In this document: piece after piece, positions 1-47,772 of the stretch
How positions within the stretch are numbered: the stretch's first letter is position 1
Layout of the letters: the number at the start of each line of letters is the position of its first letter
Source of the DNA: Candidatus Staskawiczbacteria bacterium
GTDB taxonomy: Bacteria; Patescibacteriota; Minisyncoccia; Minisyncoccales; Staskawiczbacteraceae
DNA length: 47,772 bases
Assembly: GCA_049513595.1 (NCBI GenBank)
Contig: JBEKVX010000002.1
Span: 1-47,772 of the forward strand
Reading direction: 5' to 3'
Made by a program: the position numbers and the translations under genes
The notes under the pieces: model-generated
The model's input: the letters and a program-made list of their open reading frames with translations, nothing else
Database searches by the model: none
What the model was told of the DNA's origin: nothing

Positions 1-521
1 GGAGCAGCAACAGAAGAACCATTCGCGCTTAAATTTTGCCTTTCTATTATAAAGCTATTTCCATTGACTGCTGTGACATTTCCGGAAAAAGAAAAATGCT
101 CTAAGGGATTGCCATTGTCAGTAATAGAAGTTATTGATATTGGGTTAGCAGAAATGGTTCCAAAAATTTGGATCACATCATCTGGCTTAATATCGGAAGC
201 AGAAAGATTCTGAACGTTTTTGCCGTAACCTTTGGTTATTTTAACGCTAGACGCATCTATCTTGTAGGTCATTGTTATTGCTCCTTGCACGGTAATTGTA
301 TTTCCATCAACCGCTGTTATTTTGCCCGAAGCAACTGGCCGCGCGGTTGTTGGCGTTTCGTTTTTCTTTACTGCGCTGCTGCCCCCAAACATATTTTTAA
401 GCGAATCCAATAATCCAGCTGATCCCGACTGATTATTTTTGGCTATTATCACCACTCCCAAGACCACGAAAACTACCAACAGAACTGCGCAAAGAACAAC
501 TAAAATATTTTTTTGATCCAT
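1..521 (-). CDS. Hypothetical membrane-anchored protein, C-terminally truncated by the window edge
   Basis: Absent from the ORF track because it runs off the left edge. ATG at 521 (complement). Hand translation MDQKNILVVLCAVLLVVFVVLGVVIIAKNN...GKITAVDGNTITVQG... stays open to nt 1. One N-terminal hydrophobic helix. Confidence 0.55.
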   Translation of the reverse strand, partial: MDQKNILVVLCAVLLVVFVVLGVVIIAKNNQSGSAGLLDSLKNMFGGSSAVKKNETPTTARPVASGKITAVDGNTITVQGAITMTYKIDASSVKITKGYGKNVQNLSASDIKPDDVIQIFGTISANPISITSITDNGNPLEHFSFSGNVTAVNGNSFIIERQNLSANGSSVAA

Positions 522-611
522 GTTTTTATTAAATTATGCAAATAATATCAATAATATTTTTTAATTATAAATCTGTTAAACATTATAATCAAGCCAGCCG
601 AATATTTTATT

Positions 612-1514
612 TTAGAAAACCAGCAAAGCTAATCCTGCCACTATCAGAATTATGGAAACTATTTTCTGAAAAATAATTTTTTTAGATATTTCCTCCTTCA
701 AAATTTTTGGAAAGAAAATAGAAAGAAATAACGTCATTAAAAAAAGAAAAATATACTGAACGCCCCTTAAAGAATTAACTATGGGCAAAAAAGCTACCGG
801 AGCCAAAAATATTGCGAAACTCTGAAGAATGTTGGCAAGTCCGCCGGATGCTTGCGAACAAATAAAAAGTGACATTGTTTTTTTATCCAAAATGCCTTTT
901 TTTTCAAAAATTTCTTTTCTGGAGTTTCTGCTTAGAAGAAAAACCAAAGCAAATAAAAATACGAATATATTTATCCATATCAATCCCTGAAAAAACGGCT
1001 GATTGAAAAAAACAAATTTTTGAAAAACATAATTTAAGGAAAACATTAAAGAAGAAAAAATTGTAATTTTAAAATAACTGCCGGTTGCCTTGGAATTTTT
1101 TTCAAAAGAAATAATTATGCTTCCTGCTATCAACAAAATAAAAGCTAAAATGTTTGTTTTACTCATTGCCACAGCTCCGAAAAACAGCCATGTCAAAACA
1201 AAAATAAGTATCGGCTGGGTGGCTCCGATGGTTGTCATAACTTTAGAGACATCAAATTTCTCTATGGCATAAAACATTGCGTACAAACCAATGACATAAA
1301 CAAGAGCCGCAAGAATAATCCATAAAAGAGCCGCTGAGCCAGGAAAGCGAAATTTTATAAAAGGTATTAAAACAACAACCAGCACGCTCAAAACGCCTAC
1401 AAAAAAAGTGTAAGAACTTGCTTTCGGCCTGCCAGATAAAACCAGCTTATCGCCCAAATAAGCCAGAGAAAAAAACAAACAGGCAGAAGTTATTGCAAAA
1501 ATCCAGGAAATCAT
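612..1514 (-). CDS. EamA/DMT-superfamily-like permease (about 10 TM helices)
   Basis: 300-aa ORF that is hydrophobic throughout, with two similar 5-TM halves typical of EamA transporters. The family call is from overall pattern only. Confidence 0.6.
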   Translation of the reverse strand: MISWIFAITSACLFFSLAYLGDKLVLSGRPKASSYTFFVGVLSVLVVVLIPFIKFRFPGSAALLWIILAALVYVIGLYAMFYAIEKFDVSKVMTTIGATQPILIFVLTWLFFGAVAMSKTNILAFILLIAGSIIISFEKNSKATGSYFKITIFSSLMFSLNYVFQKFVFFNQPFFQGLIWINIFVFLFALVFLLSRNSRKEIFEKKGILDKKTMSLFICSQASGGLANILQSFAIFLAPVAFLPIVNSLRGVQYIFLFLMTLFLSIFFPKILKEEISKKIIFQKIVSIILIVAGLALLVF

Positions 1515-1674
1515 TATTTCGTATTTAATATTTGTATTTAGTATATTGTATCATAAAATATGGAAAATAGTTGTTTTCCCTTGCAATACATGGTAGTATT
1601 AAAATGGAAACAATTAAAAATAATTAATTTTCGATATTAGTTATGGTTAAATAACTAAATCGAACAGTAAATTC

Positions 1675-1932
1675 ATGGCAAGAAAAGCAAATTCGGCTTT
1701 CATGAAGCCGATGAAACTCACCGCTGCCTTAGAAGCAGTTGTGGGTAAGGGTCCTATGCCAAGGTCTCAAGTTGTAAAAAAACTTTGGGCTTATATCAAA
1801 AAAAACGGCTTGCAGGACCCAAAAAAGAGAAGAAACATAGTCGCTGACGCCAAATTGAAAGTGATATTTGGCGGAAAAGGCGTGGTAGATATGTTTGAGA
1901 TGACAAAATTGGTTTCAAAACATTTGTCATAA
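1675..1932 (+). CDS. SWIB/MDM2 domain protein
   Basis: 85-aa ORF with PMKLTAALEAVVGKGPMPRSQVVKKLWAYIKKNGLQDPKKRRNIVADAKLKVIFG, the classic SWIB signature. Followed by a terminator hairpin. Confidence 0.85.
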   Translation: MARKANSAFMKPMKLTAALEAVVGKGPMPRSQVVKKLWAYIKKNGLQDPKKRRNIVADAKLKVIFGGKGVVDMFEMTKLVSKHLS

Positions 1933-1952
1933 TCAAACTATAAACTATAACT

Positions 1953-1979
1953 AAAAAACCCTTATATTTAGGGTTTTTT
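1953..1979. terminator. Bidirectional rho-independent terminator between convergent genes
   Basis: aaaaaaccc-ttatattta-gggtttttt: a GC-closed hairpin flanked by an A-run and a T-run. Confidence 0.7.
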
Positions 1980-1996
1980 AGTTATAGTGCTGTAAT

Positions 1997-3049
1997 TTAT
2001 GGAGTTCCTATCACTGATGCTACATTATCAAATTTGTCCGGGTCTTTATCAACATTATTTGGGTCAATTGTTATCACTACAGAATAAGTTGTTCCTGGAG
2101 TGTAGGTAAGTCCCCAGGTGCTATACGGATAACTTACTGTTGGGCAGGATCCAGGGGTGTAAGCTCCCGACACATCAACCATTTGAGTATTTCCATTCAT
2201 TGTTATCTGTACAGGAAAAGATGTTAAGGCCTGTGTGCCGCTATTACAAAATGTTGCCTGCAAGCCAGAGGATTTCAAAATCGCGCTTCTCACCGCCATG
2301 CTGACGCCAGTTAGCGAGGGAACGGTTAGTGTGCTTGTTCCGCCTACAGGGTATACGAGCTGGCCGTGCTTGTACACATTATTGGGGTCAACAAGCGCGA
2401 CAGCGGTGAAAGTTGATCCAGGGTCAAAACTAAGCCCCCAGGTTGAATATAGCCACGTATCTGTGACGCATGCGCCTGCCTGGTCGGCTCCTGGTTCTTC
2501 AAAATCACGGTTGATGCCGTTAAGTCGGATTCTGAAAGGAGCTGTGGGAAGATTGTCTGTGCCATTATTACAGAATGTTGCGCTTACTCCATTTTGGTTT
2601 AAAACCATATTTGTTACCGACAAACTTGCCGTAATATTTGGCGTGTATGACTTCATGCAGCCATAAAGCGCCAGCAATTTTAATCTGGTATTGGTGCCCA
2701 CATTCCCTGTGCCATGAGTCAGCCCGAATGGAGCCAATATATCCTGACTGTATCTTTCCTGGAATGCCTTTACTGCTACCGCTGTGCTTTGCCCGTAAGT
2801 TCCCATTTCTCCTGAAGCAACAGCGAATCCTTCATTTGTTAATGCAAGCTGCAAACTTAATACTTGAATCTCAACCGAAGGGTCGCTTGAAGCGCCCATT
2901 TTTAAATTGGTTGATAAATTAATACAACCATATTGCGATGGATTAGAAGCTATAGGAATACCTTGAGTAACAGCGGTTTGGGCAAAGATGGCAAAGGGCA
3001 GCGCCAACAAACCAGCGGAAATAAATAAAGCAATCAATTTTTTATTCAT
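1997..3049 (-). CDS. Secreted protein with a peptidoglycan-binding-like domain and two CARDB-like repeats
   Basis: Signal peptide MNKKLIALFISAGLLALPFAIFA. PG_binding_1-like segment (VLSLQLALTNEGF...GQSTAVAVKAFQERY). Two homologous about 100-aa repeats (GVSATFCNNGTDNLPTAPFRIRLNG / GLQATFCNSGTQALTSFPVQITMNG, each ending ...DPNNV). Confidence 0.65.
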   Translation of the reverse strand: MNKKLIALFISAGLLALPFAIFAQTAVTQGIPIASNPSQYGCINLSTNLKMGASSDPSVEIQVLSLQLALTNEGFAVASGEMGTYGQSTAVAVKAFQERYSQDILAPFGLTHGTGNVGTNTRLKLLALYGCMKSYTPNITASLSVTNMVLNQNGVSATFCNNGTDNLPTAPFRIRLNGINRDFEEPGADQAGACVTDTWLYSTWGLSFDPGSTFTAVALVDPNNVYKHGQLVYPVGGTSTLTVPSLTGVSMAVRSAILKSSGLQATFCNSGTQALTSFPVQITMNGNTQMVDVSGAYTPGSCPTVSYPYSTWGLTYTPGTTYSVVITIDPNNVDKDPDKFDNVASVIGTP

Positions 3050-3215
3050 TTTGATTTTTTTATATTTTTTATTTAGTTAATAAGTTAATACAAATTTTAT
3101 GTTTTTTGCTGTCGACCTTTTAAAAATTTATTTATATTTTTATTATATTTTAGCACAACATATCCCGTCAAGTTCTTTATTCAATCTTGCTTGTGTATAA
3201 CTTATCTCCTGACAA

Positions 3216-3542
3216 TTAATGGGTTGCTGGCAAATGGGTTGCTGGCACGCAATTACTATCAACAGCGCATTGGCTTATCCCTATGCCGGGTAAAACCACG
3301 CATTTTTGATTGACGCACTGCGTGTGGGTTGTTGGTGTTGCCAACACGCAATTGCCATTAGTAGAACATTGATTTTTCCCAGCACCGGCTACAACAACAC
3401 ATTTTTGATTAACACATTGCATGTGGGTCGACAGGGGAAAAGAAAGAGCTGCCGAATTTATTTTGTTATCAACCAGCATGCCTACAACAAAACACAAGAC
3501 AGCTATCACCACAATAACTATTATTAAAAGGGACTTTTTCAT
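3216..3542 (-). CDS. Small membrane-anchored Cys-rich repeat protein
   Basis: N-terminal TM helix followed by two copies of the unit QCVNQKCVV.(A/P)G.G..QC....NCV.AT. Confidence 0.5.
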   Translation of the reverse strand: MKKSLLIIVIVVIAVLCFVVGMLVDNKINSAALSFPLSTHMQCVNQKCVVVAGAGKNQCSTNGNCVLATPTTHTQCVNQKCVVLPGIGISQCAVDSNCVPATHLPATH

Positions 3543-3736
3543 ATTGTTTTATTTTTTGCCTTTTAAATAAACAAATTTAGCTGTTAATGGCGAAAATTGT
3601 TTTTTTAATAAGTGCTATAAATTACTTAATTATAAGTCCGCATAAAAAGATGTCAATATCTGTTTTTTTGGGTTTATTGACATCCATAAATTAAATAAAA
3701 ATATAGCCCAAAAAGCCGACCTAAGCTCAAATATTA

Positions 3737-4108
3737 CTATTTTAGCCGCTCGCGCACCCTGTTTACCACATCTTCAATTTTCCAATCAGTTTTGATAAGA
3801 TATTCTCCGAGTCCGTCCATAACTTCTAAGGCCTTCGAGATATCTGTCGGAGAGCTTAAATTGGTCAATATAATTACCGGAGCATGCTTGCCCCATTCAT
3901 CCTGCCTTAATTTTTTAAGCATAGTAAGCCCATCCATTTTAGGCAAAAGGATATCAAGCAATATCAAGTCCGGTTTTGCGGACAACGCAGAAGCAAGGCC
4001 TTCCTCTCCATCCCCCGCTTTTATAATTTCGAATCCTTCTTTGGTAAGATTGTCTGCGAGAGTTGAAAGCAAAATAGGGTCATCCTCCACGATTAAGATT
4101 TTTTTCAT
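3737..4108 (-). CDS. Stand-alone response-regulator receiver (CheY-like, no output domain)
   Basis: KILIVEDD...DLILLDILLPKMDG...PVIILTNL...K pattern (acidic pocket, phospho-Asp, T/S, K). 123 aa. Confidence 0.9.
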   Translation of the reverse strand: MKKILIVEDDPILLSTLADNLTKEGFEIIKAGDGEEGLASALSAKPDLILLDILLPKMDGLTMLKKLRQDEWGKHAPVIILTNLSSPTDISKALEVMDGLGEYLIKTDWKIEDVVNRVRERLK

Positions 4109-4120
4109 AAGTATGGTTTT

Positions 4121-5911
4121 TTATTTTTTAATTTTTTCGACTCCTTTTTTAAGATATGATTCCATTTTTGTAATATTTTCCCGAAGCCGCTTGAGGGCAT
4201 ATTCATCATCTGAGGTGGCCGCGGTTTTAAAGGCCTCTAAAAGTTTTTCGACATCATCTTCGATAAGCTTAAATATTTTTGTAATTTCTGACCCGGTAAA
4301 TTCCACCCGTAATGCCAGCTTTTGTTGTCTCTTCTTATAAAACCATACTCCGCCTCCGAATCCTATCACTAATATCAAAAGCAAAAGCAAGGCGGCGCCG
4401 CCAGCTCCAAGCTGAAACGACCCTATCTGAATTATGGGTTTTTCTGTAACTTGTATTGTTTCTGACTTGACAGGAATACTCAATGCTCCTCTCGCATCTT
4501 GGGCGGCAGCAAAAATATTATAATCTCCAGTTTTTAACGGAGAGTCAATCTTCATTGCCCAGACGCCTTTTTCGTCGGCATTTGTTGTGAAAGAATAAAT
4601 TAAATTATTTTTTTGGTCTCTAACTTCTAAAATTATTGATATATTGGGCAATGATGTCCCATTTATAACCAGCCCTCCTTCTCCTGCGAATACGTTGGTA
4701 GTTACTGAAAATATTTTAGGTGACTCTATCGGTAAAATTTCAAACTGCGCCGTGCTTTCAACTTTGTTGCCGGCTTTATCCTGGGCTCCGACCTTGATTG
4801 TATGCTTTCCCGGTTTCTGCGGGGGCAAGGTGTAGGACTTTGAATTAACATTGACCATCTCGTTCGAATCTATCTGAATATAATAATGGTCTATCCCCGA
4901 AAGCTGGTCATTTGCCTGATAAGTAATAACCGGCGTTGGATTATTTGAAGACAGGCCGTCAGAAAATTTAATATCAAAAGTAGAAGGCGGAACAGTGTCT
5001 ACTGCTATGCGATAATGATTGGTTTCGCCGCATCCTATATTGTTGCAAAACCTGACATTTAAATACCAGACGCCATCTGAAAGCGCTGAAAATGTTTGGT
5101 TATCAAAAATACCCGCTGATGTTGTGGGCTCAAATGACGGGTCTTTATCCAAATCAGTAGCAACGGCGCTTACATCTTTTGGAAGCTGCCAGTTTGCAGA
5201 AAATTTAGAAGAAGTATTATACCACTTGGCTGGGTCTGGATATAATGGAACTATCACAGCTGGCTTTGCCGGACCTGTGTCTGATGTAATCGGTGTTCTT
5301 TCAATTGTTTGAACCTGCGCAGCGCTGGCAGTTGCGGCGGAAGCAACAGTTATGGTGCTTTTGTTCATTGCAGAAAGCACATTAGTGCCGCTGCCATCTG
5401 ACGCAGTCACCGCCCCATCAGTAAAAATAAGGTCTGACTGGCCCAAACCCTTTGCTTTAAAAACAACTCTTATCACCTGAAGCGATTTTCCAAGCAAACC
5501 GCTGGCCGAGCCGCCAATAAAAGTTATTTGTCCGGCAGTATTGTCAAAGGTTGGGTCTTGAATCCAAAAATTAAAGACAGAACTGGTCTTATCAATGCTC
5601 ACAACCTGCAAGATGGCGGGAGAAAATTTAATTGTTGCCTGAGCCGCATTTACTCCAACATCTTCGCTGTCAATTTTTATATCAGCATTAAATTGGTCTC
5701 CAACCTTATAAGTATCTTTAGCTGTGTTAATGCTTAAAGTCGCGCCGCTCTGGGCTGGCCCGGTTTGTCCTGCTGGAACTGACCCGGTTAAAGCTGCTGG
5801 TTGGAATAATAAATCACCGGGCATCGCGTATCTGACAAAAACAAAAACAATAATCGCTAGTAAAATAATTGATAAAATAATTCCGGATTTTTTGGAAAAA
5901 TTAAATTTCAT
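4121..5911 (-). CDS. Bitopic membrane protein with a cohesin-like module
   Basis: N-terminal helix GIILSIILLAIIVFVFV. Cohesin-like segment TYKVGDQFNADIKIDSEDVGVNAAQATIKFSPAILQVVSIDK...GKSLQVIRVVFKAKGLGQSDLIF. C-terminal TM AALLLLLILVIGFGGGVWFY plus an about 65-aa charged tail. Confidence 0.7.
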   Translation of the reverse strand: MKFNFSKKSGIILSIILLAIIVFVFVRYAMPGDLLFQPAALTGSVPAGQTGPAQSGATLSINTAKDTYKVGDQFNADIKIDSEDVGVNAAQATIKFSPAILQVVSIDKTSSVFNFWIQDPTFDNTAGQITFIGGSASGLLGKSLQVIRVVFKAKGLGQSDLIFTDGAVTASDGSGTNVLSAMNKSTITVASAATASAAQVQTIERTPITSDTGPAKPAVIVPLYPDPAKWYNTSSKFSANWQLPKDVSAVATDLDKDPSFEPTTSAGIFDNQTFSALSDGVWYLNVRFCNNIGCGETNHYRIAVDTVPPSTFDIKFSDGLSSNNPTPVITYQANDQLSGIDHYYIQIDSNEMVNVNSKSYTLPPQKPGKHTIKVGAQDKAGNKVESTAQFEILPIESPKIFSVTTNVFAGEGGLVINGTSLPNISIILEVRDQKNNLIYSFTTNADEKGVWAMKIDSPLKTGDYNIFAAAQDARGALSIPVKSETIQVTEKPIIQIGSFQLGAGGAALLLLLILVIGFGGGVWFYKKRQQKLALRVEFTGSEITKIFKLIEDDVEKLLEAFKTAATSDDEYALKRLRENITKMESYLKKGVEKIKK

Positions 5912-5929
5912 GGTTGAACCATTTTAACT

Positions 5930-8900
5930 TTATTGTATTCGAAGGGTTCTGATAAAAATACTGAAGTCCGAAGCGTCTACTTTTCCATCACCATTGAGAT
6001 CGTCAAGCAATCTTGTTGCCGGGTCTGTTGAAAGCCAGTGCGCAAGAAAAATACTCCAGTCGCTTATATCTATTTTACCATCATTGTTGAAGTCCGTCTT
6101 GGGAACAAGAAGATTTGTGGTAAAGAAAACTTTTTGCGGAGAAAATTCGCTCTGCACTCCGTCAAAAGTAACCTGGCGGGCGCGTATTGTGTGGCTGCCA
6201 ATATCTAATAAAGCTGTGTTGTAAAGATATTTGTAAGACCCGTCGGTTCCAGCCGTTATGTCTGCGGCAATCAGTTGCCCGTCAACTTCAATTAATAATT
6301 TGCTTGACGGAGCTGCATATCCGACAACTGCCAAAAAATCTCCTTTTGTTATGGTTGGACGCGGGAATCCAATTGTTGGCGATACGATAATATTATTTAC
6401 TTCCAGCACGGAATCTGCATTAAGCAAATTCAAATCATAAACTTTGCTTTGGGCGATGCGGCCGTCCTTGTCTTGAACCAACAAAGCAAAAGCCCTGGCT
6501 CCGACAGACAAACCAGTAAATGTTATTTTAAAACTTCCGTCGCTAGAAGAAGCAGCGCCTTGCTTAATAACATTTTCAGTTGCTGTAACTGCTGCTATGC
6601 TTAAATTTGCCCCAGGATAAGCTCTGCCAGAAAAAGAAACTCCTCCAACTGGAGGCGCGTAGCCGCCACTCATACCGCCTATAAAAACTGGCGGCGACGC
6701 AGAAAAATTTATTTGAGCTGCAGAGCTGACATCTAATCCAGTTGTTTGCGTATCGGACAAAGACAATAAAACTATTTCAGCGGTGGCATCGTTAATTTGA
6801 ATTGTTCCTACTCCATTTATAATATTTACAAGCCCTGCGCCAGTTGCCGTGCCGCTGGTATTTAATGTGACTCCAGTTTGATAGGTCGTGTCAATATTGC
6901 TATTTGCATCTTCTGCTTGCACAACAACGCTTGCTGGTACTCCGATTTGGCTGGCGTCAGGACTTAAAATCACAAAACGCGTAGCCACAATCGGAATAGT
7001 GCTTACAGTTACAGAGTCCGCATCGTCGGCAACCCCTGCATTGCCATTGGGAGTTGGGGTGCTGTCTGAAACAGTAATAATCCATGTTCCCGGCGTCTCG
7101 TCATAATACCAAAAGTTGGCAGATGAATGCCCGTCATCAACAGGAATGGAGGTTACAGCGAGCCCTCCTGTTGCGCTGTCATAAAATTTTGCGTTTGCTC
7201 CAGTTGAAGAAGTGTAAAGATAAACAAGAGTAACTCCTGCTGTAACCGGGTTTCCAAACTGGTCTTGCCTGCTTACCGTGTACTCTAATCTTGTGCTGGC
7301 TGTCATATCTCCCGGATTATTTAAAATAAATTTTGCGACAGGCCCGGCTGACACTGTCACTGAATCCGATATATCGGCAATTCCTGCCGGGCCGTCTGGA
7401 GCCGTAGAATTATCAGAAACCACAACGCTTGCTGTTTCAGCTTTTTCATCGTAATACCAGAACTGGGCTGAAGAATTTCCATCAGTAATGTTTACAAAAG
7501 TAATTACGCTGCCTGAGCTTGCCGAGTCATAGAATTTTTTAGTAATTGCCGAGGGCAATCCATAAAGATAAACTGTTGTAGCTCCGCCTGTGACAAGGTT
7601 TCCAAATTGGTCTTTGCGGGTAACAGTATATCCCAAACGAGTTCCAGCTGACATGTCTCCAGGATTATTTATAGCAAATTGAGCAACAGCTCCGGTTGAA
7701 AAAATAATGCTTGCAGTAGAGCTAACGTTTAAATTAGTAGTTTGCGAATCGGTCAAACTCAAGTTGACTGTTTCTGCAGCAGTGTCTCGGATATTCATTG
7801 TTCCCACGCCATTTGCGATAGGCACTAATCCCCCGCCAGTGCCAGAACTTGTGTTTAATGTGACGCCAGTTTGAATAGTAGCATCAACATTTCCATTTGC
7901 ATCCTGCGCTTGAATTGTTACAGAAACCGGGGCGTCAACTGTTCCGTTTCCCGGATTTAAGATAACATATCTGGTGGCAACAATTGGCGCGGCATTCACC
8001 ACAACGGCATCTGTTCCATCTGTTATGCCGTTTATCCCGCCGGGAGCTGCAGAATTATCAGAGGCAGTAATTGTGTAAGTTCCCGGCGTCTCGTCATAAT
8101 ACCAAAAGTTGGCCGAAGAATTTCCATTAGCAATAGTTATTGAAAGAATGACGTTTCCATTAATTGACGCATCATAAAAAGCAAGCGGTCCGGGGGAATT
8201 GCTGTATAAATAAACTACGCTATCGCCGCTTGTTACTAAGTTATTAAACTGGTCTCGCCTGCTTACCGTGTATCCCAGCCGCGTGGCAGCTGTCATATCT
8301 CCAGGATTATTTAAAATAAATTTTGCAACAGGCCCGGCCGTAACTGCAAGGGAATCTACGCCATCTGTTATGCCGTTTATCCCGCCGGGAGCCGAAGGAT
8401 TATCAGAGGCAGTAATAGAATATGTCCCTGGCGCTTCGTCATAATACCAGAAGTTGGCAGCTGATTGTCCGTCAGCAATAATTATTGAAGTGATAATATT
8501 TCCGCTGGTTGCTGCATCGTAGAATTTTTTATTAGCGCCCGACGAAGTAGAATAAAAATATACCGTGGTCGCTCCAGCAGTAGTCAAATTATTGTATTGG
8601 TCTTTGCGGATAACAGTATATTGAGCCCTTGAACCAGCTGCCAAAGTTACCGGATGAGAAAGAACGAATCGGGCAGTCGCGCCGCCGGCAAAAACAACTG
8701 GCTGGGTTGATGAAACATCCAATCCGGTAGTTTGTGAATCAGTCAAAGATAATGTAATTGTTTCTGCAACTGTATCTGAAATATTTTTAGTGCCTACTCC
8801 ATTAATAATATTTACCAAGCCGCCGCCAGTTGCCGCACCAGTTGTGTTTAACGTAACGTCATTTTGATAATTTGTATCTACGCTATTATCCGGCTTCTGC

Positions 8901-10495
8901 GCTTGAACAGTTATTACAGCAGGAGCATCTACTGTTATATTAGTTGCTGGCAGAATAACAAATTTTACTGCAACTGGATTGACAATAACAGAGTCCGTTC
9001 CATCTGCAATGCCAGTGGCTCCATCGGGAGCTGAAGAATTGTCAGAAGCAGTTATTGTATAAGTTCCCGGCGTCTCGTCGTAATACCAAAAATTAGCCGA
9101 AGAATGCCCCGATGTAATGCCAATTGAAGTGATAATATTTCCGCTGGTTGCTGCATCATAAAACTTTTTACTGGAACTTGTTGATGATGTGTATAAATAT
9201 ACAGTGCTTGACCCGGAAGTGACTAAATTTCCAAATTGGTCTTTTCTGGTAACGGTATAGCCCAATCGTGTCTTTGCATACATATCCCCTGGATTGTTTA
9301 AAGAAAATTGTTTAACAACTCCAGCAGAAAACACAACATCTTGAGTGGAGCTTACATTTAATCCCGTACCCTGAGTATCAGACAAAGATAAATTAACTGT
9401 TTCGGCTACCGTGTCAGAAATATTTTTAGTGCCAACTCCGTTTATAATATCAACCAATCCTGCGCCAGTAGCAGAACCTGAAGCAACAAGGGTTACGTCT
9501 TGCTGATAACTGGTGTCAATTGAATTGTCGGTTCTTTGGGCTTGGACTGTAACAGTAATCGGAGCGTCAACCGTGCCATCTGTCGGATTTATAATTACAA
9601 ATTTACTTATCGCAGGATTGACCGTCAAAACCTGGGCATTGGATGTTCCTCCGCCAGGAGTCGGGTTAGTTACAGTGATGTTAAATGTTCCTGCAGTTGT
9701 TAAGTCAGAAGTTAAGATGGCTGCTGTCACCTGGGTTGAGGAAACATAAGTTGTTGCGCGCGCCGAGCCGGCAAAGTTGACAACAGAAGAGGAAATAAAG
9801 TTGGTGCCATTGACCGTGAGGGTGAAGCCCGAGTCGCCTGCTGTTTTGCTGGTTGGAGAAATGCTGGTTGTGGTCGGCAATGGGTTGTTTAAAGTATAAG
9901 TAACAGTAATAGTCACGTCATAGACGCTAACAACTTCTCCTGGCTGTCCAGTTCCATTTTTTGTATATTGTAAAATTACTCCAAAATTACTATTGCTTGC
10001 AATATCGGTCTGGGCTAAACCCGCGCTCCATGTGTCCGCAGCGCCGCCATAGGTCTGAACTTGATGCCCATGAGTGCCTGATGCAGCTTTATTACTGCCA
10101 ATCAAGGTGGACCCGTCTTTGGTCAATTGAACCAGATTATCTATAGTTTTATTATTGCTGCTGCCCCAATCAACAGCCACACTTATGCCATTGATTGTTG
10201 CTCCAGCTGGAATATCCGAACTTGTAAAACCAAAATTCGTCAGTGCAAGTTTAGTTGATGTGTTTCCGTTGCTAGGCAACGCCGCAGTAGCCGCATCAGA
10301 TGTGTTGCTTCCGGCAGCACGGCTTGGATTTGTCCAGGTGGCTGTTCCACCCCCTTTGTCTGTTGCTGTCCCGGCATATTTTGCAGAAGTGCTGGCAGCT
10401 TCTATATTTAATATTGGCAAAACAAAAAAAGCGAGCGCAAAAATACTCGCTATTAAAAACGGCGCGCAGCGTTTTTTATTTAAATGTTTTTCCAT
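5930..10495 (-). CDS. Giant secreted repeat (adhesin-like) protein with a C-terminal dockerin
   Basis: 1521-aa ORF with a signal/TM helix, an IPT/TIG-like module, and alternating Big-like (about 95 aa) and about 115-aa modules. The C-terminus carries two dockerin Ca-loops, DFNNDGKIDISD and DLNGDGKVDASD. Confidence 0.85.
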   Translation of the reverse strand: MEKHLNKKRCAPFLIASIFALAFFVLPILNIEAASTSAKYAGTATDKGGGTATWTNPSRAAGSNTSDAATAALPSNGNTSTKLALTNFGFTSSDIPAGATINGISVAVDWGSSNNKTIDNLVQLTKDGSTLIGSNKAASGTHGHQVQTYGGAADTWSAGLAQTDIASNSNFGVILQYTKNGTGQPGEVVSVYDVTITVTYTLNNPLPTTTSISPTSKTAGDSGFTLTVNGTNFISSSVVNFAGSARATTYVSSTQVTAAILTSDLTTAGTFNITVTNPTPGGGTSNAQVLTVNPAISKFVIINPTDGTVDAPITVTVQAQRTDNSIDTSYQQDVTLVASGSATGAGLVDIINGVGTKNISDTVAETVNLSLSDTQGTGLNVSSTQDVVFSAGVVKQFSLNNPGDMYAKTRLGYTVTRKDQFGNLVTSGSSTVYLYTSSTSSSKKFYDAATSGNIITSIGITSGHSSANFWYYDETPGTYTITASDNSSAPDGATGIADGTDSVIVNPVAVKFVILPATNITVDAPAVITVQAQKPDNSVDTNYQNDVTLNTTGAATGGGLVNIINGVGTKNISDTVAETITLSLTDSQTTGLDVSSTQPVVFAGGATARFVLSHPVTLAAGSRAQYTVIRKDQYNNLTTAGATTVYFYSTSSGANKKFYDAATSGNIITSIIIADGQSAANFWYYDEAPGTYSITASDNPSAPGGINGITDGVDSLAVTAGPVAKFILNNPGDMTAATRLGYTVSRRDQFNNLVTSGDSVVYLYSNSPGPLAFYDASINGNVILSITIANGNSSANFWYYDETPGTYTITASDNSAAPGGINGITDGTDAVVVNAAPIVATRYVILNPGNGTVDAPVSVTIQAQDANGNVDATIQTGVTLNTSSGTGGGLVPIANGVGTMNIRDTAAETVNLSLTDSQTTNLNVSSTASIIFSTGAVAQFAINNPGDMSAGTRLGYTVTRKDQFGNLVTGGATTVYLYGLPSAITKKFYDSASSGSVITFVNITDGNSSAQFWYYDEKAETASVVVSDNSTAPDGPAGIADISDSVTVSAGPVAKFILNNPGDMTASTRLEYTVSRQDQFGNPVTAGVTLVYLYTSSTGANAKFYDSATGGLAVTSIPVDDGHSSANFWYYDETPGTWIITVSDSTPTPNGNAGVADDADSVTVSTIPIVATRFVILSPDASQIGVPASVVVQAEDANSNIDTTYQTGVTLNTSGTATGAGLVNIINGVGTIQINDATAEIVLLSLSDTQTTGLDVSSAAQINFSASPPVFIGGMSGGYAPPVGGVSFSGRAYPGANLSIAAVTATENVIKQGAASSSDGSFKITFTGLSVGARAFALLVQDKDGRIAQSKVYDLNLLNADSVLEVNNIIVSPTIGFPRPTITKGDFLAVVGYAAPSSKLLIEVDGQLIAADITAGTDGSYKYLYNTALLDIGSHTIRARQVTFDGVQSEFSPQKVFFTTNLLVPKTDFNNDGKIDISDWSIFLAHWLSTDPATRLLDDLNGDGKVDASDFSIFIRTLRIQ
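6700..9620 (-). repeat. Intragenic tandem module repeats (super-repeat of about 985-993 nt)
   Basis: The 35-nt string gttcccggcgtctcgtcataataccaaaagttggc occurs identically at 7086-7120 and 8079-8113. A copy with 3 mismatches lies at 9063-9097. Protein modules recur (PGTYTITASDNS..., ATR(F/Y)VIL.P...). Confidence 0.85.
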
Positions 10496-10500
10496 AGAAG

Positions 10501-10908
10501 TTATTTTTCTGATTTTTTAGGACTGCCCTTGGCCGTTTTTCTGCCCTCAAGATAATCTTTAACTTTTTCAATTACTTCTTCAATCGGATGCTGGGATTTT
10601 ACAAAATAGTCATCAGCGCCCAGCTCCATTGCCCGTTTGATTGCCGTATCTTCTCCAAGATTTGACAGAACAATTACTGGAATTAATTTCCATTTGGGAT
10701 TTTTTTTCAATTCCTCTAACACATAAAAGCCGTCCTTTTTGGGCATTAAAAGGTCAAGCAAAATAATGTCTGGCTTCTTTTTTCCTACTTTTTCAATCGC
10801 CTCCTCGCCATCTTTGGCAACATCAACCGTGCAGCCATCTGCGGTTAAATTATCTTTAAGCGCCTGAACTAAAAAATCTTCGTCTTCGGCAATTAATATA
10901 TTATTCAT
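10501..10908 (-). CDS. Stand-alone response-regulator receiver (no output domain)
   Basis: NILIAEDEDF...DIILLDLLMPKKDG...PVIVLSNL...GADDYFVK. 135 aa with a short basic tail. Confidence 0.9.
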   Translation of the reverse strand: MNNILIAEDEDFLVQALKDNLTADGCTVDVAKDGEEAIEKVGKKKPDIILLDLLMPKKDGFYVLEELKKNPKWKLIPVIVLSNLGEDTAIKRAMELGADDYFVKSQHPIEEVIEKVKDYLEGRKTAKGSPKKSEK

Positions 10909-10937
10909 CTTTTGTTTTATTAATTTTAATTATTTTA

Positions 10938-12884
10938 TTATATTATTTTATCATTAACTTTTGGCAGACGCAAGTAGAAGGTTGTCCCTTTATTTTCTTT
11001 TGATTCAAATGAAATTTTTCCGCCAATCTTTTCAGCCAGCATCTTTGCAATGCTAAGGCCCAGTCCAGAACCTCCGGGTTTAAACGCTTTGGCATTTGAG
11101 GCGCGATAAAATCGTTCAAACAATTTTTTCTGTTCTTCTTCGGGAACGCCTATGCCGTTGTCTTTTACAGAAAATACTACGGCGGCTTTTTCTTCCTGCA
11201 CATCCAAAATAACTTCCTGTCCCGGATTAGAATAATTAATGGCGTTTGAAATAAAACATTCAAGAATGCTTTTAACAATCTCTTGATTTGTTTGGAATGC
11301 AACGTCTTTGTGATTTTTAAGATTACTCTGCAAAATAATTTTCCTGCTCTTTGCCGCAGCCATCATTGAGACAGAAATATCTTTATAAAGATTTGAAATG
11401 AAAACTGTTTCTTTTTTTATGGGACCTGATTCGCTCTCAAGGCGCAAGACACCCAGCATTTCAGAAACAAGCTGGATCATTCGTTCATTCACCTGATAAA
11501 TCTGGTCAAGATATTTTTTTTGTTTCGGATTAACCGCGCCGAGTATCTTTCTTTGAATAGTTTCAATAAGCCACTTAGTCCCAGAAAGAGGAGTCCTTAA
11601 TTGATGAGAGGCAAGGGACAAGAAGTCCGTTCGCAATTTTTCCTGTTCTTTTTCTTTGGTCATATCTCGAAAAATATCAACAGCTCCAATGATTTTATTT
11701 TCTATTACCACCGGAGTAACAGTTATAGCGACTGGAAATGCGGCTCCATTTTTTCTGGTGTAAAAGTAAGACGGACCGGCAGTAGTAGTAGTAGTTTTAC
11801 CTTTAAGAGCAACGGCTATCGGGCGTTTTTCTTCCGGCACCGGATTTCCTTTCTCATCCAATACTTTCCATGCATTAACAAGCAATTTACCAACCACTTG
11901 CTTGGCGCTCAAGCCCAACATTTGTTCTGCCGCATGATTCATAAGTATAATTTTCCCATCTTTATCAACTGCAGCCACGCCTTCGCCAATGCTCTGCAAC
12001 AATGCTTCATCTTTGGCATTAGTATCGGCAAGCGCTTCTTTCTCAACCCGAAGGTCCTCAAGAACATTTTGGACAGCTATCTTCTCATTTTCTAAATCCT
12101 GTGTCCGGTCACGCACCTTTTCCTCCAGCCCCGCATAAGATTCTTTTAATTTTTGTGTTGTACTTTTCAGCTCGGTAATATCTCTTGCCGCGGCGAAGAC
12201 ACCAAGAATTTTTCCTCTATCGTCTTTGTAGACCGCAGCATTGTAAAGAACATCTGTTAGTTTGCCGTCCTTACGTTTAATGGTTAATGGATAATTTGAA
12301 ACAAATCCTTTGGTAAATACCTGCTGGTAACCTTCCCTCGCTTTTTCCGGTTCTGTGAAGTAATTTGAAAAGTCGGTTCCTATGAGTTTTTCTTTAATTA
12401 TGCCTCTGATTTTTGCGGCAGCTTCGTTGGCGTCAGTAATTTTGCCCTCTTGGCTGATGGTTACAAGCGGGTCGAGCGATGCCTCTATGAGAGAACGGTT
12501 GTAGATAGCAGATAAACGGAGTTTTTTTATCTGTTTTTCATTCCTTCGGCGGTAAAGCTCAGCCACCACGCTTATTAATATGCCCATAATAATAAACAGC
12601 GCCATCCCTATAGCATCGGCCGAATTCTGGAATGTAAATATCCCTCGCGGCGGCAAAAACCAATAATCAACAATAAGCGCGGAAGTCACGGTAGTTAATA
12701 TGCCCGGCCCTAACCCCCCGAACATTGCCGCGAACATTATAAGGGGATAGAAAGTAATGTAAGTAGCCAAGTCCGGTCCCGTAAAGTGTGTAATTGCTAC
12801 ACGCAAAAAAAATCCTATGCCAGTCGCCACCAGCGCAAATCCGTAGGATATGAAGCGACTCCTTAATTTTACGACATTCGACAT
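10938..12884 (-). CDS. Sensor histidine kinase (DUF4118-like TM region, PAS segments, HisKA, HATPase_c)
   Basis: H-box LASHQLRTPLS, N-box NAINYS, G1 DNGIGV, G2 GGSGLGLSI. The N-terminal 4-TM block resembles the KdpD membrane domain. Confidence 0.9.
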   Translation of the reverse strand: MSNVVKLRSRFISYGFALVATGIGFFLRVAITHFTGPDLATYITFYPLIMFAAMFGGLGPGILTTVTSALIVDYWFLPPRGIFTFQNSADAIGMALFIIMGILISVVAELYRRRNEKQIKKLRLSAIYNRSLIEASLDPLVTISQEGKITDANEAAAKIRGIIKEKLIGTDFSNYFTEPEKAREGYQQVFTKGFVSNYPLTIKRKDGKLTDVLYNAAVYKDDRGKILGVFAAARDITELKSTTQKLKESYAGLEEKVRDRTQDLENEKIAVQNVLEDLRVEKEALADTNAKDEALLQSIGEGVAAVDKDGKIILMNHAAEQMLGLSAKQVVGKLLVNAWKVLDEKGNPVPEEKRPIAVALKGKTTTTTAGPSYFYTRKNGAAFPVAITVTPVVIENKIIGAVDIFRDMTKEKEQEKLRTDFLSLASHQLRTPLSGTKWLIETIQRKILGAVNPKQKKYLDQIYQVNERMIQLVSEMLGVLRLESESGPIKKETVFISNLYKDISVSMMAAAKSRKIILQSNLKNHKDVAFQTNQEIVKSILECFISNAINYSNPGQEVILDVQEEKAAVVFSVKDNGIGVPEEEQKKLFERFYRASNAKAFKPGGSGLGLSIAKMLAEKIGGKISFESKENKGTTFYLRLPKVNDKII

Positions 12885-12888
12885 AAAA

Positions 12889-13455
12889 TTATTTTTTCTT
12901 CAACTCTTCTATTTCTTTTTTGAGTTCCACCATTTTTAATTCTCTTCCAACCATGGTCTTATTCAGCGCTTCCAATTCTTTTATTCGCTCGCTAAGCTCT
13001 TTTGTCTGTTCTTCAACCTTAAGCGCAAGCATTTTCTCGTGCTCGGCTACTTTTTCCTCAAGCTCCTTTCTGACAGTTGCATCTTCTATGGACAGGATAA
13101 TCAACTGCACCGTATCTATCTGCCTGGCATTAAGCAGCATGGTTTTTTTGCCGATTGTTTCAAAAACGTGCGTAACCTCAAAATCTTTGACAACTTTTTT
13201 ATTAGGCAAAATATCTTCCAGCAATTTTCTAAGCTCAGGGATATTCCACTGGCCGTTTCCTAATTCATAAAGCAATACATTTTCTGTTTGTTTTGGCAAA
13301 ACCTGAAAGTTATTATAAAAAACTTCGTTTGCCGAAATTACCCGGAAATCGCGGTCAAGGATTAAAAATGACTCTCTGGAAACCTCTACCAGCGTTTTCA
13401 TATAATGCAGAGCTGCTTCCCTATCGTCTTTTGCTGCGGATTTATTATTTTCCAT
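12889..13455 (-). CDS. PAS-domain protein with a C-terminal coiled coil
   Basis: LGNGQWNIPELRKLLEDILP...FEVTHVF..IGKKTMLLNARQI is a PAS fold pattern common in CheR/HK-linked sensors. The tail MVGRELKMVELKKEIEELKK is a coiled coil. Stop lies 4 nt before the kinase start. Confidence 0.6.
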   Translation of the reverse strand: MENNKSAAKDDREAALHYMKTLVEVSRESFLILDRDFRVISANEVFYNNFQVLPKQTENVLLYELGNGQWNIPELRKLLEDILPNKKVVKDFEVTHVFETIGKKTMLLNARQIDTVQLIILSIEDATVRKELEEKVAEHEKMLALKVEEQTKELSERIKELEALNKTMVGRELKMVELKKEIEELKKK

Positions 13456-13574
13456 TTTTTATATTTAAGATTGATAATTTATGATTGATGATTTAAATCT
13501 GCAATCTTAAATCTAAAATCTTAATTTTTTAATCTTTTTATTTATTATATCATAAAATTAAAAATGCAAACAAG

Positions 13575-13600
13575 AAATCGCCTAAACGGCGATTTTAAAA
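13575..13600. terminator. Hairpin terminator
   Basis: aaatcgcc-taaac-ggcgatttt, downstream of the 13634 gene on the minus strand. Confidence 0.6.
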
Positions 13601-13633
13601 AATGCGCGGGACAGTGAATATAGTTTTTTCCAC

Positions 13634-13972
13634 CTATTTAAAAAAGGGTATTGCTGCTATTATTATTTGGATAAGACCAACTGTCAGCATTGCGATGGTC
13701 AGCCAAGTCATCCATCTCACGGATGTTTCGTTGCTTTTTCTAAGCTCGTCTGCTGCCCTCTTCGTTGCTTCCGCCAAGACCTCGGCGTCTGCTTTTGTTG
13801 TTTTGGCCAATAAATCAGCATCTGCTTTTGTTGTTTTAGCCAGCAATGCATCGGCCGCTTTAAGATCTTTGGTTCCATCTAACTCAACCAAACCAGTCGC
13901 CACCAGCAACTCGTTGCCTTCAAGCAATTTTTTTGCCTCTATATATTTTTTGAGTATTTCTTCAAGTTCCAT
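13634..13972 (-). CDS. Small tail-anchored protein with an internal tandem repeat
   Basis: 112 aa. Duplicated LLAKTTKADA(D/E) unit and a C-terminal TM (WLTIAMLTVGLIQIIIAAIPFF). Confidence 0.5.
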   Translation of the reverse strand: MELEEILKKYIEAKKLLEGNELLVATGLVELDGTKDLKAADALLAKTTKADADLLAKTTKADAEVLAEATKRAADELRKSNETSVRWMTWLTIAMLTVGLIQIIIAAIPFFK

Positions 13973-13986
13973 GATTATAAAAACTA

Positions 13987-14127
13987 TTTAAAACAAAAGC
14001 TTTAAAATAATAACAACGACCGCGATAACAAGCAATATATGGATAAGACCACCGCCCAGCTTGAAGCCAAAACCAAGGAGCCAGAGGATTACTAAAATTA
14101 CAACTATTGTCCAAAGTATGTCTAACA
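13987..14127 (-). CDS. lmo0937-family small membrane protein (46 aa)
   Basis: Hand translation MLDILWTIVVILVILWLLGFGFKLGGGLIHILLVIAVVVIILKLLF* matches the widespread lmo0937-type peptide (from memory). The track instead lists an overlapping 62-aa ORF in another frame. Confidence 0.6.
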
Positions 14128-14185
14128 TATTTTTTATTTAATAGTATCAACTAATTTAATTATACGCTTCTTGCAAAACAACGCA

Positions 14186-14217
14186 ATAAAAAAGAGGGCT
14201 CCATCACCAGAGACCTC
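14186..14217 (-). terminator. trpS terminator
   Basis: gagggctc-catcacca-gagacctc (8-bp stem, one mismatch), followed on the minus strand by TTTTTTATT. Confidence 0.6.
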
Positions 14218-14253
14218 GGGTATTTTTTTCTCAATAATCGTAAGTTTTTCCGC

Positions 14254-15255
14254 TTAACGATTAAAAAGGACAATCCCCATCTTATCGCGGACCTTTGCAA
14301 CGGTTTCCGCGATTATAGCGCGCGCTTTTTTGGCGCCGTCATCAAGAACATCCCGGATGTATCCAGTTTGGCTTGCTAACTGCGCGCGTTTTTCTTGAAA
14401 AGGGCCTAGCAGGTCTGCGATACCATCGACAAGTTTGTGCTTGCACTGAACGCAACCAATCTTAGCATGCATGCATGCGCTGGCTATTGCCCTGGTTTCT
14501 GTTTCTCCGGCGGTCACAATTTCATGCACGGGATAGACGGACTTGCAGCGACTGTAAGGATCGCCCGGGTCTGTACTGCGCTTGCGCTGTTCATCGGTGA
14601 TTCCCTTTGCAAGGTACCGCTTGCGGATTTCGTCGATGGGCATGTTGATGTCAATCGCATTGTCGGATTCTGACTTACCCATCTTTTCACCGTCGAGCCC
14701 CGGAATCTTTATCATTTGAGTCATCATCTGGGGCACCATAAAGGTCTCGCCGAAACGGCTGTTAAACTTCCTTGCCAGCGCCTGCGCCATCTCAACATTG
14801 GGCACCTGGTCTGTACCGACGGGAACCAAGGTTGCCCTGGGGCCTAAAATGTCGGCCGCCATCAGAACTGGATAAGTGAGTAATCCCAAGTTGATGTTGT
14901 CGGGATTCTTGCGCACCAGGTCTTTGTAAGTCGGGACTCTCATTAGGTCTCCGACCGGCTGAATCATGCTCAAGTAGAGACAAAGTTCAGCAATATCGGG
15001 AACGCTGGACTGCGCATAGATAATCGACTTCTCAGGATCCAGCCCGGCAGCGATGTAATCCTTCACAATCTCTATTAGGTTGTTGCGGAGTTCCCGGGGA
15101 TCTTGAAGCGTGGTAAGCGTATGCCAGTCAGCGATGAAGTAAAGACATGTGTTGCCCGGCTGCTGAAACTTTACGAAGTTGAGCACCGCTCCAAGAAAAT
15201 TGCCGAAATGCAACCTTCCTGTAGCGCGTATTCCAGAAAGAACGACTTCTGACAT
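14254..15255 (-). CDS. trpS: Tryptophan--tRNA ligase
   Basis: Class I motifs GRLHFGNFLG (HIGH-type) and KMGKS (KMSKS). Start set at ATG 15255 (MSEVVLSG...), 7 nt after GGAGG; the track start at 15297 adds 14 aa. GC-rich relative to flanks. Confidence 0.9.
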   Translation of the reverse strand: MSEVVLSGIRATGRLHFGNFLGAVLNFVKFQQPGNTCLYFIADWHTLTTLQDPRELRNNLIEIVKDYIAAGLDPEKSIIYAQSSVPDIAELCLYLSMIQPVGDLMRVPTYKDLVRKNPDNINLGLLTYPVLMAADILGPRATLVPVGTDQVPNVEMAQALARKFNSRFGETFMVPQMMTQMIKIPGLDGEKMGKSESDNAIDINMPIDEIRKRYLAKGITDEQRKRSTDPGDPYSRCKSVYPVHEIVTAGETETRAIASACMHAKIGCVQCKHKLVDGIADLLGPFQEKRAQLASQTGYIRDVLDDGAKKARAIIAETVAKVRDKMGIVLFNR

Positions 15256-15347
15256 AGTATCGCCTCCGCTAAGGTAGAATGACAATGTACCTGACACACT
15301 AATAGATTACCAATAAAATATATTTACGTCAATATTGACTTTTAGTA

Positions 15348-15375
15348 TTGACTTTATGGTAATAAGTTTTAGTAT
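15348..15375 (+). promoter_or_regulatory. Candidate sigma-70 promoter for the CM::MTase gene
   Basis: TTGACT (15348-15353), a 16-nt spacer, then TAGTAT (15370-15375). A second TTGACT lies 13 nt upstream. Confidence 0.45.
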
Positions 15376-15381
15376 CAATAT

Positions 15382-15405
15382 AGTTGTGTTCGTGAGTTGT
15401 GTTCG
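15382..15405 (+). repeat. Tandem direct repeat in a 5' leader
   Basis: agttgtgttcg at 15382-15392 and again at 15395-15405 (period 13 nt). Confidence 0.9.
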
Positions 15406-15451
15406 AGAACCTTGAAACTTCTAAGGGCAAGAGACACTAAGGAGATATCCG

Positions 15452-16672
15452 ATGTCCACAATCGCGGCTAATGCGAATCCGAGGTTAGATGCGTTGAGAA
15501 TTGACCTTGACAAAACAGACCGGCACATCGTCGGCCTAATGTCAAAAAGGCTCGGCCTGGTCCGCAAGATTGAAGCCGTAAAGTTTGCTAACGGTGAACC
15601 CGTCCTGGTGGAGAAAACCGAACAAGAAAAGTTGGACCGGCTGGCTGCATTCGCAAATGAAAAAGGTCTAAGCATTCCTTTCGTAAGAGGCCTTTTTTAC
15701 AGCTTGTTCTCAGAATCCTGCCGGACCCAGACAAAGCAAAGAGACCAAAGGGACGAGCAGGCATCTGCGGCTGAAGACGAAGAGACGAGATATAAAAGAT
15801 TGAAACAAAATCTTTTAGATCTCACTGAGTTGCTTGTGCCCGAATACAAAGGCACTTACAAACTTTCCTCTTTCGGGACAATTTCGTACTTGGACTTTGA
15901 GCTCGACGCCATAAAGACCCAGGTCAGCACGCTAGCATCTATGGGAAACACCAAGCTGGCAATCGATTTGGGATGTGGCGTCGGAATCGTATCCCTGAGC
16001 GAACATGTAACCCCGTTTTTCGAGCAGGTTAGAGGGTTTGACATCAGCCCCCACATGATAGGCCAGGCGCTCTGGATCAGGAATCTTACTCAAGGAGACG
16101 CCATGCGCGCGTCCTTTGAAGTTCTTGACATCGAGAAAAGATTGCCGCTGGAAGATGGCTCTGTTTCTTTCGTGGCAATGACGCTAGGAACAGCCAGCGA
16201 CGTCAAGAACATCCGAAAGGTTTTGGCATCAATAAGGAGGGTGCTGAATAAGGACGGCCGGTTTGTTCTTTCTTTCTACAACAGTGCTGCGCTGTTTTAC
16301 CGCTGGTCTCTGCCATGGGAAGTCAATCTGATGGCGGAGATAAATCCAACAGACCACTGCCTGGATGTCCACGTTGGAGGCAGGGTCTTCCAACTTTATG
16401 CCAGGCCATACACTGTCAGAGAGGTCAAAAAACTTCTGGCAGACGCGCAACTGCATGTTTCATCCGTCTCTACGTATCCTGCTTTAGCCGCCATCATGCC
16501 AAACGAATTGTTCTATGGCGTAGATGAGGCTCAAAGAGCGTCGCATCGCAAGGAAGTTCAAGCGGCTCTGCTGCAGGAACAAGAAACGAAAAGAACAATC
16601 CAGCGGATTGACAAGGGGCTGGCCGGTTCGGACATGGGCGCGTATATTCTAGTTACGGGCAGGAAAACTTGA
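15452..16672 (+). CDS. Chorismate mutase (AroQ-like) fused to a class I SAM-dependent methyltransferase-fold domain
   Basis: N-terminus LRIDLDKTDRHIVGLMSKRLGLVRKIEAVK... is the CM_2 helix pattern. C-terminus has motif I AIDLGCGVG and FDISPHM. SD AAGGAG lies 7 nt upstream. Confidence 0.75.
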   Translation: MSTIAANANPRLDALRIDLDKTDRHIVGLMSKRLGLVRKIEAVKFANGEPVLVEKTEQEKLDRLAAFANEKGLSIPFVRGLFYSLFSESCRTQTKQRDQRDEQASAAEDEETRYKRLKQNLLDLTELLVPEYKGTYKLSSFGTISYLDFELDAIKTQVSTLASMGNTKLAIDLGCGVGIVSLSEHVTPFFEQVRGFDISPHMIGQALWIRNLTQGDAMRASFEVLDIEKRLPLEDGSVSFVAMTLGTASDVKNIRKVLASIRRVLNKDGRFVLSFYNSAALFYRWSLPWEVNLMAEINPTDHCLDVHVGGRVFQLYARPYTVREVKKLLADAQLHVSSVSTYPALAAIMPNELFYGVDEAQRASHRKEVQAALLQEQETKRTIQRIDKGLAGSDMGAYILVTGRKT

Positions 16673-16696
16673 CAGCGAGCCCTGTTCTGGTAAGAT
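16669..16696 (+). promoter_or_regulatory. Candidate promoter for tRNA-Trp
   Basis: TTGACA (16669-16674, overlapping the TGA stop), a 16-nt spacer, then TAAGAT (16691-16696). Confidence 0.45.
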
Positions 16697-16736
16697 AGTA
16701 TTGTAGTTCCTTTTCCCTTCTGCAACGCAGGAAGGA

Positions 16737-16809
16737 GCCGACGTAGCTCAATTGGCAGAGCATTGGTCTCCAAAACCAAGGGTTGTGGGTTCGATTCCCT
16801 CCGTCGGTG
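16737..16809 (+). tRNA. tRNA-Trp (anticodon CCA)
   Basis: Hand-folded cloverleaf: acceptor GCCGACG/CGTCGGT, D arm GCTC/GAGC, anticodon stem TTGGT/ACCAA with loop CTCCAAA, T arm GTGGG-TTCGATT-CCCTC, discriminator G. CCA is not encoded. Confidence 0.85.
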
Positions 16810-16822
16810 TTTCACAGCGTAT

Positions 16823-16851
16823 GACTCTTCATGATGAAGAGCCTTTTTTTA
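16823..16851 (+). terminator. tRNA-Trp terminator
   Basis: ctcttc-atgat-gaagag followed by a T7 run. Confidence 0.75.
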
Positions 16852-16953
16852 TTCCCAACGCTTACGGCTTTACAGCAATAAAAATTTATGTTAAAATTTA
16901 AATACCAAATAATTTTGTCTGACGAAGCACCTTGAAAGAAAGGATCACGAGTC

Positions 16954-17337
16954 ATGATTTGCGGATTAGCATTTGTCGAAATCGTTGTTAACGATTTTGA
17001 CGCGATGGTTAACTGTTACGTCCAGGAGCTCGGTTTCAAACAAGGAAAAGCAGATAACAACGAAGACGGCCGCTGGTGTCAACTCGTAACTCCTGACGGC
17101 CAGGCCCTCATAGCATTATGGGAGCCATCGGATCCGTTGCAAAAGCCTGACCCTGCCGGAAGAACTCGTCCTTGTTTCTTGCCCATATTTAAGGTTCGGG
17201 ATATCTGTCTGCTTGTGAATAAACTGAAAACAAGCGGAAAGATAAAGATATTGGAAGAAATTAGAAGACGCCCCAAATACTGGATCACTACAATCGCCGA
17301 CCCCGAAGGAAATCATTTACAACTCTACGAAGAATGA
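16954..17337 (+). CDS. VOC (glyoxalase/bleomycin-resistance fold) family protein
   Basis: 127 aa. FVEIVVNDFDAMVNCYVQELGF ... ITTIADPEGNHLQLYE is the typical beta-alpha-beta-beta-beta VOC pattern. Confidence 0.65.
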   Translation: MICGLAFVEIVVNDFDAMVNCYVQELGFKQGKADNNEDGRWCQLVTPDGQALIALWEPSDPLQKPDPAGRTRPCFLPIFKVRDICLLVNKLKTSGKIKILEEIRRRPKYWITTIADPEGNHLQLYEE

Positions 17338-17368
17338 GCCAACAACGTTGGCGACATCTCAATCGCAG

Positions 17369-17393
17369 AACCTCGAATCCTCGAGGTTTTTTT
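17369..17393 (+). terminator. Terminator of the VOC gene
   Basis: aacctcga-atcc-tcgaggtt plus a T-run. Confidence 0.75.
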
Positions 17394-17418
17394 AAATAAA
17401 AAGGAGGCCGGGCCTCCT
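17394..17418 (-). terminator. Terminator of the btpA-like gene
   Basis: aggaggc-cgg-gcctcct, followed on the minus strand by TTTTATTT. Confidence 0.65.
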
Positions 17419-17430
17419 ATGTGATTCGTT

Positions 17431-18258
17431 TTAGATTGTCGCTTTGAAAGTTCTTACAAACTCCGCGACCTTTTGCACGTCGACTTTTTCATGAAAGTCT
17501 TTGAGGTTACGGTTTTGTTTTGGAGAAAGATATTCGCCAGCCTTCAGGGATGTGCTGACAATGATGCAGTCAGCATATTTCATCAGAAGGTCAACGTTTT
17601 CTTTGTTAGCTCCGCTCCCAATGATAATTGGGAAGGAACCTACGGCACCCCGAGCATTAGCGAGCTCGTCGATTTTCGGCGCCTCGCCCGTCCACCTGCC
17701 AGTAATTATCAATCCGTCGGCTCCCGCTCTAATAGCTTGCCGCGCGGATTCTTGGATTGGGCGTGGACGTAGCATTGTCGCGTGCTTGACCTGGATGTCA
17801 GCGAAAATGGCTACTCCTTCTGCCTGGATCTTCTTGCGAAAAGCAGTAACCTGATCCGGAGTACCCAAAATTACGCCGAACTTCGTCTCCACGTCGTCGA
17901 CGAAAACAGGGACTCTCACAAAACGGCCACCAATTACCTTGGCGATTGATAGTGCGGATTCAAAGTCGTTCCACAAAACGCTCACGCCGATCGGGAGACT
18001 TGTGCTCTCCGCTATTTTCTTGCCGAGCACGGTCATCATCTCCGTTGTTTCTGGCGAGACTTTTATCGTGTGTGGAATGTCGTAATTGTTTTCGATGATT
18101 ATCGCATCCACTCCGCCGTCAACAAAAGCCCGCAGGTCAGCGAGTGCTTTCTGTAACATAAAATCCATCCCCGGAAATTCCGGATATCCGATGAGCGGGC
18201 AAAAATGCAGAGCGCCGATAATCGGCCTGTCTGTTCCGAAAATTTTTTTCAGTTCCAT
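17431..18258 (-). CDS. BtpA/SgcQ-family TIM-barrel protein
   Basis: PIIGALHFCPLIGYP...GGVDAIIIENNYDIPH matches the N-terminal signature of the BtpA family (recognised from memory). 275 aa. Confidence 0.75.
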   Translation of the reverse strand: MELKKIFGTDRPIIGALHFCPLIGYPEFPGMDFMLQKALADLRAFVDGGVDAIIIENNYDIPHTIKVSPETTEMMTVLGKKIAESTSLPIGVSVLWNDFESALSIAKVIGGRFVRVPVFVDDVETKFGVILGTPDQVTAFRKKIQAEGVAIFADIQVKHATMLRPRPIQESARQAIRAGADGLIITGRWTGEAPKIDELANARGAVGSFPIIIGSGANKENVDLLMKYADCIIVSTSLKAGEYLSPKQNRNLKDFHEKVDVQKVAEFVRTFKATI

Positions 18259-18448
18259 GATTTTTTCCTTCCCAGGTTTACTAACATGTGCTCGACAATC
18301 GAATTGGTAGTCATAGCCAAAAAATACCGAGGTATTCCGTATCTTTTAGCTATGACCGCCCATTTGTGAATAATTTATATTTAAAAGAACTGATAGGGCC
18401 ACTTTAATACAGATTAAAAAATTTATCAATTCTAAAAAACCTGATGCT

Positions 18449-18973
18449 CTAACTATTTTTGTTTGTCCAGCTCAAAATAGTTTTCGTATTTTTTTTAATC
18501 GTAAAAAAAATTCTTCCGATAATGGCCTGGTGAACTTTGGGATTAGCATTCCCGGATGGATCTTTTATGTCTTTATGATTTTGTGTAAGTTCTGTAAAAA
18601 TGTGCATTTTATTTTTTGCATTAGGAAATTGTTTTATTAAAGAGTTTTTGGCTCCTGAATACACTTTTTTATCCATAGCAATAATTACTGCAGCTTTTTT
18701 GACTGTGGCTGGTGTAATTTTTTGAAAAAGATGATCGGCCAAATCTATATCAAAATTACGCAACGTAGGCCTAGCTGCTTCATATTCATCCGGGTATTCC
18801 TTTAAATTTTTGTGCAATGGCTTTGATGTGCCCATAGTACCCTGCAACCCATATGAAGCTACAGAAAATTTATTATCTAAATTCTTTTCTTGTAGAAATT
18901 TTGCTAAACATTTTTCAGCTATTACAGAACGATGGATATTGCCATTGCATACAAACACAATAATTTTCTTCAT
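18449..18973 (-). CDS. Low-molecular-weight protein-tyrosine-phosphatase-like protein
   Basis: P-loop VCNGNIHRS (CX5R-S) at residues 9-16 and a DP loop (IKDPSG). AT-rich, unlike both neighbours. Confidence 0.8.
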   Translation of the reverse strand: MKKIIVFVCNGNIHRSVIAEKCLAKFLQEKNLDNKFSVASYGLQGTMGTSKPLHKNLKEYPDEYEAARPTLRNFDIDLADHLFQKITPATVKKAAVIIAMDKKVYSGAKNSLIKQFPNAKNKMHIFTELTQNHKDIKDPSGNANPKVHQAIIGRIFFTIKKNTKTILSWTNKNS

Positions 18974-18990
18974 AAAATGATTATACTATA

Positions 18991-19033
18991 AAAAAATAAG
19001 GGTGGAAACCAATCAGACGGCCACCACCCTTTT
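18991..19033 (-). terminator. Terminator of the 746-aa gene
   Basis: Minus strand reads AAAGGGTGG-(18 nt)-CCACCCTT followed by ATTTTTTT. Confidence 0.7.
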
Positions 19034-19045
19034 TGCTCCGACATT

Positions 19046-21286
19046 CTAGTCGAGAACGACGATCTGCCTTGAGACACAATCGAGGATTGCACCGTGAGCA
19101 GAGGCGAGCATTTGGTACATGCTCTCACCACATCCGATGCACGCTGGCATCTGAAGCTCAATCGCCCTAATGCACATGTGCGATGCCGGACCGCCCACCT
19201 TTGTAATAATTCCCGCTGCTCCAGAATGGAATAGGAAATCATACCCTGGGTCTGCGTTCGGCAAAAGCACCAATGCATTCTTAACGTCGGTTTTCACTCT
19301 CTGATGCTCGAGCACGCACACGCGTGCTTTTACAACAGACTTTGTGATATACGACGGATTTGCTTCGGCGAATGTTATCACCCTGAGATCGGTTAAACCA
19401 GGGATAATCACATCCGGTAGCAACACAGGAGGGAAATCATCTTCGCGACTCGCCTTGAGATTGGATGAACCAACCAAGCGAACGTTAAGCTCCTCCCAGC
19501 TCAGGCAAGAAGCATCTTGCCTCGAGATGCCTCGCTGTGCAAGTTGGCGTTTAAGCTTTGTTGCGAAAAGATGTAGCGACTGAGCGAACAGAAACTTCAT
19601 CTGTTCACGGGCCTGCATGAACGTAATGACGTTCTTAAACTCGGCCGTGTCCTCAAATGTATGAGGGCGCTTTTCAAGTTTAACCACCTCCGCCCGTTCC
19701 ATCTGGGCAAAGAGGTAGTTATCTGGATCGTCCGCATAAAACTCGCCGAACACGCTGAATTGCCCAGGGCACAGATGTCCGTATCGCTGCACGAGAGTAT
19801 CGCGAGTGATAACGCCATTGCGACATGCGACTAGATCGGCCCGCATCTGCCCGTTCACAGAGTGAATATGGCCAGCAATCAGGTCGTTCAGACTCTCACG
19901 AGGGTGCATTTCCTCAAACTTGTTCTTCCAGTAGAAAGCGAGTCGCGCCATCCGGACAAACATTTCCGTACCAGTAGCAACATGCTCAAGGATGGTGTTT
20001 AGCGGAGCGTCACCTAAGGATGCTGTACGCTGCTCATAATCTTGAACATCTGCCTCGAAGGTTCCAGAATAGGATTCGGAAACGTTGCGGAAAACGGAAT
20101 CTATACGGACGAAAGCATCTCGCACAACATCCTTGTCGCAGTCATCAAGCCGCGCCTCGGCCATAATTCGCTCAAGTTTATCCCCGACGCTCATCGCATA
20201 CAGGTCGAACTCAACTCGGCTCTGAAGCGACGGGTTCTTTATGAGCTTGTCGCGATAAACGCCAACAATCCGTTCGTAAATCCTATCAGGAATTCCGCAC
20301 GGACGAAAGCTGAACGCCGTTGCCCGCATAGATGCGTATGGCTTTCCTGCCACAACCCTGATCAATCCGATGCCGAGCGGATCATATCCCATATCCCGCC
20401 GCACCTGCTCAACGATTCTGTCGGCGAACAGATGCCTAAATATTGAGATATCGAGTAACGTCGGCGAAGCTCCGAGCAACTCGCGCGGATTGATGTCGAT
20501 CATGTCGCCGAGCACATCTCCGCTAAAATCAACTGTGACAGACGAATTTAGCGACTCAATCCGCCTCAGGATCTTTTTTCCCTGCTCAATTCCAACCGCC
20601 GCAGTTTGCACTGTAGTGATTGGCCGGCATTGCAGGATGTATAACGTGCCTCTCCGGAACGCGAACTCAACATCCAAGCTGGCAGACTGAAAGTGTTGCT
20701 CGATGGCCATCATCGCACCAACGAGATGTTGAAGCCACGCGTCCTTCAAGTCTTCGGGATTTACTCCTCGGACGATCCGAATGAGCTTGCCATTTGAGGC
20801 ACCGCCGACGATGGTTTCACCAGTTCCACTCGAGACTGACACAACATAGTATCCGTCAGGCTCGGCAAGACTGTGTGAGAAAACGACGCCGCTCATATCG
20901 GCCTCAACCATTTCTTGGACAACGACCGATACGCCAGAATCGACAAGTTCAATGCTCCGATTGGCGGCGTAATGAGAAATAACTTCCTCCTTACCCGTAC
21001 CGGAAGCAGAAATCTCGTCGACCGCGACCCGAACGTCATGCACGGTTGCTGGTACGCGAAGTTTCGTTGCGTACATGCCTGCGAACGATGCGTTGGCAGA
21101 GTCTTCCTGAGCCGCACTGCTACGAACTGCGACAGTGCTACCGTTGGGCATTTCGCCCAAGAAGCTATTTATGGCCTCAACAGTTTCGCATTCAGACATC
21201 GTGGGATGCAACACCGTGAACCTAGGAACATTGATCCCGCGAATTTTTGCCAGAATAGCGAGGTTTTCAGCCTTACCGTTTTGCAT
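19046..21286 (-). CDS. PEP-utilizer-superfamily phosphotransferase (ATP-grasp N-terminus, unknown middle domain, C-terminal swivel-His domain)
   Basis: PPDK_N-like VAVRSSAAQEDSANASFAGMY and VVVQEMV. The C-terminal mobile domain has its catalytic His in GGPASHMCIRAIELQMPACIG. SD AGGAGG upstream. Confidence 0.85.
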   Translation of the reverse strand: MQNGKAENLAILAKIRGINVPRFTVLHPTMSECETVEAINSFLGEMPNGSTVAVRSSAAQEDSANASFAGMYATKLRVPATVHDVRVAVDEISASGTGKEEVISHYAANRSIELVDSGVSVVVQEMVEADMSGVVFSHSLAEPDGYYVVSVSSGTGETIVGGASNGKLIRIVRGVNPEDLKDAWLQHLVGAMMAIEQHFQSASLDVEFAFRRGTLYILQCRPITTVQTAAVGIEQGKKILRRIESLNSSVTVDFSGDVLGDMIDINPRELLGASPTLLDISIFRHLFADRIVEQVRRDMGYDPLGIGLIRVVAGKPYASMRATAFSFRPCGIPDRIYERIVGVYRDKLIKNPSLQSRVEFDLYAMSVGDKLERIMAEARLDDCDKDVVRDAFVRIDSVFRNVSESYSGTFEADVQDYEQRTASLGDAPLNTILEHVATGTEMFVRMARLAFYWKNKFEEMHPRESLNDLIAGHIHSVNGQMRADLVACRNGVITRDTLVQRYGHLCPGQFSVFGEFYADDPDNYLFAQMERAEVVKLEKRPHTFEDTAEFKNVITFMQAREQMKFLFAQSLHLFATKLKRQLAQRGISRQDASCLSWEELNVRLVGSSNLKASREDDFPPVLLPDVIIPGLTDLRVITFAEANPSYITKSVVKARVCVLEHQRVKTDVKNALVLLPNADPGYDFLFHSGAAGIITKVGGPASHMCIRAIELQMPACIGCGESMYQMLASAHGAILDCVSRQIVVLD

Positions 21287-21299
21287 GATTTCCTCCTAT

Positions 21300-21585
21300 T
21301 TTCCGATCAAAGAGCTGTTGAGAAGTATCCACAAACGCGCGGATAAAAAAAACTTCTCGTCTCTATGGCGTAAGTAAATTACGCAACAGGGACGAGAAGT
21401 CATCTCGCGGTACCACCCCGATTCCCACCATTATTTTTGGCAGGCGCTTTCATCGACTCCACTTTTTAAAAGTTTTATCGATTATCCTATGATTACGGAG
21501 GAAGCCGGGTTTCCACTGACGCAGAAACCACCTCATCGGGCCCAACCCCCAGCTTGCACCAGGGACCCGAGTCAAAGGTTTTATA
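21300..21585 (-). promoter_or_regulatory. T-box riboswitch leader
   Basis: Minus strand reads ...AAUCGGGGUGGUACCGCGAGAUGACUUCUCGUCCCU... (T-box core at 21405-21420). The antiterminator (GGGG/CCCU, UGGUACC bulge, GCGAGA/UCUCGU) competes with the terminator at 21343-21399. Confidence 0.85.
21343..21399 (-). terminator. T-box expression-platform terminator
   Basis: ACUUCUCGUC ... GACGAGAAGU (10 bp) followed by U8. Confidence 0.85.
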
Positions 21586-21591
21586 ATTTTC

Positions 21592-21630
21592 AATTATAGC
21601 TTATCTTATCACATTAAAAATCCCTGTCAA
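21592..21630 (-). promoter_or_regulatory. Candidate promoter of the T-box leader
   Basis: Minus strand has TTGACA (21625-21630), a 17-nt spacer, then AAGATA. An alternative TATAAT lies at 21592-21597. Confidence 0.5.
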
Positions 21631-21730
21631 GTCTTCACCCAAATTTTTAAAATTTGGGTGAAGATTCAAGAGCCTTAACAAAAAAAGAGCACATTGTGCC
21701 CCTGTCGATGAACAAGCTACAAACATGTTT

Positions 21731-22027
21731 TTACTTCGGGGGTGGCTGTTCGGTTTTGCTGCCAACTCCGGTCGCCCAACCGATATTTATTGTTTGCGGC
21801 CTTTCGTCCAGTCGTGGTTTATATCCAAAACCAGTTCCCCATCCGATTTCTGTGCTGCTGCCCCATTTCCATCCTATCCTGTCTACTTTGCACCCCATGC
21901 AAATACTTATAACCTTACCATCCTCAGTACTATGAGGACAAAAGTTATGTTTACCGTCGCTGTTCATCAGCGGCGATTTTACATGGCAAATCGGACATTC
22001 AACCAGCGTCACTTGCTCGGCGCTCAT
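21731..22027 (-). CDS. Zinc-ribbon protein with Gly/Trp repeats
   Basis: CPIC...CMGC pairs and repeats IGWKWG / IGWGTG / IGWATG. Start moved to MSAEQV (ATG 22027), preceded by AAGGAGAG. Confidence 0.5.
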   Translation of the reverse strand: MSAEQVTLVECPICHVKSPLMNSDGKHNFCPHSTEDGKVISICMGCKVDRIGWKWGSSTEIGWGTGFGYKPRLDERPQTINIGWATGVGSKTEQPPPK

Positions 22028-22184
22028 TTTTGCTCTCTCCTTCTTTTTTTCAATCCGCGAATATTCAGTTTTCAAAGCCGAGAACTGTTCCTGGCGGACT
22101 AACTGTAATTTATAATTTTAAAAAGAAAATGTCAAACAGAAATTGTTTTAATAAATTATTCTATTTTGTTTGCGAAGCTCCGCT

Positions 22185-22417
22185 CTATTTGCAGCCGATT
22201 TTATTTTGCTGGGCTTGCTTTTCAGTTGCGGTAATTTCTGCTCTGTATTTTACATCTGGCTCGTAAAAACGCGCACTGCCAATCCTTCTTTTACCAATTG
22301 CACATCAACATTTGTGTTGCCAACAACAATATATCGCAGGCACCTGTTGTACTGGTCAATGGCATCACATGGCTTTAAAAATGAAATCACCGCTCGAGGT
22401 GTTGCGAAGCTATTGAA
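22185..22417 (-). pseudogene. Thermonuclease (SNase-like) gene remnant: C-terminal part only, frameshifted
   Basis: Hand translation gives ...DAIDQYNRCLRYIVVGNTNVDVQLVKEGLAVRVF, then after a +1 shift at an A5/T5 run YEPDVKYRAEITATEKQAQQNKIGCK*. An in-frame stop sits directly upstream and there is no N-terminal half. Confidence 0.5.
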
Positions 22418-22495
22418 CTAATTACACACCCATACCAAAAAACCACCTCAATCAAAAGGCGGCTTGGTTTAATTTATTAACTTCTTCGACCTTTG

Positions 22496-22963
22496 CTATT
22501 GCTGCAAAAGAATCCTCCCAGTCCACTCTCCATTACTGCAAGCCACACTGTTAATTTCTACATTAATGGTATGAGGAAGGGGTGAGGTTGTTTGCAATTT
22601 GACTAACGCGTAATCGTAAGCAGCTATGACGTAGTTTGATGAATCCAAAGAAATTGTGCTTGTCGTGCTTGTACGATTGTCCAGCATTATAATAGTACCT
22701 GCCTTAAAGGTAGGATTATTTGGAATTACAACACATTTATCAGTAAACTGGATTCTGTTTGTGCCGTATAATTTCAATGCATCGCTATAAGAATAATTAT
22801 TTTGCGACTTATTTTGCGACACTGAATTTGTTGAAGCACCCGAAAGAGAGTTAAAAATAGAGGAATTTTGAGGTTGCATAAACCAATAGATGCCAACCAC
22901 GACAACCACAACAACTACAACAACTACGATTGCGATTATTATGTATAAATTTTTATTTTTCAT
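22496..22963 (-). CDS. Membrane-anchored hypothetical protein
   Basis: 155 aa. The TM helix contains a run of 11 Val. The remainder is a beta-rich ectodomain. Confidence 0.5.
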   Translation of the reverse strand: MKNKNLYIIIAIVVVVVVVVVVVGIYWFMQPQNSSIFNSLSGASTNSVSQNKSQNNYSYSDALKLYGTNRIQFTDKCVVIPNNPTFKAGTIIMLDNRTSTTSTISLDSSNYVIAAYDYALVKLQTTSPLPHTINVEINSVACSNGEWTGRILLQQ

Positions 22964-23183
22964 ATTTTATATATTTATTAATTATTTATTTTATAGAGCG
23001 TTCGACCTTTGTATATTTTATTATACCACAAAACAAAAAACCGTCGTCAAACGGCTTCCAAAAAGCACGGGCTCGTGGACGACGTGGGAACCAGAACAAG
23101 GCAAAATCAAGGTCAAATTCACATGCTAAAACTGAGTTCGCACACGATGGTAGATTTGGTTTAATAATTATCTCGCTCCGCTA

Positions 23184-24518
23184 CTATTTTCCCGCCTTTT
23201 CTTTTTTCCAAATAGGGTCGTATATTTTTTTCATTTCCCGCGAATATTCATTAATTTGTTTTTGCAGACAATTTACAAAATTTTCTGCGTCAGGATGCGT
23301 TGGTTTTAAATCTTTGTATTTCTTATGCAAATCCCTGAAAACTTTCGGGTTGTCTATCAGCATGCAAGGCATATATAAATTTTCATTGTACGGCTGGATT
23401 TTCCTGAGTTCTTTGTAAAATGGCTTATCAAGTGCGTCCATAAGTGATATATTTTTTACATTTGCTTGAGAATAGTGCGTAAATATGCAGGGCTCCACAT
23501 CTCCGCTATTATTTACATGAGCATAAAGTTTTCCGGCTATGCATCCACCCACCAGCGGCGCGTCGTTCCAAAAATCAACTGTTAAAATCGGCTTGTTTTT
23601 CCTTATGTTGTCCATTCGTTTTTTTAAATACAATCTTTGTTTCGGGCTTGGCATCAAATCCAAATTTTTGTCACCGCCGACAGGCATATATAAAAAATAC
23701 CATCCCAAAACGCACCCCTTTTTTATCATTAAATCAACAAATTCATCGGAAGCAATTTTTTCAATATTCTTTTTAGTTACACAAACAGAATATCCGTGGG
23801 GTATGCCGTATTTTTGCATTAAATCCATGCCGTCCATAATTTTTTTATAGACGCCCGCTCCCCTTCGCACACTGGTTTCTTCTTCAAATCCTTCTATAGA
23901 AAAAGTGATTCCGACATTTCCCAACTTTGCCAGTTTTTTGCAAATATCATCGTTTACCAAAGTGCCATTTGTATAGACGTGGAAATATGCGTCGGAATGC
24001 TTTTCAAAAATTTTAAAAATATCTTTGTAAACAAGGGGTTCGCCTCCCAAAATTGTAAAAAAAGCCACGCCCATTTCTTTTCCTTCTTTTATAATCCTGT
24101 CAAAAATTTCGAATGGCAAATCGTCTTGCTTCTGATAATTAACAGCATAACATCCGACACATTTTAGATTACATCTCATAGTCGGGGAAATCAGCAAGGT
24201 AAAAAGAGGTGCATGCCCCTGCTTTTCATTTTTTATTCTTAAATCCTGGTTTTTTACAATCCCATTTATTAATAGGTTTTCCAAAACTTTTTTGCGGCAC
24301 TTGCTGTTGACTCCAGCTACTACACGCTTAGTATAAACCAAAGACAAGGGATGAGTTTTAAATAATTCTCTTATTTGTTTAAGAAGTATTTTTGATTCTT
24401 CCGGAACTATTTTTTCCACCAGCTCCGTAATTTTTATTATTCTGTCGTCAGACAAATGAGGCAGAAACCTCACCATTTGATTGATGGACGACGCCTTTAA
24501 TCTCTCTTTTACAGACAT
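23184..24518 (-). CDS. Radical SAM enzyme with a C-terminal SPASM/twitch-like Cys motif
   Basis: CNLKCVGC (CX3CX2C), ILGGEPL, and GGCIAG...GDVEPC...PCM near the C-terminus. An about 110-aa N-terminal extension precedes the core. Confidence 0.85.
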   Translation of the reverse strand: MSVKERLKASSINQMVRFLPHLSDDRIIKITELVEKIVPEESKILLKQIRELFKTHPLSLVYTKRVVAGVNSKCRKKVLENLLINGIVKNQDLRIKNEKQGHAPLFTLLISPTMRCNLKCVGCYAVNYQKQDDLPFEIFDRIIKEGKEMGVAFFTILGGEPLVYKDIFKIFEKHSDAYFHVYTNGTLVNDDICKKLAKLGNVGITFSIEGFEEETSVRRGAGVYKKIMDGMDLMQKYGIPHGYSVCVTKKNIEKIASDEFVDLMIKKGCVLGWYFLYMPVGGDKNLDLMPSPKQRLYLKKRMDNIRKNKPILTVDFWNDAPLVGGCIAGKLYAHVNNSGDVEPCIFTHYSQANVKNISLMDALDKPFYKELRKIQPYNENLYMPCMLIDNPKVFRDLHKKYKDLKPTHPDAENFVNCLQKQINEYSREMKKIYDPIWKKEKAGK

Positions 24519-24573
24519 ACTTTAAAATTTTAATAATAAAACTAATTTAACATTAATACTTTATCGGGCTTTG

Positions 24574-25926
24574 TCAAACCGCAGCTCTTTCTGATTTTTT
24601 TTGACAATCGCATTCCTTTTTTATTGGAATATTTTTTATAATTTCGCTTGTCAATTTTTTTAATTTGTCTATATTTTTAGCAAAGTTTGCAAGGACTTGT
24701 TCAATTGAAACAGGGCTTATTTTTGATTTTGCGTAAATTCCGACATCGTAATCGGTAACCAAAGAGATATTTAAATAGCAAATGCCCAGCTCTAAAGCTA
24801 AAATCGCTTCCGGATACTGAGTCATGTTAACCACATCCCACCCCATTTTAGAAAACCACAAACTTTCTGCCAAAGTTGAAAATTTCGGCCCTTCAATCAC
24901 CACCACAGTCCCCTTGGCGTGCACAGGAAGTTTTAATTTTTTTGCCTGGCTGATTGCAATTTTTCTTAATTCTGGACAATAAGGATAAGCGGCTTCAATG
25001 TGATTGACTTTTGGGCCGTCGAAAAAAGTGTCTTCGCGCATTTTTGTCCTGTCAACAAACTGATCGCAAATTACAAAATCGCCCGGCTTAATTTTTGTTT
25101 TTATAGAACCCACTGAAGCCGGGGCAATTATTCTTTCAACCCCAATTTCTTTTAAAGCAGCGATGTTAGCTTTGTAATTAATTTTGTGCGGCGGAATTTT
25201 GTGGTCTCTGCCGTGCCGCGGCAAAAAAGCAACTTTTTTCCCAAAAACAGTCCCGATGGTAATTTTATCGCTCGGCAGACCAAATTTTGTTTTTATTTCA
25301 ATTTCTTTGGCATCCTTATCAAAAAACTTATAAAATCCGGAGCCGCCGATTATTCCGATTTCCGCCAGCTTTTCTGTCTCAGCGGGCTTTGAATACGTGG
25401 TATATTTTGCTAAAGACCTTATTTTATATCCTTTTATTTTTTTTCTTCCCTTCAAATAAGTTAATTCCATTAAAAAATCAATTCCGACAATTTTCCCCTT
25501 AAGTTTTTCAACCATATCTATTGTCGAGCGCATCGTTCCGCCGGTAGCTAAAACATCGTCTACTAAAATTACTTTTTCTCCGGGCAGAATTGAATCCAGG
25601 TGCATTTCAAGAACATTGCTGGCATACTCAAGAGAATAATTTTTTGAAATTGTTTTGAAGGGTAATTTTCCTTTTTTTCTGACGATAACCAATCCTGTAT
25701 TTAATTTATATGCCAGTGCAGCAGCAAAAATAAAACCCCTGGCATCAATTCCGACAATCTTGTCAATTTTTTTACCAATGTAAGGAGTAGCTAAAACATC
25801 AATTAACTCGCCGAATATTTTTTTATTTTGGAGCAAAGGAGTAATATCTTTAAAACTTACTCCTTTTTGGGGCCAGTCAGATATTTCCCTTACGTTTGAT
25901 TTAATTAATTTTTCTATATGGTCCAT
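24574..25926 (-). CDS. Fusion of adenine phosphoribosyltransferase and 5'-methylthioadenosine phosphorylase
   Basis: APRT half has the PRPP loop VILVDDVLATGGTM. MTAP half has IGIIGGSGFY, FLPRHGRDH, VNMTQYPEA and VTDYD. Start set to ATG 25926 (MDHIEKL) after AAGGAAAT; the track start is 19 aa longer. Confidence 0.85.
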   Translation of the reverse strand: MDHIEKLIKSNVREISDWPQKGVSFKDITPLLQNKKIFGELIDVLATPYIGKKIDKIVGIDARGFIFAAALAYKLNTGLVIVRKKGKLPFKTISKNYSLEYASNVLEMHLDSILPGEKVILVDDVLATGGTMRSTIDMVEKLKGKIVGIDFLMELTYLKGRKKIKGYKIRSLAKYTTYSKPAETEKLAEIGIIGGSGFYKFFDKDAKEIEIKTKFGLPSDKITIGTVFGKKVAFLPRHGRDHKIPPHKINYKANIAALKEIGVERIIAPASVGSIKTKIKPGDFVICDQFVDRTKMREDTFFDGPKVNHIEAAYPYCPELRKIAISQAKKLKLPVHAKGTVVVIEGPKFSTLAESLWFSKMGWDVVNMTQYPEAILALELGICYLNISLVTDYDVGIYAKSKISPVSIEQVLANFAKNIDKLKKLTSEIIKNIPIKKECDCQKKSERAAV

Positions 25927-26140
25927 ATATTTCCTTATTTTCCATTTTATTCTTTTAAAATAAAAATGCAACCAAAAAACCACCTCAATTAAAAGATGGC
26001 TGAAAAAAGCGCGGGTGGCGTGCCGGTTCCCGAACTTTTGAATAGAAAAAAGCCCTTCCTATTCCTGAGCTGGCGGTTAAGAAAATCAATCAATTGTTAG
26101 CTTTAATTTAGATTTACCCTACCGCGTGATTCAATATGCT

Positions 26141-26983
26141 TTATTTCTTACAATCTATAATTTGGCACATACTTGCATCGTATCTATTCACATTTCCAAC
26201 ATTGCATACCCCTTTATACGGATATGGACCAGTTATAGCGGTCGGTTCGAATGCCTTATTGCAATCGCTGCATTTGTGGTAACTGCCATTAATGACGGGG
26301 GTGGTGCAGCACCTTATTCCCCAGCAACTACTATGAAAAATGCTGTTTATAAACTGAGAATTTATAAATTCAAACCAGAAATAGTAAATATTATTGATAA
26401 ATGCAGACCAGGTAAGACCGAAATCGTTAACGGCAAAACAATTTAAAATTTGTGACCACCAAATATGGTCAAAGGTATTGAGTAGAAATCCATTCGATAA
26501 AAGTTGCAGGCACGACGACTTTTCAGTAGTATTGTTGGATGGTTTTTGTGGGACTGCTCGTTGGACAACGGTAAATTGTCCAATGCATTCTGGAGACGTT
26601 GGACCGCAAATCACACAAGGATCCGGATTACATGGACAGGTTACTGCTTTACCAGAGCAGAAACAAGTTTGTGGTCCAGTGCATTCTGGGACTGCTGGTT
26701 GGACGGGTTTAGTTTGTTCAGGGTTAGTTTGTCCAGGATGAGCTTGTGCACATTCTGGAGACGTTGGGCCGCAAACTTTACAAGGATCTGCATCACACGG
26801 ACAGTCTACAGCTTTTCCAGAGCAAAAACAGGTTTGTGTTCCGTTGCACACTCCGTTTTGAGTTGGTGGTATCCATATATCATCTTGCGCTGAAACAATT
26901 TTAATCATCACAAAGCCGAGCATTATTATTATCAAAATAAATATCCCGACATTAAAATAAAATCGCCATTTTGGTTCAAACAT
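26141..26983 (-). CDS. Membrane-anchored Cys-rich repeat protein
   Basis: TM helix followed by two copies of C.G.QTCFCSGKAV.CPC..DPC..CGPTSPEC, then a Cys/Trp-rich C-terminal domain. Confidence 0.55.
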   Translation of the reverse strand: MFEPKWRFYFNVGIFILIIIMLGFVMIKIVSAQDDIWIPPTQNGVCNGTQTCFCSGKAVDCPCDADPCKVCGPTSPECAQAHPGQTNPEQTKPVQPAVPECTGPQTCFCSGKAVTCPCNPDPCVICGPTSPECIGQFTVVQRAVPQKPSNNTTEKSSCLQLLSNGFLLNTFDHIWWSQILNCFAVNDFGLTWSAFINNIYYFWFEFINSQFINSIFHSSCWGIRCCTTPVINGSYHKCSDCNKAFEPTAITGPYPYKGVCNVGNVNRYDASMCQIIDCKK

Positions 26984-27123
26984 TTTTTTAAATTATTTAA
27001 TTATTTCATTATACCACAAAACAAAAAACCACCTAAATTAGAAGGTGGCTGAAAAAAGCGCGCCCGATGGGACGCAGTTAGAGCATGGTTCTGGGAAAAT
27101 TTTCCAGTGGAACCGATTAAAAT

Positions 27124-28185
27124 TTAAGTTTCTTTTTCTAAACTATTTAACAATCTCTCGGCCCTACTAAAAAGATGGTCAAAAGTAATGACTTCAATTC
27201 CGTGCAAGCTATCATTCAACAAGCGGAATGCAGTTTTCTCTTCAAGTGCCCAATTAATAGATCTTCCCAAAATAACCGTACACTTTGGCTTCACAGGAGT
27301 TTCACATTTATTTTCTCTGCACCAATCCGGATCCGAAAATTTTTTTTCAACCTGAAAAATATAATTTGTGGCTTGAGTGAGTGAACCCTTTAGCTCTTCG
27401 CTCGGTTGTAAAAAATCGCGGTATCTCTTATAACCTCCTATACTATCTTTTTGCCAAAAATCAATATGCGGATGTTTAATTTCTACAATATCTATAAAAC
27501 CATCTTCAGACTCAAATAGATAATCTGCCGTGTCCCATAAGTCAATCCTGCTTTCGTCCAGCAAAACGAAATATGAGAGACCAAACATCCAACGATTTTT
27601 TTCTAAAAATGGCTGCCAATAATTCCTTTCCTTTTTATCTAAATCCGACAGTGATGTTTTAAATTCGTCGAGTGCCACCCTTCTCGCTTGGACCAATTTA
27701 TAAGTAAGAATTTTTTTATCTAGCTCTGGATATTGTTCTTTAAATAATTGATAAACCGTATCTTTATTTTTTTCCGATTGCAATATTTGCTTTACTAAAT
27801 TTATTGTTACTTCATCATTCGATAATATTGCCGACGTATATTCTTTAGACAAGATATCAATGTTTAAAAGAGCCTCATTGGCTTTTATATATGCAGCTAA
27901 TTTTTCTAAAGACGCCTTATCATAAATAGCAAAACCCTCGCTTGTAACTATTTCCTCCTCAATCCAAAATGGCTCTTCTTTTATTTTTTTGAATTTCGAA
28001 AATTTTAGCGCGTAATGATGTGTTTTTTGCTCGCGTCTGTTCGGAATAAAAGTAGATTGGATTTCAACTATATAAACAACTCTCGTTCTGTCTGAAAGTT
28101 TTTCTGCATTAATAAATATCGGGTCAGGAAATCCGAAATCTTTTGCCTTTTTAACTCTTAGTTTGTAAAACTCATTAGCATCCAT
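27124..28185 (-). CDS. Shedu-type DUF4263 nuclease (SduA-like)
   Basis: WQPFLEKNRWMFGLSYFVLLDE...DYLFESEDGFIDIVEIKHP...CTVILGRS...FRLLNDSLHGIEVITFDHL matches the DUF4263 PD-(D/E)xK core (D...EIK), from memory. Confidence 0.7.
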   Translation of the reverse strand: MDANEFYKLRVKKAKDFGFPDPIFINAEKLSDRTRVVYIVEIQSTFIPNRREQKTHHYALKFSKFKKIKEEPFWIEEEIVTSEGFAIYDKASLEKLAAYIKANEALLNIDILSKEYTSAILSNDEVTINLVKQILQSEKNKDTVYQLFKEQYPELDKKILTYKLVQARRVALDEFKTSLSDLDKKERNYWQPFLEKNRWMFGLSYFVLLDESRIDLWDTADYLFESEDGFIDIVEIKHPHIDFWQKDSIGGYKRYRDFLQPSEELKGSLTQATNYIFQVEKKFSDPDWCRENKCETPVKPKCTVILGRSINWALEEKTAFRLLNDSLHGIEVITFDHLFSRAERLLNSLEKET

Positions 28186-28215
28186 AAATATTTTTGTTAA
28201 CTTACAGTATTAAAA

Positions 28216-28482
28216 TCAATAACGAGGATACCTTCTCCAATGCCCACGCACCCAATATGCTCCGCCAAGAAGCGGTATATCTCCGATTCCATCAGTCATA
28301 GCACCCACTATAATAAGAACATATAAAGCAATGACGATTATCGATAGCCATTTAATTATGTGCCAAAATTTCTCTTTTGGAGAGCGTGGATTCTGAGGCG
28401 TAGAATTTCCTTCTGCAGAATACCCTATCACTAATCCAACTACTGCAATTATTAAAGGATAAAAAATTGTATAATCATCCAT
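28216..28482 (-). CDS. Small two-TM membrane protein
   Basis: 88 aa with two hydrophobic helices. Packed 30 nt upstream of the Shedu gene. Confidence 0.45.
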   Translation of the reverse strand: MDDYTIFYPLIIAVVGLVIGYSAEGNSTPQNPRSPKEKFWHIIKWLSIIVIALYVLIIVGAMTDGIGDIPLLGGAYWVRGHWRRYPRY

Positions 28483-28493
28483 AAATTTATTTT

Positions 28494-29126
28494 TTATTTC
28501 ATTTGTGGCTTACCGGCATCGCCAAGTTTTTTGTTGAGTGCATCTCTCTTCTCTTGAATTTTTTGCTTCTGAACAAAATAAAAATCGAATAAACTTTCTA
28601 AAATATCTAAATTCCATTCTGCTTCTCCTGGCTCTACATCGACTATTTCTCCAGTACTTTTGCTCTTTATTGGATGAGCAGCAAAATTGCCTATATTCCG
28701 AACCGCATCTAAGTTTTCCGAAAGATATGGGGGTAAAGAATTTGAATTTAAAACTTCTTCAATTTGTTCAGATAAATCTTTTTTTGTAGTATTAGCTTTT
28801 TCCTTAAGTAAATTTTGTAAGCACCTTCTACTTAATGCGGCGCTAGCTTTTGGGCTGTCAGAAAAAACTAAACACGCCTCCCTGTAATCTTCAGTAAAAG
28901 CGGGCGGTATATCTGAAGGTAACGGTGTTCTTGAAATTCCTTTTGGCCTTACTAGCTCAGGGCTCCAAACACGATATCCGGTTGGAAGCTTGCCCAACTC
29001 AATTATAACTTTTTTGCAACTCGGACAAGTGCAATAACGCAAGCGAAAATTTCCCTCAATATCTGTAAGGGTTGTAATGTGCGCCCAATCCTCAAAAAAA
29101 TTTTCTAAACAATGTGGACATTTCAT
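28494..29126 (-). CDS. Zinc-ribbon plus DUF4145 protein
   Basis: CPHC...CPSC ribbon at the N-terminus. DUF4145-like AALSRRCLQNLL...LDAVRNIGNFAAHP. Confidence 0.65.
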   Translation of the reverse strand: MKCPHCLENFFEDWAHITTLTDIEGNFRLRYCTCPSCKKVIIELGKLPTGYRVWSPELVRPKGISRTPLPSDIPPAFTEDYREACLVFSDSPKASAALSRRCLQNLLKEKANTTKKDLSEQIEEVLNSNSLPPYLSENLDAVRNIGNFAAHPIKSKSTGEIVDVEPGEAEWNLDILESLFDFYFVQKQKIQEKRDALNKKLGDAGKPQMK

Positions 29127-29134
29127 AATTTTTA

Positions 29135-29758
29135 TTAAAACTTAATTGATGTAGCAATATTTTTTATATCTTTTAAAACTGTACTACTCGGATTCCATGG
29201 AAGATATGTACTAAGTATTAAAATTGCTTTCTCTCCATTTGTATTCATCATATATACAAAATCATAGGTTCTCATACTAGATTTTTTTATAAATCCCTTT
29301 ATGCAAATAGCGAAGCCAGAATTATTCTCAAAAATTTCGAACCCACCATCCTTCTCCCAACCAGCACCCCTAATGCCTTTGTGAAAAAATAATAACATGT
29401 CTGAAAGTGCCGATGTTACAATTTTTTTCGGTTCTTCTATGGCGACTATATTTTTATATTCAGATTTTTTTATTTCACCCTCAAGATTCCATAAAACATC
29501 CCCGTTTTCTAAAAACATTGGAAAATCTTTAATTTTAAAAATCTGTACCATACCAGCAGGACTATATTGGCTTGAGCTGTCTTCCGCAGAAAAAGACATA
29601 TCGCAATATTTATTTGCCATGAAGTTAATCAATGGACTTGTATACCAATCCATATCAGTATTTTCAAAAGAAATTACATATGGATATTTCTTACCCTTAT
29701 ATTGAAGTTTGTTTAGCTTCTTATTAAATCTTCTTTGAATAAAATTTAGTTTTGCCAT
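29135..29758 (-). CDS. Hypothetical protein (first gene of the Shedu cassette)
   Basis: 207-aa ORF with no motif I recognise. Its stop is 8 nt from the next start. Confidence 0.5.
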   Translation of the reverse strand: MAKLNFIQRRFNKKLNKLQYKGKKYPYVISFENTDMDWYTSPLINFMANKYCDMSFSAEDSSSQYSPAGMVQIFKIKDFPMFLENGDVLWNLEGEIKKSEYKNIVAIEEPKKIVTSALSDMLLFFHKGIRGAGWEKDGGFEIFENNSGFAICIKGFIKKSSMRTYDFVYMMNTNGEKAILILSTYLPWNPSSTVLKDIKNIATSIKF

Positions 29759-29919
29759 ATTTTTAAAAAATTAATATTTAACGCAAAAACGCCCAAAAAT
29801 TGGGCGGTGGAATTTGAACTAAAAATAGTCGGGGAAGTGCCGAGAAGTGTCATAACTTCTGGTCGCACATGCGTTATTTACAATAACTTACGACTAAAAG
29901 TTCTAACATGTGCATCAGG

Positions 29920-29995
29920 CGCGGGCAGGGGGATTTGAACCCCCGATCTCCTCCGTGACAGGGAGGCGTCTTAAACCAGGCTGGACTATGCCCGC
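29920..29995 (-). tRNA. tRNA-Asp (anticodon GTC)
   Basis: Acceptor GCGGGCA/TGCCCGC, anticodon arm CCTCC-CTGTCAC-GGAGG, T arm GGGGG-TTCAAAT-CCCCC, discriminator G. Confidence 0.85.
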
Positions 29996-30011
29996 AAAAT
30001 TATTTTCGGGG

Positions 30012-30085
30012 TGCCGGGGGAGAGAATCGGACTCTCGACCTCTGCGTTATGAGTGCAGCGCTCTTACCAACTGAGCTACCCCGGC
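30012..30085 (-). tRNA. tRNA with anticodon CAT (elongator Met or lysidine-Ile2)
   Basis: Acceptor GCCGGGG/CCCCGGC, anticodon loop CTCATAA, T arm GAGAG-TCCGATT-CTCTC, discriminator A. Confidence 0.8.
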
Positions 30086-30099
30086 GTTAAAATTTAAAA

Positions 30100-30173
30100 T
30101 GGTTGCGCCGCCCCGAATTGCACGGGGGCCTGCAGCTTATGAGACTGCCGAGGTACTACTCCTCCACGGCGCG
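30100..30173 (-). tRNA. tRNA with anticodon CAT, initiator-like (C1-A72 mismatch), CCA encoded
   Basis: Acceptor CGCGCCG/CGGCGCA (position 1-72 unpaired C/A), anticodon loop CTCATAA, T arm CCCCG-TGCAATT-CGGGG, 3' ACCA present. It lacks the three G-C pairs typical of initiator anticodon stems. Confidence 0.7.
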
Positions 30174-30232
30174 ATGGTCATTACTTAATAGATTAAGTAA
30201 TATAAATACTTTAACACAAAAAATCAATCAAA

Positions 30233-32020
30233 TCAAGCTCTGAAAACTTCCAAGAATGCTTTTGTGGGAACATTGACTCTTCCTTTTTGTTTCATCAGTT
30301 TTTTTCCTTTTTTTTGTTTTTCCAAAAGTTTGTTTTTTCTGGTCACGTCGCCGCCATACAAATATCCTGTCACATCTTTTCTTCTTGACCTAATTGTTTC
30401 ACGAGCAATAACTTTTCCGCCGATAATCGCCTGCAATGCAACAGAAAATTGCTCTGGAGGCAAAACATCTTTTAATTTTTCTACTAATTTTTTTCCTTCT
30501 CCGTACGCCTCGTCTTCAGCCACAATTCTTGAAAACGCTTCTTCTTTTTGTCCGGCAATTAAAAGTTCCATTTTTACCAATTTTGCCGGCCTAAATCCCA
30601 GCATTTTATAATTCATTGAAGCATATCCCTGGCTGGCTGTTTTTATTTTGTCATACAAATTTGCAATAATTCCTCGCAAAGGTGTTTCAAAAACAATAAT
30701 CGCTCTTTCCGGACTTAAATAATTTGTTTGGACATAATTTCCTTTGAGCATTTTTAAAATTTCCATTAATTTTCCCATATAAGAAACAGGACTGATAACT
30801 TCCAAAGAAACCCACGGCTCTTCGCAATTTTTAATTCTTGATTGGTCTGGCCAATCGCTTGCCGAATGGATTAAAATTTCTTTATTTTTGTTATCAAAAA
30901 TTTTATAAACAACTGACGGCGTTGAAATTACCAAATTCAAACCAAATTCCCTTTGCAAGCGTTCGGAAATAATTTCAATATGCAAAGTTCCCAAAAATCC
31001 GCAGTTAAATCCCCTGCCCAGCGCCTCTTTCATTTCCTGCTCAAAAACCAAAGCCGGGTCATTTAATTTTAATTTTCCCAAAGCCACTTTCAACACATCA
31101 AAGTCGTCTGGATTTTCAGGATACAAGCTGGCAAAAACCATTGGTTTTGGTTCTTGATATCCAGGTAAGGCCTCTGCATTTGAATTTAATTTAATAATCG
31201 TATCTCCGGCATGAACTTTTCCCGGTTCTTTAATCCCAGTTGCAATATATCCAATGTCTCCGGCTTTAATTTTTTGTTGCGCTGAAAATCCGGGATTTAA
31301 ATATCCCAATTCTTTTACTTCGGCAGGAGTATTTGTTGCCATCAATTCAATTTTTTCTCCGTTTGAAATTTCGCCGTCAACAACGCGCACAAACGCAATC
31401 ACGCCCTTGAAAGAATCATACTCCGAATCAAAAATTAATGCGCGAAAATTGTTGTCCGTGCTTTCACGCGGCGCTGGCACATTTTTGATTATTTTTTCCA
31501 AAACCTGCTGCACGTTCGTTCCGTCTTTTGCAGAAATTTTTATAATTTCTTCGGGCATCACATTCAACAAATTTGAAAGTTCTTCAACCGTCTCGTCAAT
31601 TTTAGCTATTGGACTATCAATTTTATTTACAACCGGAATAATTTTTAAATTTTGAGATTTTGCCAATTCCAAATTCGCCAATGTCTGCGCCTGAATTCCC
31701 TGAGTTGCATCAACCAAAAGCACAGCTCCCTCAACTGCTTCCAAACTTCTTGAAACTTCATAAGAAAAATCAACATGGCCCGGCGTGTCAACCAAATTCA
31801 AAATGTAATCGGTGCCCTCAAAATTATAATTCATTCTGATGGCTTTTAATTTTATGGTAATTCCCTTTTCTCTTTCTAAATCCATTGAATCCAAAAACTG
31901 CGGCATCATCTTCTTTGGGTCAATTGTTCCGGTCAACTCAAGCAACCTATCGGCTAAAGTCGATTTCCCATGGTCTATGTGAGCAATTATTGAAAAATTT
32001 CTAATATTTTCCTGGCTCAT
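30233..32020 (-). CDS. lepA: Translation elongation factor 4
   Basis: NFSIIAHIDHGKSTLADRLL, DTPGHVDF, NKID, and the full-length LepA C-terminal domain pattern. Confidence 0.95.
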   Translation of the reverse strand: MSQENIRNFSIIAHIDHGKSTLADRLLELTGTIDPKKMMPQFLDSMDLEREKGITIKLKAIRMNYNFEGTDYILNLVDTPGHVDFSYEVSRSLEAVEGAVLLVDATQGIQAQTLANLELAKSQNLKIIPVVNKIDSPIAKIDETVEELSNLLNVMPEEIIKISAKDGTNVQQVLEKIIKNVPAPRESTDNNFRALIFDSEYDSFKGVIAFVRVVDGEISNGEKIELMATNTPAEVKELGYLNPGFSAQQKIKAGDIGYIATGIKEPGKVHAGDTIIKLNSNAEALPGYQEPKPMVFASLYPENPDDFDVLKVALGKLKLNDPALVFEQEMKEALGRGFNCGFLGTLHIEIISERLQREFGLNLVISTPSVVYKIFDNKNKEILIHSASDWPDQSRIKNCEEPWVSLEVISPVSYMGKLMEILKMLKGNYVQTNYLSPERAIIVFETPLRGIIANLYDKIKTASQGYASMNYKMLGFRPAKLVKMELLIAGQKEEAFSRIVAEDEAYGEGKKLVEKLKDVLPPEQFSVALQAIIGGKVIARETIRSRRKDVTGYLYGGDVTRKNKLLEKQKKGKKLMKQKGRVNVPTKAFLEVFRA

Positions 32021-32022
32021 TT

Positions 32023-33111
32023 CTATTTTCTTTTTAAAATTTTTACAATACCTTTGTTCGCGTCAACTTCAACCAGGTCGCCGTCTTTTAAAACCTGCGT
32101 GGCGATTTTTGTGCCAACGATACATGGCTTTTTCATTTCTCTGGCAATAATAGCTGCATGGCAAACAACTCCGCCTTCATCTGTGACAAATGCAATTGCT
32201 TTTTTCATTGCCGGTAAAATATCGGGCAAAGTCATTGGAGCTACAATTATATCTCCTGTCTTCACTTTATTTATCTGTCGCGCGCCATAAACAATTTTTA
32301 CAACGCCTCTCACTATTCCCTTAAACGCGGATTGTCCCTTAAATTCTTTTATGCTGTCATTTTTTACTATTTTTTCTAACTTTATATTAAATTTTTTTTC
32401 AATAAAATCTCTGTCTTTTCCTAAAAATAACTGATTGTCTGTAAAAAAATATCCCAAAGCTCTTTTTTTTAAAATTTTTATTGGCGGCGGATTGTCTTTG
32501 GCAATTTCTTCTATTCTTAACAGCGCGGTTAAGTTACCAAGCAACGGATAAATTTTTTTCAATGATTTGCGGACCGTAGCCTCAGAACCTGGAACAAAAA
32601 ATTCATATTCGTCTCTAAGTTTTACCAGCCGGGCAAAAGGTTCTGCGAGAACGTTTTTGTATTTATTGTATAATTCGGACTCCCAGCCCCACCAGACAGA
32701 TTCAAACCATGGCCAGATTTCTTCGCATTGTTGCAAATAAGCAAGAAGATTTTTCTTATCAAGTACCGGCTCTTTCAAAAAAATTGGTTTAAGTTTTTTA
32801 AGCTCTCGGCGGAATGGAATTTCAGCAAAATCATAACTGCCCGTCTCTTTTACTTTGTCTATTAAAAGTTGCTCCACCCACTCCACTCCCAAGGGATTGT
32901 AAAATCCGTTTGTAACAGACCCAATATTTTCAAAAACAATATATGGCAAATGCGGCTGTTTTTTCTCTGTCCAAACTTTTGGATTTGAGACCTCGCCCCG
33001 CCACCAAACTTCTAACATTGCCAAAGTAAAGTCCCTCGCAAAATAATTTTTATATATTGACTTTTTAATCATTGCATAGTCAATGTTATCAAAAAAATGC
33101 GCTTTAATCAA
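32023..33111 (-). CDS. PEP-utilizer mobile (swivel-His) domain protein with an unknown N-terminal domain
   Basis: C-terminus GDIIVAPMTLPDILPAMKKAIAFVTDEGGVVCHAAIIAREMKKPCIVGT. The track start is TTG; an ATG lies 12 codons in. Stop is 2 nt before the lepA start. Confidence 0.65.
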   Translation of the reverse strand: MIKAHFFDNIDYAMIKKSIYKNYFARDFTLAMLEVWWRGEVSNPKVWTEKKQPHLPYIVFENIGSVTNGFYNPLGVEWVEQLLIDKVKETGSYDFAEIPFRRELKKLKPIFLKEPVLDKKNLLAYLQQCEEIWPWFESVWWGWESELYNKYKNVLAEPFARLVKLRDEYEFFVPGSEATVRKSLKKIYPLLGNLTALLRIEEIAKDNPPPIKILKKRALGYFFTDNQLFLGKDRDFIEKKFNIKLEKIVKNDSIKEFKGQSAFKGIVRGVVKIVYGARQINKVKTGDIIVAPMTLPDILPAMKKAIAFVTDEGGVVCHAAIIAREMKKPCIVGTKIATQVLKDGDLVEVDANKGIVKILKRK

Positions 33112-33201
33112 TCGCCCTTCGACTCGCTTCGGCTCGCTCAGGGCAAGAAAAAAGCTCTAAGCAATCAGGGGGACTGCGAAGAGCCTGGCGAGTAAGCCGA
33201 G

Positions 33202-33660
33202 TCATGGCCGGGGTTCCAAATCTTCCGGCCTGATTTTGTCGATCGACAGATCAGGGTCGCCCGACGAATCGAGCAAGCGCCGCCAATCGGCTCTGCTTTC
33301 GTCATCCCCTCTTTTGCATTCGGCCTCGCGCTGGCATTTGATGCAACGAGTGGCGTACGGCAGGGCGTCGAGGCGGGCCATAGGAATGTTGGTCCCGCAA
33401 TCCTCGCAAATGCCGAAGCTGCCTTCCCGCATCCGCTCAAGGGCCTCTTCAATGCGGGCCAACTCGCGGTCCTCCACTTCGGCCAGTTGAGAGCTAATCT
33501 CATCCTGGACAGAATCCAGGGCCGAGTCAACCGCGTCCCCAGGTGGCTGCCCACGGAGCTCTTTTAGCAAGCTCAAGTCGCCAGCCAAAGCCCGGCGCAG
33601 GGCTTCACGTCGCCTAACGAGGACCTGGCGAATGTTCAAAATCATATCTTTCCGGCTCAT
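33202..33660 (-). CDS. DksA/TraR-family C4 zinc-finger protein
   Basis: CEDCGTNIPMARLDALPYATRCIKC. Start set at ATG 33660 (MSRKDM) after AAGGAGG. A sampled line (33421-33480) is 65% GC. Confidence 0.75.
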   Translation of the reverse strand: MSRKDMILNIRQVLVRRREALRRALAGDLSLLKELRGQPPGDAVDSALDSVQDEISSQLAEVEDRELARIEEALERMREGSFGICEDCGTNIPMARLDALPYATRCIKCQREAECKRGDDESRADWRRLLDSSGDPDLSIDKIRPEDLEPRP

Positions 33661-33837
33661 ACTATCGCCTCCTTGACATAGGGCCCAATATACAAGAATC
33701 AAAGATCAACATTTACCCTCACACCAAATTTTGGTTGTGACGGGCAAATTTGATTTTAATACTTTTCCGAACTTTGTCAATATACACGCTCCAATCAAAA
33801 AAGCCCGCTTTCGCGAACTTTTTTCATAAAATTATTT

Positions 33838-35199
33838 TTATTTCTCAATTAATTTTTCAACTTTTTGTTTCGCTTCATCTAATAACTCCTTTGCTTTTTT
33901 TCGGGCAATATGAGATTTCCTTACCAACTCAGAAATTTTTTGCTGAATATTATTTTCTAATTTGGGTAAAATAATTCTCCTTAAAGAAGAACTTGGTATC
34001 GCAGTTAAAATTGTACCTTGCGCTTCTCTCATTAATAATGATTTTATAATCAAAGATTTTACTAAAATTAAATTCACTTCTGGTTTAAAATATTTTTCTT
34101 TCAATATAAAAAATCCCGTCGAACCAACTAAATCTTTCACATCCTCATCTATTAAGGCGACTTTATCGGTTGAACCCTCAACAGAGGAAACAATCACATC
34201 ATTTTTTTGTAATTTCATTCTTGCTCTGCTCGGCAATTCTTTCCCTTTTATTGTTTGAATGTTATCAACCATTCCCAAATTTTCATTCACATCTGCCAAT
34301 TCAATATATTTATATTCTTTTTCCGGATTGATTTCAATTTTTTTATTCGATACTTCAATTAAATTGTCGAAACTATCAAAACCGTTTCTGTAATTTCTAA
34401 TTTTTGAAACTAATTTTTCATATTTTGATTGAAAATATTCCGCATCCATTCTGTTCGCATTTTTCAAATCGGATAAATTTGCAACACTAAACAGGCCTTC
34501 CTTGTTTTCAAAATCTTTCAATCCTAATTCTTCCAAAAGCAAACTTTCTGCTTGAGAATATAACGACTCGCTTTGTTCTCTAAATTTTATTATCTGTTCA
34601 TATAAATCTAGAAAATAAACTTGGTCTTTTTTCGTAATTAATGGTATTTCAATGTTCTCGATGTCAACCACATTTAATTTCAATTGTATGTTACCGCTTG
34701 CTTTTTGGAAAATTTGAGATTGTCCATATTTACTCAAAAGAAAAAATAATAAATAAACCTTTTCTTCTTGTGATAATTTTTTAAATCTAATACCTATGTT
34801 ATTTTCACTTATATTTACTTCTCCTAGATCATCCGAAATAACTGAAAGTCTGCCTACCGTCGCAATTTTTGAAAGCACAATATCTCCTGGCATTAAGTGG
34901 GTAGAAAAAATTCTTTTATGTTCTTCCGGAGAAATATAAACTAAACTATTTTTATTTATAAAAATATCCGAGATATCCCCTATTCTAATAAAAGGAATCC
35001 CCTCGGTTCTATACGATTCACTTTTTAATGTAGAACCGAAGGGGCCACTAAAAACTTTCTCTGCAAAATCTTTTAACGGCTTTGATTTTTGAGATTTAAT
35101 CTTCAATACCGAATTTAAATATTCCGGCTGATAATATTCAGCATCAAGCCGCAAAGCTCCTTCCAATTGAGATTTTTTAATTATTGAATAGGTAATCAT
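33838..35199 (-). CDS. hsdS: Type I restriction-modification specificity subunit
   Basis: Two TRD halves separated by conserved helical spacers (LDAEYYQP... / MDAEYFQSKYEKL...). ATG at 35199 preferred over the TTG at 35220, which would overlap the upstream gene. Confidence 0.85.
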   Translation of the reverse strand: MITYSIIKKSQLEGALRLDAEYYQPEYLNSVLKIKSQKSKPLKDFAEKVFSGPFGSTLKSESYRTEGIPFIRIGDISDIFINKNSLVYISPEEHKRIFSTHLMPGDIVLSKIATVGRLSVISDDLGEVNISENNIGIRFKKLSQEEKVYLLFFLLSKYGQSQIFQKASGNIQLKLNVVDIENIEIPLITKKDQVYFLDLYEQIIKFREQSESLYSQAESLLLEELGLKDFENKEGLFSVANLSDLKNANRMDAEYFQSKYEKLVSKIRNYRNGFDSFDNLIEVSNKKIEINPEKEYKYIELADVNENLGMVDNIQTIKGKELPSRARMKLQKNDVIVSSVEGSTDKVALIDEDVKDLVGSTGFFILKEKYFKPEVNLILVKSLIIKSLLMREAQGTILTAIPSSSLRRIILPKLENNIQQKISELVRKSHIARKKAKELLDEAKQKVEKLIEK

Positions 35200-35200
35200 T

Positions 35201-35821
35201 TTAATGTATATTTTCGTCAATTTTAATCAATCCAGCCTTCATTAATGTTTTTACGGTCTCACTTATAATTCTGTACATACTTAAAATATTTTGTCTTGCC
35301 TTATCGATTGTGTCTATCGGTTCTCCATCAAAATGAGCAGGAGTGTGCCGATAATAATGTAAAAACCTCTTCATTTCATTGACCATGTCTTTTATGTGCA
35401 TTTTTTCTTCGTTATCTAATGTTTTTGACTCTTTGGTTTTATTTCCAAGTTCTTTCAGTAAATTATCTATCGTTTCGTCTACCTTTTCTTCGTCAAAATA
35501 AGTTCCAACAAATTTAGGATTACCAGACGACGGTAGATTCAAATCTTTCGCTATTTGAAATAAAAATCCTTCGAAAGCCTTATAAGCAGGCGCTGTGAAA
35601 AAAGAAAAATCGTTGAATCTTTCCTTAAATTGTTCTTTCCATAAAATATCCAAATTTAATGAGTCTGCCAAGTGATTAATTACTCTTTCACTCAGATAGT
35701 GTAGGACAGCCATATCAAAATGATTGATTAAATCTCTTGTCGGTTGTTGTTTCCTCGCACTCCCTATGATTTGCGGGTAACTAGTACGTAAATTATATAT
35801 ATTTTCAAAATATTTACTCAT
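35201..35821 (-). CDS. Hypothetical protein with an Rx4H (HEPN-like) motif
   Basis: 206 aa, predicted helical. Motif YYRHTPAHF near the C-terminus. Sits between the protease and hsdS with gaps of 5 nt and 1 nt. Confidence 0.45.
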   Translation of the reverse strand: MSKYFENIYNLRTSYPQIIGSARKQQPTRDLINHFDMAVLHYLSERVINHLADSLNLDILWKEQFKERFNDFSFFTAPAYKAFEGFLFQIAKDLNLPSSGNPKFVGTYFDEEKVDETIDNLLKELGNKTKESKTLDNEEKMHIKDMVNEMKRFLHYYRHTPAHFDGEPIDTIDKARQNILSMYRIISETVKTLMKAGLIKIDENIH

Positions 35822-35826
35822 CTTTT

Positions 35827-36558
35827 TTATTTAACTTGATCAAATGAACTAATCAAAAAATCCTTCGCAATATTAATTGGTTGAGCAAATCCAATGTTTG
35901 TAAATATTTCAACTGGTTCTCCATCAATTATTAATCTTGGCGGTCTGCCCTTCATAAATGGGTCAAATCTACCCTTAATAATCGCTATTACATCGTTAGA
36001 GCCAGGGATAAAAACGGGTGCTCCACTATTTCCACTTGCTGTAACTGCGTCTAATTGTACTAATTCAACCGGACCCCCAATACGATTTTTTCTAAAGGCG
36101 CTTATAATACCCCTTGTTGCCGATGGCCTAATATCGCCACTTAATACGGTACCAAAAGGAAAGCCAACAAATGCAATATCTTGACCTTCTTGCAAATCGG
36201 AAGAATCTCCTAGTTTTATTTCTGATAAATTTTCTAAAATCGGGTTAATTTTTTCAATAATTATCTTAATTACTGCTAAATCTTTTTCAAAATCTACTGA
36301 AATAATTTTTCCAGGAAAACCCATCGGACCGTTTTCAGACATTATACCAATTTGTAACTGTGCGTCATTTCTGATCACGCCATTTTTAGATATTACATGA
36401 GCACACGTTGCAATCAATAAATTTTCTTTTGAGTATAAAAAGCCTGTGCCAACAATTGAGAGTTTATATGAGTTAGTAAAAATATCATGTTCGTTAAAGG
36501 CTATTGGAACGACAGACGGCTTAATTATTTTTATTGCATCTATTAGTATGTTTTGCAT
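35827..36558 (-). CDS. Cytoplasmic trypsin-like (S1) serine protease
   Basis: Triad contexts TCAHVI (His), DLAVIKI (Asp), GNSGAPVF (Ser). No signal peptide or PDZ domain. Confidence 0.8.
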   Translation of the reverse strand: MQNILIDAIKIIKPSVVPIAFNEHDIFTNSYKLSIVGTGFLYSKENLLIATCAHVISKNGVIRNDAQLQIGIMSENGPMGFPGKIISVDFEKDLAVIKIIIEKINPILENLSEIKLGDSSDLQEGQDIAFVGFPFGTVLSGDIRPSATRGIISAFRKNRIGGPVELVQLDAVTASGNSGAPVFIPGSNDVIAIIKGRFDPFMKGRPPRLIIDGEPVEIFTNIGFAQPINIAKDFLISSFDQVK

Positions 36559-36580
36559 AATTTTAAAAATTAGTTATTTA

Positions 36581-38524
36581 TTAAAAATTAAATTTTTGTT
36601 TTTTGGCGAAGTCGAAAAATGCTTCGGCGATTTCGTCTAAATCGTGGTCTAAAATTTTTCTGCCTTTTTGGTCGTGGATGTAGTTTCCGTTTGCATCTTT
36701 TTTATAAATGTAATCGCCGGAGTTGTCTTTGCCGGCTTTTTTGGAGACCGCCATAAAAATTGGATAATCTTTTAACAATTCGCCGGATTTGCCTCCCCAT
36801 TTTTGCAAAAATAAAACAGATGTTTTTGTTCCGGTGTGCGGTTTAAAAGTATTTCCGTGCAAGCCCACAACTGCCAAAATTCGCGCTTTATCAAAAAGAT
36901 ATTCTCTTACATATTCCATGCCGGTATTATTTAAGACACCTTGAGGTAAAACAATTGCCATTCTTCCGCCCGGCTTTATCATGTCTAGCGTTCTTTCTAT
37001 AAATAAAATATGGCGTTCAATTTTGTTAACCAATTTTCCTTTTTTTCTGCCAAACTCATATTGCCTTAATAATCCTTGGTCTTTTATTTCTCCTGCAAAT
37101 GGCGGGTTTGTCAGCAGAACGTCAAATCCAAAATTTTTAAAACTTTTTTTATTTTCTTCTTCCTCGGCGTAGTCCTTAAATTTTTCGAGCCGTTGTAAAA
37201 GTTCACTTCTTGCATGTAATTTATCTTTATCTTCGCCTTGCCATTCTCTTGTGTCTAAAGAATTTAATTTAAATAAATGCGACCTGCCGTCACCGGCAAT
37301 TAACATCAGCGCCCTTGAAACCTTGGCGGTTTCATCGGCAAAATCAATTCCATAAAGATATTCTTTTGCGTAGTCCTGTTTTTCTAATTCCGACTTCAAA
37401 TATTTTTCTTTTACATAATTCATACAAGCAATTAGAAATCCGCCCGAACCGCAGGCAGGGTCAATAACATATTCGTCTTTTTTTGGATTTAACATTTTTA
37501 CGGCCATTGCAATTGCATGCCTTGGCGTAAAATATTGCCCTTTTTTGCCTTTTGCAACTTCAGGAATTAAATATTCAAACGCTTCGTCAATAACCATCAA
37601 ATCCGAACCAAAAAGTTTTGTCTTTTCCATTTCTCCAATCACAATTGCCAAATGCTCTGGGGAAAGACGAATATTATCCTGCTCAAAAAAAGTTCCAGGC
37701 CATTTTTTAACTGCCGAATGAAACAAATTATTTATGGCAGAAAAAGTTTTATTTGGGTCTTTATATTTTCTGAATAAAATCTCTTCGCCGTCCCTTTTTT
37801 GCGCCTCTATTTCATCAAATAATTTTGCATATATCAATTTAAAAATTTCTGTGAAAACATCCACTCCGGCGTTTGCCAAAACCAATTCTTCAATAATTTT
37901 AATACTTTCTTTCAAGTCGGTTTTTGGGTCTAAATCGTCTAACGTTTTCTTTTCAGATAATAAGTCATCAATTGTTTTGCTTGCCGAAGGAATTTCCGAA
38001 AGAGTGTCTTCAAAATTATTAGGATAATTTCTATACAAAATTGTTTTTACTTCGCCGTTTGACCAAACGCCAATTTCGCAGCCCTCGGCGTTTAGATAAC
38101 TTTTTAGTTGGTCAATTCCTTTTTCAAAGTTTGGTTTTTTAACTTCAATAATAATGTATGGAGTTATTTTGTCATTTTTATAAACAACGATGTCGGCTCT
38201 GGCAAATTCCTTTGAGCCAAAATGAACGCTTTTTTCTGTGTCAATTAAATCAAAAGGATAACCATAAAATTTGTTTAATTTATAAAGCCAAAGCTGTCTT
38301 ACAATTTCCTCTGGTTTTCCGCTTTGTTTTGATTCGTCAAAAACAAACCTCTTACTGCCGGATTTTAAATCTTTCAGATAAAATCTGTCTTTTTCTTCTT
38401 CGGTTATTGTTAAAATATTTTCAATGTCAAAATCCTTAAATTCTTTTAAGCTGTAAATAGTTTCTGAATCATGGAAAATTTTATTAATTATTTCCTTTGT
38501 CTTGTTAATTTTTTGCGTTGGCAT
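36581..38524 (-). CDS. hsdM: Type I R-M N6-adenine methyltransferase with an HSDR_N-like PD-(D/E)xK N-terminal domain
   Basis: VIDPACGSGGFL (AdoMet site), LLTNPPFAG (NPPF). The N-terminal about 190 aa includes RADIVVY...YIIIEVKKP. Confidence 0.9.
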   Translation of the reverse strand: MPTQKINKTKEIINKIFHDSETIYSLKEFKDFDIENILTITEEEKDRFYLKDLKSGSKRFVFDESKQSGKPEEIVRQLWLYKLNKFYGYPFDLIDTEKSVHFGSKEFARADIVVYKNDKITPYIIIEVKKPNFEKGIDQLKSYLNAEGCEIGVWSNGEVKTILYRNYPNNFEDTLSEIPSASKTIDDLLSEKKTLDDLDPKTDLKESIKIIEELVLANAGVDVFTEIFKLIYAKLFDEIEAQKRDGEEILFRKYKDPNKTFSAINNLFHSAVKKWPGTFFEQDNIRLSPEHLAIVIGEMEKTKLFGSDLMVIDEAFEYLIPEVAKGKKGQYFTPRHAIAMAVKMLNPKKDEYVIDPACGSGGFLIACMNYVKEKYLKSELEKQDYAKEYLYGIDFADETAKVSRALMLIAGDGRSHLFKLNSLDTREWQGEDKDKLHARSELLQRLEKFKDYAEEEENKKSFKNFGFDVLLTNPPFAGEIKDQGLLRQYEFGRKKGKLVNKIERHILFIERTLDMIKPGGRMAIVLPQGVLNNTGMEYVREYLFDKARILAVVGLHGNTFKPHTGTKTSVLFLQKWGGKSGELLKDYPIFMAVSKKAGKDNSGDYIYKKDANGNYIHDQKGRKILDHDLDEIAEAFFDFAKKQKFNF

Positions 38525-38537
38525 AAATTTATTTTTT

Positions 38538-39173
38538 TTAATTTATTGATCGCCATGTTCCCTTTTTAAAAACTGAAATTACTTTACCAATAATTTCCAT
38601 ATTATCTCTAAAAGGGATGTTTTTGTACTTCGGATTTTCTGATTTTAAATAAACGTATGGCGGCTTATCTTCTGAAACAAATCTTTTAACCGTTCTGTCT
38701 CCAGCAACATCGGCTAAAACAATATCTCCTGAAACAAACTCTTTTTGATTTTGAATTAAAACCGCATCACCGTCTTCAATGTTGGCGTTAATCATAGAGT
38801 CGCCAATAATTTTTATTAAAAACACATCCTCCTTGAGTTGGGCCACATCTGTTGAAACTTCCTGCCATTCTCCAGAAATTTCTAACGCATCTATTGGCGA
38901 CCCGGCGCTCGCCGAACCCAGCATGGGAATTAAAGGGTTTCTTTTTAAAATTTTATTGCCAAGCGGCAAAATGGTTAAACTTCTTGCAGACGCCTCGTTT
39001 TTTTTCAAAAGTTTTTGTTCTTCTAATTTTTTTAGAAGATCAATAATTGATTGATTCGAAACTACGCCTAAACTTTCCCGCATTTCTTCAAATGTTGGAG
39101 GATAGCCCGTGTCTTTAATATAATTGTAAATAATCTCTAATAATTGTTTTTGTCTTTTTGTAATTTTTTCCAT
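38538..39173 (-). CDS. lexA: LexA-type repressor (winged-helix plus S24 peptidase)
   Basis: KRQKQLLEIIYNYIKDTGYPPTFEEM... DNA-binding domain. GDSM (Ser) and VKRF (Lys) dyad. Start set at ATG 39173 (MEKITKRQ); the longer track ORF overlaps the promoter. Confidence 0.8.
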   Translation of the reverse strand: MEKITKRQKQLLEIIYNYIKDTGYPPTFEEMRESLGVVSNQSIIDLLKKLEEQKLLKKNEASARSLTILPLGNKILKRNPLIPMLGSASAGSPIDALEISGEWQEVSTDVAQLKEDVFLIKIIGDSMINANIEDGDAVLIQNQKEFVSGDIVLADVAGDRTVKRFVSEDKPPYVYLKSENPKYKNIPFRDNMEIIGKVISVFKKGTWRSIN

Positions 39174-39179
39174 TAAATC

Positions 39180-39209
39180 ATTATAACTGACTAAAAGGTC
39201 GGGTGTCAA
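39180..39209 (-). promoter_or_regulatory. Consensus sigma-70 promoter giving a leaderless lexA mRNA
   Basis: Minus strand: TTGACA (39204-39209), an 18-nt spacer, TATAAT (39180-39185), then 6 nt to the ATG at 39173. Confidence 0.65.
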
Positions 39210-39230
39210 TATTCAAGGATGTGAATAACT

Positions 39231-39253
39231 AAAAAACCCGTGGAAACGGGTTT
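39231..39253 (-). terminator. murJ terminator
   Basis: Minus strand reads AAACCCG-TTTCCA-CGGGTTTTTT. Confidence 0.75.
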
Positions 39254-39269
39254 ATTGTATGCCCTCGAT

Positions 39270-40919
39270 TTATTTCCCTGGGTATAAAAACTTTTTGAGG
39301 AATGAGTTGATGATTATCTTGTTTTCGGGAGACTTCAACAAGTGAGTGGCGAGGGTGTAGGTTGCGACGCCAACGAGGCCGGAGGCGATGAGTTGGAAAA
39401 ATATGCCCCAAAAGGTTTGCAAACTTACAATTGAGCCGAGCAATTGGCGCACGCCAAAAGTTATAACAACCATTATCAAACTGGCGATTGCGATTTTATA
39501 AAGAGAATTTAAAATTTCTTTTGCATCTTTTAATTTTGGAAACTTTTTGTAGAAAAAATATAAAAGCAAAGAACTTTCTAAAATTGCGGTGATTGCATAA
39601 GCCAAAGCCAAACCAATTACGCCAACATTTGCAGCGCCTCCCAAACGCAAAAAATTCTGCAAAAATAAATAAAATCCGGGCGAAATTTTTATAAGCCAAA
39701 CAAGAAGCAAGCTCAATGCGATGTTAAAAGCAACCGTGACTCCACTGATGATTGCCGGAATTTTTGTGTTGTGGGCAGCGTAAAATGTTTTTGACAGAAA
39801 TAAAATAAATGCCTGGGCAATTAAGTTAAATGCCAAAATTGCCAGGCAGGCAGTCACCAGTTTTGTGTCCGACCAATTAAATTTTCCAACGCCATAAATT
39901 ACCCTGACAATCTGGGCTCTTAAAATTAAAAGCAGCAAACTTATTGGAACTGTCAAAAAAATTATCTGCCTGAATATGCTGGAAAACTTTCTTAAAAAAT
40001 CTTCGTGGTCTTCTTTTAAAAAAGCCATGGACATTGACGGAAAAGCAGCCGTAGAAACAGAAACCGCAACTGCGTTTACCAAAATCGATGATAAATTATT
40101 TGCCAGATTAAAAACTGCGATACTGCCTGCCATCAAAGTTGAAGCAATGGCTGTGGTGGCAATTGTGTTGAGCTGCCCTGCTCCCAAACCCAAAGACCTT
40201 GGCACCATAAGTTTTATTGTTTTTAAAACTCCCGGGTCTCTGAAATTAAAATTTAGCCGATATTTAAATCCCGAATGGAAAAATACCGGCAATTGGATTA
40301 ATAAATGCAAAATTCCGCCAAGCACCACTCCCCACGCCAATCCTGGCAAACCAAAATGTGGAACAAAAAATAAAATGCCGATTATTATTCCGCAATTGTA
40401 AAGCAAAGGAGCTACAGCTGTTACCAAAAATCTGTTAAAAACCTGTAAAATTCCTGAAATCATGTTTGAAGCGCCCAAAATTATGGGGCTTAAAAACATA
40501 ATTCGCATCAACATAATTGCCAATTCCCTTTTTTGTCCTGAAAATCCGGGGGCTGTTATTGAAATTATTAGCGGAGTAAAAATTATTAAAATTATGCAGA
40601 CAATAATTAAAAAAGATAAAAAAACATTTAACAAAGTTGAAACATATTTCCACGCTTCCTCTTTATCTTTAATTAAGTATGAGCTGAATATAGGAATTAC
40701 TGCGGCGGCAATTGCGCCAAAAATTAAAATTAAGGCAATAAAATCAGGAACGGTAAATGCCGAATAATAAACATCCAACTGGCTGCCGGCGCCAAAGGTT
40801 CCGGCCAACAAGCGGTCGCGTAACAAACCCAAAACCGCCGACAGCAAATAAGAAATCGCCAAAATTAAAGAAGCAGAACTGATTGATTTTGTCTGCGAAT
40901 TAAGAAAATTTTTTGACAT
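39270..40919 (-). CDS. murJ: Lipid II flippase MurJ
   Basis: About 14 TM helices. N-terminal pattern SASLILAISYLLSAVLGLLRDRLLAGTFGAG..LDVYYSAF is typical of MurJ/MviN. ATG at 40919 preferred over the track TTG. Confidence 0.9.
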   Translation of the reverse strand: MSKNFLNSQTKSISSASLILAISYLLSAVLGLLRDRLLAGTFGAGSQLDVYYSAFTVPDFIALILIFGAIAAAVIPIFSSYLIKDKEEAWKYVSTLLNVFLSFLIIVCIILIIFTPLIISITAPGFSGQKRELAIMLMRIMFLSPIILGASNMISGILQVFNRFLVTAVAPLLYNCGIIIGILFFVPHFGLPGLAWGVVLGGILHLLIQLPVFFHSGFKYRLNFNFRDPGVLKTIKLMVPRSLGLGAGQLNTIATTAIASTLMAGSIAVFNLANNLSSILVNAVAVSVSTAAFPSMSMAFLKEDHEDFLRKFSSIFRQIIFLTVPISLLLLILRAQIVRVIYGVGKFNWSDTKLVTACLAILAFNLIAQAFILFLSKTFYAAHNTKIPAIISGVTVAFNIALSLLLVWLIKISPGFYLFLQNFLRLGGAANVGVIGLALAYAITAILESSLLLYFFYKKFPKLKDAKEILNSLYKIAIASLIMVVITFGVRQLLGSIVSLQTFWGIFFQLIASGLVGVATYTLATHLLKSPENKIIINSFLKKFLYPGK

Positions 40920-40974
40920 TTTCAATAAATAGTATTTTTAATCTTACTATTTTTTTTGCATTTTTACAATAAAC

Positions 40975-41003
40975 AAAAAGCTCGACGCAAAGTCGAGTTT
41001 TTT
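40975..41003. terminator. Bidirectional terminator (3' end of rnpB)
   Basis: ctcgac-gcaaa-gtcgag flanked by an A-run and a T-run. Confidence 0.7.
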
Positions 41004-41008
41004 GTTGT

Positions 41009-41360
41009 CTCAGCAAGACTATAAGCCGAATTCTGTATTATGTGATCATCTGTCTGTTCGCGACATTGCTGTCGGAATCAAGCGAACTACTTTTAACAGA
41101 ATTTCGAGATGTATTTAACCCAATTTTCTGCTTTGTTCTTGCACCCAATAAGGATTTAGCCGTTTCATTTTTACATTGCTGTAAAACTATTCCGCGAAGG
41201 AATGCCAGATCTTTCGATCTGAGCCGTTTCTGTTCGCACCTCGCATCTTACGATGGACGGCCGTTAGCCGCTATTTTTTTACCCTGAACCTTGCGGTCGG
41301 GTGGTGTTCGGACTTTCCTCCCCAAACTTGCGTTTGAAGCGATCACTCATCTTGCTGAAA
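41009..41360 (-). ncRNA. rnpB: RNase P RNA (bacterial type)
   Basis: Minus strand has P4 strands GGGGAGGAAAGUCCGAAC and ACAGAAUUCGGCUUAUAG. P1 pairs UCAGCAAGA (5') with UCUUGCUGA (3'). About 352 nt; the overlapping + ORF 41042-41287 is spurious. Confidence 0.85.
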
Positions 41361-41396
41361 CGCATTAATAATAACAAATTATACCCTTTTGTCAAT

Positions 41397-41437
41397 ACCC
41401 AGCAAAAAATCCGCGGTCGCGGATTTTTTGCTGGGTA
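41397..41437. terminator. Perfect 19-bp inverted repeat (bidirectional terminator)
   Basis: acccagcaaaaaatccgcg-gt-cgcggattttttgctgggt. Confidence 0.8.
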
Positions 41438-41455
41438 TTTCTTATTTCAAAACGA

Positions 41456-41638
41456 TTAGCAGCATTTGCACTTCATCAGTTTTTTCACTCCGATAACTAT
41501 CAGAAGAATTGGCCAGATGATGCTCATGGCATATGCATATATGTTGAGATTCATGAGCAAGACCGCCAAACCGATTAAAATTATGCAGCATGGCATAATT
41601 TTATGATGCGCGCATTTGCATTCTTTTCCGTTTTCCAT
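41456..41638 (-). CDS. Small Cys-rich two-TM protein
   Basis: 60 aa. CKC..H...PCC at the N-terminus and CKCC at the C-terminus, flanking two hydrophobic helices. Confidence 0.45.
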   Translation of the reverse strand: MENGKECKCAHHKIMPCCIILIGLAVLLMNLNIYAYAMSIIWPILLIVIGVKKLMKCKCC

Positions 41639-41694
41639 ATTATTTTTATTTTAAATTAATATATGGACCTTTATTACTCTATTGTACCACAATT

Positions 41695-42138
41695 TTAAAG
41701 TAAAGACCTTGTTCCTACTTGATGATCCAGCGCTTCGTTTACCAGCCGGTCTGCTTCTTTGTTTTTTTCCCTGGGAGTGTGCTTGAATTTTACTGACTTA
41801 AAATCAAATTTTAAATTCCAGATTTCTATAAAAAACTGCTGTATTTTGGGGTCTTGCAACCGATAGTCACCATTTAATTGTTTAACAACCAATTCTGAAT
41901 CAGCTCTTATTTCAACATCAGAAATTTCTGCAATTGCTTTTCCAAACAGCGCCTTAAATTTTTTCAACGCAAAAATTATGGCCGAATATTCGGCGTCGTT
42001 ATTTGTTAAATTATCTCCCAGATATTCGCCATATTTTTTAATAACCTGCTCTTTTTCGTTGCAAAAAACAACGCCAATTGCCGCTTTTCCCGGGTTTCCG
42101 CGCGACCCACCATCAGTGTAAATAATAATTTTTTTCAT
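41695..42138 (-). CDS. rnhA: Ribonuclease HI
   Basis: IIIYTDGGSRGNPG (Asp), DAEYSAII (Glu), ADSELVV (Asp), KNKEADRLVNEA (Asp). Confidence 0.85.
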   Translation of the reverse strand: MKKIIIYTDGGSRGNPGKAAIGVVFCNEKEQVIKKYGEYLGDNLTNNDAEYSAIIFALKKFKALFGKAIAEISDVEIRADSELVVKQLNGDYRLQDPKIQQFFIEIWNLKFDFKSVKFKHTPREKNKEADRLVNEALDHQVGTRSLL

Positions 42139-42139
42139 T

Positions 42140-43111
42140 CTATTTTTGGTTTATTAAATTAAGAAATGCGTTGCTGATGTCAGCCAGAATAAGGTTGTCG
42201 TTTATTTTTTGCGTTATTTGTATAAATTCAACTGGGTCAACTCTGGCGCCATCAACTCTCATCGAAAAATGCAAATGCGGACCAGAAACGTAACCTGTGT
42301 CACCCGATAATCCGATAAGTTCTCCTCTGCGAACCCTGCTACCAACAAATACATTAAATTCGTCTAAGTGAAGGTACAAAGAAAAAATATCCAAGCCATG
42401 GTCTATGATAACTGTTTTGCCATAATTAGACAAATTTAAAGTTGCAACAACTTTTCCGTCGTTGACAGCATAAATATCTGTTTTTTCCGCTGCCTGCAAA
42501 TCAATTCCAAGATGTTGCATTTTAGTTGCGCCCAATCCGATAAATTGTCCGAATGAAAAACCGCTTTTTTCCATCAGTCCTAATGGCGAAGAAAACGGCT
42601 CTATAAAATATGGAGTTGCAGTAAACTTGCTTATAACTTTGCTTATGGCGGGGTTGTCGTTGTTTCTTATATTAGAGACCGCCTTTTCGTTGGTAATTAT
42701 GCTTTGTTTTGGGATTGAAACCGCAACCGCCGGCGCATTTGTAAAACTGGCAAGAGACACTTTAATTTCATTTGTTAAATGCTCTGCCAAAGAAGTATCC
42801 ACAAAAATTTTATAATTGCCCGGCTTTTGGTCGGCATCAATTCCTAAAAAAGAAATCCATTCTTGCGAATTTCCCTTTTTATAAAAAATTAATTTTTGCT
42901 GACCAAAATTTCCAGCCACTTCGCCTGCCTGACTTTTGACCCTGATAAAAACCGTGTCTCCCTGTTTTGGATTTTCAGGATAAACATAAATGCTTGTAGG
43001 CGTTTTATTAAACAATAAAAAAATTCCTATTGCCAGCCAAAAAACAATTAATCCTATAATTAAAAACGAATAAACAGAAAATCTTTTCGTTTGCTGTTTT
43101 TTATTTTTCAT
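42140..43111 (-). CDS. M23-family metallopeptidase, membrane-anchored
   Basis: HLGIDL and GDTGYVSGPHLHFSMRV (HxxxD / HxH zinc motifs). N-terminal TM helix. Confidence 0.85.
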   Translation of the reverse strand: MKNKKQQTKRFSVYSFLIIGLIVFWLAIGIFLLFNKTPTSIYVYPENPKQGDTVFIRVKSQAGEVAGNFGQQKLIFYKKGNSQEWISFLGIDADQKPGNYKIFVDTSLAEHLTNEIKVSLASFTNAPAVAVSIPKQSIITNEKAVSNIRNNDNPAISKVISKFTATPYFIEPFSSPLGLMEKSGFSFGQFIGLGATKMQHLGIDLQAAEKTDIYAVNDGKVVATLNLSNYGKTVIIDHGLDIFSLYLHLDEFNVFVGSRVRRGELIGLSGDTGYVSGPHLHFSMRVDGARVDPVEFIQITQKINDNLILADISNAFLNLINQK

Positions 43112-43168
43112 TTATTCATTTTACCATTTAGCACCATTTAGGTAAATAAAAACCCGCATAAATGCAGG

Positions 43169-43891
43169 TTACAGCCGAGATAAGTCGCCAATCTTTTTGT
43201 GTTTTCTCATCTTCTTCAGCGCCATTTCTTTTATCTGGCGAACTTTTTCGGTTTTTATGCCAAGTATTTTCGCCACCTCTTTTTTTGAGCGCGCTATTCC
43301 GTCCTTCAGACCGAACGACAGGACCAGAACCTTTCGTTCCATCCTATCTAATTCAGACAGGGCGCCCTCCACAACTTCCCTAAGAAAACCTTTGTCTGCA
43401 CCACGGCTTGGCGAAACTGCTTTTTCATCTCCGACAATGGCATACAAAGATTCTTCATCATCGCCTGACCCAATCGGAGCATCAAGCGATGTTAATTCTC
43501 TCTTGCCCGATAAGGCATTTTTGATGGCTCCATTGATGCACTCAGTCGCGTAGGTTGAAAACCTCGTTCCCTGATTGCGAAACCCATCAACGGCAAGCAT
43601 AAGGCCATAGTTGCCCTCTTGAATCAGATGCAAAAGCATCAAGTTGGACTTGCCAGCATATTCCTTGGCAATATGCACAACCAGCCCCAGGTTTGCCCTG
43701 GCCAATTGCCTACTTGCCTCTTTGTCCCCAGCTTCAATCCTTTCGGCAAAAGCGATCTCTTCGTCTGCGCTTAACAGAGGAATCTTGTCGCCCATCTGTT
43801 CAAAGTAGACGTCAAGAAAAGTTTTTGCTCGCTTCTCGGCTTTTTTCTCCAACTTTTTGGCAAACTTTTTGCCTGACTTCTTGTTCGGCAT
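43169..43891 (-). CDS. Sigma-70-family RNA polymerase sigma factor (short, regions 2-4)
   Basis: ANLGLVVHIAKEY, LIQEGNYGLMLAVDGF...RFSTYATECI (region 2), and a region 4 HTH KEVAKILGIKTEKVRQIKEMALKKMR. Confidence 0.85.
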   Translation of the reverse strand: MPNKKSGKKFAKKLEKKAEKRAKTFLDVYFEQMGDKIPLLSADEEIAFAERIEAGDKEASRQLARANLGLVVHIAKEYAGKSNLMLLHLIQEGNYGLMLAVDGFRNQGTRFSTYATECINGAIKNALSGKRELTSLDAPIGSGDDEESLYAIVGDEKAVSPSRGADKGFLREVVEGALSELDRMERKVLVLSFGLKDGIARSKKEVAKILGIKTEKVRQIKEMALKKMRKHKKIGDLSRL

Positions 43892-44034
43892 TTTAGTCCT
43901 CTTTTAAAAGGGCGTCTTGATTACCCGCCTCCATATTAACAGATTTCTATATTTAGTCAAATAAAAAATCGCCCGCGACCCAAGATACTCATTGGGTACC
44001 CCGAGCCGCATAGGACGATTTTTTGGTATATTTT

Positions 44035-44802
44035 TTATTTGTTTAAGTTGTCGGATTTTATGGCTTCCAGCGCCTCTTTTACTGTTGTCATAAATTGAGC
44101 CGGAAAAATAATCGTAGAATTTTTTTCAACGCTTATCTCTGCCATTGTCTGCAATGTCCTTAACTGCAAGGCCACAGGATGGGCGGCAATAAGGTCGGCT
44201 GCCTGTCCCAATTTTTCAGCTGCCTGAAATTCTCCCTGGGCTGCAACAATTTTTGCCCTTCTTTCTCTTTCTGCTTCTGCTTCTTTTGCCATGGCGCGCT
44301 GCATGTTGTCAGGCAAAATAATATCTTTAATTTCAACTGCGGTCACCTGAACTCCCCAGGGTTCTGTATGGTTATCAATGACATTTTTTATTTGATTATT
44401 AATGTCAGATGTCTGCGACAAAAGCTGGTCTAATGTAAATTGCCCGACAACATTTCTGACAGTTGTCTGGCTTATCTGGTTTACGGCAGAAAAAACATTT
44501 TCTATGGCAATAACTGCCTTTTTAGGGTCAACCACGTGATAATACGCCACAGCTGCAATATCAATGGAAACATTATCTTTTGTAATAATTTTTTGCGAAG
44601 GAATTCCCATTGTTACTGTTCTGAAACTCACCTTCACCATTTTCTCAAAAACAGGAACTAAATATATAAGACCCGGCCCCCTGATAACAGTTTGCTTCCC
44701 CAGAAAGAAAATAACTGCCCTTTCATATTCTTTAATGACGCGAATTCCGGAAAGAGCGATAACAACTAAGACACCTAAAATATAATAAATATAAGCATCC
44801 AT
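44035..44802 (-). CDS. SPFH/Band-7 (stomatin-like) protein
   Basis: N-terminal TM helix, IRVIKEYERAVIFFLGK, and a C-terminal Ala/Glu-rich coiled coil AMAKEAEAERERRAKIVAAQGE. Confidence 0.85.
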   Translation of the reverse strand: MDAYIYYILGVLVVIALSGIRVIKEYERAVIFFLGKQTVIRGPGLIYLVPVFEKMVKVSFRTVTMGIPSQKIITKDNVSIDIAAVAYYHVVDPKKAVIAIENVFSAVNQISQTTVRNVVGQFTLDQLLSQTSDINNQIKNVIDNHTEPWGVQVTAVEIKDIILPDNMQRAMAKEAEAERERRAKIVAAQGEFQAAEKLGQAADLIAAHPVALQLRTLQTMAEISVEKNSTIIFPAQFMTTVKEALEAIKSDNLNK

Positions 44803-44876
44803 AGATTTAAAATATTAATAATAATTATGCTATTAATTCTTGTTACTCTCTTTCTCGTAAAAATGCAATTAAAAAT

Positions 44877-45116
44877 TTATGTTAAACCTTCCTGGTATTC
44901 AATGCCATTCAGTGTGGGAAACTTTGGATAAACTTTTTGCACTCTGCCGACTTGCCCGTCTTTCAACCGCACCTTAATCCCGCGATGATGAGAACTGTCG
45001 CCCGTCAAAATCTCCGCCACTCTTCCATGGGTAAGTTTCCCAGTTGGTTGGTCTTTTTTTAGCACAATATCCACCTCAGCCCCAATTTTTATGTTTGCCC
45101 TAGTTTTTCCGTCCAT
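44877..45116 (-). CDS. YwbE-family protein
   Basis: ANIKIGAEVDIVLKKDQPTGKLTHGRVAEILT...HHRGIKVRLKDGQVGRVQKV matches the YwbE family (from memory). Confidence 0.75.
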   Translation of the reverse strand: MDGKTRANIKIGAEVDIVLKKDQPTGKLTHGRVAEILTGDSSHHRGIKVRLKDGQVGRVQKVYPKFPTLNGIEYQEGLT

Positions 45117-45225
45117 TTTTTTACTTTATTCCTAAAAGAGGACATTTTCAATCCCTATACATACTCATTAATAATTGCTATTATGAATAATTGTTATTAA
45201 CTAAAAATATTAAATAAAAAATTTT

Positions 45226-45438
45226 ATGAAATTATGGAATTGGCTTTTATATTTGACTAATAATGAAGAAAAATCTCGGCACGAAGAGTTGTTTGATGTG
45301 GCTTTTTTTGCAATCAACACAATAGCCGTGATTTTTGGCATCGCCATGTTTATTATTTATAAAGAACCGCAGTGGATACCCGTGGTCGTTATTGAGTATA
45401 CTTGGGCGTTTGATAATATGCGCAATAATCGCAGTTAA
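45226..45438 (+). CDS. Possible small membrane protein
   Basis: 70-aa ORF with one hydrophobic helix. No SD, and it overlaps an antisense ORF. Weak. Confidence 0.3.
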   Translation: MKLWNWLLYLTNNEEKSRHEELFDVAFFAINTIAVIFGIAMFIIYKEPQWIPVVVIEYTWAFDNMRNNRS

Positions 45439-45510
45439 CAAATTTATGAGTAATAAAATAAAAAAGATCCCGAGGGACCCGAAGCAATAATTAGCGCGTT
45501 TTGCTTCTTT

Positions 45511-45738
45511 TCAAAAAAGCGTAACGTTGATGGTCGGCCTTCCAAATCCGTATCGAACATCCTTGCATTTTGGCTTTTGCCCATTGCAACGGACGAAACT
45601 CATGCGGTCAAATCTTGCCGCGTCGTTGGGAACGCGCATCGACTCCCTTGTTAAAAAATTTTCAGAGTCCAATATACGCCACTGCGATTGCCGTCGCCCT
45701 TTGGTTTTTTGGGAACCACAAAATCTTAAAAAACCCAC
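45511..45738 (-). CDS. Possible small basic protein (GTG start)
   Basis: AAAGGAG lies 10 nt upstream of GTG 45738. A candidate promoter TTGACA-16 nt-TAATCT sits upstream (about 45784-45811). A GAAGCAA/TTGCTTC hairpin lies downstream. No family recognised. Confidence 0.4.
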   Translation of the reverse strand: MGFLRFCGSQKTKGRRQSQWRILDSENFLTRESMRVPNDAARFDRMSFVRCNGQKPKCKDVRYGFGRPTINVTLF

Positions 45739-45853
45739 GGCTTTGTTTCTCCTTTTGTCGGAAGAATTATCTCTACTAATTTTAGATTAATACTTTGCCA
45801 AATTTTGTCAAATAAAAAAGGGCCTTTGCCGGTCTTTCATTTTTTTTATAATA

Positions 45854-47026
45854 TTATTTTTTGAAAAAATCGTTCAGGCAATTTTCAAATTTTGAGAGAT
45901 TTTCATTTTTTATCCGGAAGCCAGAGGCGTTGGCGTGGCCGCCATAAGTTATTAAAAAATCACGGCACGTTTTCATGGCATCAACTGAATTTGTGTTTTT
46001 GGGATTTCTGACTGAGCCACAGGATTCTTTATCCATTTTTTTAAAAATAAAAGCCGGTTTTTCGTATTTGTTGCATATTATTGAAGCCACAGACCCGGCT
46101 AAAGTTAAATGCCAGGAAGGATCTCCCTCAAAAATAATGGCGCTGGGGTTACCTTCTAGGTCTTTTTGCGAAAGGCGTCTTTCTATTTCCTGCACAATAT
46201 TTTTGACCTGCATTTGTTTATTGAGATTTTTATTTAAAAGCATCTGGGCAATTTCTTTGCATTTTTGTTTGTCAGAACAAGTTAAAAGCTGGTATGATTC
46301 GTTTTCAAAATTTACCGACTCAGCTGCATTCAAAGCAGAAATTATTTTGGGCAAAGACGACCCAGAGGGTGCCCCGAAAACTTCTCCATTTCCCAGAATA
46401 TCTAAAAACGCCCTTAGGGCGGGGCGAAATGTATTTTTAAGAGACCTTAAGCCATGTTCAATAATTTCCTGATTTTGTTGGACTTGCGGAACCATATCAG
46501 CAATTGTTCCCAATGCCGCCAATTCCAAAAAACTATTTTTCAAATTTTCAGAAATATCTTTGCCCAAAAGTTCCATGCAAAGATTATATGTAACGCCAAC
46601 ATTTGCCAAGCCCTTAAATGGATAATCATCGTCATCCTGTTTTGGGTCAACAATTATTGCTGCCTCCGGAACTCCAAACAATGTTTCGTGATGGTCAATA
46701 ATAATAACTTCAAAACCCATTTTGTTTGCCGTATCAACTTCTTTTATATTTCCGATGCCCAAATCCAAAGTTATAAAAAGCGCCGGTGCTCGGTCTTTTA
46801 ACATTTCCAATGCTCTTACATTTATTCCGTAACCGTCATTTTCCCTGTCAGGAAAAAAAGCGCAATCAATCTTACCACCCAGGCATTTAATCGCCTCCTC
46901 CAAAATAACAACAGAAGAAATTCCGTCTAAATCAGAATCGCCATACAAAATAATCCGCTCTTTATTTTGAACAGCTTTTTTTATTCTTTCTGCGGCTTTT
47001 TCAATATTTTTTATTTTCTCTGACAT
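45854..47026 (-). CDS. DHH/DHHA1-family phosphoesterase (RecJ-core / NrnA-like)
   Basis: ILYGDSDLDGISS, ITLDLGIGN, IIIDHHET, GGHANASGF. Confidence 0.85.
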   Translation of the reverse strand: MSEKIKNIEKAAERIKKAVQNKERIILYGDSDLDGISSVVILEEAIKCLGGKIDCAFFPDRENDGYGINVRALEMLKDRAPALFITLDLGIGNIKEVDTANKMGFEVIIIDHHETLFGVPEAAIIVDPKQDDDDYPFKGLANVGVTYNLCMELLGKDISENLKNSFLELAALGTIADMVPQVQQNQEIIEHGLRSLKNTFRPALRAFLDILGNGEVFGAPSGSSLPKIISALNAAESVNFENESYQLLTCSDKQKCKEIAQMLLNKNLNKQMQVKNIVQEIERRLSQKDLEGNPSAIIFEGDPSWHLTLAGSVASIICNKYEKPAFIFKKMDKESCGSVRNPKNTNSVDAMKTCRDFLITYGGHANASGFRIKNENLSKFENCLNDFFKK

Positions 47027-47088
47027 AAATTCTTTAATTTATGTCAGCCCCGTAGTCCCGCAGGACGAAGGGAGAAAACATAAATTTA

Positions 47089-47137
47089 GTAATTTTTTGA
47101 AATTCCGCGAAGCAAAAATACATTTTCAAAAAATTAC
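47089..47137. repeat. 14-bp perfect inverted repeat with a 21-nt loop
   Basis: GTAATTTTTTGAAA (47089-47102) and TTTCAAAAAATTAC (47124-47137). Confidence 0.9.
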
Positions 47138-47140
47138 GAT

Positions 47141-47156
47141 AAAGCGGCGAAGCCGC
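47141..47156 (-). terminator. Candidate pgk terminator
   Basis: Minus strand reads GCGGC-TTC-GCCGC followed by TTTATCGTAATTTTTT. Confidence 0.5.
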
Positions 47157-47188
47157 GGAAATTTCTATTTTTGATGTCATACTTTTTA

Positions 47189-47772
47189 TTATCCCAGAGC
47201 GGCTATTCCCGGAAGAATATCTCCAGACAAATAGCTTAACATTGCTCCGCCGCCCGTTGAGACATGGCTGAACTTATCAATCATACCTTTTTTTTCTAAA
47301 AATTCAACTGTTTCGCCTCCGCCAACAACTGAATAAGCCCCGCTATTTATTATTGCCTCGGCAATTGCTAAAGTTCCGGCAGCATATTTATCATCTTCAA
47401 ATTTTCCAAACGGCCCGTTCCACAAAATTGTTTTTGCCGTTGCAATTTTTTCCTGAAATAATTTTATTGATTCTTGGTTAATGTCCAATCCGTCCAAGTG
47501 CCCCACCGGAGATATTATTTTTTCTGGAAAATCAAATTTAATATTTTTGTCTGTCACTTCTTTTGAGAGCAATCCGCCTATTATAACAAAGTCGGCAACT
47601 TTTGAAATATTATCAATAAATTTTGATTTTGTTTCAACTTTTTTCCCGCCGACAATCGCCACCATTGGCTTTTCCGGATTTTTCATAATTTTGTCTAACA
47701 CCTCAATTTCTTTTTCCAGCAAAATTCCCGCGCAATTTGGTAAAAGTTTTGGAACGCCAACTATTGAAGCAT
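47189..47772 (-). CDS. pgk: Phosphoglycerate kinase, C-terminal part (N-terminus beyond the window)
   Basis: KPMVAIVGGKKVETK, ILWNGPFGKFE, YSVVGGGETV, HVSTGGGAMLSYLSG. The reading frame stays open to the right edge. Confidence 0.9.
   Translation of the reverse strand, partial: ASIVGVPKLLPNCAGILLEKEIEVLDKIMKNPEKPMVAIVGGKKVETKSKFIDNISKVADFVIIGGLLSKEVTDKNIKFDFPEKIISPVGHLDGLDINQESIKLFQEKIATAKTILWNGPFGKFEDDKYAAGTLAIAEAIINSGAYSVVGGGETVEFLEKKGMIDKFSHVSTGGGAMLSYLSGDILPGIAALG

Follow-up and report, generated by a model that had tools for sequence, protein, structure and literature searches.

The window analysed here, the whole 47,772-nt (47.8-kb) stretch of DNA from a Candidatus Staskawiczbacteria bacterium, contains an operon of six genes on the minus strand (Table 1). 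The open reading frames, their shared direction and the gaps between them match exactly the description given in the initial annotation. In the order of transcription they encode a PAS-like protein, a sensor histidine kinase, a stand-alone receiver, a giant protein ending in a dockerin, a membrane anchor carrying a cohesin and a second stand-alone receiver. Upstream, a terminator-like hairpin at 13595-13575 (consensus match only) corresponds to the end of the preceding unit, and the AT-rich promoter-like stretch with TGATATAAT is likely to be the start of the operon. A perfect sigma-70-type promoter lies 3′ of the final receiver gene; the next transcription unit starts there, and the operon therefore ends before it. 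A scan with family HMMs returned exactly one cohesin and one dockerin in the entire window.

Table 1. Features of the six-gene operon and its borders (coordinates counted from the first nucleotide of the window)
Feature	Coordinates	Strand	Basis or remark
Operon	13455-3737	-	Six genes, gaps 4, 29, 5, 18 and 12 nt
Upstream terminator-like hairpin and AT-rich promoter-like stretch with TGATATAAT	13540..13595	-	Scan, consensus matches only
PAS-like protein, 188 aa, cytoplasmic, coiled-coil-like C-terminal tail	12889..13455	-	First gene of operon
Sensor histidine kinase, 648 aa, DUF4118-PAS-PAS-HisKA-HATPase_c	10938..12884	-	Pfam and TM scan
Stand-alone receiver, 135 aa, class A	10501..10908	-	Response_reg 87.9 bits
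Giant secreted protein, 1521 aa, putative docked cargo/fibre	5930..10495	-	ORF and domain architecture
N-terminal distal "tip" domain, aa ~35-202	9890..10393	-	No family assignment
IPT/TIG-like "choice-of-anchor Z" PGGG domain, aa 205-292	9620..9883	-	NCBIfam NF058597
Nine tandem modules A-B-A-B-B-A-B-B-A, aa 298-1266	6698..9604	-	BLASTP of seed units
Conserved proximal "stalk", aa ~1280-1460	6116..6658	-	Common to all relatives' giant proteins
C-terminal dockerin, aa 1467-1518	5942..6097	-	Pfam Dockerin_1
Membrane anchor, 596 aa	4121..5911	-	AlphaFold model pLDDT 79; full-length homologues 42-80% identical
Single cohesin, aa 58-189, membrane-distal end of anchor	5345..5740	-	Pfam Cohesin and fold
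Beta-sandwich ectodomain, aa ~215-500	4412..5269	-	Big_13 40.8 bits; model pLDDT 80-95
C-terminal TM helix, aa ~503-525	4337..4405	-	Hydropathy scan; continuous helix 503-560 in model
Cytoplasmic helical tail, aa 526-596 (~70 aa)	4124..4336	-	Proposed contact point for signalling proteins
Stand-alone receiver, 123 aa, class B	3737..4108	-	Last operon gene; Response_reg 78.2 bits
Sigma-70-type promoter TTGACA-16-TATAAT	3629..3656	-	12/12 consensus matches

The giant protein begins with a hydrophobic signal sequence and an AxA-type site (IEA/AS). Its tip domain has no match in Pfam, NCBIfam or among PDB sequences, few homologues span it, and the same searches found no adhesin-type ligand-binding domain in it. 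The following domain is recognized by NF058597 (CoaZ repeat, 103.5 bits for a cut-off of 30) and its homologues annotated as IPT/TIG number in the hundreds; the related model NF041540 ("GC-type dockerin-anchored") scores below threshold on the giant protein (24 vs 29). The tandem modules comprise four A units of ~97 aa and five B units of ~113 aa, with copies sharing 57-70% identity, and they match no Pfam family above cut-off, no Ig family and no PDB sequence. Thus, of the giant Ig-repeat protein put forward in the initial annotation, the tandem repeats stand and the Ig identity finds no family match, aa 205-292 being the only IPT/TIG-like part. The dockerin that had been noticed at its C-terminus is recovered by Pfam well above cut-off (Dockerin_1, 36.9 bits vs 22.9, E=4e-9), and a family-specific HMM gives it 111.7 bits as the sole match within the window. 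Its two EF-hand-like Ca2+ loops DFNNDGKIDISD and DLNGDGKVDASD are canonical, both presenting D/N at positions 1, 3, 5, 9 and 12, and each leads into a near-identical helix (SDWSIFLAHW and SDFSIFIRTL). Matches to PDB sequences are weak (E ~4e-4 to 1e-2) and correspond to dockerins, including 4fl4_A and 2vn6_B, and to EF-hands. Seven of the ten giant proteins examined in relatives reach the Dockerin_1 cut-off, and that of locus L044 falls just under it (21.1 bits).

The anchor is made, in this order, of a signal/anchor helix, the cohesin, about four beta-sandwich domains, a TM helix and a cytoplasmic helical tail. The module first described as cohesin-like is a cohesin by both sequence and fold. 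It scores above the Pfam gathering threshold (PF00963, 37.1 bits vs 24.1, E=4.4e-9, profile positions 2-139 of 139), and the same family appears in the precomputed annotation of many anchor homologues. Its AlphaFold model (aa 51-200, pLDDT 91.7) has ten strands, for a cohesin fold defined as a nine-stranded beta-sandwich (jelly roll), and the best 50 Foldseek matches in the PDB are all cohesins, with E values down to 1.9e-9 and TM scores of 0.6-0.8. These matches cover types I, II and III as well as non-cellulosomal cohesins and include the type II complexes 5k39 and 5m0y; the non-cellulosomal cohesins 2vo8 and 2xdh rank near the top by structure (TM 0.78-0.79). An alignment of relatives revealed invariant residues in the central domain of the ectodomain (W230, W241, N290, N291, G293, D305 and P309). 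In other giant proteins, this central domain is also repeated in tandem, 13-42 times. The TM helix is followed by KKRQQK, consistent with the positive-inside rule.

All relatives belong to Patescibacteria, the closest ones being found in Staskawiczbacteria/Paceibacterota, which confirms that this tiny-genome bacterium is a member of the CPR. At E<=1e-30, 2661 cluster representatives match the anchor, and some of them are not full-length; the best 150 of these 2661 are mostly full-length, with ~560-610 aa. In 77 of the 78 assessable species-level loci, the gene immediately before that of the anchor encodes a protein with the same stalk and a terminal dockerin, and the phmmer query STALK matches this upstream gene in relatives' loci. 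The gap between the two genes ranges from -44 to +88 nt in most loci and reaches 315 nt in L072; L016 has an anchor and no adjacent dockerin gene. As the identical order recurs across ~80 species, this gene arrangement is not due to chance. The dockerin-ended genes vary from 420 to >3300 aa with a constant stalk plus dockerin terminus. Only the C-terminal ~250 aa can be aligned among relatives, and the N-terminal, distal regions are wholly different, being unrelated even among close relatives. The cohesin (46% mean identity among relatives) and the dockerin (47%) are the best-conserved parts of their respective proteins; the stalk averages 31%. The tail, at 25%, shows the lowest conservation within the anchor; it is present in all relatives, with a conserved C-terminal motif K-x-x-x-Y-x-x-x-x-I. 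A mirror-tree analysis gave r = 0.51 for cohesin and dockerin and also 0.51 for a control domain and the dockerin, hence no signal beyond shared phylogeny. Judging from sequence, the most likely arrangement is that a huge variable surface protein plugs by its dockerin into the cohesin of a conserved membrane anchor.

A previous study suggested a "cellulosome-related cluster" for an OD1 genome (Kantor et al. 2013), and the two modules described here are a true cohesin and a true dockerin, which would be in line with a cellulosome-like degradation of polysaccharides, the anchor recruiting dockerin enzymes encoded elsewhere. We give this explanation next to no credence, as the anchor has one cohesin and there is no multi-cohesin scaffoldin, the window has no second dockerin, and the conserved neighbours are signalling genes and not enzymes. 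Moreover, the glycoside hydrolase reported as missing in the initial annotation is indeed absent: no GH, CE, PL or CBM was detected in the window's giant protein or in those of ten relatives, and these eleven proteins consist of Ig/FN3/TIG/YDG/BNR-type modules plus the dockerin only. With neither a glycoside hydrolase nor a CBM, the unit is therefore not a cellulosome. For the genes in view, the cellulosome is largely refuted.

In cellulosome producers, cohesin-bearing anchoring scaffoldins tether large complexes to the envelope. By the same logic, the dockerin-ended protein could be the main structural protein of a surface layer or wall, tethered by the cohesin anchor, and the role of the two-component genes would be limited to tuning how it is expressed or assembled. 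A structural role would agree with the very wide distribution of the anchor family across Patescibacteria, with the single cohesin-dockerin pair usually found in the loci examined, and with a cargo that carries no enzymes and consists of beta-sandwich modules. However, the length of the cargo spans an eight-fold range and its distal domains are unrelated in close relatives, so that a fibre or adhesin fits better than a lattice-forming protein. In addition, the receivers have no DNA-binding domain, and direct transcriptional control is therefore not encoded at the locus. We thus consider a structural envelope role improbable.

Regarding the signalling genes, the 188-aa protein has no TM segment in our scan and its Pfam match is just short of the cut-off (PAS_4, 21.6 vs 23.1 bits; PAS_9, 17.7 bits); the gene initially called a PAS protein is thus confirmed and its Pfam assignment is not. 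Small PAS proteins likewise come first in the cassette of loci L005, L006, L043, L069, L074 and L082. The assignment of the next gene to a DUF4118/PAS histidine kinase is borne out by Pfam, with DUF4118 (68.7 bits), two PAS domains, both cytoplasmic, HisKA (44.9 bits), whose H-box reads SHQLRTPL, and HATPase_c (94.1 bits). Three TM segments with short loops were detected in its DUF4118 membrane module, and neither Pfam nor the TM scan revealed a large extracytoplasmic loop or an extracytoplasmic sensor domain. The class A receiver possesses the acidic pocket E8 D9, D52, S82 and K104, and the class B receiver keeps D9 D10, D52, T82 and K105. A kinase with a HisKA H-box and a HATPase_c domain and receivers with the phospho-acceptor Asp are thus all present. 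As initially noticed, both receivers contain Response_reg only (Pfam and NCBIfam), and neither has the DNA-binding or enzymatic output domain of a classical response regulator.

The linkage of such genes to the cohesin-dockerin pair, proposed from the window, is conserved in relatives: histidine kinase or receiver genes adjoin the pair on the same strand in all 48 species-level loci with both flanks visible. Their densities (kinase/receiver) are 0.29/0.42 per kb within 1.5 kb of the pair and ~0.01 per kb at 5-7.5 kb, a 25-40-fold enrichment beside the pair. Their placement is fluid, being upstream, downstream or on both sides. The receivers, 120-160 aa each, fall in two recurring classes, A (75 of the 106 clustered) and B (31 members), and class A genes are positioned after the upstream kinase or directly behind the anchor gene. 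Among 52 neighbouring kinases, 20 are cytoplasmic, 15 are membrane-bound without a large loop and 17 have a loop of at least 80 aa. Kinase input architecture therefore varies and receiver and anchor are constant, as is commonly seen where a variable input feeds a conserved output. In loci L076, L080 and P0197, a cytoplasmic PAS domain (PAS_9, 55-62 bits) located after the TM helix replaces or extends the anchor tail. No kinase or receiver gene is found in the visible flanks of these three (the upstream side of L076 is unseen and the downstream side of L080 covers ~1 kb), and the three fusions may share a single evolutionary origin.

Gene adjacency could reflect co-regulation instead of physical contact. 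A shared promoter or regulon, with signalling proteins that never touch the anchor, would account for the operon-like spacing of 4-29 nt and for the fluid order of the signalling genes, common for functionally linked genes whose products do not interact. It would leave aside the PAS-anchor fusions of three relatives, devoid of kinase and receiver genes in their visible flanks, and the lack of an output domain in receivers for which no other conserved neighbour in the relatives' loci could be the target. We hold this explanation to be very unlikely.

Taken together, our results suggest that the six genes probably form a surface-display unit, a fibre or adhesin docked by cohesin and dockerin, joined to a phosphorelay, with inside-out control as the favoured direction. 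Without an output domain, the receivers would have to work by way of a protein target, and this target would be the cytoplasmic tail of the anchor, their co-conserved partner; these two features together are the reason why inside-out control is favoured. The giant protein would be exported by Sec and its dockerin would then bind the cohesin in a Ca2+-dependent manner, each anchor holding one fibre beyond the cell wall. Its distal part is wholly different between species and is therefore proposed to be the functional tip, most likely binding the surface of a host or a substrate. On the inner side, the variable kinase inputs would result in a phosphorylated class A receiver, which, once bound to the anchor tail, might alter the clustering of the anchor, its position or its hold on the fibre, and the class B receiver might be a second branch or a phosphate sink. 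The initial reading of a docked fibre or adhesin coupled to a phosphorelay is thus supported, with docking, adhesion and coupling as its predicted steps, and the linkage of the pair to kinase and receiver genes suggests a signal-controlled attachment device, not a cellulose-degrading machine.

A close alternative is outside-in signalling, where contact of the fibre, or load on it, is reported to the kinase. Docked fibre and anchor would then constitute an extracellular antenna or mechanosensor acting through the single-pass anchor on the PAS protein and the kinase, and the receivers would act on targets other than the anchor, type IV pili or cell division for instance. This would be consistent with the kinase of the window having no extracytoplasmic sensor domain, as well as with the 35 of the 52 neighbouring kinases that have no large outside loop, the fusion of a PAS domain to the tail of three relatives' anchors and the small PAS and coiled-coil protein encoded by the first gene of the operon. 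Conversely, the other 17 kinases have a large extracytoplasmic loop and can therefore sense outside signals unaided, and signalling through a single TM helix would additionally require oligomerization. Finally, the PAS-fusion anchors show no kinase domain in their visible flanks to take up a signal, and the tail thus fits better as a receiver of input than as an emitter of output. Both the antenna itself and receivers directed to other targets seem to us rather unlikely.

More tentatively, the cassette could possibly be a bidirectional, integrin-like adhesion organelle of Paceibacteria/ABY1-type CPR bacteria, with a hypervariable host-binding fibre, a cohesin-dockerin joint holding it on a single-pass anchor, and a cytoplasmic tail targeted directly by the phosphorylated receiver or by the fused PAS domain. 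If this were true, the cell could switch host attachment on and off post-translationally, the cassette would be the first in which a phosphorelay controls a cohesin-dockerin system, and it would represent a main host-range determinant in these episymbionts.

Output-less receivers that bind a protein target once phosphorylated are exemplified by CheY, PilH/PilG and DivK. As in these regulators, the phospho-acceptor Asp, the Thr/Ser and the Lys are retained in both receivers of the operon; unlike them, no chemotaxis, pilus or cell-cycle partner genes are present nearby. We know of no precedent for the tail of a cohesin anchor as a receiver target. To our knowledge, the only well-known coupling of cellulosome-related surface modules to transmembrane signalling is RsgI/SigI of C. 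thermocellum, a biomass-sensing system in which anti-sigma factors with extracellular CBM sensors control transcription. It differs in that the sensor has no cohesin-dockerin joint and no two-component proteins are involved. A working analogue of inside-out control is the Lap system of Pseudomonas fluorescens, where the giant adhesin LapA is retained or released by signalling through the transmembrane receptor LapD and the protease LapG (PMC3032545, PMC3032553). As proposed for the present unit, Lap holds its giant repeat adhesin at the surface by means of a dedicated partner and controls display by a cytoplasmic signal that travels outward through a membrane protein; the two are not homologous. 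Lap relies on c-di-GMP, a GGDEF/EAL/HAMP receptor, a periplasmic protease, type I secretion and an outer-membrane plug, whereas the present unit, in a cell lacking a typical outer membrane, would combine Sec export, kinase-receiver phosphotransfer and a cohesin-dockerin joint. Accordingly, Pfam and NCBIfam searches of the six proteins found no LapD-like GGDEF/EAL domain, LapG-like protease or type I retention module.

The unit appears undescribed apart from the 2013 remark on a "cellulosome-related cluster". Cohesin-dockerin pairs outside cellulose degradation have been reported (Peer et al. 2009, cited in PMC9012536). Examples are the glycoside-hydrolase toxin complexes of C. perfringens (2vo8, 2jh2, 2w1n), Archaeoglobus fulgidus (2xdh), the Ruminococcus bromii amylosome and ANME archaea. 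They resemble the present pair by the lack of a multi-cohesin scaffoldin and by proposed roles in surface assembly or cell-cell interaction, and differ from it in joining enzymes or proteins of unknown role. For none of them has a TM-anchored single-cohesin protein with a cytoplasmic signalling tail been reported, nor have conserved two-component neighbours. The unit is a novel form of cohesin-dockerin surface display. In C. (Acetivibrio) thermocellum, the anchoring scaffoldins SdbA, OlpB and Orf2p bind the C-terminal type II dockerin of CipA. The predicted arrangement is similar in that a very large modular protein is displayed non-covalently, its C-terminal dockerin being held by a cohesin on a cell-bound anchor. 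Unlike these scaffoldins, which use SLH domains, the anchor uses a TM helix and a cytoplasmic tail; it has one cohesin only, its cargo contains no cohesins, enzymes or CBM, and the whole unit is genetically tied to kinase and receiver genes in a CPR bacterium.

The cassette comprises genes for a PAS-like protein, a histidine kinase (HK), a receiver (REC), the giant secreted protein that ends in a dockerin, the membrane anchor that carries a cohesin, and a second receiver. ORF calling confirmed that these six genes are co-directional with gaps of 4, 29, 5, 18 and 12 nt, as described in the initial annotation, and they look like a single transcription unit, since in addition to the short gaps a terminator-like hairpin and a promoter-like stretch precede the first gene and a promoter follows the last one. 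Another terminator-like hairpin with a T-run lies within the signal-peptide codons of the giant gene (10430-10451, minus strand); this hairpin probably results from the Phe/Leu-rich codons there, but it could attenuate read-through from the receiver gene into the giant gene. Pfam searches assigned DUF4118, two PAS, HisKA and HATPase_c domains to the 648-aa kinase and Response_reg alone to the 135- and 123-aa proteins, while the PAS_4 match of the 188-aa protein was sub-threshold (21.6 vs 23.1 bits). In both receivers the residues of the acidic pocket, the phospho-acceptor Asp, Thr/Ser and Lys are intact, and no output domain was found in either with Pfam or NCBIfam. The Dockerin_1 domain of the giant protein (residues 1467-1518; 36.9 bits, cut-off 22.9) and the Cohesin domain of the anchor (residues 58-189; 37.1 bits, cut-off 24.1), which also matches Big_13, were recovered where they had initially been placed, and an HMM scan of the 47.8 kb revealed no second cohesin or dockerin elsewhere in the window.

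Positions of the features in the window (nucleotides, or residues where marked aa) and of the PAS-fused anchors in related loci
Feature	Position	Strand	Remark
PAS-like protein, 188 aa	12889-13455	-	cassette, ORF call
Histidine kinase, 648 aa	10938-12884	-	cassette, ORF call
Receiver, 135 aa	10501-10908	-	cassette, ORF call
Giant protein, 1521 aa	5930-10495	-	cassette, ORF call
Anchor, 596 aa	4121-5911	-	cassette, ORF call
Receiver, 123 aa	3737-4108	-	cassette, ORF call
Terminator-like hairpin	13595-13575	-	5' of first cassette gene; consensus match only
AT-rich promoter-like stretch with TGATATAAT		-	5' of first cassette gene; consensus match only
Perfect TTGACA-16-TATAAT promoter	3656-3629	-	3' of last cassette gene; consensus match only
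Unassigned tip domain	aa ~35-202		giant protein
IPT/TIG-like 'choice-of-anchor Z' domain	aa 205-292		giant protein; NCBIfam NF058597, 103.5 bits
Stalk	aa ~1280-1460		giant protein
108-aa protein	3216-3542	-	N-terminal TM/signal helix; directly downstream of cassette, behind promoter 3656-3629
Secreted 350-aa protein	1997-3049	-	PG_binding_1 at cut-off, CARDB-like repeats
Chorismate mutase type II + SAM methyltransferase	15452-16672	+	unusual fusion
PEP-utilising mobile domain, two separate proteins	19046-21286 and 32023-33111	-	
Phosphoribosyltransferase + PNP_UDP_1 phosphorylase	24574-25983	-	unusual fusion
Shedu SduA_C protein	27124-28185		65.4 bits
DUF4145 protein	28494-29126		defence-like block 27124-29758
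RnlA-DBD-like protein	35201-35821		second defence-like block
Trypsin_2 peptidase	35827-36558		second defence-like block
Fused HSDR_N + N6_Mtase/Eco57I methylase	36581-38524		second defence-like block
LexA	38538-39209		behind the HSDR_N + N6_Mtase/Eco57I fusion
PAS-fused anchors	L076:1756-3678; L080:5193-7124; P0197		PAS_9, 55-62 bits

The giant protein starts with a signal sequence, and its repeat region comprises nine tandem modules of types A and B, arranged A-B-A-B-B-A-B-B-A. Both calcium loops of its dockerin are canonical and the helices are near-duplicates (SDWSIFL and SDFSIFI). The tip, the A/B repeats and the stalk had no PDB sequence match below E = 0.1, and Pfam, NCBIfam and PDB sequence searches yielded no recognisable ligand-binding family in the tip. 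The C-terminal 251 residues retrieved only nine short proteins and the N-terminal 263 residues mostly generic IPT/TIG domain matches.

The full anchor was modelled using AlphaFold (22 homologues in the alignment, pLDDT 79). In the model a hydrophobic helix at the N-terminus is followed by the cohesin and about four more beta-sandwich domains; from residue 503 a helix crosses the membrane and runs on into the cytoplasm, and a second helix reaches the C-terminus. Because the KKRQQK motif comes right behind the hydrophobic stretch, the final ~70 residues are predicted to be intracellular. As PDB sequence matches of the cohesin module were insignificant (E around 0.2 only), a fold comparison was needed. 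The search with the full-length model was dominated by generic multi-Ig/FN3 chains and was repeated with the isolated cohesin region (pLDDT 91.7), whose 50 best PDB fold matches were all cohesins, including the non-cellulosomal ones of C. perfringens (2vo8) and A. fulgidus (2xdh). Together with the Pfam score above cut-off, this result bears out the cohesin identity of a module first described as cohesin-like. The anchor ectodomain is itself modular, since variants among the homologues have an insert of the bacterial SH3 domain SH3_3 (P0174, P0184, P0188), an N-terminal PA14 in place of the cohesin region (P0191) or N-terminal extensions of ~300 aa (P0226, P0260, P0261). The central beta-sandwich domain that is most conserved in the anchor spans profile positions ~245-380 and has an invariant W, N-N-x-G and D-x-x-x-P. 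It is a widely used, unnamed repeat module, as 13 to 42 tandem copies of it occur in other giant proteins such as P0130 (4269 aa), P0273 (5271 aa), P0180 and P0257.

Among 1.84 billion cluster representatives, a profile search yielded 2661 anchor matches at E<=1e-30, and among the best 150 of them most are full-length (~560-610 aa). Overall, the anchor has hundreds of full-length homologues with 42-80% identity, all from Patescibacteria where named. Scanning one genome per GTDB species yielded 80 anchor loci, with E-values that are relative to the candidate stretches only. At all loci ORFs were called and then searched with the proteins of the window, the calls running to the first possible start codon, so that small overlaps are artefacts. 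Many named Patescibacteria lineages share the conserved cassette: the loci are titled Staskawicz-, Wolfe-, Azam-, Jorgensen-, Niyogi-, Colwell-, Nomura-, Yonath-, Uhr-, Magasanik-, Buchanan-, Giovannoni-, Nealson-, Ryan-, Adler- and Harrisonbacteria, some TPA MAG records being titled uncultured Saccharibacteria or Gammaproteobacteria instead. A gene encoding the stalk and a terminal dockerin lies directly upstream of the anchor gene in 77 of the 78 loci with upstream sequence, the exception being L016, where HK-REC takes its place; at L020 a receiver gene separates the dockerin-ended gene from the anchor gene. Module identity and this conserved adjacency suggest that the dockerin binds the cohesin, and the giant protein is thus likely to be docked and displayed through this contact. 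In a mirror-tree comparison of 71 pairs, the cohesin-dockerin distance correlation (r = 0.51) equalled that of a control domain with the dockerin (0.51), and the partial correlation given the stalk was 0.08. Two tandem giant-anchor pairs occur on one contig (L063, 8223-11687 and 15865-19789), whose sequence is partly N-masked and whose anchor ORFs are split.

The dockerin-ended proteins upstream of the anchor are 420 to 2737 aa long when complete and exceed 3300 aa even when truncated, and the N-terminal parts of the relatives' giant proteins are mutually unrelated. In ten of these proteins the domains found were Ig/FN3/TIG/YDG/BNR-type modules and Dockerin_1 alone, with neither an enzyme nor a CBM domain among them, which agrees with the initial remark that no glycoside hydrolase accompanies the pair. 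With one cohesin and no scaffoldin, dockerin-bearing hydrolase or CBM in view, a cellulosome was rejected, and the comparative data argue against a cellulosome-type reading of the cassette. Such clusters had earlier been taken as a sign of cellulose degradation (PMC3812714); the cassette corrects that view, which affects metabolic inferences from CPR genomes. Architecture and hypervariability point to the giant protein as a putative adhesin.

The association of the pair with signalling genes recurs in the relatives. Both flanks are visible at 48 species loci, and at all of these the pair is directly adjoined by one or more HK, REC or PAS genes of the same strand. HK/REC ORFs occur at 0.29/0.42 per kb in the 1.5 kb nearest the pair, thin out to 0.011 per kb at a distance of 5-7.5 kb and are absent farther out. 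Two arrangements predominate, HK-REC-giant-anchor and giant-anchor-REC(-HK-REC), and at some loci, including the window, signalling genes stand on either side. The receivers form two clusters: class A, similar to the product of 10501-10908, is encoded either upstream of the giant gene, behind the kinase, or immediately downstream of the anchor, and class B resembles the product of 3737-4108. Anchor tails with 'SE.TKIF' go with upstream signalling genes and those with 'QRDV' with downstream ones, an apparent correlation in which phylogeny and the imperfect delimitation of the motif classes are confounding factors.

Three anchors from different assemblies carry a PAS domain ~50 residues past the TM helix, one of them (P0197) representing a separate 50%-identity cluster. 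In each case the giant and anchor genes are a two-gene unit; in P0197 the order is CCA-adding enzyme, opposite-strand gene, 819-aa dockerin protein, anchor-PAS and arginase. No HK or REC gene was found in their visible flanks (for L076 the downstream side only; for L080 with ~1 kb downstream). Sequence comparison rejected the fused PAS as an orthologue of the stand-alone PAS protein of the window, and its similarity to PAS2 of the window kinase is only generic. Separate signalling genes flank every unfused anchor with both flanks visible, whereas none were seen beside the fused ones, and this pattern is the strongest argument that signalling may work through the cytoplasmic tail of the anchor. 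The three fusions may trace to a single event, so that the pattern counts as one observation and not three. As far as sequence analysis reaches, the initial interpretation of the cassette is supported, and we consider it fairly probable that the giant protein is docked and displayed on the anchor under the influence of a phosphorelay.

The direction of this coupling can be proposed only tentatively. Two-component systems usually feed variable inputs into a conserved output. In the cassette the receiver and the anchor are constant while the input architecture of the neighbouring kinases varies, and the fused PAS is an input-type module; for these reasons we favour inside-out control, in which varied kinase inputs would feed a conserved output made of receiver and anchor, and the receiver would act on the cytoplasmic tail. 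Outside-in sensing, by which contact of the fibre would be reported inward to the kinase, is ranked below it by a modest margin. The 52 kinases beside the pair comprise 20 cytoplasmic ones, 15 membrane-bound ones with short loops and 17 with a loop of at least 80 aa, and the idea that all of them are devoid of an outside sensor domain was thus rejected. If the link from receiver to anchor is true, cohesin-dockerin pairs would serve in regulated display as well as in static assembly.

For host recognition and attachment by CPR/Patescibacteria, type IV pili are to our knowledge the sole widely cited device so far. The cassette is a second candidate host-attachment device, widespread among Patescibacteria lineages, and the hypervariable tip of the giant protein is an obvious candidate determinant of host specificity. 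Cohesin-dockerin pairs outside cellulosomes occur in all three domains of life, and those of ANME archaea are proposed to mediate cell-cell contacts, according to the part of PMC9012536 that cites Peer et al. 2009. The best functional analogy is the Lap system, in which the cell controls the display of a giant adhesin from within (PMC3032545, PMC3032553); a Lap-type system was rejected, as none of its defining domains is present in the cassette. In the literature found, there is no report of a cohesin-dockerin pair tied to a phosphorelay, the cassette is undescribed for CPR/Patescibacteria beyond one sentence in PMC3812714, and neither cohesin/dockerin nor two-component systems come up in a 2026 review of the phylum. 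What is new for cohesin-dockerin surface display is the combination of a TM-anchored single-cohesin holder that has a putative cytoplasmic signalling tail with a cargo that is hypervariable and non-enzymatic, and with a dedicated kinase and receivers that lack an output domain.

Other genes of the window deserve mention. The 108-aa protein downstream of the cassette bears a duplicated Cys-rich motif (H.QCVNQKCVV..G.G..QC....NCV.AT) and had no family match, and the 350-aa protein with a peptidoglycan-binding domain is another envelope protein near the cassette. One of the two proteins with a PEP-utilising mobile domain also has a PPDK_N ATP-binding domain, and neither looks like a complete pyruvate phosphate dikinase. 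A second defence-like block (33838-39209) includes an unassigned 460-aa ORF. The first one (27124-29758), with an unassigned 207-aa ORF, lies beside a tRNA-Asp/Met/Met cluster (29918-30173), and an SduA_C gene is also located near the cassette on the contig of the closest relative (L006).

Follow-up and report, generated by a model that had tools for sequence, protein, structure and literature searches.

A short-stemmed T-box leader, probably specific for tRNA-Trp, precedes a dikinase operon in a CPR (Patescibacteria) genome

We find that a three-gene operon headed by a dikinase gene is preceded by a leader that is most likely a transcription-attenuating, tRNA-Trp-specific T-box, one of a large class in CPR (Patescibacteria) genomes that is missed by the Rfam threshold. 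Leader and operon lie in a stretch of 47,772 nt from Candidatus Staskawiczbacteria bacterium, the whole of which we call the window. The kind of riboswitch is known, the short-stemmed variant is undescribed, and the dikinase operon is a new member of the regulon. An earlier note on this DNA had recognized a T-box of the antiterminator/terminator type directly before an ATP-grasp plus swivel-His enzyme, and both observations hold: the RNA that it quoted (AAUCGGGGUGGUACCGCGAGAUGACUUCUCGUCCCU, 21423-21388, minus strand) folds into an antiterminator with a competing terminator, and the association with this enzyme is kept in other genomes. The word 'canonical' that the note applied to the T-box suits the 3' discriminator half and fails for Stem I.

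In a covariance-model alignment, positions 1-219 of RF00230, the full span of the model, fall on 21584-21385 of the minus strand with 58.9 bits (E = 2.7e-12, local E-value scan), short of the 93 bits that Rfam sets as its gathering score. At that threshold the window is left without a T-box annotation, and none of 21 leaders from 20 related loci reaches it; because the threshold returned nothing in the window or in the 20 related loci, the E-value mode was needed. The search with this model proposed in the earlier note thus gives a significant match. We attribute the sub-threshold score to a Stem I without the distal tRNA-elbow platform: as the note had suspected, this stem is non-canonical, with 27 nt where the model has 76 positions. 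With a profile of the class, the leader is matched at E = 1e-64 (nhmmer).

Just upstream lies a sigma-70-like promoter (21630-21603, minus strand), with the -35 element TTGACA at 21630-21625, a 16-nt spacer and an extended -10 element, TG-TAAGAT, at 21608-21603, which places the predicted transcription start at about 21596. Of 113 related leaders, 83 have an equivalent promoter upstream, compared with 8 of 97 control segments. Since the promoter sits immediately before the element and recurs in most related leaders, the T-box lies within the predicted transcript, which answers the concern, raised in the note, that it might not be part of the mRNA. Downstream, on the same strand, AGGAGG (21297-21292) provides a Shine-Dalgarno sequence for the 746-aa open reading frame, which begins with the ATG at 21286. 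No second T-box was found in the 420-nt gap upstream of a small zinc-ribbon ORF at 21731-22075.

Stem I (21579-21530, minus strand, as are all elements of the leader), delineated by folding and by covariation of helices 1-3, is short. At its base is a K-turn, formed by CC-UUU-GA (21578-21572) opposite GA-GG (21534-21531) and aligned with the GA motif of the model; the 19 close relatives retain this K-turn, and other members of the class have a three-way junction instead. The GAUGAGG that had been listed as a separate motif is simply the 3' strand of this K-turn. A lower helix (UCGGG, 21570-21566, with CCCGA, 21540-21536) and an upper helix (21564-21558 with 21553-21547, closed by a GCAA loop) make up the remainder. 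The upper hairpin varies freely in sequence among relatives and is missing altogether in 5 of the 19 close ones, so the reading of GGUGCAA in this segment as a distal-loop motif does not stand. The distal Stem I platform, an AG bulge and distal loop that stack on the tRNA elbow, is not present in the leader.

Judged by comparison, the specifier is the Trp codon UGG at 21544-21542, displayed in a conserved side bulge of Stem I (GUUGGG, 21546-21541) and followed by the purine G 21541. These four bases (U41, G42, G43 and G44) are invariant in alignment A2, which comprises the 19 close relatives. At least 100 of 118 class leaders show NUGGG, the base preceding UGG being U in 79 leaders, A in 10, G in 8 and C in 3. 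A few class members (L062, L079, L080, L085 and L140) carry the specifier in an apical loop. None of the three specifiers that the note had put forward lies within Stem I: UGG-A (about 21515-21512) belongs to the 3' strand of Stem II, GUC-A (about 21520-21517) to the loop of Stem II, and AUC-A (about 21493-21490) comes just after the F-box.

The base 3' of the specifier is G rather than the usual A and could form a pair with U 21565. It is therefore comparison, not structure, that fixes the exact register of the specifier. A shift of register would give UUG (Leu) followed by G, or GGG (Gly), and a different tRNA would then be sensed. With U 21565 and G 21541 paired, the last four unpaired bases are UUGG, the canonical layout of codon plus purine; the L007 leader reads CUG at this place, likewise a Leu codon, and a minority variant of the class, UUCGGG, which precedes SerA-like genes, is compatible with the codon UCG if the register is moved by one base. 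We nevertheless regard a specifier other than Trp as exceedingly unlikely, because across the class the shifted register would read Leu, Met or Val before the same kinds of gene, and because Trp genes make up the regulon, WW or WWW leader peptides precede dikinase orthologues, and the T-box bulge has only C or U as its fourth base, which fits G73 and neither the A73 of tRNA-Leu nor the U73 of tRNA-Gly. A Leu (YUG) register had been entertained from the window and L007 alone, and was dropped in view of AUGGG and GUGGG leaders and of the Trp regulon.

The discriminator position speaks for the same tRNA. The first four bases of the bulge are UGGC (53 leaders) or UGGU (43), never UGGA or UGGG, and G73 is present in 8 of the 9 CPR tRNA-Trp genes of the fetched loci, loci with a UGGU T-box included (the ninth, in L073, was not read). 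tRNA-Trp accounts for 11 of the 61 tRNA gene calls in the loci, two of these being the window's own gene, counted as L001 and as the window. As the CPR tRNA-Trp genes read here carry G73, UGGU would pair with it through a G.U wobble, and the argument in the note that UGGU implies A73, against Trp, falls. In the window, U 21412, the fourth base of the bulge, faces the G73 of the local tRNA-Trp (16737-16809, plus strand; anticodon CCA, G1.U72, G73, no encoded CCA end) as a wobble pair, and this tRNA is the predicted ligand. Genes downstream of class leaders include 12 TrpB-like, 9 TrpRS, 7 TrpD-like and 2 TrpE genes. On this evidence from sequence, the leader most likely senses uncharged tRNA-Trp.

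The remaining elements follow in the order expected of a T-box. Stem II (21529-21508; GGUUUC with GAAACC), placed by the RF00230 alignment and by covariation, has a conserved CUGC...AGUGG top that is a candidate S-turn, and its helix (helix 4) is 100% paired in alignment A2, with both-sided change in 3 pairs. In the Stem IIA/B domain (21507-21485, from the RF00230 alignment), CGG pairs with CCG to form Stem IIA, the F-box CCGUAA occupies 21498-21493 and UCCU (21502-21499) pairs with AGGA (21488-21485) in the IIB pseudoknot. The two helices of this domain (5 and 6) are invariant in alignment A2, and in L009 and L010 the corresponding strands of the pseudoknot read CCCU and GGGG. A linker hairpin found by folding (21482-21452; helix 7, with compensatory changes in 3 pairs of the alignment) separates this domain from Stem III (21444-21424, from folding and covariation), whose helix (helix 8) shows both-sided changes in 7 of 7 pairs and whose flanks are purines, GAAAG on the 5' side and AA, invariant as A162 and A163 of the same alignment, on the 3' side.

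The antiterminator (21419-21388), identified from sequence, the RF00230 alignment and folding, consists of helix A1 (GGGG, 21419-21416, with CCCU, 21391-21388), the 7-nt T-box bulge UGGUACC (21415-21409), invariant in the 19 relatives except at position N, and helix A2 (GCGAGA, 21408-21403, with UCUCGU, 21397-21392), which has a G.U pair at its base in 19 of 19 sequences. Its 3' half is taken up by an intrinsic terminator (21401-21345), made of a hairpin at 21401-21351 and a run of eight U at 21352-21345, so that the two structures are mutually exclusive. The comparison of folds suggested in the note bears out this competition, with -12.3 kcal/mol for the antiterminator and -27.8 kcal/mol for the terminator hairpin (z = -8.6; none of 200 shuffles folds as well). 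Folding of the terminator is supported by covariation among close relatives (95.6% of cells paired, both-sided changes in 10 of 18 pairs). The AGGAGG lies about 50 nt past the U-run, outside the switch, which argues against a sequestrator design.

A metagenome scan yielded 120 loci with related leaders. Homologous leaders stand upstream of the orthologous dikinase gene in L002, L007, L008, L009, L010 and L012. Searched for by strict regular expression, the canonical T-box sequence turns up in only 2 of 22 loci; the diverged copies missed in this way were recovered by profile search (nhmmer). Across the 19 close relatives, 92% of cells of the leader are paired, against 60% or less in slid controls, and both-sided changes occur in 26 of 51 pairs. 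Covariation supports every helix of the leader. A stable hairpin followed by a U-run is present in at least 56 of 92 class leaders. As far as sequence and comparison reach, these results show how the leader is built, that it is specific for Trp and that its association with the gene is conserved.

Could the leader be a decayed relic that does not switch? Without the platform, capture of the tRNA might be too slow, and the terminator would then be constitutive or bypassed, or control would be translational. A relic would account for the Rfam score below threshold, and the elbow-binding motif is held to be essential in transcriptional T-boxes (PMC7583486). We consider this very unlikely, since more than 100 members keep all the other elements of a T-box, among them the G.U sensor pair, which is invariant, and the AA 3' of Stem III, and have compensatory changes in all helices, the terminator too. 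Purifying selection on such a scale would be unexpected for a relic, and the Shine-Dalgarno sequence, outside the switch, does not favour translational control. A functional, transcription-attenuating T-box is the reading that we retain.

Set against class I transcriptional T-boxes (RF00230; for example tyrS and glyQS of Bacillus subtilis), the leader has in common the K-turn, a Stem I specifier followed by a purine, Stem II and the IIA/B pseudoknot with its F-box, as well as the purine-flanked Stem III, a UGGNACC bulge between A1 and A2, the G.U sensor pair and, in competition with the antiterminator, a terminator followed by a U-run. It differs in having no distal platform of interdigitated T-loops to stack on the tRNA elbow, in scoring under the Rfam gathering threshold and in the G that follows the codon. 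Transcriptional T-boxes generally need a long Stem I with the elbow-binding motif, and short Stem I elements are associated with translational control in Actinobacteria (PMC7583486); a platform-less transcriptional T-box runs counter to this expectation and might work poorly. The closest precedents in architecture are found in Actinobacteria, where translational T-boxes of ileS have a Stem I of intermediate or ultrashort length (Sherwood et al. 2015; Nocardia farcinica structure 6UFM; summarized in PMC7583486). They too have no elbow platform and keep the K-turn, Stem II and the IIA/B domain, which probably compensate; they differ in using a Shine-Dalgarno sequestrator rather than an intrinsic terminator, and in responding to Ile rather than Trp, whereas the targets of the present class are mostly not aminoacyl-tRNA synthetase genes. 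The Trp T-boxes of Firmicutes (those of trpS, of rtpA, the gene for anti-TRAP, of the trp operon and, as in PMC9382623, of trpX) share the UGG specifier for uncharged tRNA-Trp and a connection to Trp supply genes, but have a long Stem I and known biosynthesis, transport or synthetase targets, with no dikinase of the PEP-utiliser type plus phosphatase among them. CPR/Patescibacteria are not among the host phyla of T-boxes given in PMC3766115, and our search of a literature library found no papers on T-boxes in this group.

Taken together, the elements suggest the following course of events, in which we infer tRNA binding and antitermination themselves from the conserved structure. Transcription would start near 21596 and produce a Stem I made of the K-turn, a short helix, a side bulge showing UGG and G, and a dispensable upper hairpin, with no elbow-binding platform. 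By analogy with the short-Stem-I ileS T-boxes of Actinobacteria, we presume that the specifier, Stem II and the IIA/B pseudoknot together hold the CCA anticodon of tRNA-Trp. If the tRNA is uncharged, its G73-C-C-A end could pair with the UGGU of the bulge through a U.G wobble and three Watson-Crick pairs, which would stabilize the weak antiterminator against the much stronger terminator and let the polymerase read through. Charged Trp-tRNA would be unable to pair, and transcription would stop at the run of eight U. Read-through would yield one operon for a dikinase ("PEPut"), a low-molecular-weight phosphatase and a BtpA-family protein, ending at 17418-17402.

The first gene of the operon (21286-19046, minus strand) encodes the 746-aa dikinase, with an N-terminal ATP-grasp domain (PPDK_N), a helical central domain and a C-terminal swivel-His domain that carries His703; this catalytic histidine and the ATP-grasp residues are invariant. 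The assignment draws on domain and fold matches. The best fold match is rifampin phosphotransferase, over the full length (E 3.6e-21), and nothing in the PDB is related in sequence to the central domain. The C-terminal PEP/pyruvate-binding TIM barrel (PEP-utilizers_C) is absent from the protein, which has PPDK_N and the mobile His domain only. With rifampin phosphotransferase (RPH-Lm, PDB 5HV1) and with small-molecule dikinases such as PigC and phenylphosphate synthase, it shares the order of ATP-grasp, helical substrate domain and C-terminal swivel-His domain, but identity to rifampin phosphotransferase is only about 15%, the equivalog models of that enzyme are far from reached (NF041857, 62.9 bits against a cut-off of 999; NF000283, 41.8 against 1700), and the dikinase is always partnered by a phosphatase. 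Scores are likewise far under the cut-offs of all PEP synthase and pyruvate phosphate dikinase equivalog models. NF004508 (PRK05849, 'hypothetical protein') matches residues 3-745 with 354.7 bits (E 8.8e-106), under its cut-off of 501 bits, and because this match is full-length yet below the cut-off, we place the dikinase in a related but distinct subfamily. A search of the literature library found no papers on PRK05849. Current annotation of the dikinase family goes no further than 'pyruvate phosphate dikinase' or 'hypothetical'.

The second gene (18973-18449, minus strand) encodes, by domain match, a low-molecular-weight phosphatase (LMWPc) with the motif CNGNIHRS. As a partner of the dikinase this phosphatase is conserved, and in other lineages a histidine phosphatase takes its place. 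The third (18258-17431, minus strand), likewise assigned by domain match, encodes a TIM-barrel protein of the BtpA/SgcQ family, which in other T-box(Trp) operons comes after a TrpD-like gene. A terminator scan saw no terminator-like site in either intergenic gap and placed a strong one after BtpA (17418-17402, minus strand; 7 pairs, 5 of them G-C, then TTTTATTT), which suggests that the three genes are read as one operon.

The dikinase gene is linked to Trp by a second and unrelated type of leader. Nine genome loci with a dikinase orthologue and no T-box (L003-L006, L013, L015, L016, L018 and L019) all have a WW or WWW leader ORF, of 25-29 residues or shorter, and two further leaders of this type were found in L146/L147 and L148/L149; in L005 the loop of the attenuator terminator exceeds 8 nt and was missed by a simple terminator scan. 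Two orthologous loci, L143 and L014, have neither type of leader, and the window itself has no WW leader peptide. Such peptides resemble trpL-type attenuators, which also take the supply of Trp-tRNA as their signal but sense it through translation of tandem Trp codons, whereas a T-box binds the tRNA directly. Since orthologues carry either a T-box or a WW/WWW leader peptide, we conclude that the dikinase gene responds to Trp starvation. The contrast drawn in the earlier note, of a phosphotransferase rather than a biosynthesis gene, was premature: the target family is under Trp starvation control by two independent mechanisms, and may well belong to Trp supply.

Two context genes travel with the module, a 'type A' TrpRS (14254-15297, minus strand) and CM_MT, a fusion of chorismate-mutase-like and SAM-methyltransferase domains (15452-16672, plus strand); synteny with them is seen in L002, L006, L007, L009, L010, L044, L123, L125 and L146. 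No TrpB, TrpD, TrpE or GCS2 homologue lies within reach in the window or in the 21 genome loci. The reading that we prefer, with low confidence, is that kinase and phosphatase constitute a Trp-supply or salvage route that would be switched on when charging of tRNA-Trp drops. Roles that we considered, none of them with direct support, are a serine kinase that supplies an O-phosphoserine-dependent TrpB2, an indole-3-glycerol kinase and, for the phosphatase, a phosphohistidine phosphatase that regulates the swivel domain.

The operon could instead be an inducible detoxification or resistance system, in which a TrpRS inhibitor or Trp antimetabolite lowers charging of tRNA-Trp, the T-box (in relatives, the WW leader peptide) detects the drop and turns on the kinase, the kinase inactivates the compound and the second TrpRS is resistant. 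A precedent is trpRS1 of Streptomyces coelicolor, an indolmycin-resistant TrpRS induced through a Trp-codon attenuator. The dikinase finds its best structural match in an antibiotic-inactivating kinase, and the module stands out from its flanks as an island of foreign composition, its GC3 being 0.54-0.57 where that of the flanks is 0.25-0.40. With it travel a tRNA-Trp gene of its own and the distinct type A TrpRS, which is 62-75% identical across CPR lineages and only 30-38% identical to the T-box-regulated TrpRS genes. A gene of the glyoxalase/bleomycin-resistance fold adjoins it, and the regulon also holds GNAT-like and deacylase genes. A constant phosphatase partner, whether LMWPc or a histidine phosphatase, is hard to square with inactivation by phosphorylation, however, and BtpA, which elsewhere stands in operons with TrpD-like and PfkB genes, looks metabolic. 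The operon proteins match none of the PADLOC defence models or resistance-family models, the RPH equivalog score being 62.9 against a cut-off of 999. We judge detoxification unlikely on balance, and return to Trp supply or salvage as our preferred reading of the operon. More broadly, it is possible, and we advance it only tentatively, that CPR bacteria and some Proteobacteria share a horizontally mobile 'tryptophan-stress module', in which a platform-less T-box or a WW leader controls dikinase and phosphatase as a hitherto unknown enzyme pair, accompanied by a second TrpRS, tRNA-Trp and CM_MT, and which would serve either a Trp salvage route not yet described or neutralization of a natural TrpRS inhibitor.

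The leader described here thus represents a class of more than 100 members in which an intrinsic terminator goes together with a short or ultrashort Stem I, in a radiation unlisted as a T-box host (PMC3766115). If this holds true, the elbow-binding platform would be dispensable for co-transcriptional tRNA sensing. As the class is invisible at the Rfam threshold, T-box regulation in CPR genomes is probably under-annotated.

The reduced, host-dependent CPR bacteria are generally reported to be without most amino-acid biosynthesis. Besides TrpB-like and TrpD-like genes, the Trp T-box regulon comprises the dikinase and its phosphatase, BtpA together with a PfkB kinase, and a GCS2-like ligase together with an AstE-like deacylase. 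It thereby offers a defined and testable list of genes by which these bacteria may cope with shortage of Trp. For the dikinase family, the presence of one orthologous family beneath two unrelated Trp-sensing leaders amounts to strong guilt by association.

We folded the leader of the PEPut gene, which encodes a 746-aa dikinase, on the minus strand of the window. The sequence AAUCGGGGUGGUACCGCGAGAUGACUUCUCGUCCCU at 21423-21388 adopts the antiterminator that an earlier note had described by eye, namely helix A1 (GGGG with CCCU), a 7-nt T-box bulge, UGGUACC, at 21415-21409, and helix A2 (GCGAGA with UCUCGU), which together give -12.3 kcal/mol. That note had also claimed that the antiterminator and a terminator exclude each other, and the folding bears this out: a hairpin at 21401-21351 (-27.8 kcal/mol, z = -8.6), followed by eight U residues (21352-21345), takes up the 3' strand of the antiterminator. 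Downstream of the terminator, on the same strand, are an AGGAGG (21297-21292) and the ATG of the 746-aa ORF (21286). A promoter-like site on this strand (TTGACA, 16 nt, TG-TAAGAT; 21630-21603) lies directly upstream of the leader, and the preceding ORF has a terminator of its own, also upstream, at 21703-21685.

At the gathering threshold, the Rfam annotation of the window is limited to an RNase P RNA and three tRNAs, with no T-box. A local scan in E-value mode with RF00230, the Rfam T-box family that had been suggested as a check, gave a significant match at 21584-21385 covering the whole model (positions 1-219, E = 2.7e-12), with a score of 58.9 bits that lies below the gathering score of 93. 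The covariance model aligned the K-turn, Stem II, Stem IIA with its F-box (CCGUAA), Stem III and the T-box sequence; most of model Stem I is deleted, with 27 nt standing for 76 model positions. In the minimum-energy fold, Stem I consists of a lower helix of 5-6 bp, a K-turn (CC-UUU-GA facing GA-GG), a 3' bulge GUUGG(G) at 21546-21541 and an upper helix of 7 bp closed by a GCAA loop; the folded stem has no AG bulge or distal-loop platform. As read from its sequence, the window RNA carries all T-box discriminator parts together with a terminator, and by every criterion of the discriminator domain it belongs to the T-box superfamily; its two shortfalls, the missing elbow platform and the sub-threshold Rfam score, both relate to Stem I. 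Actinobacterial ileS T-boxes have a similar Stem I, but work by sequestering the Shine-Dalgarno sequence, whereas the window element has a terminator. Listed T-box hosts are Firmicutes, Actinobacteria, Chloroflexi, Deinococcus-Thermus and Geobacter (PMC3766115), and our literature search, which was limited and is no proof of absence, found no report of T-boxes in the Candidate Phyla Radiation (CPR). The element is therefore regarded as a new T-box variant with a new, hitherto uncharacterised regulon member, the PEPut operon.

Homologues of the 746-aa protein occur almost only in metagenome-assembled genomes of Patescibacteria/CPR. A PEPut scan of GTDB representative genomes yielded 21 loci, and a profile made from the window leader located homologous leaders directly upstream of the PEPut orthologue in six loci, from Giovannonibacteria (L002), Moraniibacteriota (L007) and Paceibacterota (L009, L010, L012), and in L008, where the leader is incomplete at the contig end. 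In L012 a further copy stands before a small zinc-ribbon protein; the two L012 leaders (3547-3845, minus strand; 9640-9926, plus strand) are near-identical in their 3' halves, comprising discriminator and terminator, and differ in Stem I and downstream genes, a pattern that suggests recent duplication or recombination. A search of metagenome contigs for CTGCNNNAGTGGNNNNNCGGNNNYYTCCGTWA, the conserved block of Stem II/IIA, gave at least 120 loci; because this set was picked with a pattern from the class itself, regulon proportions are descriptive and not a census.

Structural support came from an alignment of 19 close relatives with a K-turn laid out as in the window. The antiterminator-state structure has standard pairs in 92.0% of cells; sliding the partners by 1-3 columns lowers this to 41-60%. 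Of its 51 pairs, 26 are changed on both sides, and none of 500 shuffles matched the observed pairing values. Compensatory change is present in every varying helix (Stem I lower and upper, Stem II, the linker hairpin and Stem III, the last in 7/7 pairs). Invariant in this alignment are Stem IIA, the IIB pseudoknot, the AA after Stem III and a G.U pair at the base of helix A2 (19/19 sequences); in L009 and L010, IIB reads CCCU/GGGG in place of UCCU/AGGA. The terminator is paired in 95.6% of cells, with 10 of 18 pairs changed on both sides. In the class at large, a stable hairpin (<= -12 kcal/mol) leading into a U-run 50-60 nt past the bulge of the T-box is present in at least 56 of 92 leaders, and a sigma-70-like promoter lies upstream of 83 of 113 leaders versus 8 of 97 control segments. 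Of 21 leaders scored in 20 loci, not one reached the Rfam gathering score. On this comparative evidence, the leader family forms one coherent RNA class under selection, and standard annotation overlooks it.

The same alignment bears on the specifier. Columns U41, G42, G43, G44 and C45 (window 21544-21540) are invariant, and the helices flanking them on either side co-vary. Among the matches listed, the Stem I bulge is NUGGG in at least 100 of 118 non-redundant leaders, and the base before UGG is U in 79, A in 10, G in 8 and C in 3; conservation is confined to UGG. A shifted register would give Leu, Met or Val before the same kinds of gene. The predicted Stem I is shown by comparison, on which the probable register against the closing pair also rests, to present UGG in a conserved bulge. 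Five leaders (L062, L079, L080, L085 and L140) lack the upper helix, and UAGAUGGG or UAAAUGGG there forms the terminal loop, the arrangement of 'ultrashort' T-boxes with the specifier in the apical loop. The upper hairpin of the window is therefore dispensable, and the GGUGCAA that had been read as a Stem I motif is part of it. A minority variant has UUCGGG in place of UUGGG in the bulge (L051, about 2650-2760; L074, L098, L037, L077), in the first three loci before a SerA-like dehydrogenase; its specifier is likely UCG (Ser), with the register moved by one base, the alternative being CGG (Arg).

Downstream genes were called by a simple longest-ORF rule, clustered and identified. Among the matches listed, leaders precede GCS2-like carboxylate-amine ligases (14 leaders), TrpB-like PLP enzymes (12; TIGR01415, above its cut-off), the PEPut family (10), TrpRS (9), TrpD-related proteins (7) and anthranilate synthase I (2), the rest being small zinc-ribbon proteins and unknowns. 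As judged from these gene calls, the leader class tracks Trp genes. A GCS2-like ligase followed by an AstE/AspA-like deacylase recurs as an operon under such T-boxes (L028, L032, L042, L044, L076, L123, L125, L141). TrpD-related genes followed by BtpA stand under the same kind of T-box in L045, L073, L101 and L128, with a PfkB kinase also in L073, which links this protein family with the metabolism of tryptophan. Small zinc-ribbon proteins are the first gene after the leader in L012 (second copy), L080, L085 and L126; a similar protein, a 114-aa ORF with CxxC/CxxC zinc-ribbon and repeated IGW motifs, lies just upstream of the window leader (21731-22075, minus strand), and no T-box was found before it.

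The fourth bulge base, among the matches listed, is C in 53 leaders, U in 43 and never A or G. The fetched loci are enriched in tRNA-Trp genes (11 of 61 tRNA gene calls), the calls representing ten distinct genes, since the window's gene counts twice, as the window and as its own locus L001; nine are in CPR loci. Eight of these nine have G73, usually with G1.U72, and in the ninth (L073) the discriminator is not readable from ARAGORN output. G73 tRNA-Trp genes accompany both UGGU T-boxes (L035, L108, the window) and UGGC T-boxes (L007, L042, L053). The earlier note had argued that UGGU predicts an A73 tRNA and so speaks against Trp, an argument that this co-occurrence overturns. Because C and U both pair with G, and TBDB permits wobble at the discriminator-pairing position (PMC7778990), UGGU is compatible with the window's tRNA-Trp 4.6 kb away. 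That gene (16737-16809, plus strand) encodes no CCA end and, like those in the other five loci, has a G1.U72 wobble atop the acceptor stem plus G73; the proteobacterial tRNA-Trp in L019 has A1-U72.

PEPut orthologues without a T-box provided a second view of specificity. In nine genome loci, all lacking the T-box, the orthologue is preceded by a short leader ORF (16-29 residues) in which Trp codons stand in tandem (other CPR: L003-L006, L013, L015; Alphaproteobacteria/Proteobacteria: L016, L018, L019), for example MKSNRSIISLNWWWALQ..., ...TSWWWR-stop or ...APGWWR-stop. A terminator-like hairpin overlaps the WW-R-stop in L018, and a promoter immediately precedes the leader ORF in L005. No such ORF was found in T-box loci, and neither leader type at L014 (PEPut 44% identical) or the distant L021 (25% identical). 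Further loci, obtained by exact protein look-up, gave two more WW/WWW leaders (L146/L147 and L148/L149), a degenerate leader with a single W (L145) and none at L143. By these leader predictions, one orthologous family is controlled in two mechanistically unrelated ways, each of them sensing the supply of Trp-tRNA. This double control identifies Trp as the specificity of the T-box and marks PEPut as a Trp-starvation gene.

We propose that uncharged tRNA-Trp would pair through its CCA anticodon with the UGG specifier and through its G73-CCA end with the UGGU bulge, stabilising the antiterminator and allowing read-through into PEPut-LMWPc-BtpA. In actinobacterial T-boxes with a short Stem I, the K-turn, Stem II and IIA/B pseudoknot supply extra affinity (review PMC7583486), and they probably do so here, where the elbow platform is missing.

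The operon runs on the minus strand from PEPut (21286-19046; PPDK_N and mobile His domain, no PEP/pyruvate barrel) through the low-molecular-weight phosphatase LMWPc (18973-18449) to BtpA/SgcQ (18258-17431); neither intergenic gap has a terminator-like site, and a strong terminator follows BtpA (17418-17402). The nearest NCBIfam to PEPut is PRK05849, 'hypothetical', with a score below cut-off, and by sequence its PDB relatives match the ATP-grasp and His domains only. The AlphaFold model is confident (pLDDT 82.9), and its best full-length PDB match is rifampin phosphotransferase (5HV1, E 3.6e-21); the swivel His703 and ATP-grasp residues are invariant. PEPut always has an adjacent phosphatase, downstream except in L146 and L147, where it is upstream. 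By lineage, this is LMWPc or an RHG-motif histidine phosphatase (the latter including Proteobacteria). Such exchange of one phosphatase for a non-orthologous one speaks for a functional pairing of kinase and phosphatase. The loci frequently carry an M20 or AstE/AspA-type deacylase as well.

TrpRS and CM_MT, a chorismate-mutase/methyltransferase fusion, adjoin either the PEPut-phosphatase operon or the T-box-controlled GCS2-AstE operon, apparently an alternative to the kinase-phosphatase operon as partner. The TrpRS genes of CPR loci fall into two clearly distinct types, type A linked to CM_MT and type B regulated by T-boxes; the GCS2-AstE operon often has type A and CM_MT beside it. The window TrpRS is of type A, 62-75% identical across CPR lineages and only 30-38% to T-box-regulated TrpRS; one 4.8-kb CPR contig (L042, 1-4816) carries three TrpRS genes around a GCS2-AstE operon. 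The window block 14254-21700 (TrpRS, CM_MT, tRNA-Trp, glyoxalase, BtpA, PEPut, T-box) has a GC3 of 0.54-0.57, except for glyoxalase (0.46) and a host-like LMWPc (0.26). Flanking GC3 is 0.25-0.40, which suggests horizontal acquisition, and compositionally the block looks like an island with one replaced gene, LMWPc.

Elsewhere in the window, a 166-aa ORF (33202-33702, minus strand; GC 0.58, GC3 0.64) is a compositional outlier in a region of about 0.33 GC. The RNase P RNA (bacterial class A, 41006-41358, minus strand) scores only 121.6 bits because it lacks model block ~135-180 and several of its helices are mismatched; on this alignment it is a reduced form. A gene with a Shedu-type SduA_C domain (PF14082; 27124-28185, minus strand) is preceded by small ORFs (28216-29758, minus strand; one with DUF4145) directly downstream of a tRNA-Asp/Met/Met cluster (29918-30173). 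A phosphoribosyltransferase and purine/uridine nucleoside phosphorylase fusion (Pribosyltran plus PNP_UDP_1; 24574-25983, minus strand) is directly followed on the same strand by a radical SAM gene (23184-24518).

All conclusions on the leader, its specificity and the operon are computational. The antibiotic-kinase fold of PEPut, the mobile island and the extra TrpRS and tRNA-Trp gene alongside would suit an operon for detoxification of, or resistance to, a TrpRS inhibitor or Trp antimetabolite, a serious rival that we consider rather unlikely. The BtpA, TrpD-like, TrpB-like and PfkB genes of the regulon, and the phosphatase always found beside the kinase, incline us tentatively towards Trp supply or salvage, a role that the operon may serve when charged tRNA-Trp runs short.

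Follow-up and report, generated by a model that had tools for sequence, protein, structure and literature searches.

The four closely packed genes at positions 27124–29758 of the window (by which we mean the whole stretch of DNA that was analysed, 47,772 nucleotides of contig JBEKVX010000002.1 from a Candidatus Staskawiczbacteria bacterium) are best explained as an ordinary small defence island. Two independently mobile single-gene modules, one of the RAZR and one of the Shedu type, are accompanied by two accessory genes, A and C, and the four are probably expressed as one co-transcribed unit. We put the probability of this reading at roughly 0.8. Immunity of the RAZR and Shedu types would appear to extend to streamlined, uncultured bacteria. 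The genuinely uncharacterized pieces of the cassette are confined to the rare family to which A belongs and to the orphan peptide C.

Organization and borders of the cassette

The cassette consists of four open reading frames of 207 (A), 210 (B), 88 (C) and 353 (D) amino acids, all encoded on the minus strand in the order A, B, C, D. The intergenic gaps measure 8 nt (A/B), 11 nt (B/C) and 30 nt (C/D), and these ORF coordinates agree with the preliminary description of the locus, which had been made from the sequence alone. Coding sequence occupies 2,586 of the 2,635 nt and the GC content (0.33–0.36) is not distinct from that of the flanks. Gene A starts 159 nt past the 3′ end of tRNA-Asp (29918–29995, minus strand; Rfam 29920–29995), which forms a cluster directly upstream of the cassette with two tRNA-Met genes (30010–30085, Rfam 30012–30085, and 30100–30173, both minus strand; ARAGORN). 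The tRNA-adjacent position given in the preliminary description is therefore correct. Upstream of the tRNAs lies lepA (30233–32020), whose Pfam domains were seen on a contig of the same strain.

A consensus scan placed terminator-like hairpins on both sides of A–D and none between the genes on the coding strand. One hairpin, CGCCCAATTTTTGGGCG followed by a T run (29790..29806, minus strand), lies between tRNA-Asp and gene A; two more are arranged in tandem directly after sduA (27027..27076, minus strand). Since terminator-like sites are overall just as numerous as chance would give, the hairpin at 29790..29806 counts as positional evidence only, and it is on such evidence that it may be taken as the 5′ limit, and the tandem pair as the 3′ limit, of the transcription unit. 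Promoter-like sites occurred at the frequency expected from shuffled sequence and were uninformative. Same-strand gaps of 30 nt or less make up 42% of such gaps in the window, and a run of three consecutive short gaps (about 0.07) is only mildly unusual. The tight spacing of A–D suggests an operon without implying functional coupling, and we infer that the genes probably form one co-transcribed unit. As they are co-directional, with gaps of 8–30 nt and no internal terminator, some functional cross-talk may exist.

Gene B belongs to the RAZR family

Gene B (28494..29126, minus strand) is a member of the RAZR family (ring-activated zinc-finger RNase, formerly PD-T7-4), as judged from Pfam, PADLOC, PHROGs and PDB matches and an alignment of 26 homologues. 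A Cys4 zinc ribbon of the CxxC...CxxC type (C3, C6, C34 and C37; nt ~29016–29120) is followed by a DUF4145/HEPN RNase domain (residues 83–176, nt 28599–28880) that matches Pfam PF13643 with E = 1.6e-18 (67 bits against a threshold of 23.1). The PADLOC model PD-T7-4 (PDLC04109) covers residues 2–153 (1.4e-20), and phrog_1305 matches over the full length (9.6e-34). Alignment to the solved RAZR chain (PDB 9y9c, chain 9y9c_OA; E = 3e-7) places R143 (28698–28700) and H151 (28674–28676) on the Arg and His of its catalytic R-x7-H pair. Across the 26 homologues (alignment A3) there is no variation at C6, C34, C37, R143 or H151, and C3 is kept in at least 90%. The NCBI gene model of B drops the zinc ribbon.

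RAZR is a single-gene abortive-infection RNase, and the gene by itself, expressed from its native promoter, gives E. coli protection (PMC13017515). The E. coli protein is activated by ring-shaped phage proteins, assembles into higher-order oligomers, cleaves ssRNA and brings about abortive infection; its catalytic residues are R146/H154, and D179/D180/R184 belong to a C-terminal oligomerisation helix (PMC13017515). B shares its two-domain plan and its size (210 residues against 219 in the solved chain), with the same sequence of Cys4 zinc ribbon, linker and DUF4145/HEPN domain, and the R-x7-H of B aligns to R146/H154. B is only moderately similar to the E. coli protein, with residues 67–154 aligned by phmmer. 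By analogy with this published homologue, the zinc ribbon of B would sense ring-shaped phage assemblies such as portals and B would oligomerise around the phage ring. Its DUF4145/HEPN domain (R143/H151) would then cleave single-stranded RNA, and the ensuing translation stop would constitute abortive infection.

The preliminary description had correctly recognized the zinc ribbon and the DUF4145 domain, but it missed that B is itself a known single-gene defence; the DUF4145 gene is properly named as a RAZR-family gene. Likewise, the suggestion that a separate new system is stacked against Shedu holds as regards the stacking and fails as regards the newness, the stacked system being the known RAZR.

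DUF4145 genes have been found in operons with restriction-modification (RM) systems (PMC3710099). Relatives of B with 69–89% identity were recovered in four distinct, unrelated contexts, a sample drawn from a family of > 7,900 proteins, and A, C or sduA was present in none of the four. B thus appears to be autonomous and to move without A, C or sduA.

Gene A is a rare protein with occasional HEPN-motif neighbours

Gene A (29135..29758, minus strand) encodes a member of a very rare, uncharacterized family, which we studied by phmmer, alignment (A2), AF2 and Foldseek. It has no match in Pfam, PADLOC, NCBIfam or PHROGs, and no signal peptide or TM segment. A word-indexed search returned one relative and an exhaustive phmmer search of 1.84 billion representative proteins returned eight credible ones; no homologues were found in phages, plasmids or IMG/VR. 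One further candidate (P0225, 2,963 aa) was rejected as a cadherin/VCBS-like repeat adhesin whose score was summed over 17 repeats. The family shares the motif SFE-x-T-x-x-x-WY (alignment A2). The AF2 model (pLDDT 79, pTM 0.79) has an alpha/beta fold, and its best Foldseek matches (E about 1e-3 to 1e-4, TM 0.4–0.58) suggest a weak resemblance to PsbP/Mog1/DcrB/LpqN.

The closest relative of A (73% identity) adjoins an S49 peptidase gene and has no HEPN neighbour. More distant relatives occupy other contexts, near serine recombinases, methylases and HTH genes. Neither DUF4145 nor sduA occurs in any of the six other A-family contexts, and A would accordingly seem to move separately from the rest of the cassette. 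We consider A to be best explained as a rare cytoplasmic alpha/beta protein that is accessory cargo and is needed by neither B nor D.

The neighbourhoods of the A family are nevertheless the source of the principal alternative, that A, B and C constitute one three-gene HEPN-based system stacked beside Shedu, in which A partners the HEPN RNase as regulator, antitoxin or sensor and C is the membrane component. In three of seven independent contexts a protein with a HEPN-type catalytic motif is encoded beside A or one gene further on. The first is the window itself, where A and the DUF4145 gene are 8 nt apart; the others are locus L084, where the A relative is near a 209-aa protein with FRNSIVH; and loci L080-82, where it is near a 235-aa protein with RRNSIVH that is located after an 87-aa TM protein. 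Small membrane proteins stand beside A relatives in most contexts (L080, L083, L086 and L088) and an XRE-type HTH gene opens two. The fold class to which A is weakly matched includes protein-binding adaptors and immunity proteins (Tsi3, Eag chaperones), which is compatible with such a role. Such RNSIVH and TM neighbours mirror the order of A, HEPN and TM proteins in the window.

Several observations argue against this proposal. A single-gene RAZR is experimentally sufficient (PMC13017515), the 69–89% identical relatives of B do without A and C, and the closest relative of A does without a HEPN neighbour. Of the two RNSIVH proteins, one reached E = 0.019 against Pfam HEPN_RiboL-PSP, which is below threshold, and the other gave nothing; neither was matched in NCBIfam, PHROGs, PADLOC or a PDB sequence search, and hhalign found no match to the DUF4145 profile. 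Given these negative profile searches, it is the motif by itself that connects them with HEPN. Small TM proteins are frequent in such genomes, which makes their adjacency weak evidence, and C is without a homologue anywhere searched. We therefore regard a three-gene system as unlikely. The same low likelihood attaches to its more general form, in which the A family partners HEPN-type RNases (as regulator, antitoxin or sensor-adaptor) together with a small membrane protein, the trios of the window and of L080-82 being permuted forms of one new three-part abortive-infection or toxin–antitoxin module. If true, it would mean that multi-gene systems can draw in an RNase of the RAZR type.

Gene C is an orphan membrane peptide

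Gene C (28216..28482, minus strand) encodes a small orphan membrane protein of 88 residues. Hydropathy analysis locates hydrophobic segments at residues 5–23 and 42–64, as expected of the two-TM protein described earlier, and the C-terminal tail is basic. No family match was obtained in Pfam, PADLOC, NCBIfam or PHROGs, tblastn (E ≤ 1) gave no match in 86 other fetched loci, and no homologues were present in phages, plasmids or IMG/VR; the 90%-identity cluster of C has a single member. Of 2,000 shuffles of the B–D interval, just five produced an open frame of 88 codons or more, so that C is probably a real gene. Like A, it is best explained as accessory cargo that neither B nor D needs.

It could be argued that A and C are plain host genes or mis-called ORFs flanking two inserted defence genes, and that there is no cassette as such. 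Both proteins lack a match in the defence libraries, and with 42% of same-strand gaps at or below 30 nt tight spacing is normal here. We consider this very improbable: A, with its eight credible relatives among 1.84 billion representatives, is far scarcer and more scattered than a core gene of the host would be, its relatives lie near serine recombinases, methylases and HTH genes, and the shuffles make the frame of C unlikely by chance. On the main point, the independence of the genes, the host-gene proposal agrees with the small-island reading.

Gene D is a type 1 Shedu nuclease

Gene D (27124..28185, minus strand) is a genuine Shedu nuclease, SduA of type 1, by domain, catalytic residues and predicted fold, as assessed with Pfam, PADLOC, PDB, AF2/Foldseek and alignment A1; nuclease and anti-phage activity are predicted. 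Residues 185–338 (nt 27172–27633) form the DUF4263 PD-(D/E)xK core and match Pfam SduA_C (PF14082) with E = 9e-18, scoring 65.4 bits where the gathering score is 27. The PADLOC SduA profile (PDLC00385) matches over the full length (1.1e-51; model positions 19–315 of 319). Both results uphold the earlier assignment of the 353-aa protein to DUF4263/SduA, and the motif DGFIDIVEIKHP is found in the gene product. Alignment of 30 homologues (A1) identifies the catalytic residues as D221, E235 (27481–27483), K237 (27475–27477) and Q271, of which K237 is kept in at least 90% and the other three do not vary. The EIK triplet of D aligns to IEIK of B. cereus SduA.

Sequence matches in the PDB (8ti8, 8ti9 and 8ps4) are of low similarity, with E about 1e-4. 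The AF2 model of D (pLDDT 71.6 overall, 80–94 in the nuclease part) has B. cereus Shedu (8ti9_A) as its best Foldseek match (E = 3.9e-10, TMt 0.74), followed by 8ti8 and 8ps4. The N-terminal region (approximately residues 1–107) is predicted, at moderate model confidence, to consist of a helix, three strands and a long helix, and leads into a helical linker. D thus resembles the solved proteins (B. cereus type 1A, 8ti8/8ti9; E. coli SduA, 8ps4) in its C-terminal DUF4263 PD-(D/E)xK core with D, ExK and Q and in the linker and N-terminal regulatory domain ahead of it, while its sequence has low similarity to theirs. By homology with these published proteins D would be a homotetramer in which the N-terminal domain holds the core (D221/E235/K237) inactive; a phage-derived nucleic-acid cue would then lead the core to cut DNA.

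Relatives of sduA travel without the other cassette genes

Approximately 98 relatives of D (59–88% identity) were found, nearly all of them ∼ 353 aa long. With a Shedu alignment as query, 66 loci were fetched from genome and metagenome collections, and in 43 of them the sduA was 63–88% identical to D and the upstream DNA was readable. Searching the 66 loci with A, B and C by tblastn yielded no matches except for one DUF4145 gene (L021), which is 26% identical and lies 5 kb from a distant Shedu. None of A, B or C occurs in the 43 close-sduA loci, and none of these loci has a small 2-TM gene upstream of sduA that could pass for a non-homologous analogue of C. DNA similarity between the sduA loci and the window begins and ends exactly at the sduA ORF. 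The upstream neighbours are hsdR-hsdM-hsdS (with a 4-nt overlap), type III mod/res, other methylases and GmrSD.

With no partner conserved in 43 loci and homology ending at the ORF borders, D behaves as a single gene, as Shedu does elsewhere. This genomic test argues that D is autonomous and would have no obligate partner. The 353-aa subfamily is distinctive in its unusual conservation, retaining 63–88% identity even though the MAGs carry the labels of widely differing phyla. It seems to pass between distant lineages as a lone ORF, and in these it frequently lies at the 3′ end of a type I or type III RM operon.

The nearest two-gene precedent is KELShedu, in which KELA, a 12.6-kDa dsDNA binder, is separated by a 3-bp gap from the DUF4263 protein KELB (PMC12577705). 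KELA is soluble, ∼ 110 aa long and required for the folding of KELB (PMC12577705). The cassette likewise has a small same-strand gene immediately upstream of its DUF4263 gene. In contrast to soluble KELA at 3 bp, C has two TM segments and ends 30 nt ahead of D, and a C-like partner is missing from 43 of the 43 close-sduA loci, which speaks against a two-component arrangement.

That all four genes form a multi-component Shedu variant with A, B and C as sensors or regulators of SduA, which the preliminary description had proposed from their close packing on one strand and for which KELShedu (PMC12577705) offers the precedent, is contradicted by the co-occurrence data of a preset test (0/43 sduA loci, 0/4 B contexts, 0/6 A contexts) and is scarcely credible, the more so as homology stops at the ORF borders, D has its own N-terminal domain like stand-alone type 1 Shedu proteins, B is already a complete, separately characterized system and C, a membrane peptide, is unlike KELA. 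A false ‘multi-component Shedu’ annotation is thereby avoided.

The cassette as an island

In the small-island reading the cassette compares with defence islands and RM-linked cargo, where unrelated defence genes are stacked side by side. It differs from them in that the block is just 2.6 kb long and is found here without an integrase, transposase or att repeat: the window ORFs scanned gave no match to an integrase or transposase, and positions 25900–30300 contain no tRNA-derived or att-like repeat. Of the ‘classic island position’ claimed earlier, the tRNA adjacency stands and these hallmarks are missing from the regions searched. When sduA and the downstream 450-aa gene were looked up by exact protein, all contigs recovered were of the same strain and carry the block, and no closely related genome that lacks it came to light. 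We infer an island insertion beside the tRNA cluster and a horizontal origin of the modules; the block lies between this cluster and genes of housekeeping function.

One repeat alone is of note, a 44-nt terminator element, which includes the second hairpin of the pair at 27027..27076 and has its other copy at 25970–26013; the two copies flank the neighbouring 280-aa gene and leave the cassette outside. The window also contains an hsdM...hsdS cluster, ∼ 4–5.7 kb from the cassette.

Organization of the four-gene cassette

Four ORFs lie together on the minus strand beside a tRNA cluster: gene A (29758..29135, 207 aa), gene B (29126..28494, 210 aa), gene C (28482..28216, 88 aa) and gene D, or sduA (28185..27124, 353 aa). 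The intergenic gaps are 8 (A/B), 11 (B/C) and 30 nt (C/D), exactly as the preliminary description had them, and the cassette indeed begins close to the 3' end of tRNA-Asp (29918–29995), at a distance of 159 nt. Two tRNA-Met genes are located just upstream of tRNA-Asp, and lepA precedes the tRNAs. Terminator-like hairpins flank the cassette, one between tRNA-Asp and A (29806–29790) and two immediately 3' of D (27076–27059 and 27050–27027), and none was found on the coding strand within it; the four genes could thus plausibly form one transcription unit. Short gaps are frequent in this genome, 42% of those between same-strand genes being ≤ 30 nt, and the packing by itself is therefore a poor guide to function. 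Gene C is probably real, because an open frame of its length arose in only 5 of 2,000 shuffles of the B–D interval.

D is a Shedu nuclease and B a RAZR-family protein

Gene D matches Pfam SduA_C (65 bits, cut-off 27) and the full length of the PADLOC SduA model (1e-51). Sequence searches match it to solved Shedu structures, and the best structural match of its AF2 model is B. cereus Shedu (E = 4e-10, TMt 0.74). D221, E235 and Q271 are invariant across 30 homologues, and K237 is kept in at least 90%. D is thus a genuine Shedu nuclease, as had been proposed. Because it has an N-terminal region of its own (∼ 107 residues) followed by a helical linker, it is of type 1 in the scheme of bioRxiv 10.1101/2023.08.10.552793.

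Gene B had been described as a zinc ribbon plus DUF4145 protein. Both domains are present, but the label is incomplete: B belongs to the RAZR family, as judged by the PADLOC PD-T7-4 model (1.4e-20, residues 2–153), phrog_1305 (1e-33, full length) and the solved RAZR chain 9y9c (E = 3e-7). PD-T7-4 was renamed RAZR and characterized in Nature 2026 as a single-gene abortive-infection system that works alone experimentally; it senses ring-shaped phage proteins, e.g. portals, by binding them through a Cys4 zinc ribbon, and R146 and H154 are the catalytic residues of its DUF4145 domain, a divergent HEPN RNase (PMC13017515). C3/C6/C34/C37 and R143-x7-H151 of B align with the RAZR Cys4 and catalytic R/H. 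Among 26 homologues C3 is found in at least 90%, and C6, C34, C37, R143 and H151 in all. The family has > 7,900 members. In one public gene model, B begins at codon 44 (TTG), and the resulting 167-aa protein is devoid of the Cys4 zinc ribbon; > 100 full-length homologues back the 210-aa model.

The catalytic and metal-binding residues required by mechanisms that we infer from homologues are present in both proteins. By homology, the zinc ribbon of B would bind a ring-shaped phage assembly, around which B would oligomerize, switching on the HEPN RNase; activated B would then cut ssRNA (tRNA, rRNA, mRNA), halting translation and aborting the infection. D may be a tetramer kept inactive by its N-terminal domain until a phage-derived nucleic-acid cue frees it and allows the PD-(D/E)xK core to cut DNA.

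Relatives of the cassette genes occur without the other members

We fetched 68 loci with an alignment of D homologues, ∼ 55 of which hold a relative of ∼ 353 aa that is 63–88% identical. In these ∼ 55 loci tblastn found no A, B or C, and among the 43 that include 400 nt or more of upstream sequence the gene preceding sduA is never a small two-TM one. Relative to the window, nucleotide similarity is confined to the sduA ORF (28187..27124), and all four genes occur together only on 100% identical contigs of the same strain. Upstream of the D relatives there are restriction-modification genes instead: hsdR-hsdM-hsdS overlapping sduA by 4 nt, a fused M+S gene, type III mod-res, other N6 methylases, or an EcoRI-methylase plus GmrSD. 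The two-gene KELShedu is inapplicable as a precedent, as KELA is a soluble DNA-binding partner (PMC12577705) and the D relatives have no analogue of it.

Relatives of B (69–89% identical) were found in four mutually unrelated settings, in one case immediately after a HinfI RM pair, with no A, C-like gene or sduA nearby. Likewise, neither DUF4145 nor sduA occurs in the contexts of the A relatives. By the test that the earlier proposal of a multi-component Shedu had itself set, it is thus not borne out, A, B and C co-occurring in the other loci fetched neither with sduA nor with each other. Since relatives of D, B and A lack the other cassette genes, B and D appear to be autonomous, horizontally mobile single-gene systems that lie stacked here, and the comparative evidence argues that A and C are not required partners. 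Of the alternative proposal, a separate new system stacked against Shedu, the stacking stands but not the novelty, B belonging to the known RAZR system. The cassette is an ordinary small defence island in which two known single-gene systems each gain a new member, and its novel elements are limited to the uncharacterized A family and peptide C.

One 353-aa Shedu subfamily (L005–L060 among the fetched loci) is 74–88% identical across MAGs labelled Woesearchaeota, Gammaproteobacteria, Endomicrobiaceae, Planctomycetia, Saccharibacteria, Roizmanbacteria and Falkowbacteria, although labels of binned MAGs may be unreliable; the ORF is the sole region of homology. In at least six loci the hsdS stop and the sduA relative share 4 nt (ATGA), as though the gene had been added to a type I RM operon.

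Genes A and C

Gene C encodes two hydrophobic segments and is an orphan: it is the sole member of its 90%-identity cluster, and no relative was found in any fetched locus, phages, plasmids or IMG/VR.

Gene A has no match in Pfam, PADLOC, NCBIfam or PHROGs. A word-indexed search of 5.8 billion proteins gave one relative (73% identity), and exhaustive phmmer against 1.84 billion representatives listed nine proteins, A itself included, of which seven are further small relatives (25–47% identity, 191–218 aa), making eight credible relatives with the motif SFE-x-T-x-x-x-WY in common. A giant repeat adhesin in that list was discounted, its score being repeat-summed noise. The AF2 model of A (pLDDT 79, pTM 0.79) gives weak fold matches (TM 0.4–0.58, E about 1e-3 to 1e-4) to PsbP, Mog1, DcrB, LpqN, Tsi3, Eag-type proteins and phage lipoproteins. 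The closest relative has unknown genes on one side and an S49 peptidase on the other, with an RM pair and an integrase within a few kb; other relatives occupy further contexts, two within ∼ 5 kb of a serine recombinase.

A could instead be a partner of HEPN RNases. A HEPN-type motif protein is among its neighbours in three of seven independent contexts, namely the window (DUF4145) and loci L084 and L080–82 ('(F/R)RNSIVH' proteins), and the order A, HEPN, TM in the window mirrors A, TM, RNSIVH in L080. A small membrane protein adjoins A in five of the seven contexts and lies one gene away in the window, but such proteins are common in these genomes. The RNSIVH proteins are assigned to HEPN by the motif and one sub-threshold Pfam match, their profile comparison with DUF4145 was negative, and RAZR is experimentally sufficient alone. 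We therefore consider this partnership improbable.

The hexapeptide RNSIVH (HEPN-type Rx4H) is common to two otherwise dissimilar proteins of 235 and 209 aa beside A relatives (L080 6587–7593; L084 1014–1643). In L080 an 87-aa protein with a C-terminal TM helix lies between A and the 235-aa protein and matches SLATT_5 weakly (E = 6e-4, far under cut-off). An XRE-type HTH gene is directly upstream in L084 and, in L088, one small TM gene further upstream.

Genomic surroundings

No integrase was found among the ORFs scanned in the window, no tRNA-derived repeat in 25900–30300 and no empty site, exact-protein look-ups for the last returning only same-strain contigs that carry the block; the GC content of the cassette is not distinctive. 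That B and D were acquired horizontally is suggested by close relatives in MAGs whose labels span very different phyla, with only the ORFs shared. Bacterial class A RNase P RNA (41006–41358, minus strand; Rfam, 121.6 bits) identifies the contig as bacterial chromosomal DNA.

Further defence genes abound in the wider neighbourhood. On the far side of lepA, where GC drops to 0.29–0.32, a minus-strand cluster (33838–38524) encodes HsdM (647 aa, PADLOC MTase_I 6e-181) and HsdS (460 aa, Specificity_I 2e-39), between which genes for a 243-aa Trypsin_2 protease and for a 206-aa protein weakly matching the RnlA-toxin DBD are inserted; no hsdR was seen, and LexA (38538–39209) adjoins the cluster.

A 44-nt direct repeat (25970–26013 and 27019–27062, 91% identical), made up of a terminator hairpin and flank, is found immediately after sduA and again after the next gene, which is thereby bracketed. 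A third copy, hairpin only, lies 3.5 kb further on (22438–22462). The repeat may represent a family of host terminators or have been left behind when the neighbouring gene was inserted. That gene (26141–26983, minus strand) encodes a 280-aa protein with an N-terminal hydrophobic segment and no match in Pfam, PADLOC, NCBIfam or PHROGs; the Cys-rich motif CFCSGKAVxCPCxxDPCxxCGPTSPEC is encoded in it by two internal repeats of 98 nt, 82% identical and separated by 165 nt.

Follow-up and report, generated by a model that had tools for sequence, protein, structure and literature searches.

The window, a 47,772-nt stretch of Candidatus Staskawiczbacteria DNA, carries on its minus strand (33838–39173) five close-packed genes: lexA, a nuclease::methyltransferase fusion gene (RM), and genes for an S1 protease, a HEPN protein and HsdS (Table 1). 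From lexA to hsdS, the genes are separated in the sequence by 13, 22, 5, and 1 nt; the original prediction had placed the same five genes with the same gaps, and both the coordinates and the sequence reading agree with it. A mechanically made ORF list stretches lexA to a TTG at 39209. The order lexA-RM-HEPN-hsdS was found again in 11 distinct loci, and the layout is therefore not a matter of chance.

Table 1 Features of the lexA-headed operon and its borders (positions in the window).
Feature	Position	Strand	Description
DnaA-box-like element TTATTCACA	39220..39228	-	TTATCCACA in most relatives
murJ intrinsic terminator (murJ upstream of operon)	39234..39253	-	terminator scan: 8-bp stem, then T run
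sigma-70-type promoter	39180..39209	-	TTGACA 39209-39204, 18-nt spacer, TATAAT 39185-39180
palindromic operator CCGACCTTTTAGTCAG	39187..39202	-	consensus CyGAC-N6-GTCrG; inside promoter spacer
lexA	38538..39173	-	211 aa; ATG start; wHTH DNA-binding and S24 autopeptidase domains
RM subunit	36581..38524	-	647 aa; PD-(D/E)xK nuclease N-terminal to gamma-class N6-adenine methyltransferase; predicted Type IIB-like
cargo gene 1, S1 (trypsin/HtrA-type) serine protease	35827..36558	-	243 aa; stand-alone
cargo gene 2, RnlA/LsoA-type HEPN protein	35201..35821	-	206 aa; stand-alone
hsdS-like specificity subunit	33838..35199	-	453 aa from ATG at 35199; two target-recognition domains
hairpin and T run 3' of hsdS	33797..33824	-	RNA fold of 33780-33840: 12-bp stem

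Promoter, operator and the LexA head

The upstream limit of the operon is the terminator of murJ, a gene assigned by PF03023 (266 bits). At the other end, folding of the RNA of 33780–33840 gives -15.8 kcal/mol over the whole 61-nt piece, and the hairpin within it, although not among the calls of the consensus terminator scan, is the probable operon terminator. Promoter and terminator scans found neither a strong internal promoter nor a strong internal terminator within the operon, and the lexA promoter is the sole 12/12 match within 33500–39500. Its -10 hexamer ends 6 nt from the lexA ATG, so the lexA mRNA, and with it the operon mRNA, is probably leaderless. The same promoter architecture and a -10-to-ATG distance of 5–10 nt are also present in related loci, and a perfect promoter is common to all lexA loci. 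The operator reaches one base into the -35 hexamer and is the sole exact match within the window. In ~20 of 21 lexA loci it recurs at a constant ~29 nt from the ATG, and strong matches are essentially confined to lexA promoters in the ~350 kb of loci searched. From its symmetry, position and conservation, we presume the palindrome to be the LexA box. Additionally, the DnaA-box-like element lies ~55 nt 5' of the lexA ATG, with at most one mismatch, in 15 of 21 lexA loci (14 by script, and L029 by eye). The single promoter with its conserved operator and the lack of strong internal promoters or terminators bear out the expected transcriptional tie of the genes to an SOS-type repressor.

The repressor itself was identified as predicted. 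It scores 154.7 bits against the equivalog model TIGR00498 (cutoff 110.95) and carries both PF01726 and PF00717. The protein is full-length, and its translation contains both the cleavage site, Ala-Gly (SAG|SP), and the catalytic dyad, formed by the GDSM serine and the VKR lysine. A Candidatus Staskawiczbacteria LexA shares 90% identity with it. R-M genes lie directly 3' of lexA, on the same strand and with a gap of at most 23 nt, in all seven sampled Patescibacteria lexA loci, which were picked solely for long contigs. Because the pool for this sample was the 120 LexA proteins nearest to the window LexA (at least 61% identity), the linkage may mark a LexA subfamily and not all Patescibacteria. 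The gap from lexA to the next gene is at most 23 nt in 20 of 21 loci. Five kinds of R-M were found behind lexA: Type IIB-like; NmeDI-like; an N6_N4 methyltransferase with an unknown gene; an m5C methyltransferase with HinP1I and Vsr; and an AlwI/HNH type (L002). In these loci lexA is the constant partner of the R-M and cargo genes.

Alternatively, the block that starts with the DnaA-box-like element and ends with the hsdS stop codon might be a mobile R-M cassette, whose LexA would act mainly as the cassette's controller, like a Type II C protein, and not as a global SOS regulator. DNA homology to relatives (L032, L034, L036, and L040) starts sharply at 39233–39236 and stops at the hsdS stop, and the restriction of the operator motif to lexA promoters fits such a cassette. 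The flanking genes differ even where LexA is 90% identical: the window has murJ/dksA, L032 has rve integrase and PRiA4 genes, and L034 has clpB and mraZ; no flanking ORF is common to 20 or more loci. We nevertheless consider this unlikely. LexA is well conserved and found very widely in the group, with more than 1383 homologues where the HEPN protein has 64, and neither an integrase nor repeats or att sites flank the block. Moreover, R-M modules that are not homologous follow the same lexA head, which makes lexA look resident and constant and the R-M genes like the visitor. An SOS regulon of Patescibacteria, which Sanchez-Osuna and colleagues reportedly described in 2017, also speaks against a mere cassette controller.

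The restriction-modification core

The RM subunit matches HSDR_N_2 (80 bits) and N6_Mtase (134 bits), in line with the expected HsdM bearing an N-terminal PD-(D/E)xK module. Its nearest solved protein is RM.BsaXI (8w0p, E = 1.8e-31). Residues E97, D111, E127, and K129 and the NPPF motif (473–476) are invariant in 16 orthologues, and the spacing of E97, D111, and E127-x-K129 resembles that of the BsaXI catalytic residues E73, D90, and E105-x-K107 (PMC11997821). The HsdS identity is equally confirmed, by a PADLOC Specificity_I match over the full length (2e-39). Since hsdS keeps DNA homology to L032 and L034 only in its N-terminal, central, and C-terminal conserved segments, its recognition domains have been swapped relative to these loci. 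Homologues of RM occur as an RM and S gene pair on a Klebsiella plasmid and as a fused RMS protein in a cyanobacterium, both without HsdR.

We therefore predict that RM and S make up a self-sufficient Type IIB-like enzyme, presumably of the composition (RM)2S and with no need of HsdR. No helicase, translocase or HsdR domain was found in the ten long window ORFs scanned against Pfam. The predicted lack of HsdR thus holds for these ORFs; it is not odd, nor a sign of an incomplete system, because RM and HsdS form a Type IIB-like enzyme.

The closest known enzymes are BsaXI and BcgI (Type IIB, (RM)2S or A2B; PMC11997821, PMC3592470), which likewise join a PD-(D/E)xK nuclease N-terminally to a gamma-class N6-adenine methyltransferase in one polypeptide, use a separate HsdS-like subunit with two recognition domains and have no ATP-dependent translocase. 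BsaXI has 916 aa, whereas the window RM has 647 and so is probably without the C-terminal 'paddle'. Cargo genes stand between the genes for RM and S, unlike in BsaXI and BcgI, and lexA precedes them all. We also considered MADS (bioRxiv 10.1101/2023.03.30.534895), which has a similar order of regulator, methyltransferase, other genes and specificity subunit. The best NCBIfam matches of RM and S are indeed MAD2 (311 bits) and MAD5 (126 bits), but these scores are far under the cutoffs of 720 and 400, and the mandatory MAD6, MAD7, and MAD8 are absent; the identity with MADS was therefore rejected.

The variable cargo between RM and hsdS

The product of cargo gene 1 matches Trypsin_2 (71.5 bits), its triad H54, D93, and S178 is invariant across 21 homologues, and it has neither a PDZ domain nor an obvious signal peptide, as anticipated for a trypsin-like protease without a signal. 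It is thus a putative cytoplasmic S1 serine protease. L032 and L034, the closest relatives, do not carry the gene. Its homologues lie inside other R-M loci (L029, L030, and L031), and the family occurs in three R-M types: Type IIB-like, Type II, and Type III-like.

For the 206-aa product of cargo gene 2, the original HEPN call was made more precise. The protein scores 24.6 bits against PF19034 (RnlA-toxin_DBD), slightly below the 27-bit cutoff, and 29 of 51 relatives match this model; the family profile matches residues 191–335 of LsoA (5hy3) with E = 1.8e-10, indicating an RnlA/LsoA-type HEPN domain. Apart from M1, E84, R158, and H163 are the sole residues invariant in the 51 relatives, and they align with E258, R318, and H323 of RnlA, all required for its activity (PMC8266594). 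We thus predict that cargo gene 2 encodes a metal-independent RNase. Two observations count against the overall reading given below: the equivalent of RnlA R255 is a Lys in the family, and the all-alpha AF2 model (pLDDT 81.6) gave no significant Foldseek match to RnlA (E ~1, probability 0.85). Unlike RnlA and LsoA, the protein, at ~200 aa, is made up of the HEPN domain preceded by a short extension; it has no TBP-like NTD and no NRD, and no RnlB-like antitoxin gene accompanies it. The family is tiny, with 68 representatives among 1.84 billion proteins. Its source records, where named or labelled, are all Patescibacteria (CPR) assemblies, and no match was found in phage, plasmid or viral collections.

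Both genes occupy a slot whose limits are exactly the RM stop codon and the hsdS start codon. The window is 83–84% identical in DNA to L032 and L034 over 39236–36580 and homology is back at 35199; between these points, the two relatives carry an unrelated gene of 324–329 aa in place of the protease and HEPN genes. At other loci the slot holds HEPN alone, the S1 protease alone, ClpP-like, NYN or DUF3800 genes, a PBECR3-like gene (weak Pfam match), or a complete Pycsar system (L038). Its length ranges from 634 to 2003 nt, with at least nine different contents, and the cargo genes are all co-oriented, closely spaced, and without promoters of their own. As predicted, the protease and HEPN genes each recur inside R-M loci elsewhere. 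Their expected linkage as a pair failed, however: the S1 protease is in none of ~20 HEPN loci and the HEPN gene in none of three protease loci. The two are independent effectors filling a variable slot and not a conserved pair. A gene of another serine protease family, ClpP-like, lies directly 5' of the HEPN gene in two further loci, which partly rescues the pairing of a protease with HEPN.

Such a slot could be a neutral hot spot, in which the conserved RM 3' end and hsdS 5' end serve as homologous-recombination anchors that trap defence genes which are autonomous and unrelated to each other. That these are transcribed together with lexA and the R-M genes would then be incidental, and each of the two cargo proteins, protease and HEPN, would have its own trigger. 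The exact swap boundaries, the range of slot lengths and contents and the Pycsar system, an anti-phage system of a kind that works alone, all fit this picture. We hold it to be doubtful, because the single-domain HEPN protein and the bare protease have no sensor domain and hence need external control, and the cargo genes are promoterless and close-packed; the five R-M types in operon position behind lexA would also go unexplained.

The original prediction had favoured guarding as in PrrC/EcoprrI; the RM/S complex would hold the RNase and/or the protease latent until a phage inhibits or overwhelms R-M. In PrrC/EcoprrI and other R-M loci with embedded HEPN genes, too, the HEPN RNase gene sits among methyltransferase and specificity genes, and linkage to R-M systems is known for at least 16 HEPN clades, with such a mechanism proposed for them (PMC3710099). 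In the window, the HEPN gene lies squeezed between RM and S, and its 1-nt and 5-nt gaps suggest that the products are made together in stoichiometric amounts. No ORF resembles an antitoxin, and RM, HEPN and S stay together in the 11 loci. Unlike PrrC/EcoprrI, however, the locus lacks an ABC-ATPase domain, hsdR and a Type Ic system, and the family occurs with different R-M types and with none. Specifically, a 57% identical relative in L002 adjoins a non-homologous AlwI/HNH and two-methyltransferase R-M, only an RM remnant accompanies the gene in L004, and no R-M is adjacent to it in L007, L020, and L021. The protease is spread over three R-M types, and the slot is able to hold self-contained Pycsar. 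Such promiscuity fits poorly with specific docking to a single R-M complex; we found no specific support for guarding and rate it rather unlikely.

A housekeeping role is very unlikely. Here, the protease would dispose of the nuclease RM (or of LexA fragments) while the operon mRNA would be trimmed by the RNase, protecting the damaged, transiently unmethylated chromosome during SOS. ClpXP-dependent restriction alleviation, in which HsdR of E. coli is degraded, is an established precedent (PMC4231737, PMC11109961), and two unrelated protease families, S1 in the window and ClpP-like in L005 and L012, follow RM in the same position. Most cassettes lack any protease, however, the operon would induce the nuclease together with its supposed remover, and what else is found in the slot (Pycsar, NYN, PBECR3-like) is typical of defence or toxin genes.

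A proposed damage-induced defence operon

The gene identities, conserved active sites, common promoter and operator, recurrent architecture and cargo swapping are best explained by a LexA-repressed restriction operon with DNA-damage-induced effectors, of a kind recurrent in Patescibacteria, a reading to which we assign a probability of roughly 0.6. One promoter with a LexA-type operator in its spacer would drive lexA, RM, the protease and HEPN genes, and hsdS. In resting cells, LexA, bound to the palindrome, would hold the operon at a basal level sufficient for methylation and restriction. Foreign DNA cut into double-strand fragments, or replication damage, would lead to RecA filaments and self-cleavage of LexA, and the derepressed operon would supply more RM and S along with a burst of protease and RNase. 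Behind restriction, these two may act against phage as a further line of defence, toxic or abortive in nature; by analogy with PrrC/EcoprrI, the natural reading is a two-layer defence in which DNA restriction is followed by RNA attack.

Two points count against damage induction. Making a toxic RNase and protease in every DNA-damage episode looks costly, and some members of both families have no adjacent co-oriented lexA (protease locus L031 and HEPN loci L007 and L020; in HEPN locus L021 a LexA-like gene is divergent).

Repressors that sense DNA damage are known to head or adjoin defence operons, kept low until damage, as with the CapW/BrxR WYL regulators and CapH-CapP of CBASS, and lexA-headed damage-response cassettes such as lexA-imuA-imuB-dnaE2 exist. 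The window operon has such a head in common with all of these; unlike in CapW/BrxR and CapH-CapP, the repressor is a canonical LexA and the controlled genes are an R-M enzyme and swappable effectors. In the literature searched, we found no account of a LexA-headed R-M operon with swappable effectors. The layout recurs, with differing inserted genes, across the Patescibacteria, a little-known group of ultra-small bacteria.

Operon layout and the RM-S enzyme

The operon consists of five packed minus-strand genes, separated by gaps of 13, 22, 5 and 1 nt as read from the sequence. The positions put forward for the five ORFs in the original prediction were confirmed in the window sequence, and the identities assigned to all five genes hold. 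The ORF list and sequence reading revealed no spare ORF inside the operon, and no internal signal in it is as strong as the lexA promoter. Directly downstream of the operon lies a minus-strand DksA/TraR-type zinc-finger gene (33202–33702) with its own 11/12 promoter-like site (33780–33753); its GC content is 58% against 29–37% in its neighbors, and it looks recently acquired. Elsewhere in the window, several genes of ~50% GC lie at 14254–21286 in a genome of roughly 35% GC, which suggests either a transferred-gene mosaic or a chimeric assembly. Additionally, on the minus strand at 4121–10495, a 596-aa cohesin-domain protein adjoins a 1521-aa protein with a terminal dockerin domain; for so small a bacterium, these two make a putative surface pair of cellulosome-like type.

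Coordinates of the operon, its signals and other features of the window
Feature	Coordinates	Strand	Remark
Terminator of upstream murJ	39253–39234	minus	clean; terminator scan
DnaA-box consensus (G)TTATCCACA(G), perfect or near-perfect	39220–39228	minus	just upstream of -35 box
Sigma-70 promoter	39209–39180	minus	sole perfect one within 33500–39500; promoter scan
Operator palindrome CCGACCTTTTAGTCAG (CCGAC-N6-GTCAG)	39202–39187	minus	in promoter spacer, one base into -35 hexamer
lexA	38538–39173	minus	ATG start used; frame in mechanical ORF list reaches TTG at 39209
RM, methyltransferase-like, 647 aa	36581–38524	minus	read from sequence
Protease gene, 243 aa	35827–36558	minus	read from sequence
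206-aa protein gene (HEPN)	35201–35821	minus	read from sequence
hsdS	33838–35199	minus	read from sequence
Hairpin and T run past hsdS	33824–33797	minus	RNA fold
Class I Trp/Tyr-type tRNA synthetase gene	14254–15297		~50% GC
Chorismate mutase-methyltransferase fusion	15452–16672		~50% GC
PPDK_N/PEP-utilizer protein	19046–21286		~50% GC
RNase P RNA	41006–41358	minus	121.6 bits; between murJ and downstream genes
Four tRNA genes (Trp, Asp, two Met)	16737–16809; 29918–30173

RM, the nuclease-methyltransferase fusion subunit, matches HSDR_N_2 (80 bits) and N6_Mtase (134 bits) in Pfam, and residues E97, D111 and E127-x-K129 of the nuclease as well as NPPF of the methyltransferase are invariant in 16 orthologues. 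Its closest solved protein is RM.BsaXI (8w0p, E = 1.8e-31), over residues 222–576, i.e., the methyltransferase part. The PADLOC model Specificity_I covers the whole length of the specificity subunit HsdS (2e-39); Pfam Methylase_S gives no match to it at E < 0.01 and does match its orthologues. In the Type IIB enzymes BsaXI and BcgI, the nuclease and the methyltransferase share one subunit, an HsdS-like second subunit reads the DNA, and a translocase is not used (PMC11997821; PMC3592470). RM resembles these enzymes in combining nuclease and methyltransferase on one polypeptide, with a separate HsdS-like S and no translocase, and its catalytic spacing is similar to that of BsaXI (E73, D90, E105-x-K107; PMC11997821).

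The ten long window ORFs, scanned against Pfam, contain no HsdR, helicase or translocase domain, in keeping with the original remark that HsdR is absent; the absence does not mean that a subunit is missing. RM is homologous to BsaXI with a like catalytic spacing, and homologues on plasmids of cultured bacteria likewise occur without HsdR, in Klebsiella as an RM+S gene pair alone and in Picosynechococcus as an RMS fusion; RM and S therefore make up a complete Type IIB-like R-M system, for which two-sided cleavage of a bipartite site is predicted. The alternative, a classical Type I system whose hsdR lies outside the window, was rejected, because no HsdR stands next to the cassette in related loci with 5–8 kb of sequence on each side, and RM holds its own conserved nuclease.

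The HEPN protein and the protease

The 206-aa protein had been proposed to carry the Rx4H signature of HEPN RNases, and the profile search bears this out. The Rx4-6H motif, R158-HTPA-H163, does not vary among 51 relatives (17–57% identity), and the 51-member profile A3 spans the whole LsoA HEPN domain (5hy3 residues 191–335) at E = 1.8e-10 with both motifs aligned. Besides the initiator Met, only E84, R158 and H163 are invariant in the family; these match E258, R318 and H323 of RnlA, which are required for RnlA activity (PMC8266594). As for the Arg/Glu of the clade (RnlA R255, E258), the Glu is the invariant E84; at the Arg position stands a Lys, K81, which all 32 closer relatives share. The window protein alone reaches 24.6 bits with PF19034 (RnlA-toxin_DBD), under the 27-bit cutoff, and 29/51 family members match this model. 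The structural check gave a divided answer: the AF2 model is all helical (pLDDT 81.6, pTM 0.83), as expected, but Foldseek returned no significant match in the PDB, RnlA having the highest probability (0.82–0.85) at E ~1 and TM 0.45. The homology to RnlA/LsoA was settled by the profile-sequence search instead.

The HEPN family is very small, with 68 representatives (58–275 aa) among 1.84 billion proteins, none of which is a full-length (about 350-aa) RnlA-like protein. Its source records, where named or labelled, are all Patescibacteria (CPR) assemblies, and no homologue was found in phage, plasmid or IMG/VR viral-contig collections. An RnlA-RnlB toxin-antitoxin system, which comprises a TBP-like NTD/NRD and an RnlB antitoxin gene, was rejected because the 206-aa protein lacks the NTD/NRD and the operon has no spare ORF for RnlB. 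A MADS system was rejected as well: MAD6, MAD7 and MAD8, mandatory in the authors' model (bioRxiv 10.1101/2023.03.30.534895), are absent, the operon has no further genes, and the MAD2 and MAD5 scores are 311 and 126 bits against cutoffs of 720 and 400.

The neighboring protease is a bare Trypsin_2 domain (PF13365, 71.5 bits) with no PDZ domain. Its triad H54/D93/S178 is invariant in 21 sequences, and a signal peptide is absent as judged by eye only.

LexA neighborhoods and the cargo slot

More than 1383 proteins are homologous to LexA at E < 1e-20, and the closest of them (90% identity) come from Candidatus Staskawiczbacteria. In a small sample of seven, picked solely for long contigs among the nearest 120 relatives, R-M genes follow lexA directly on the same strand in every case (7/7). 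Specifically, four carry a Type IIB-like RM-[cargo]-S arrangement, one an NmeDI-like methyltransferase-nuclease with a second methyltransferase, one an unannotated gene with an N6_N4 methyltransferase, and one an m5C methyltransferase with R.HinP1I and Vsr. A fifth R-M type, two methyltransferases and an AlwI/HNH nuclease followed by a HEPN gene, occurs in the related locus L002. In 20/21 loci, the following gene begins no more than 23 nt after lexA. From these neighborhoods, lexA appears to be the constant partner, while the cargo varies.

The cargo slot reaches from the RM stop codon to the hsdS start codon. In the closest related loci, L032 and L034, LexA is 90% and RM 91–92% identical to those of the window; DNA identity of 83–84% starts at 39236, breaks off with the RM stop codon at 36580 and returns with the hsdS start codon at 35199. 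The slot of these loci holds an unrelated gene of 324–329 aa (4229–5203 in L032, 9594–10583 in L034), a candidate new defence gene whose products match nothing significantly in Pfam and nothing in PADLOC. Among 14 loci the slot measures 634–2003 nt and is always bounded by the same two codons. In L038, the slot of a lexA-headed operon contains a complete Pycsar system (9629–10943), with a PycC cyclase (222 bits) and a PycTM effector (86 bits), and in L039 it contains an NYN RNase gene. Neither the slot borders nor the right end of the cassette showed conserved repeats or att-like sites. Rivals to the account of a regulated defence operon further include a hot-spot, a restriction-alleviation and a mobile-module reading.

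Scans of genomes and metagenomes gave 26 loci anchored on the HEPN gene, and look-ups gave 2 more; L027, apparently a Logan contig that is inverted or chimeric, was left out. The order lexA-RM-HEPN-hsdS recurs at 11 distinct places. The interval between RM and HEPN is either empty or filled by a ClpP-like gene (L005, L012), a PBECR3-like gene with a weak Pfam match (L011) or a DUF3800 gene (L017), and genes without assigned function stand between HEPN and hsdS in some loci. Remnants adjoin the intact HEPN gene in two loci, namely an hsdS 3'-end (ELIEK-stop) in L002 at ~5380–5390 and an RM 3'-end (…FAKKEKLIF-stop) in L004 at ~350–400. In these two cassettes, the R-M genes were lost or replaced and the HEPN gene was kept.

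The protease and the HEPN protein had been expected to form an effector pair recurring beside hsdMS genes, an expectation that the neighborhood survey contradicts, as the two genes are separate in all other loci compared. A tblastn search with the protease found it in none of the 26 HEPN loci, and the HEPN gene is absent from all three protease loci. The latter show lexA-RM-protease-hsdS (L030), lexA followed by an unannotated gene, an N6_N4 methyltransferase and the protease (L029), and a Type III-like methyltransferase, the protease and a helicase (L031). A conserved pair was rejected, and the two inserted genes are best regarded as cargo.

HEPN genes inside R-M operons are a known theme, with at least 16 clades described in a survey that placed the RnlA/LsoA clade outside it (PMC3710099). 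The original prediction drew on one such case, PrrC, an anticodon nuclease kept latent by the R-M proteins. The operon is not a PrrC/RloC anticodon nuclease locus: these have an ABC-ATPase fused to HEPN in a Type Ic hsd context, whereas the window shows neither an ATPase domain (Pfam) nor an hsdR (ten long ORFs). PrrC-like masking of the RNase by the R-M complex is a less likely alternative, since the same HEPN family sits beside a non-homologous R-M system in L002, beside a mere RM remnant in L004 and without adjacent R-M genes in L007, L020 and L021, and the protease occurs in three different R-M types.

LexA, its putative operator and the proposed circuit

LexA clears the NCBIfam equivalog TIGR00498 (154.7 bits, cutoff 110.95) and contains both Pfam domains, the N-terminal wHTH (PF01726, 49 bits) and the C-terminal S24 peptidase (PF00717, 91 bits). 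Inspection alone of its translation reveals the Ala-Gly cleavage site SASAG/SPI and the Ser/Lys dyad in GDSM and VKRF. The palindrome CCGACCTTTTAGTCAG is the only exact operator match in the whole window; its general form, CyGAC-N6-GTCrG, is present in ~20/21 lexA loci at a fixed ~29 nt from the ATG, and strong matches are confined essentially to lexA promoters in ~350 kb of collected loci. Its location in the gene's own promoter fits LexA autoregulation, and LexA binding is predicted. In most of these loci the -10 box ends 6 nt ahead of the ATG, a spacing that implies an mRNA without a leader.

Seven one-mismatch operator matches were found in the window against 1.1 expected; none is convincing as an extra copy, because most lie inside genes, and the one at 41060–41075 falls within the RNase P RNA and does not represent an operator. 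Neither recA nor another SOS gene bearing the operator was seen in the window. In the related locus L028, recA (818–1822), 3.6 kb away from lexA and encoded on the other strand, closes an ftsK/rodZ-like gene run. This run shares its promoter region with the lexA promoter and operator; one operator might there serve recA divergently as well. Additionally, a TTATCCACA-type DnaA box is located ~55 nt upstream of the lexA ATG in 15/21 lexA promoters (L001, L002, L005, L006, L017, L023, L029, L032, L036, L037 and others, plus the window), and DNA homology among relatives begins exactly at this element. It could reflect DnaA co-regulation or mark a module boundary.

Together, the operon has one promoter and operator, the active sites are intact in all four enzymes, and the architecture recurs with swapped cargo. 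On this basis, we propose that LexA would keep the operon at a basal level, and that restriction breaks in incoming DNA, or other damage, would activate RecA. LexA self-cleavage would then raise the levels of RM and S along with those of the protease and the RNase, with the protease and the RNase acting as a toxic second line of defence. More broadly, we tentatively suggest, with a probability of roughly 0.4, that across much of the Patescibacteria (CPR) LexA shares its operon mainly with a swappable R-M module with a cargo slot for effector genes rather than with a DNA-repair gene, the SOS response doubling as an innate-immunity alarm.

Defence operons under DNA-damage-responsive repressors exist, e.g., those of CapW/BrxR and CapH-CapP. 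A full-text literature search, whose reach excluded the work likeliest to bear on whether operator and linkage were reported earlier (Sanchez-Osuna, Barbe & Erill 2017, Environ Microbiol 19:3465), returned no description of a canonical LexA heading an R-M operon with a cargo slot, or of lexA-R-M operons in Patescibacteria. These bacteria account for a large part of the diversity of bacteria, with genomes below 1 Mb and few regulators, and are mostly without CRISPR according to a passage citing this in PMC12455944; for these reasons their phage resistance is poorly known. If the suggestion is true, cutting of foreign DNA would lead through RecA activation and LexA cleavage to induction of both restriction and abortive effectors, and the slot would be a ready source of unrecognised defence genes, such as those for the 324–329-aa proteins of L032 and L034. 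The stretch from RM stop to hsdS start gives a simple guide to where new defence genes can be sought in uncultivated bacteria, and the RM + S pairs are a source of compact Type IIB-like enzymes whose specificities are naturally shuffled. A LexA wired to a restriction enzyme and to interchangeable RNase, protease or Pycsar effectors would be a compact, two-layer, damage-driven immune circuit.
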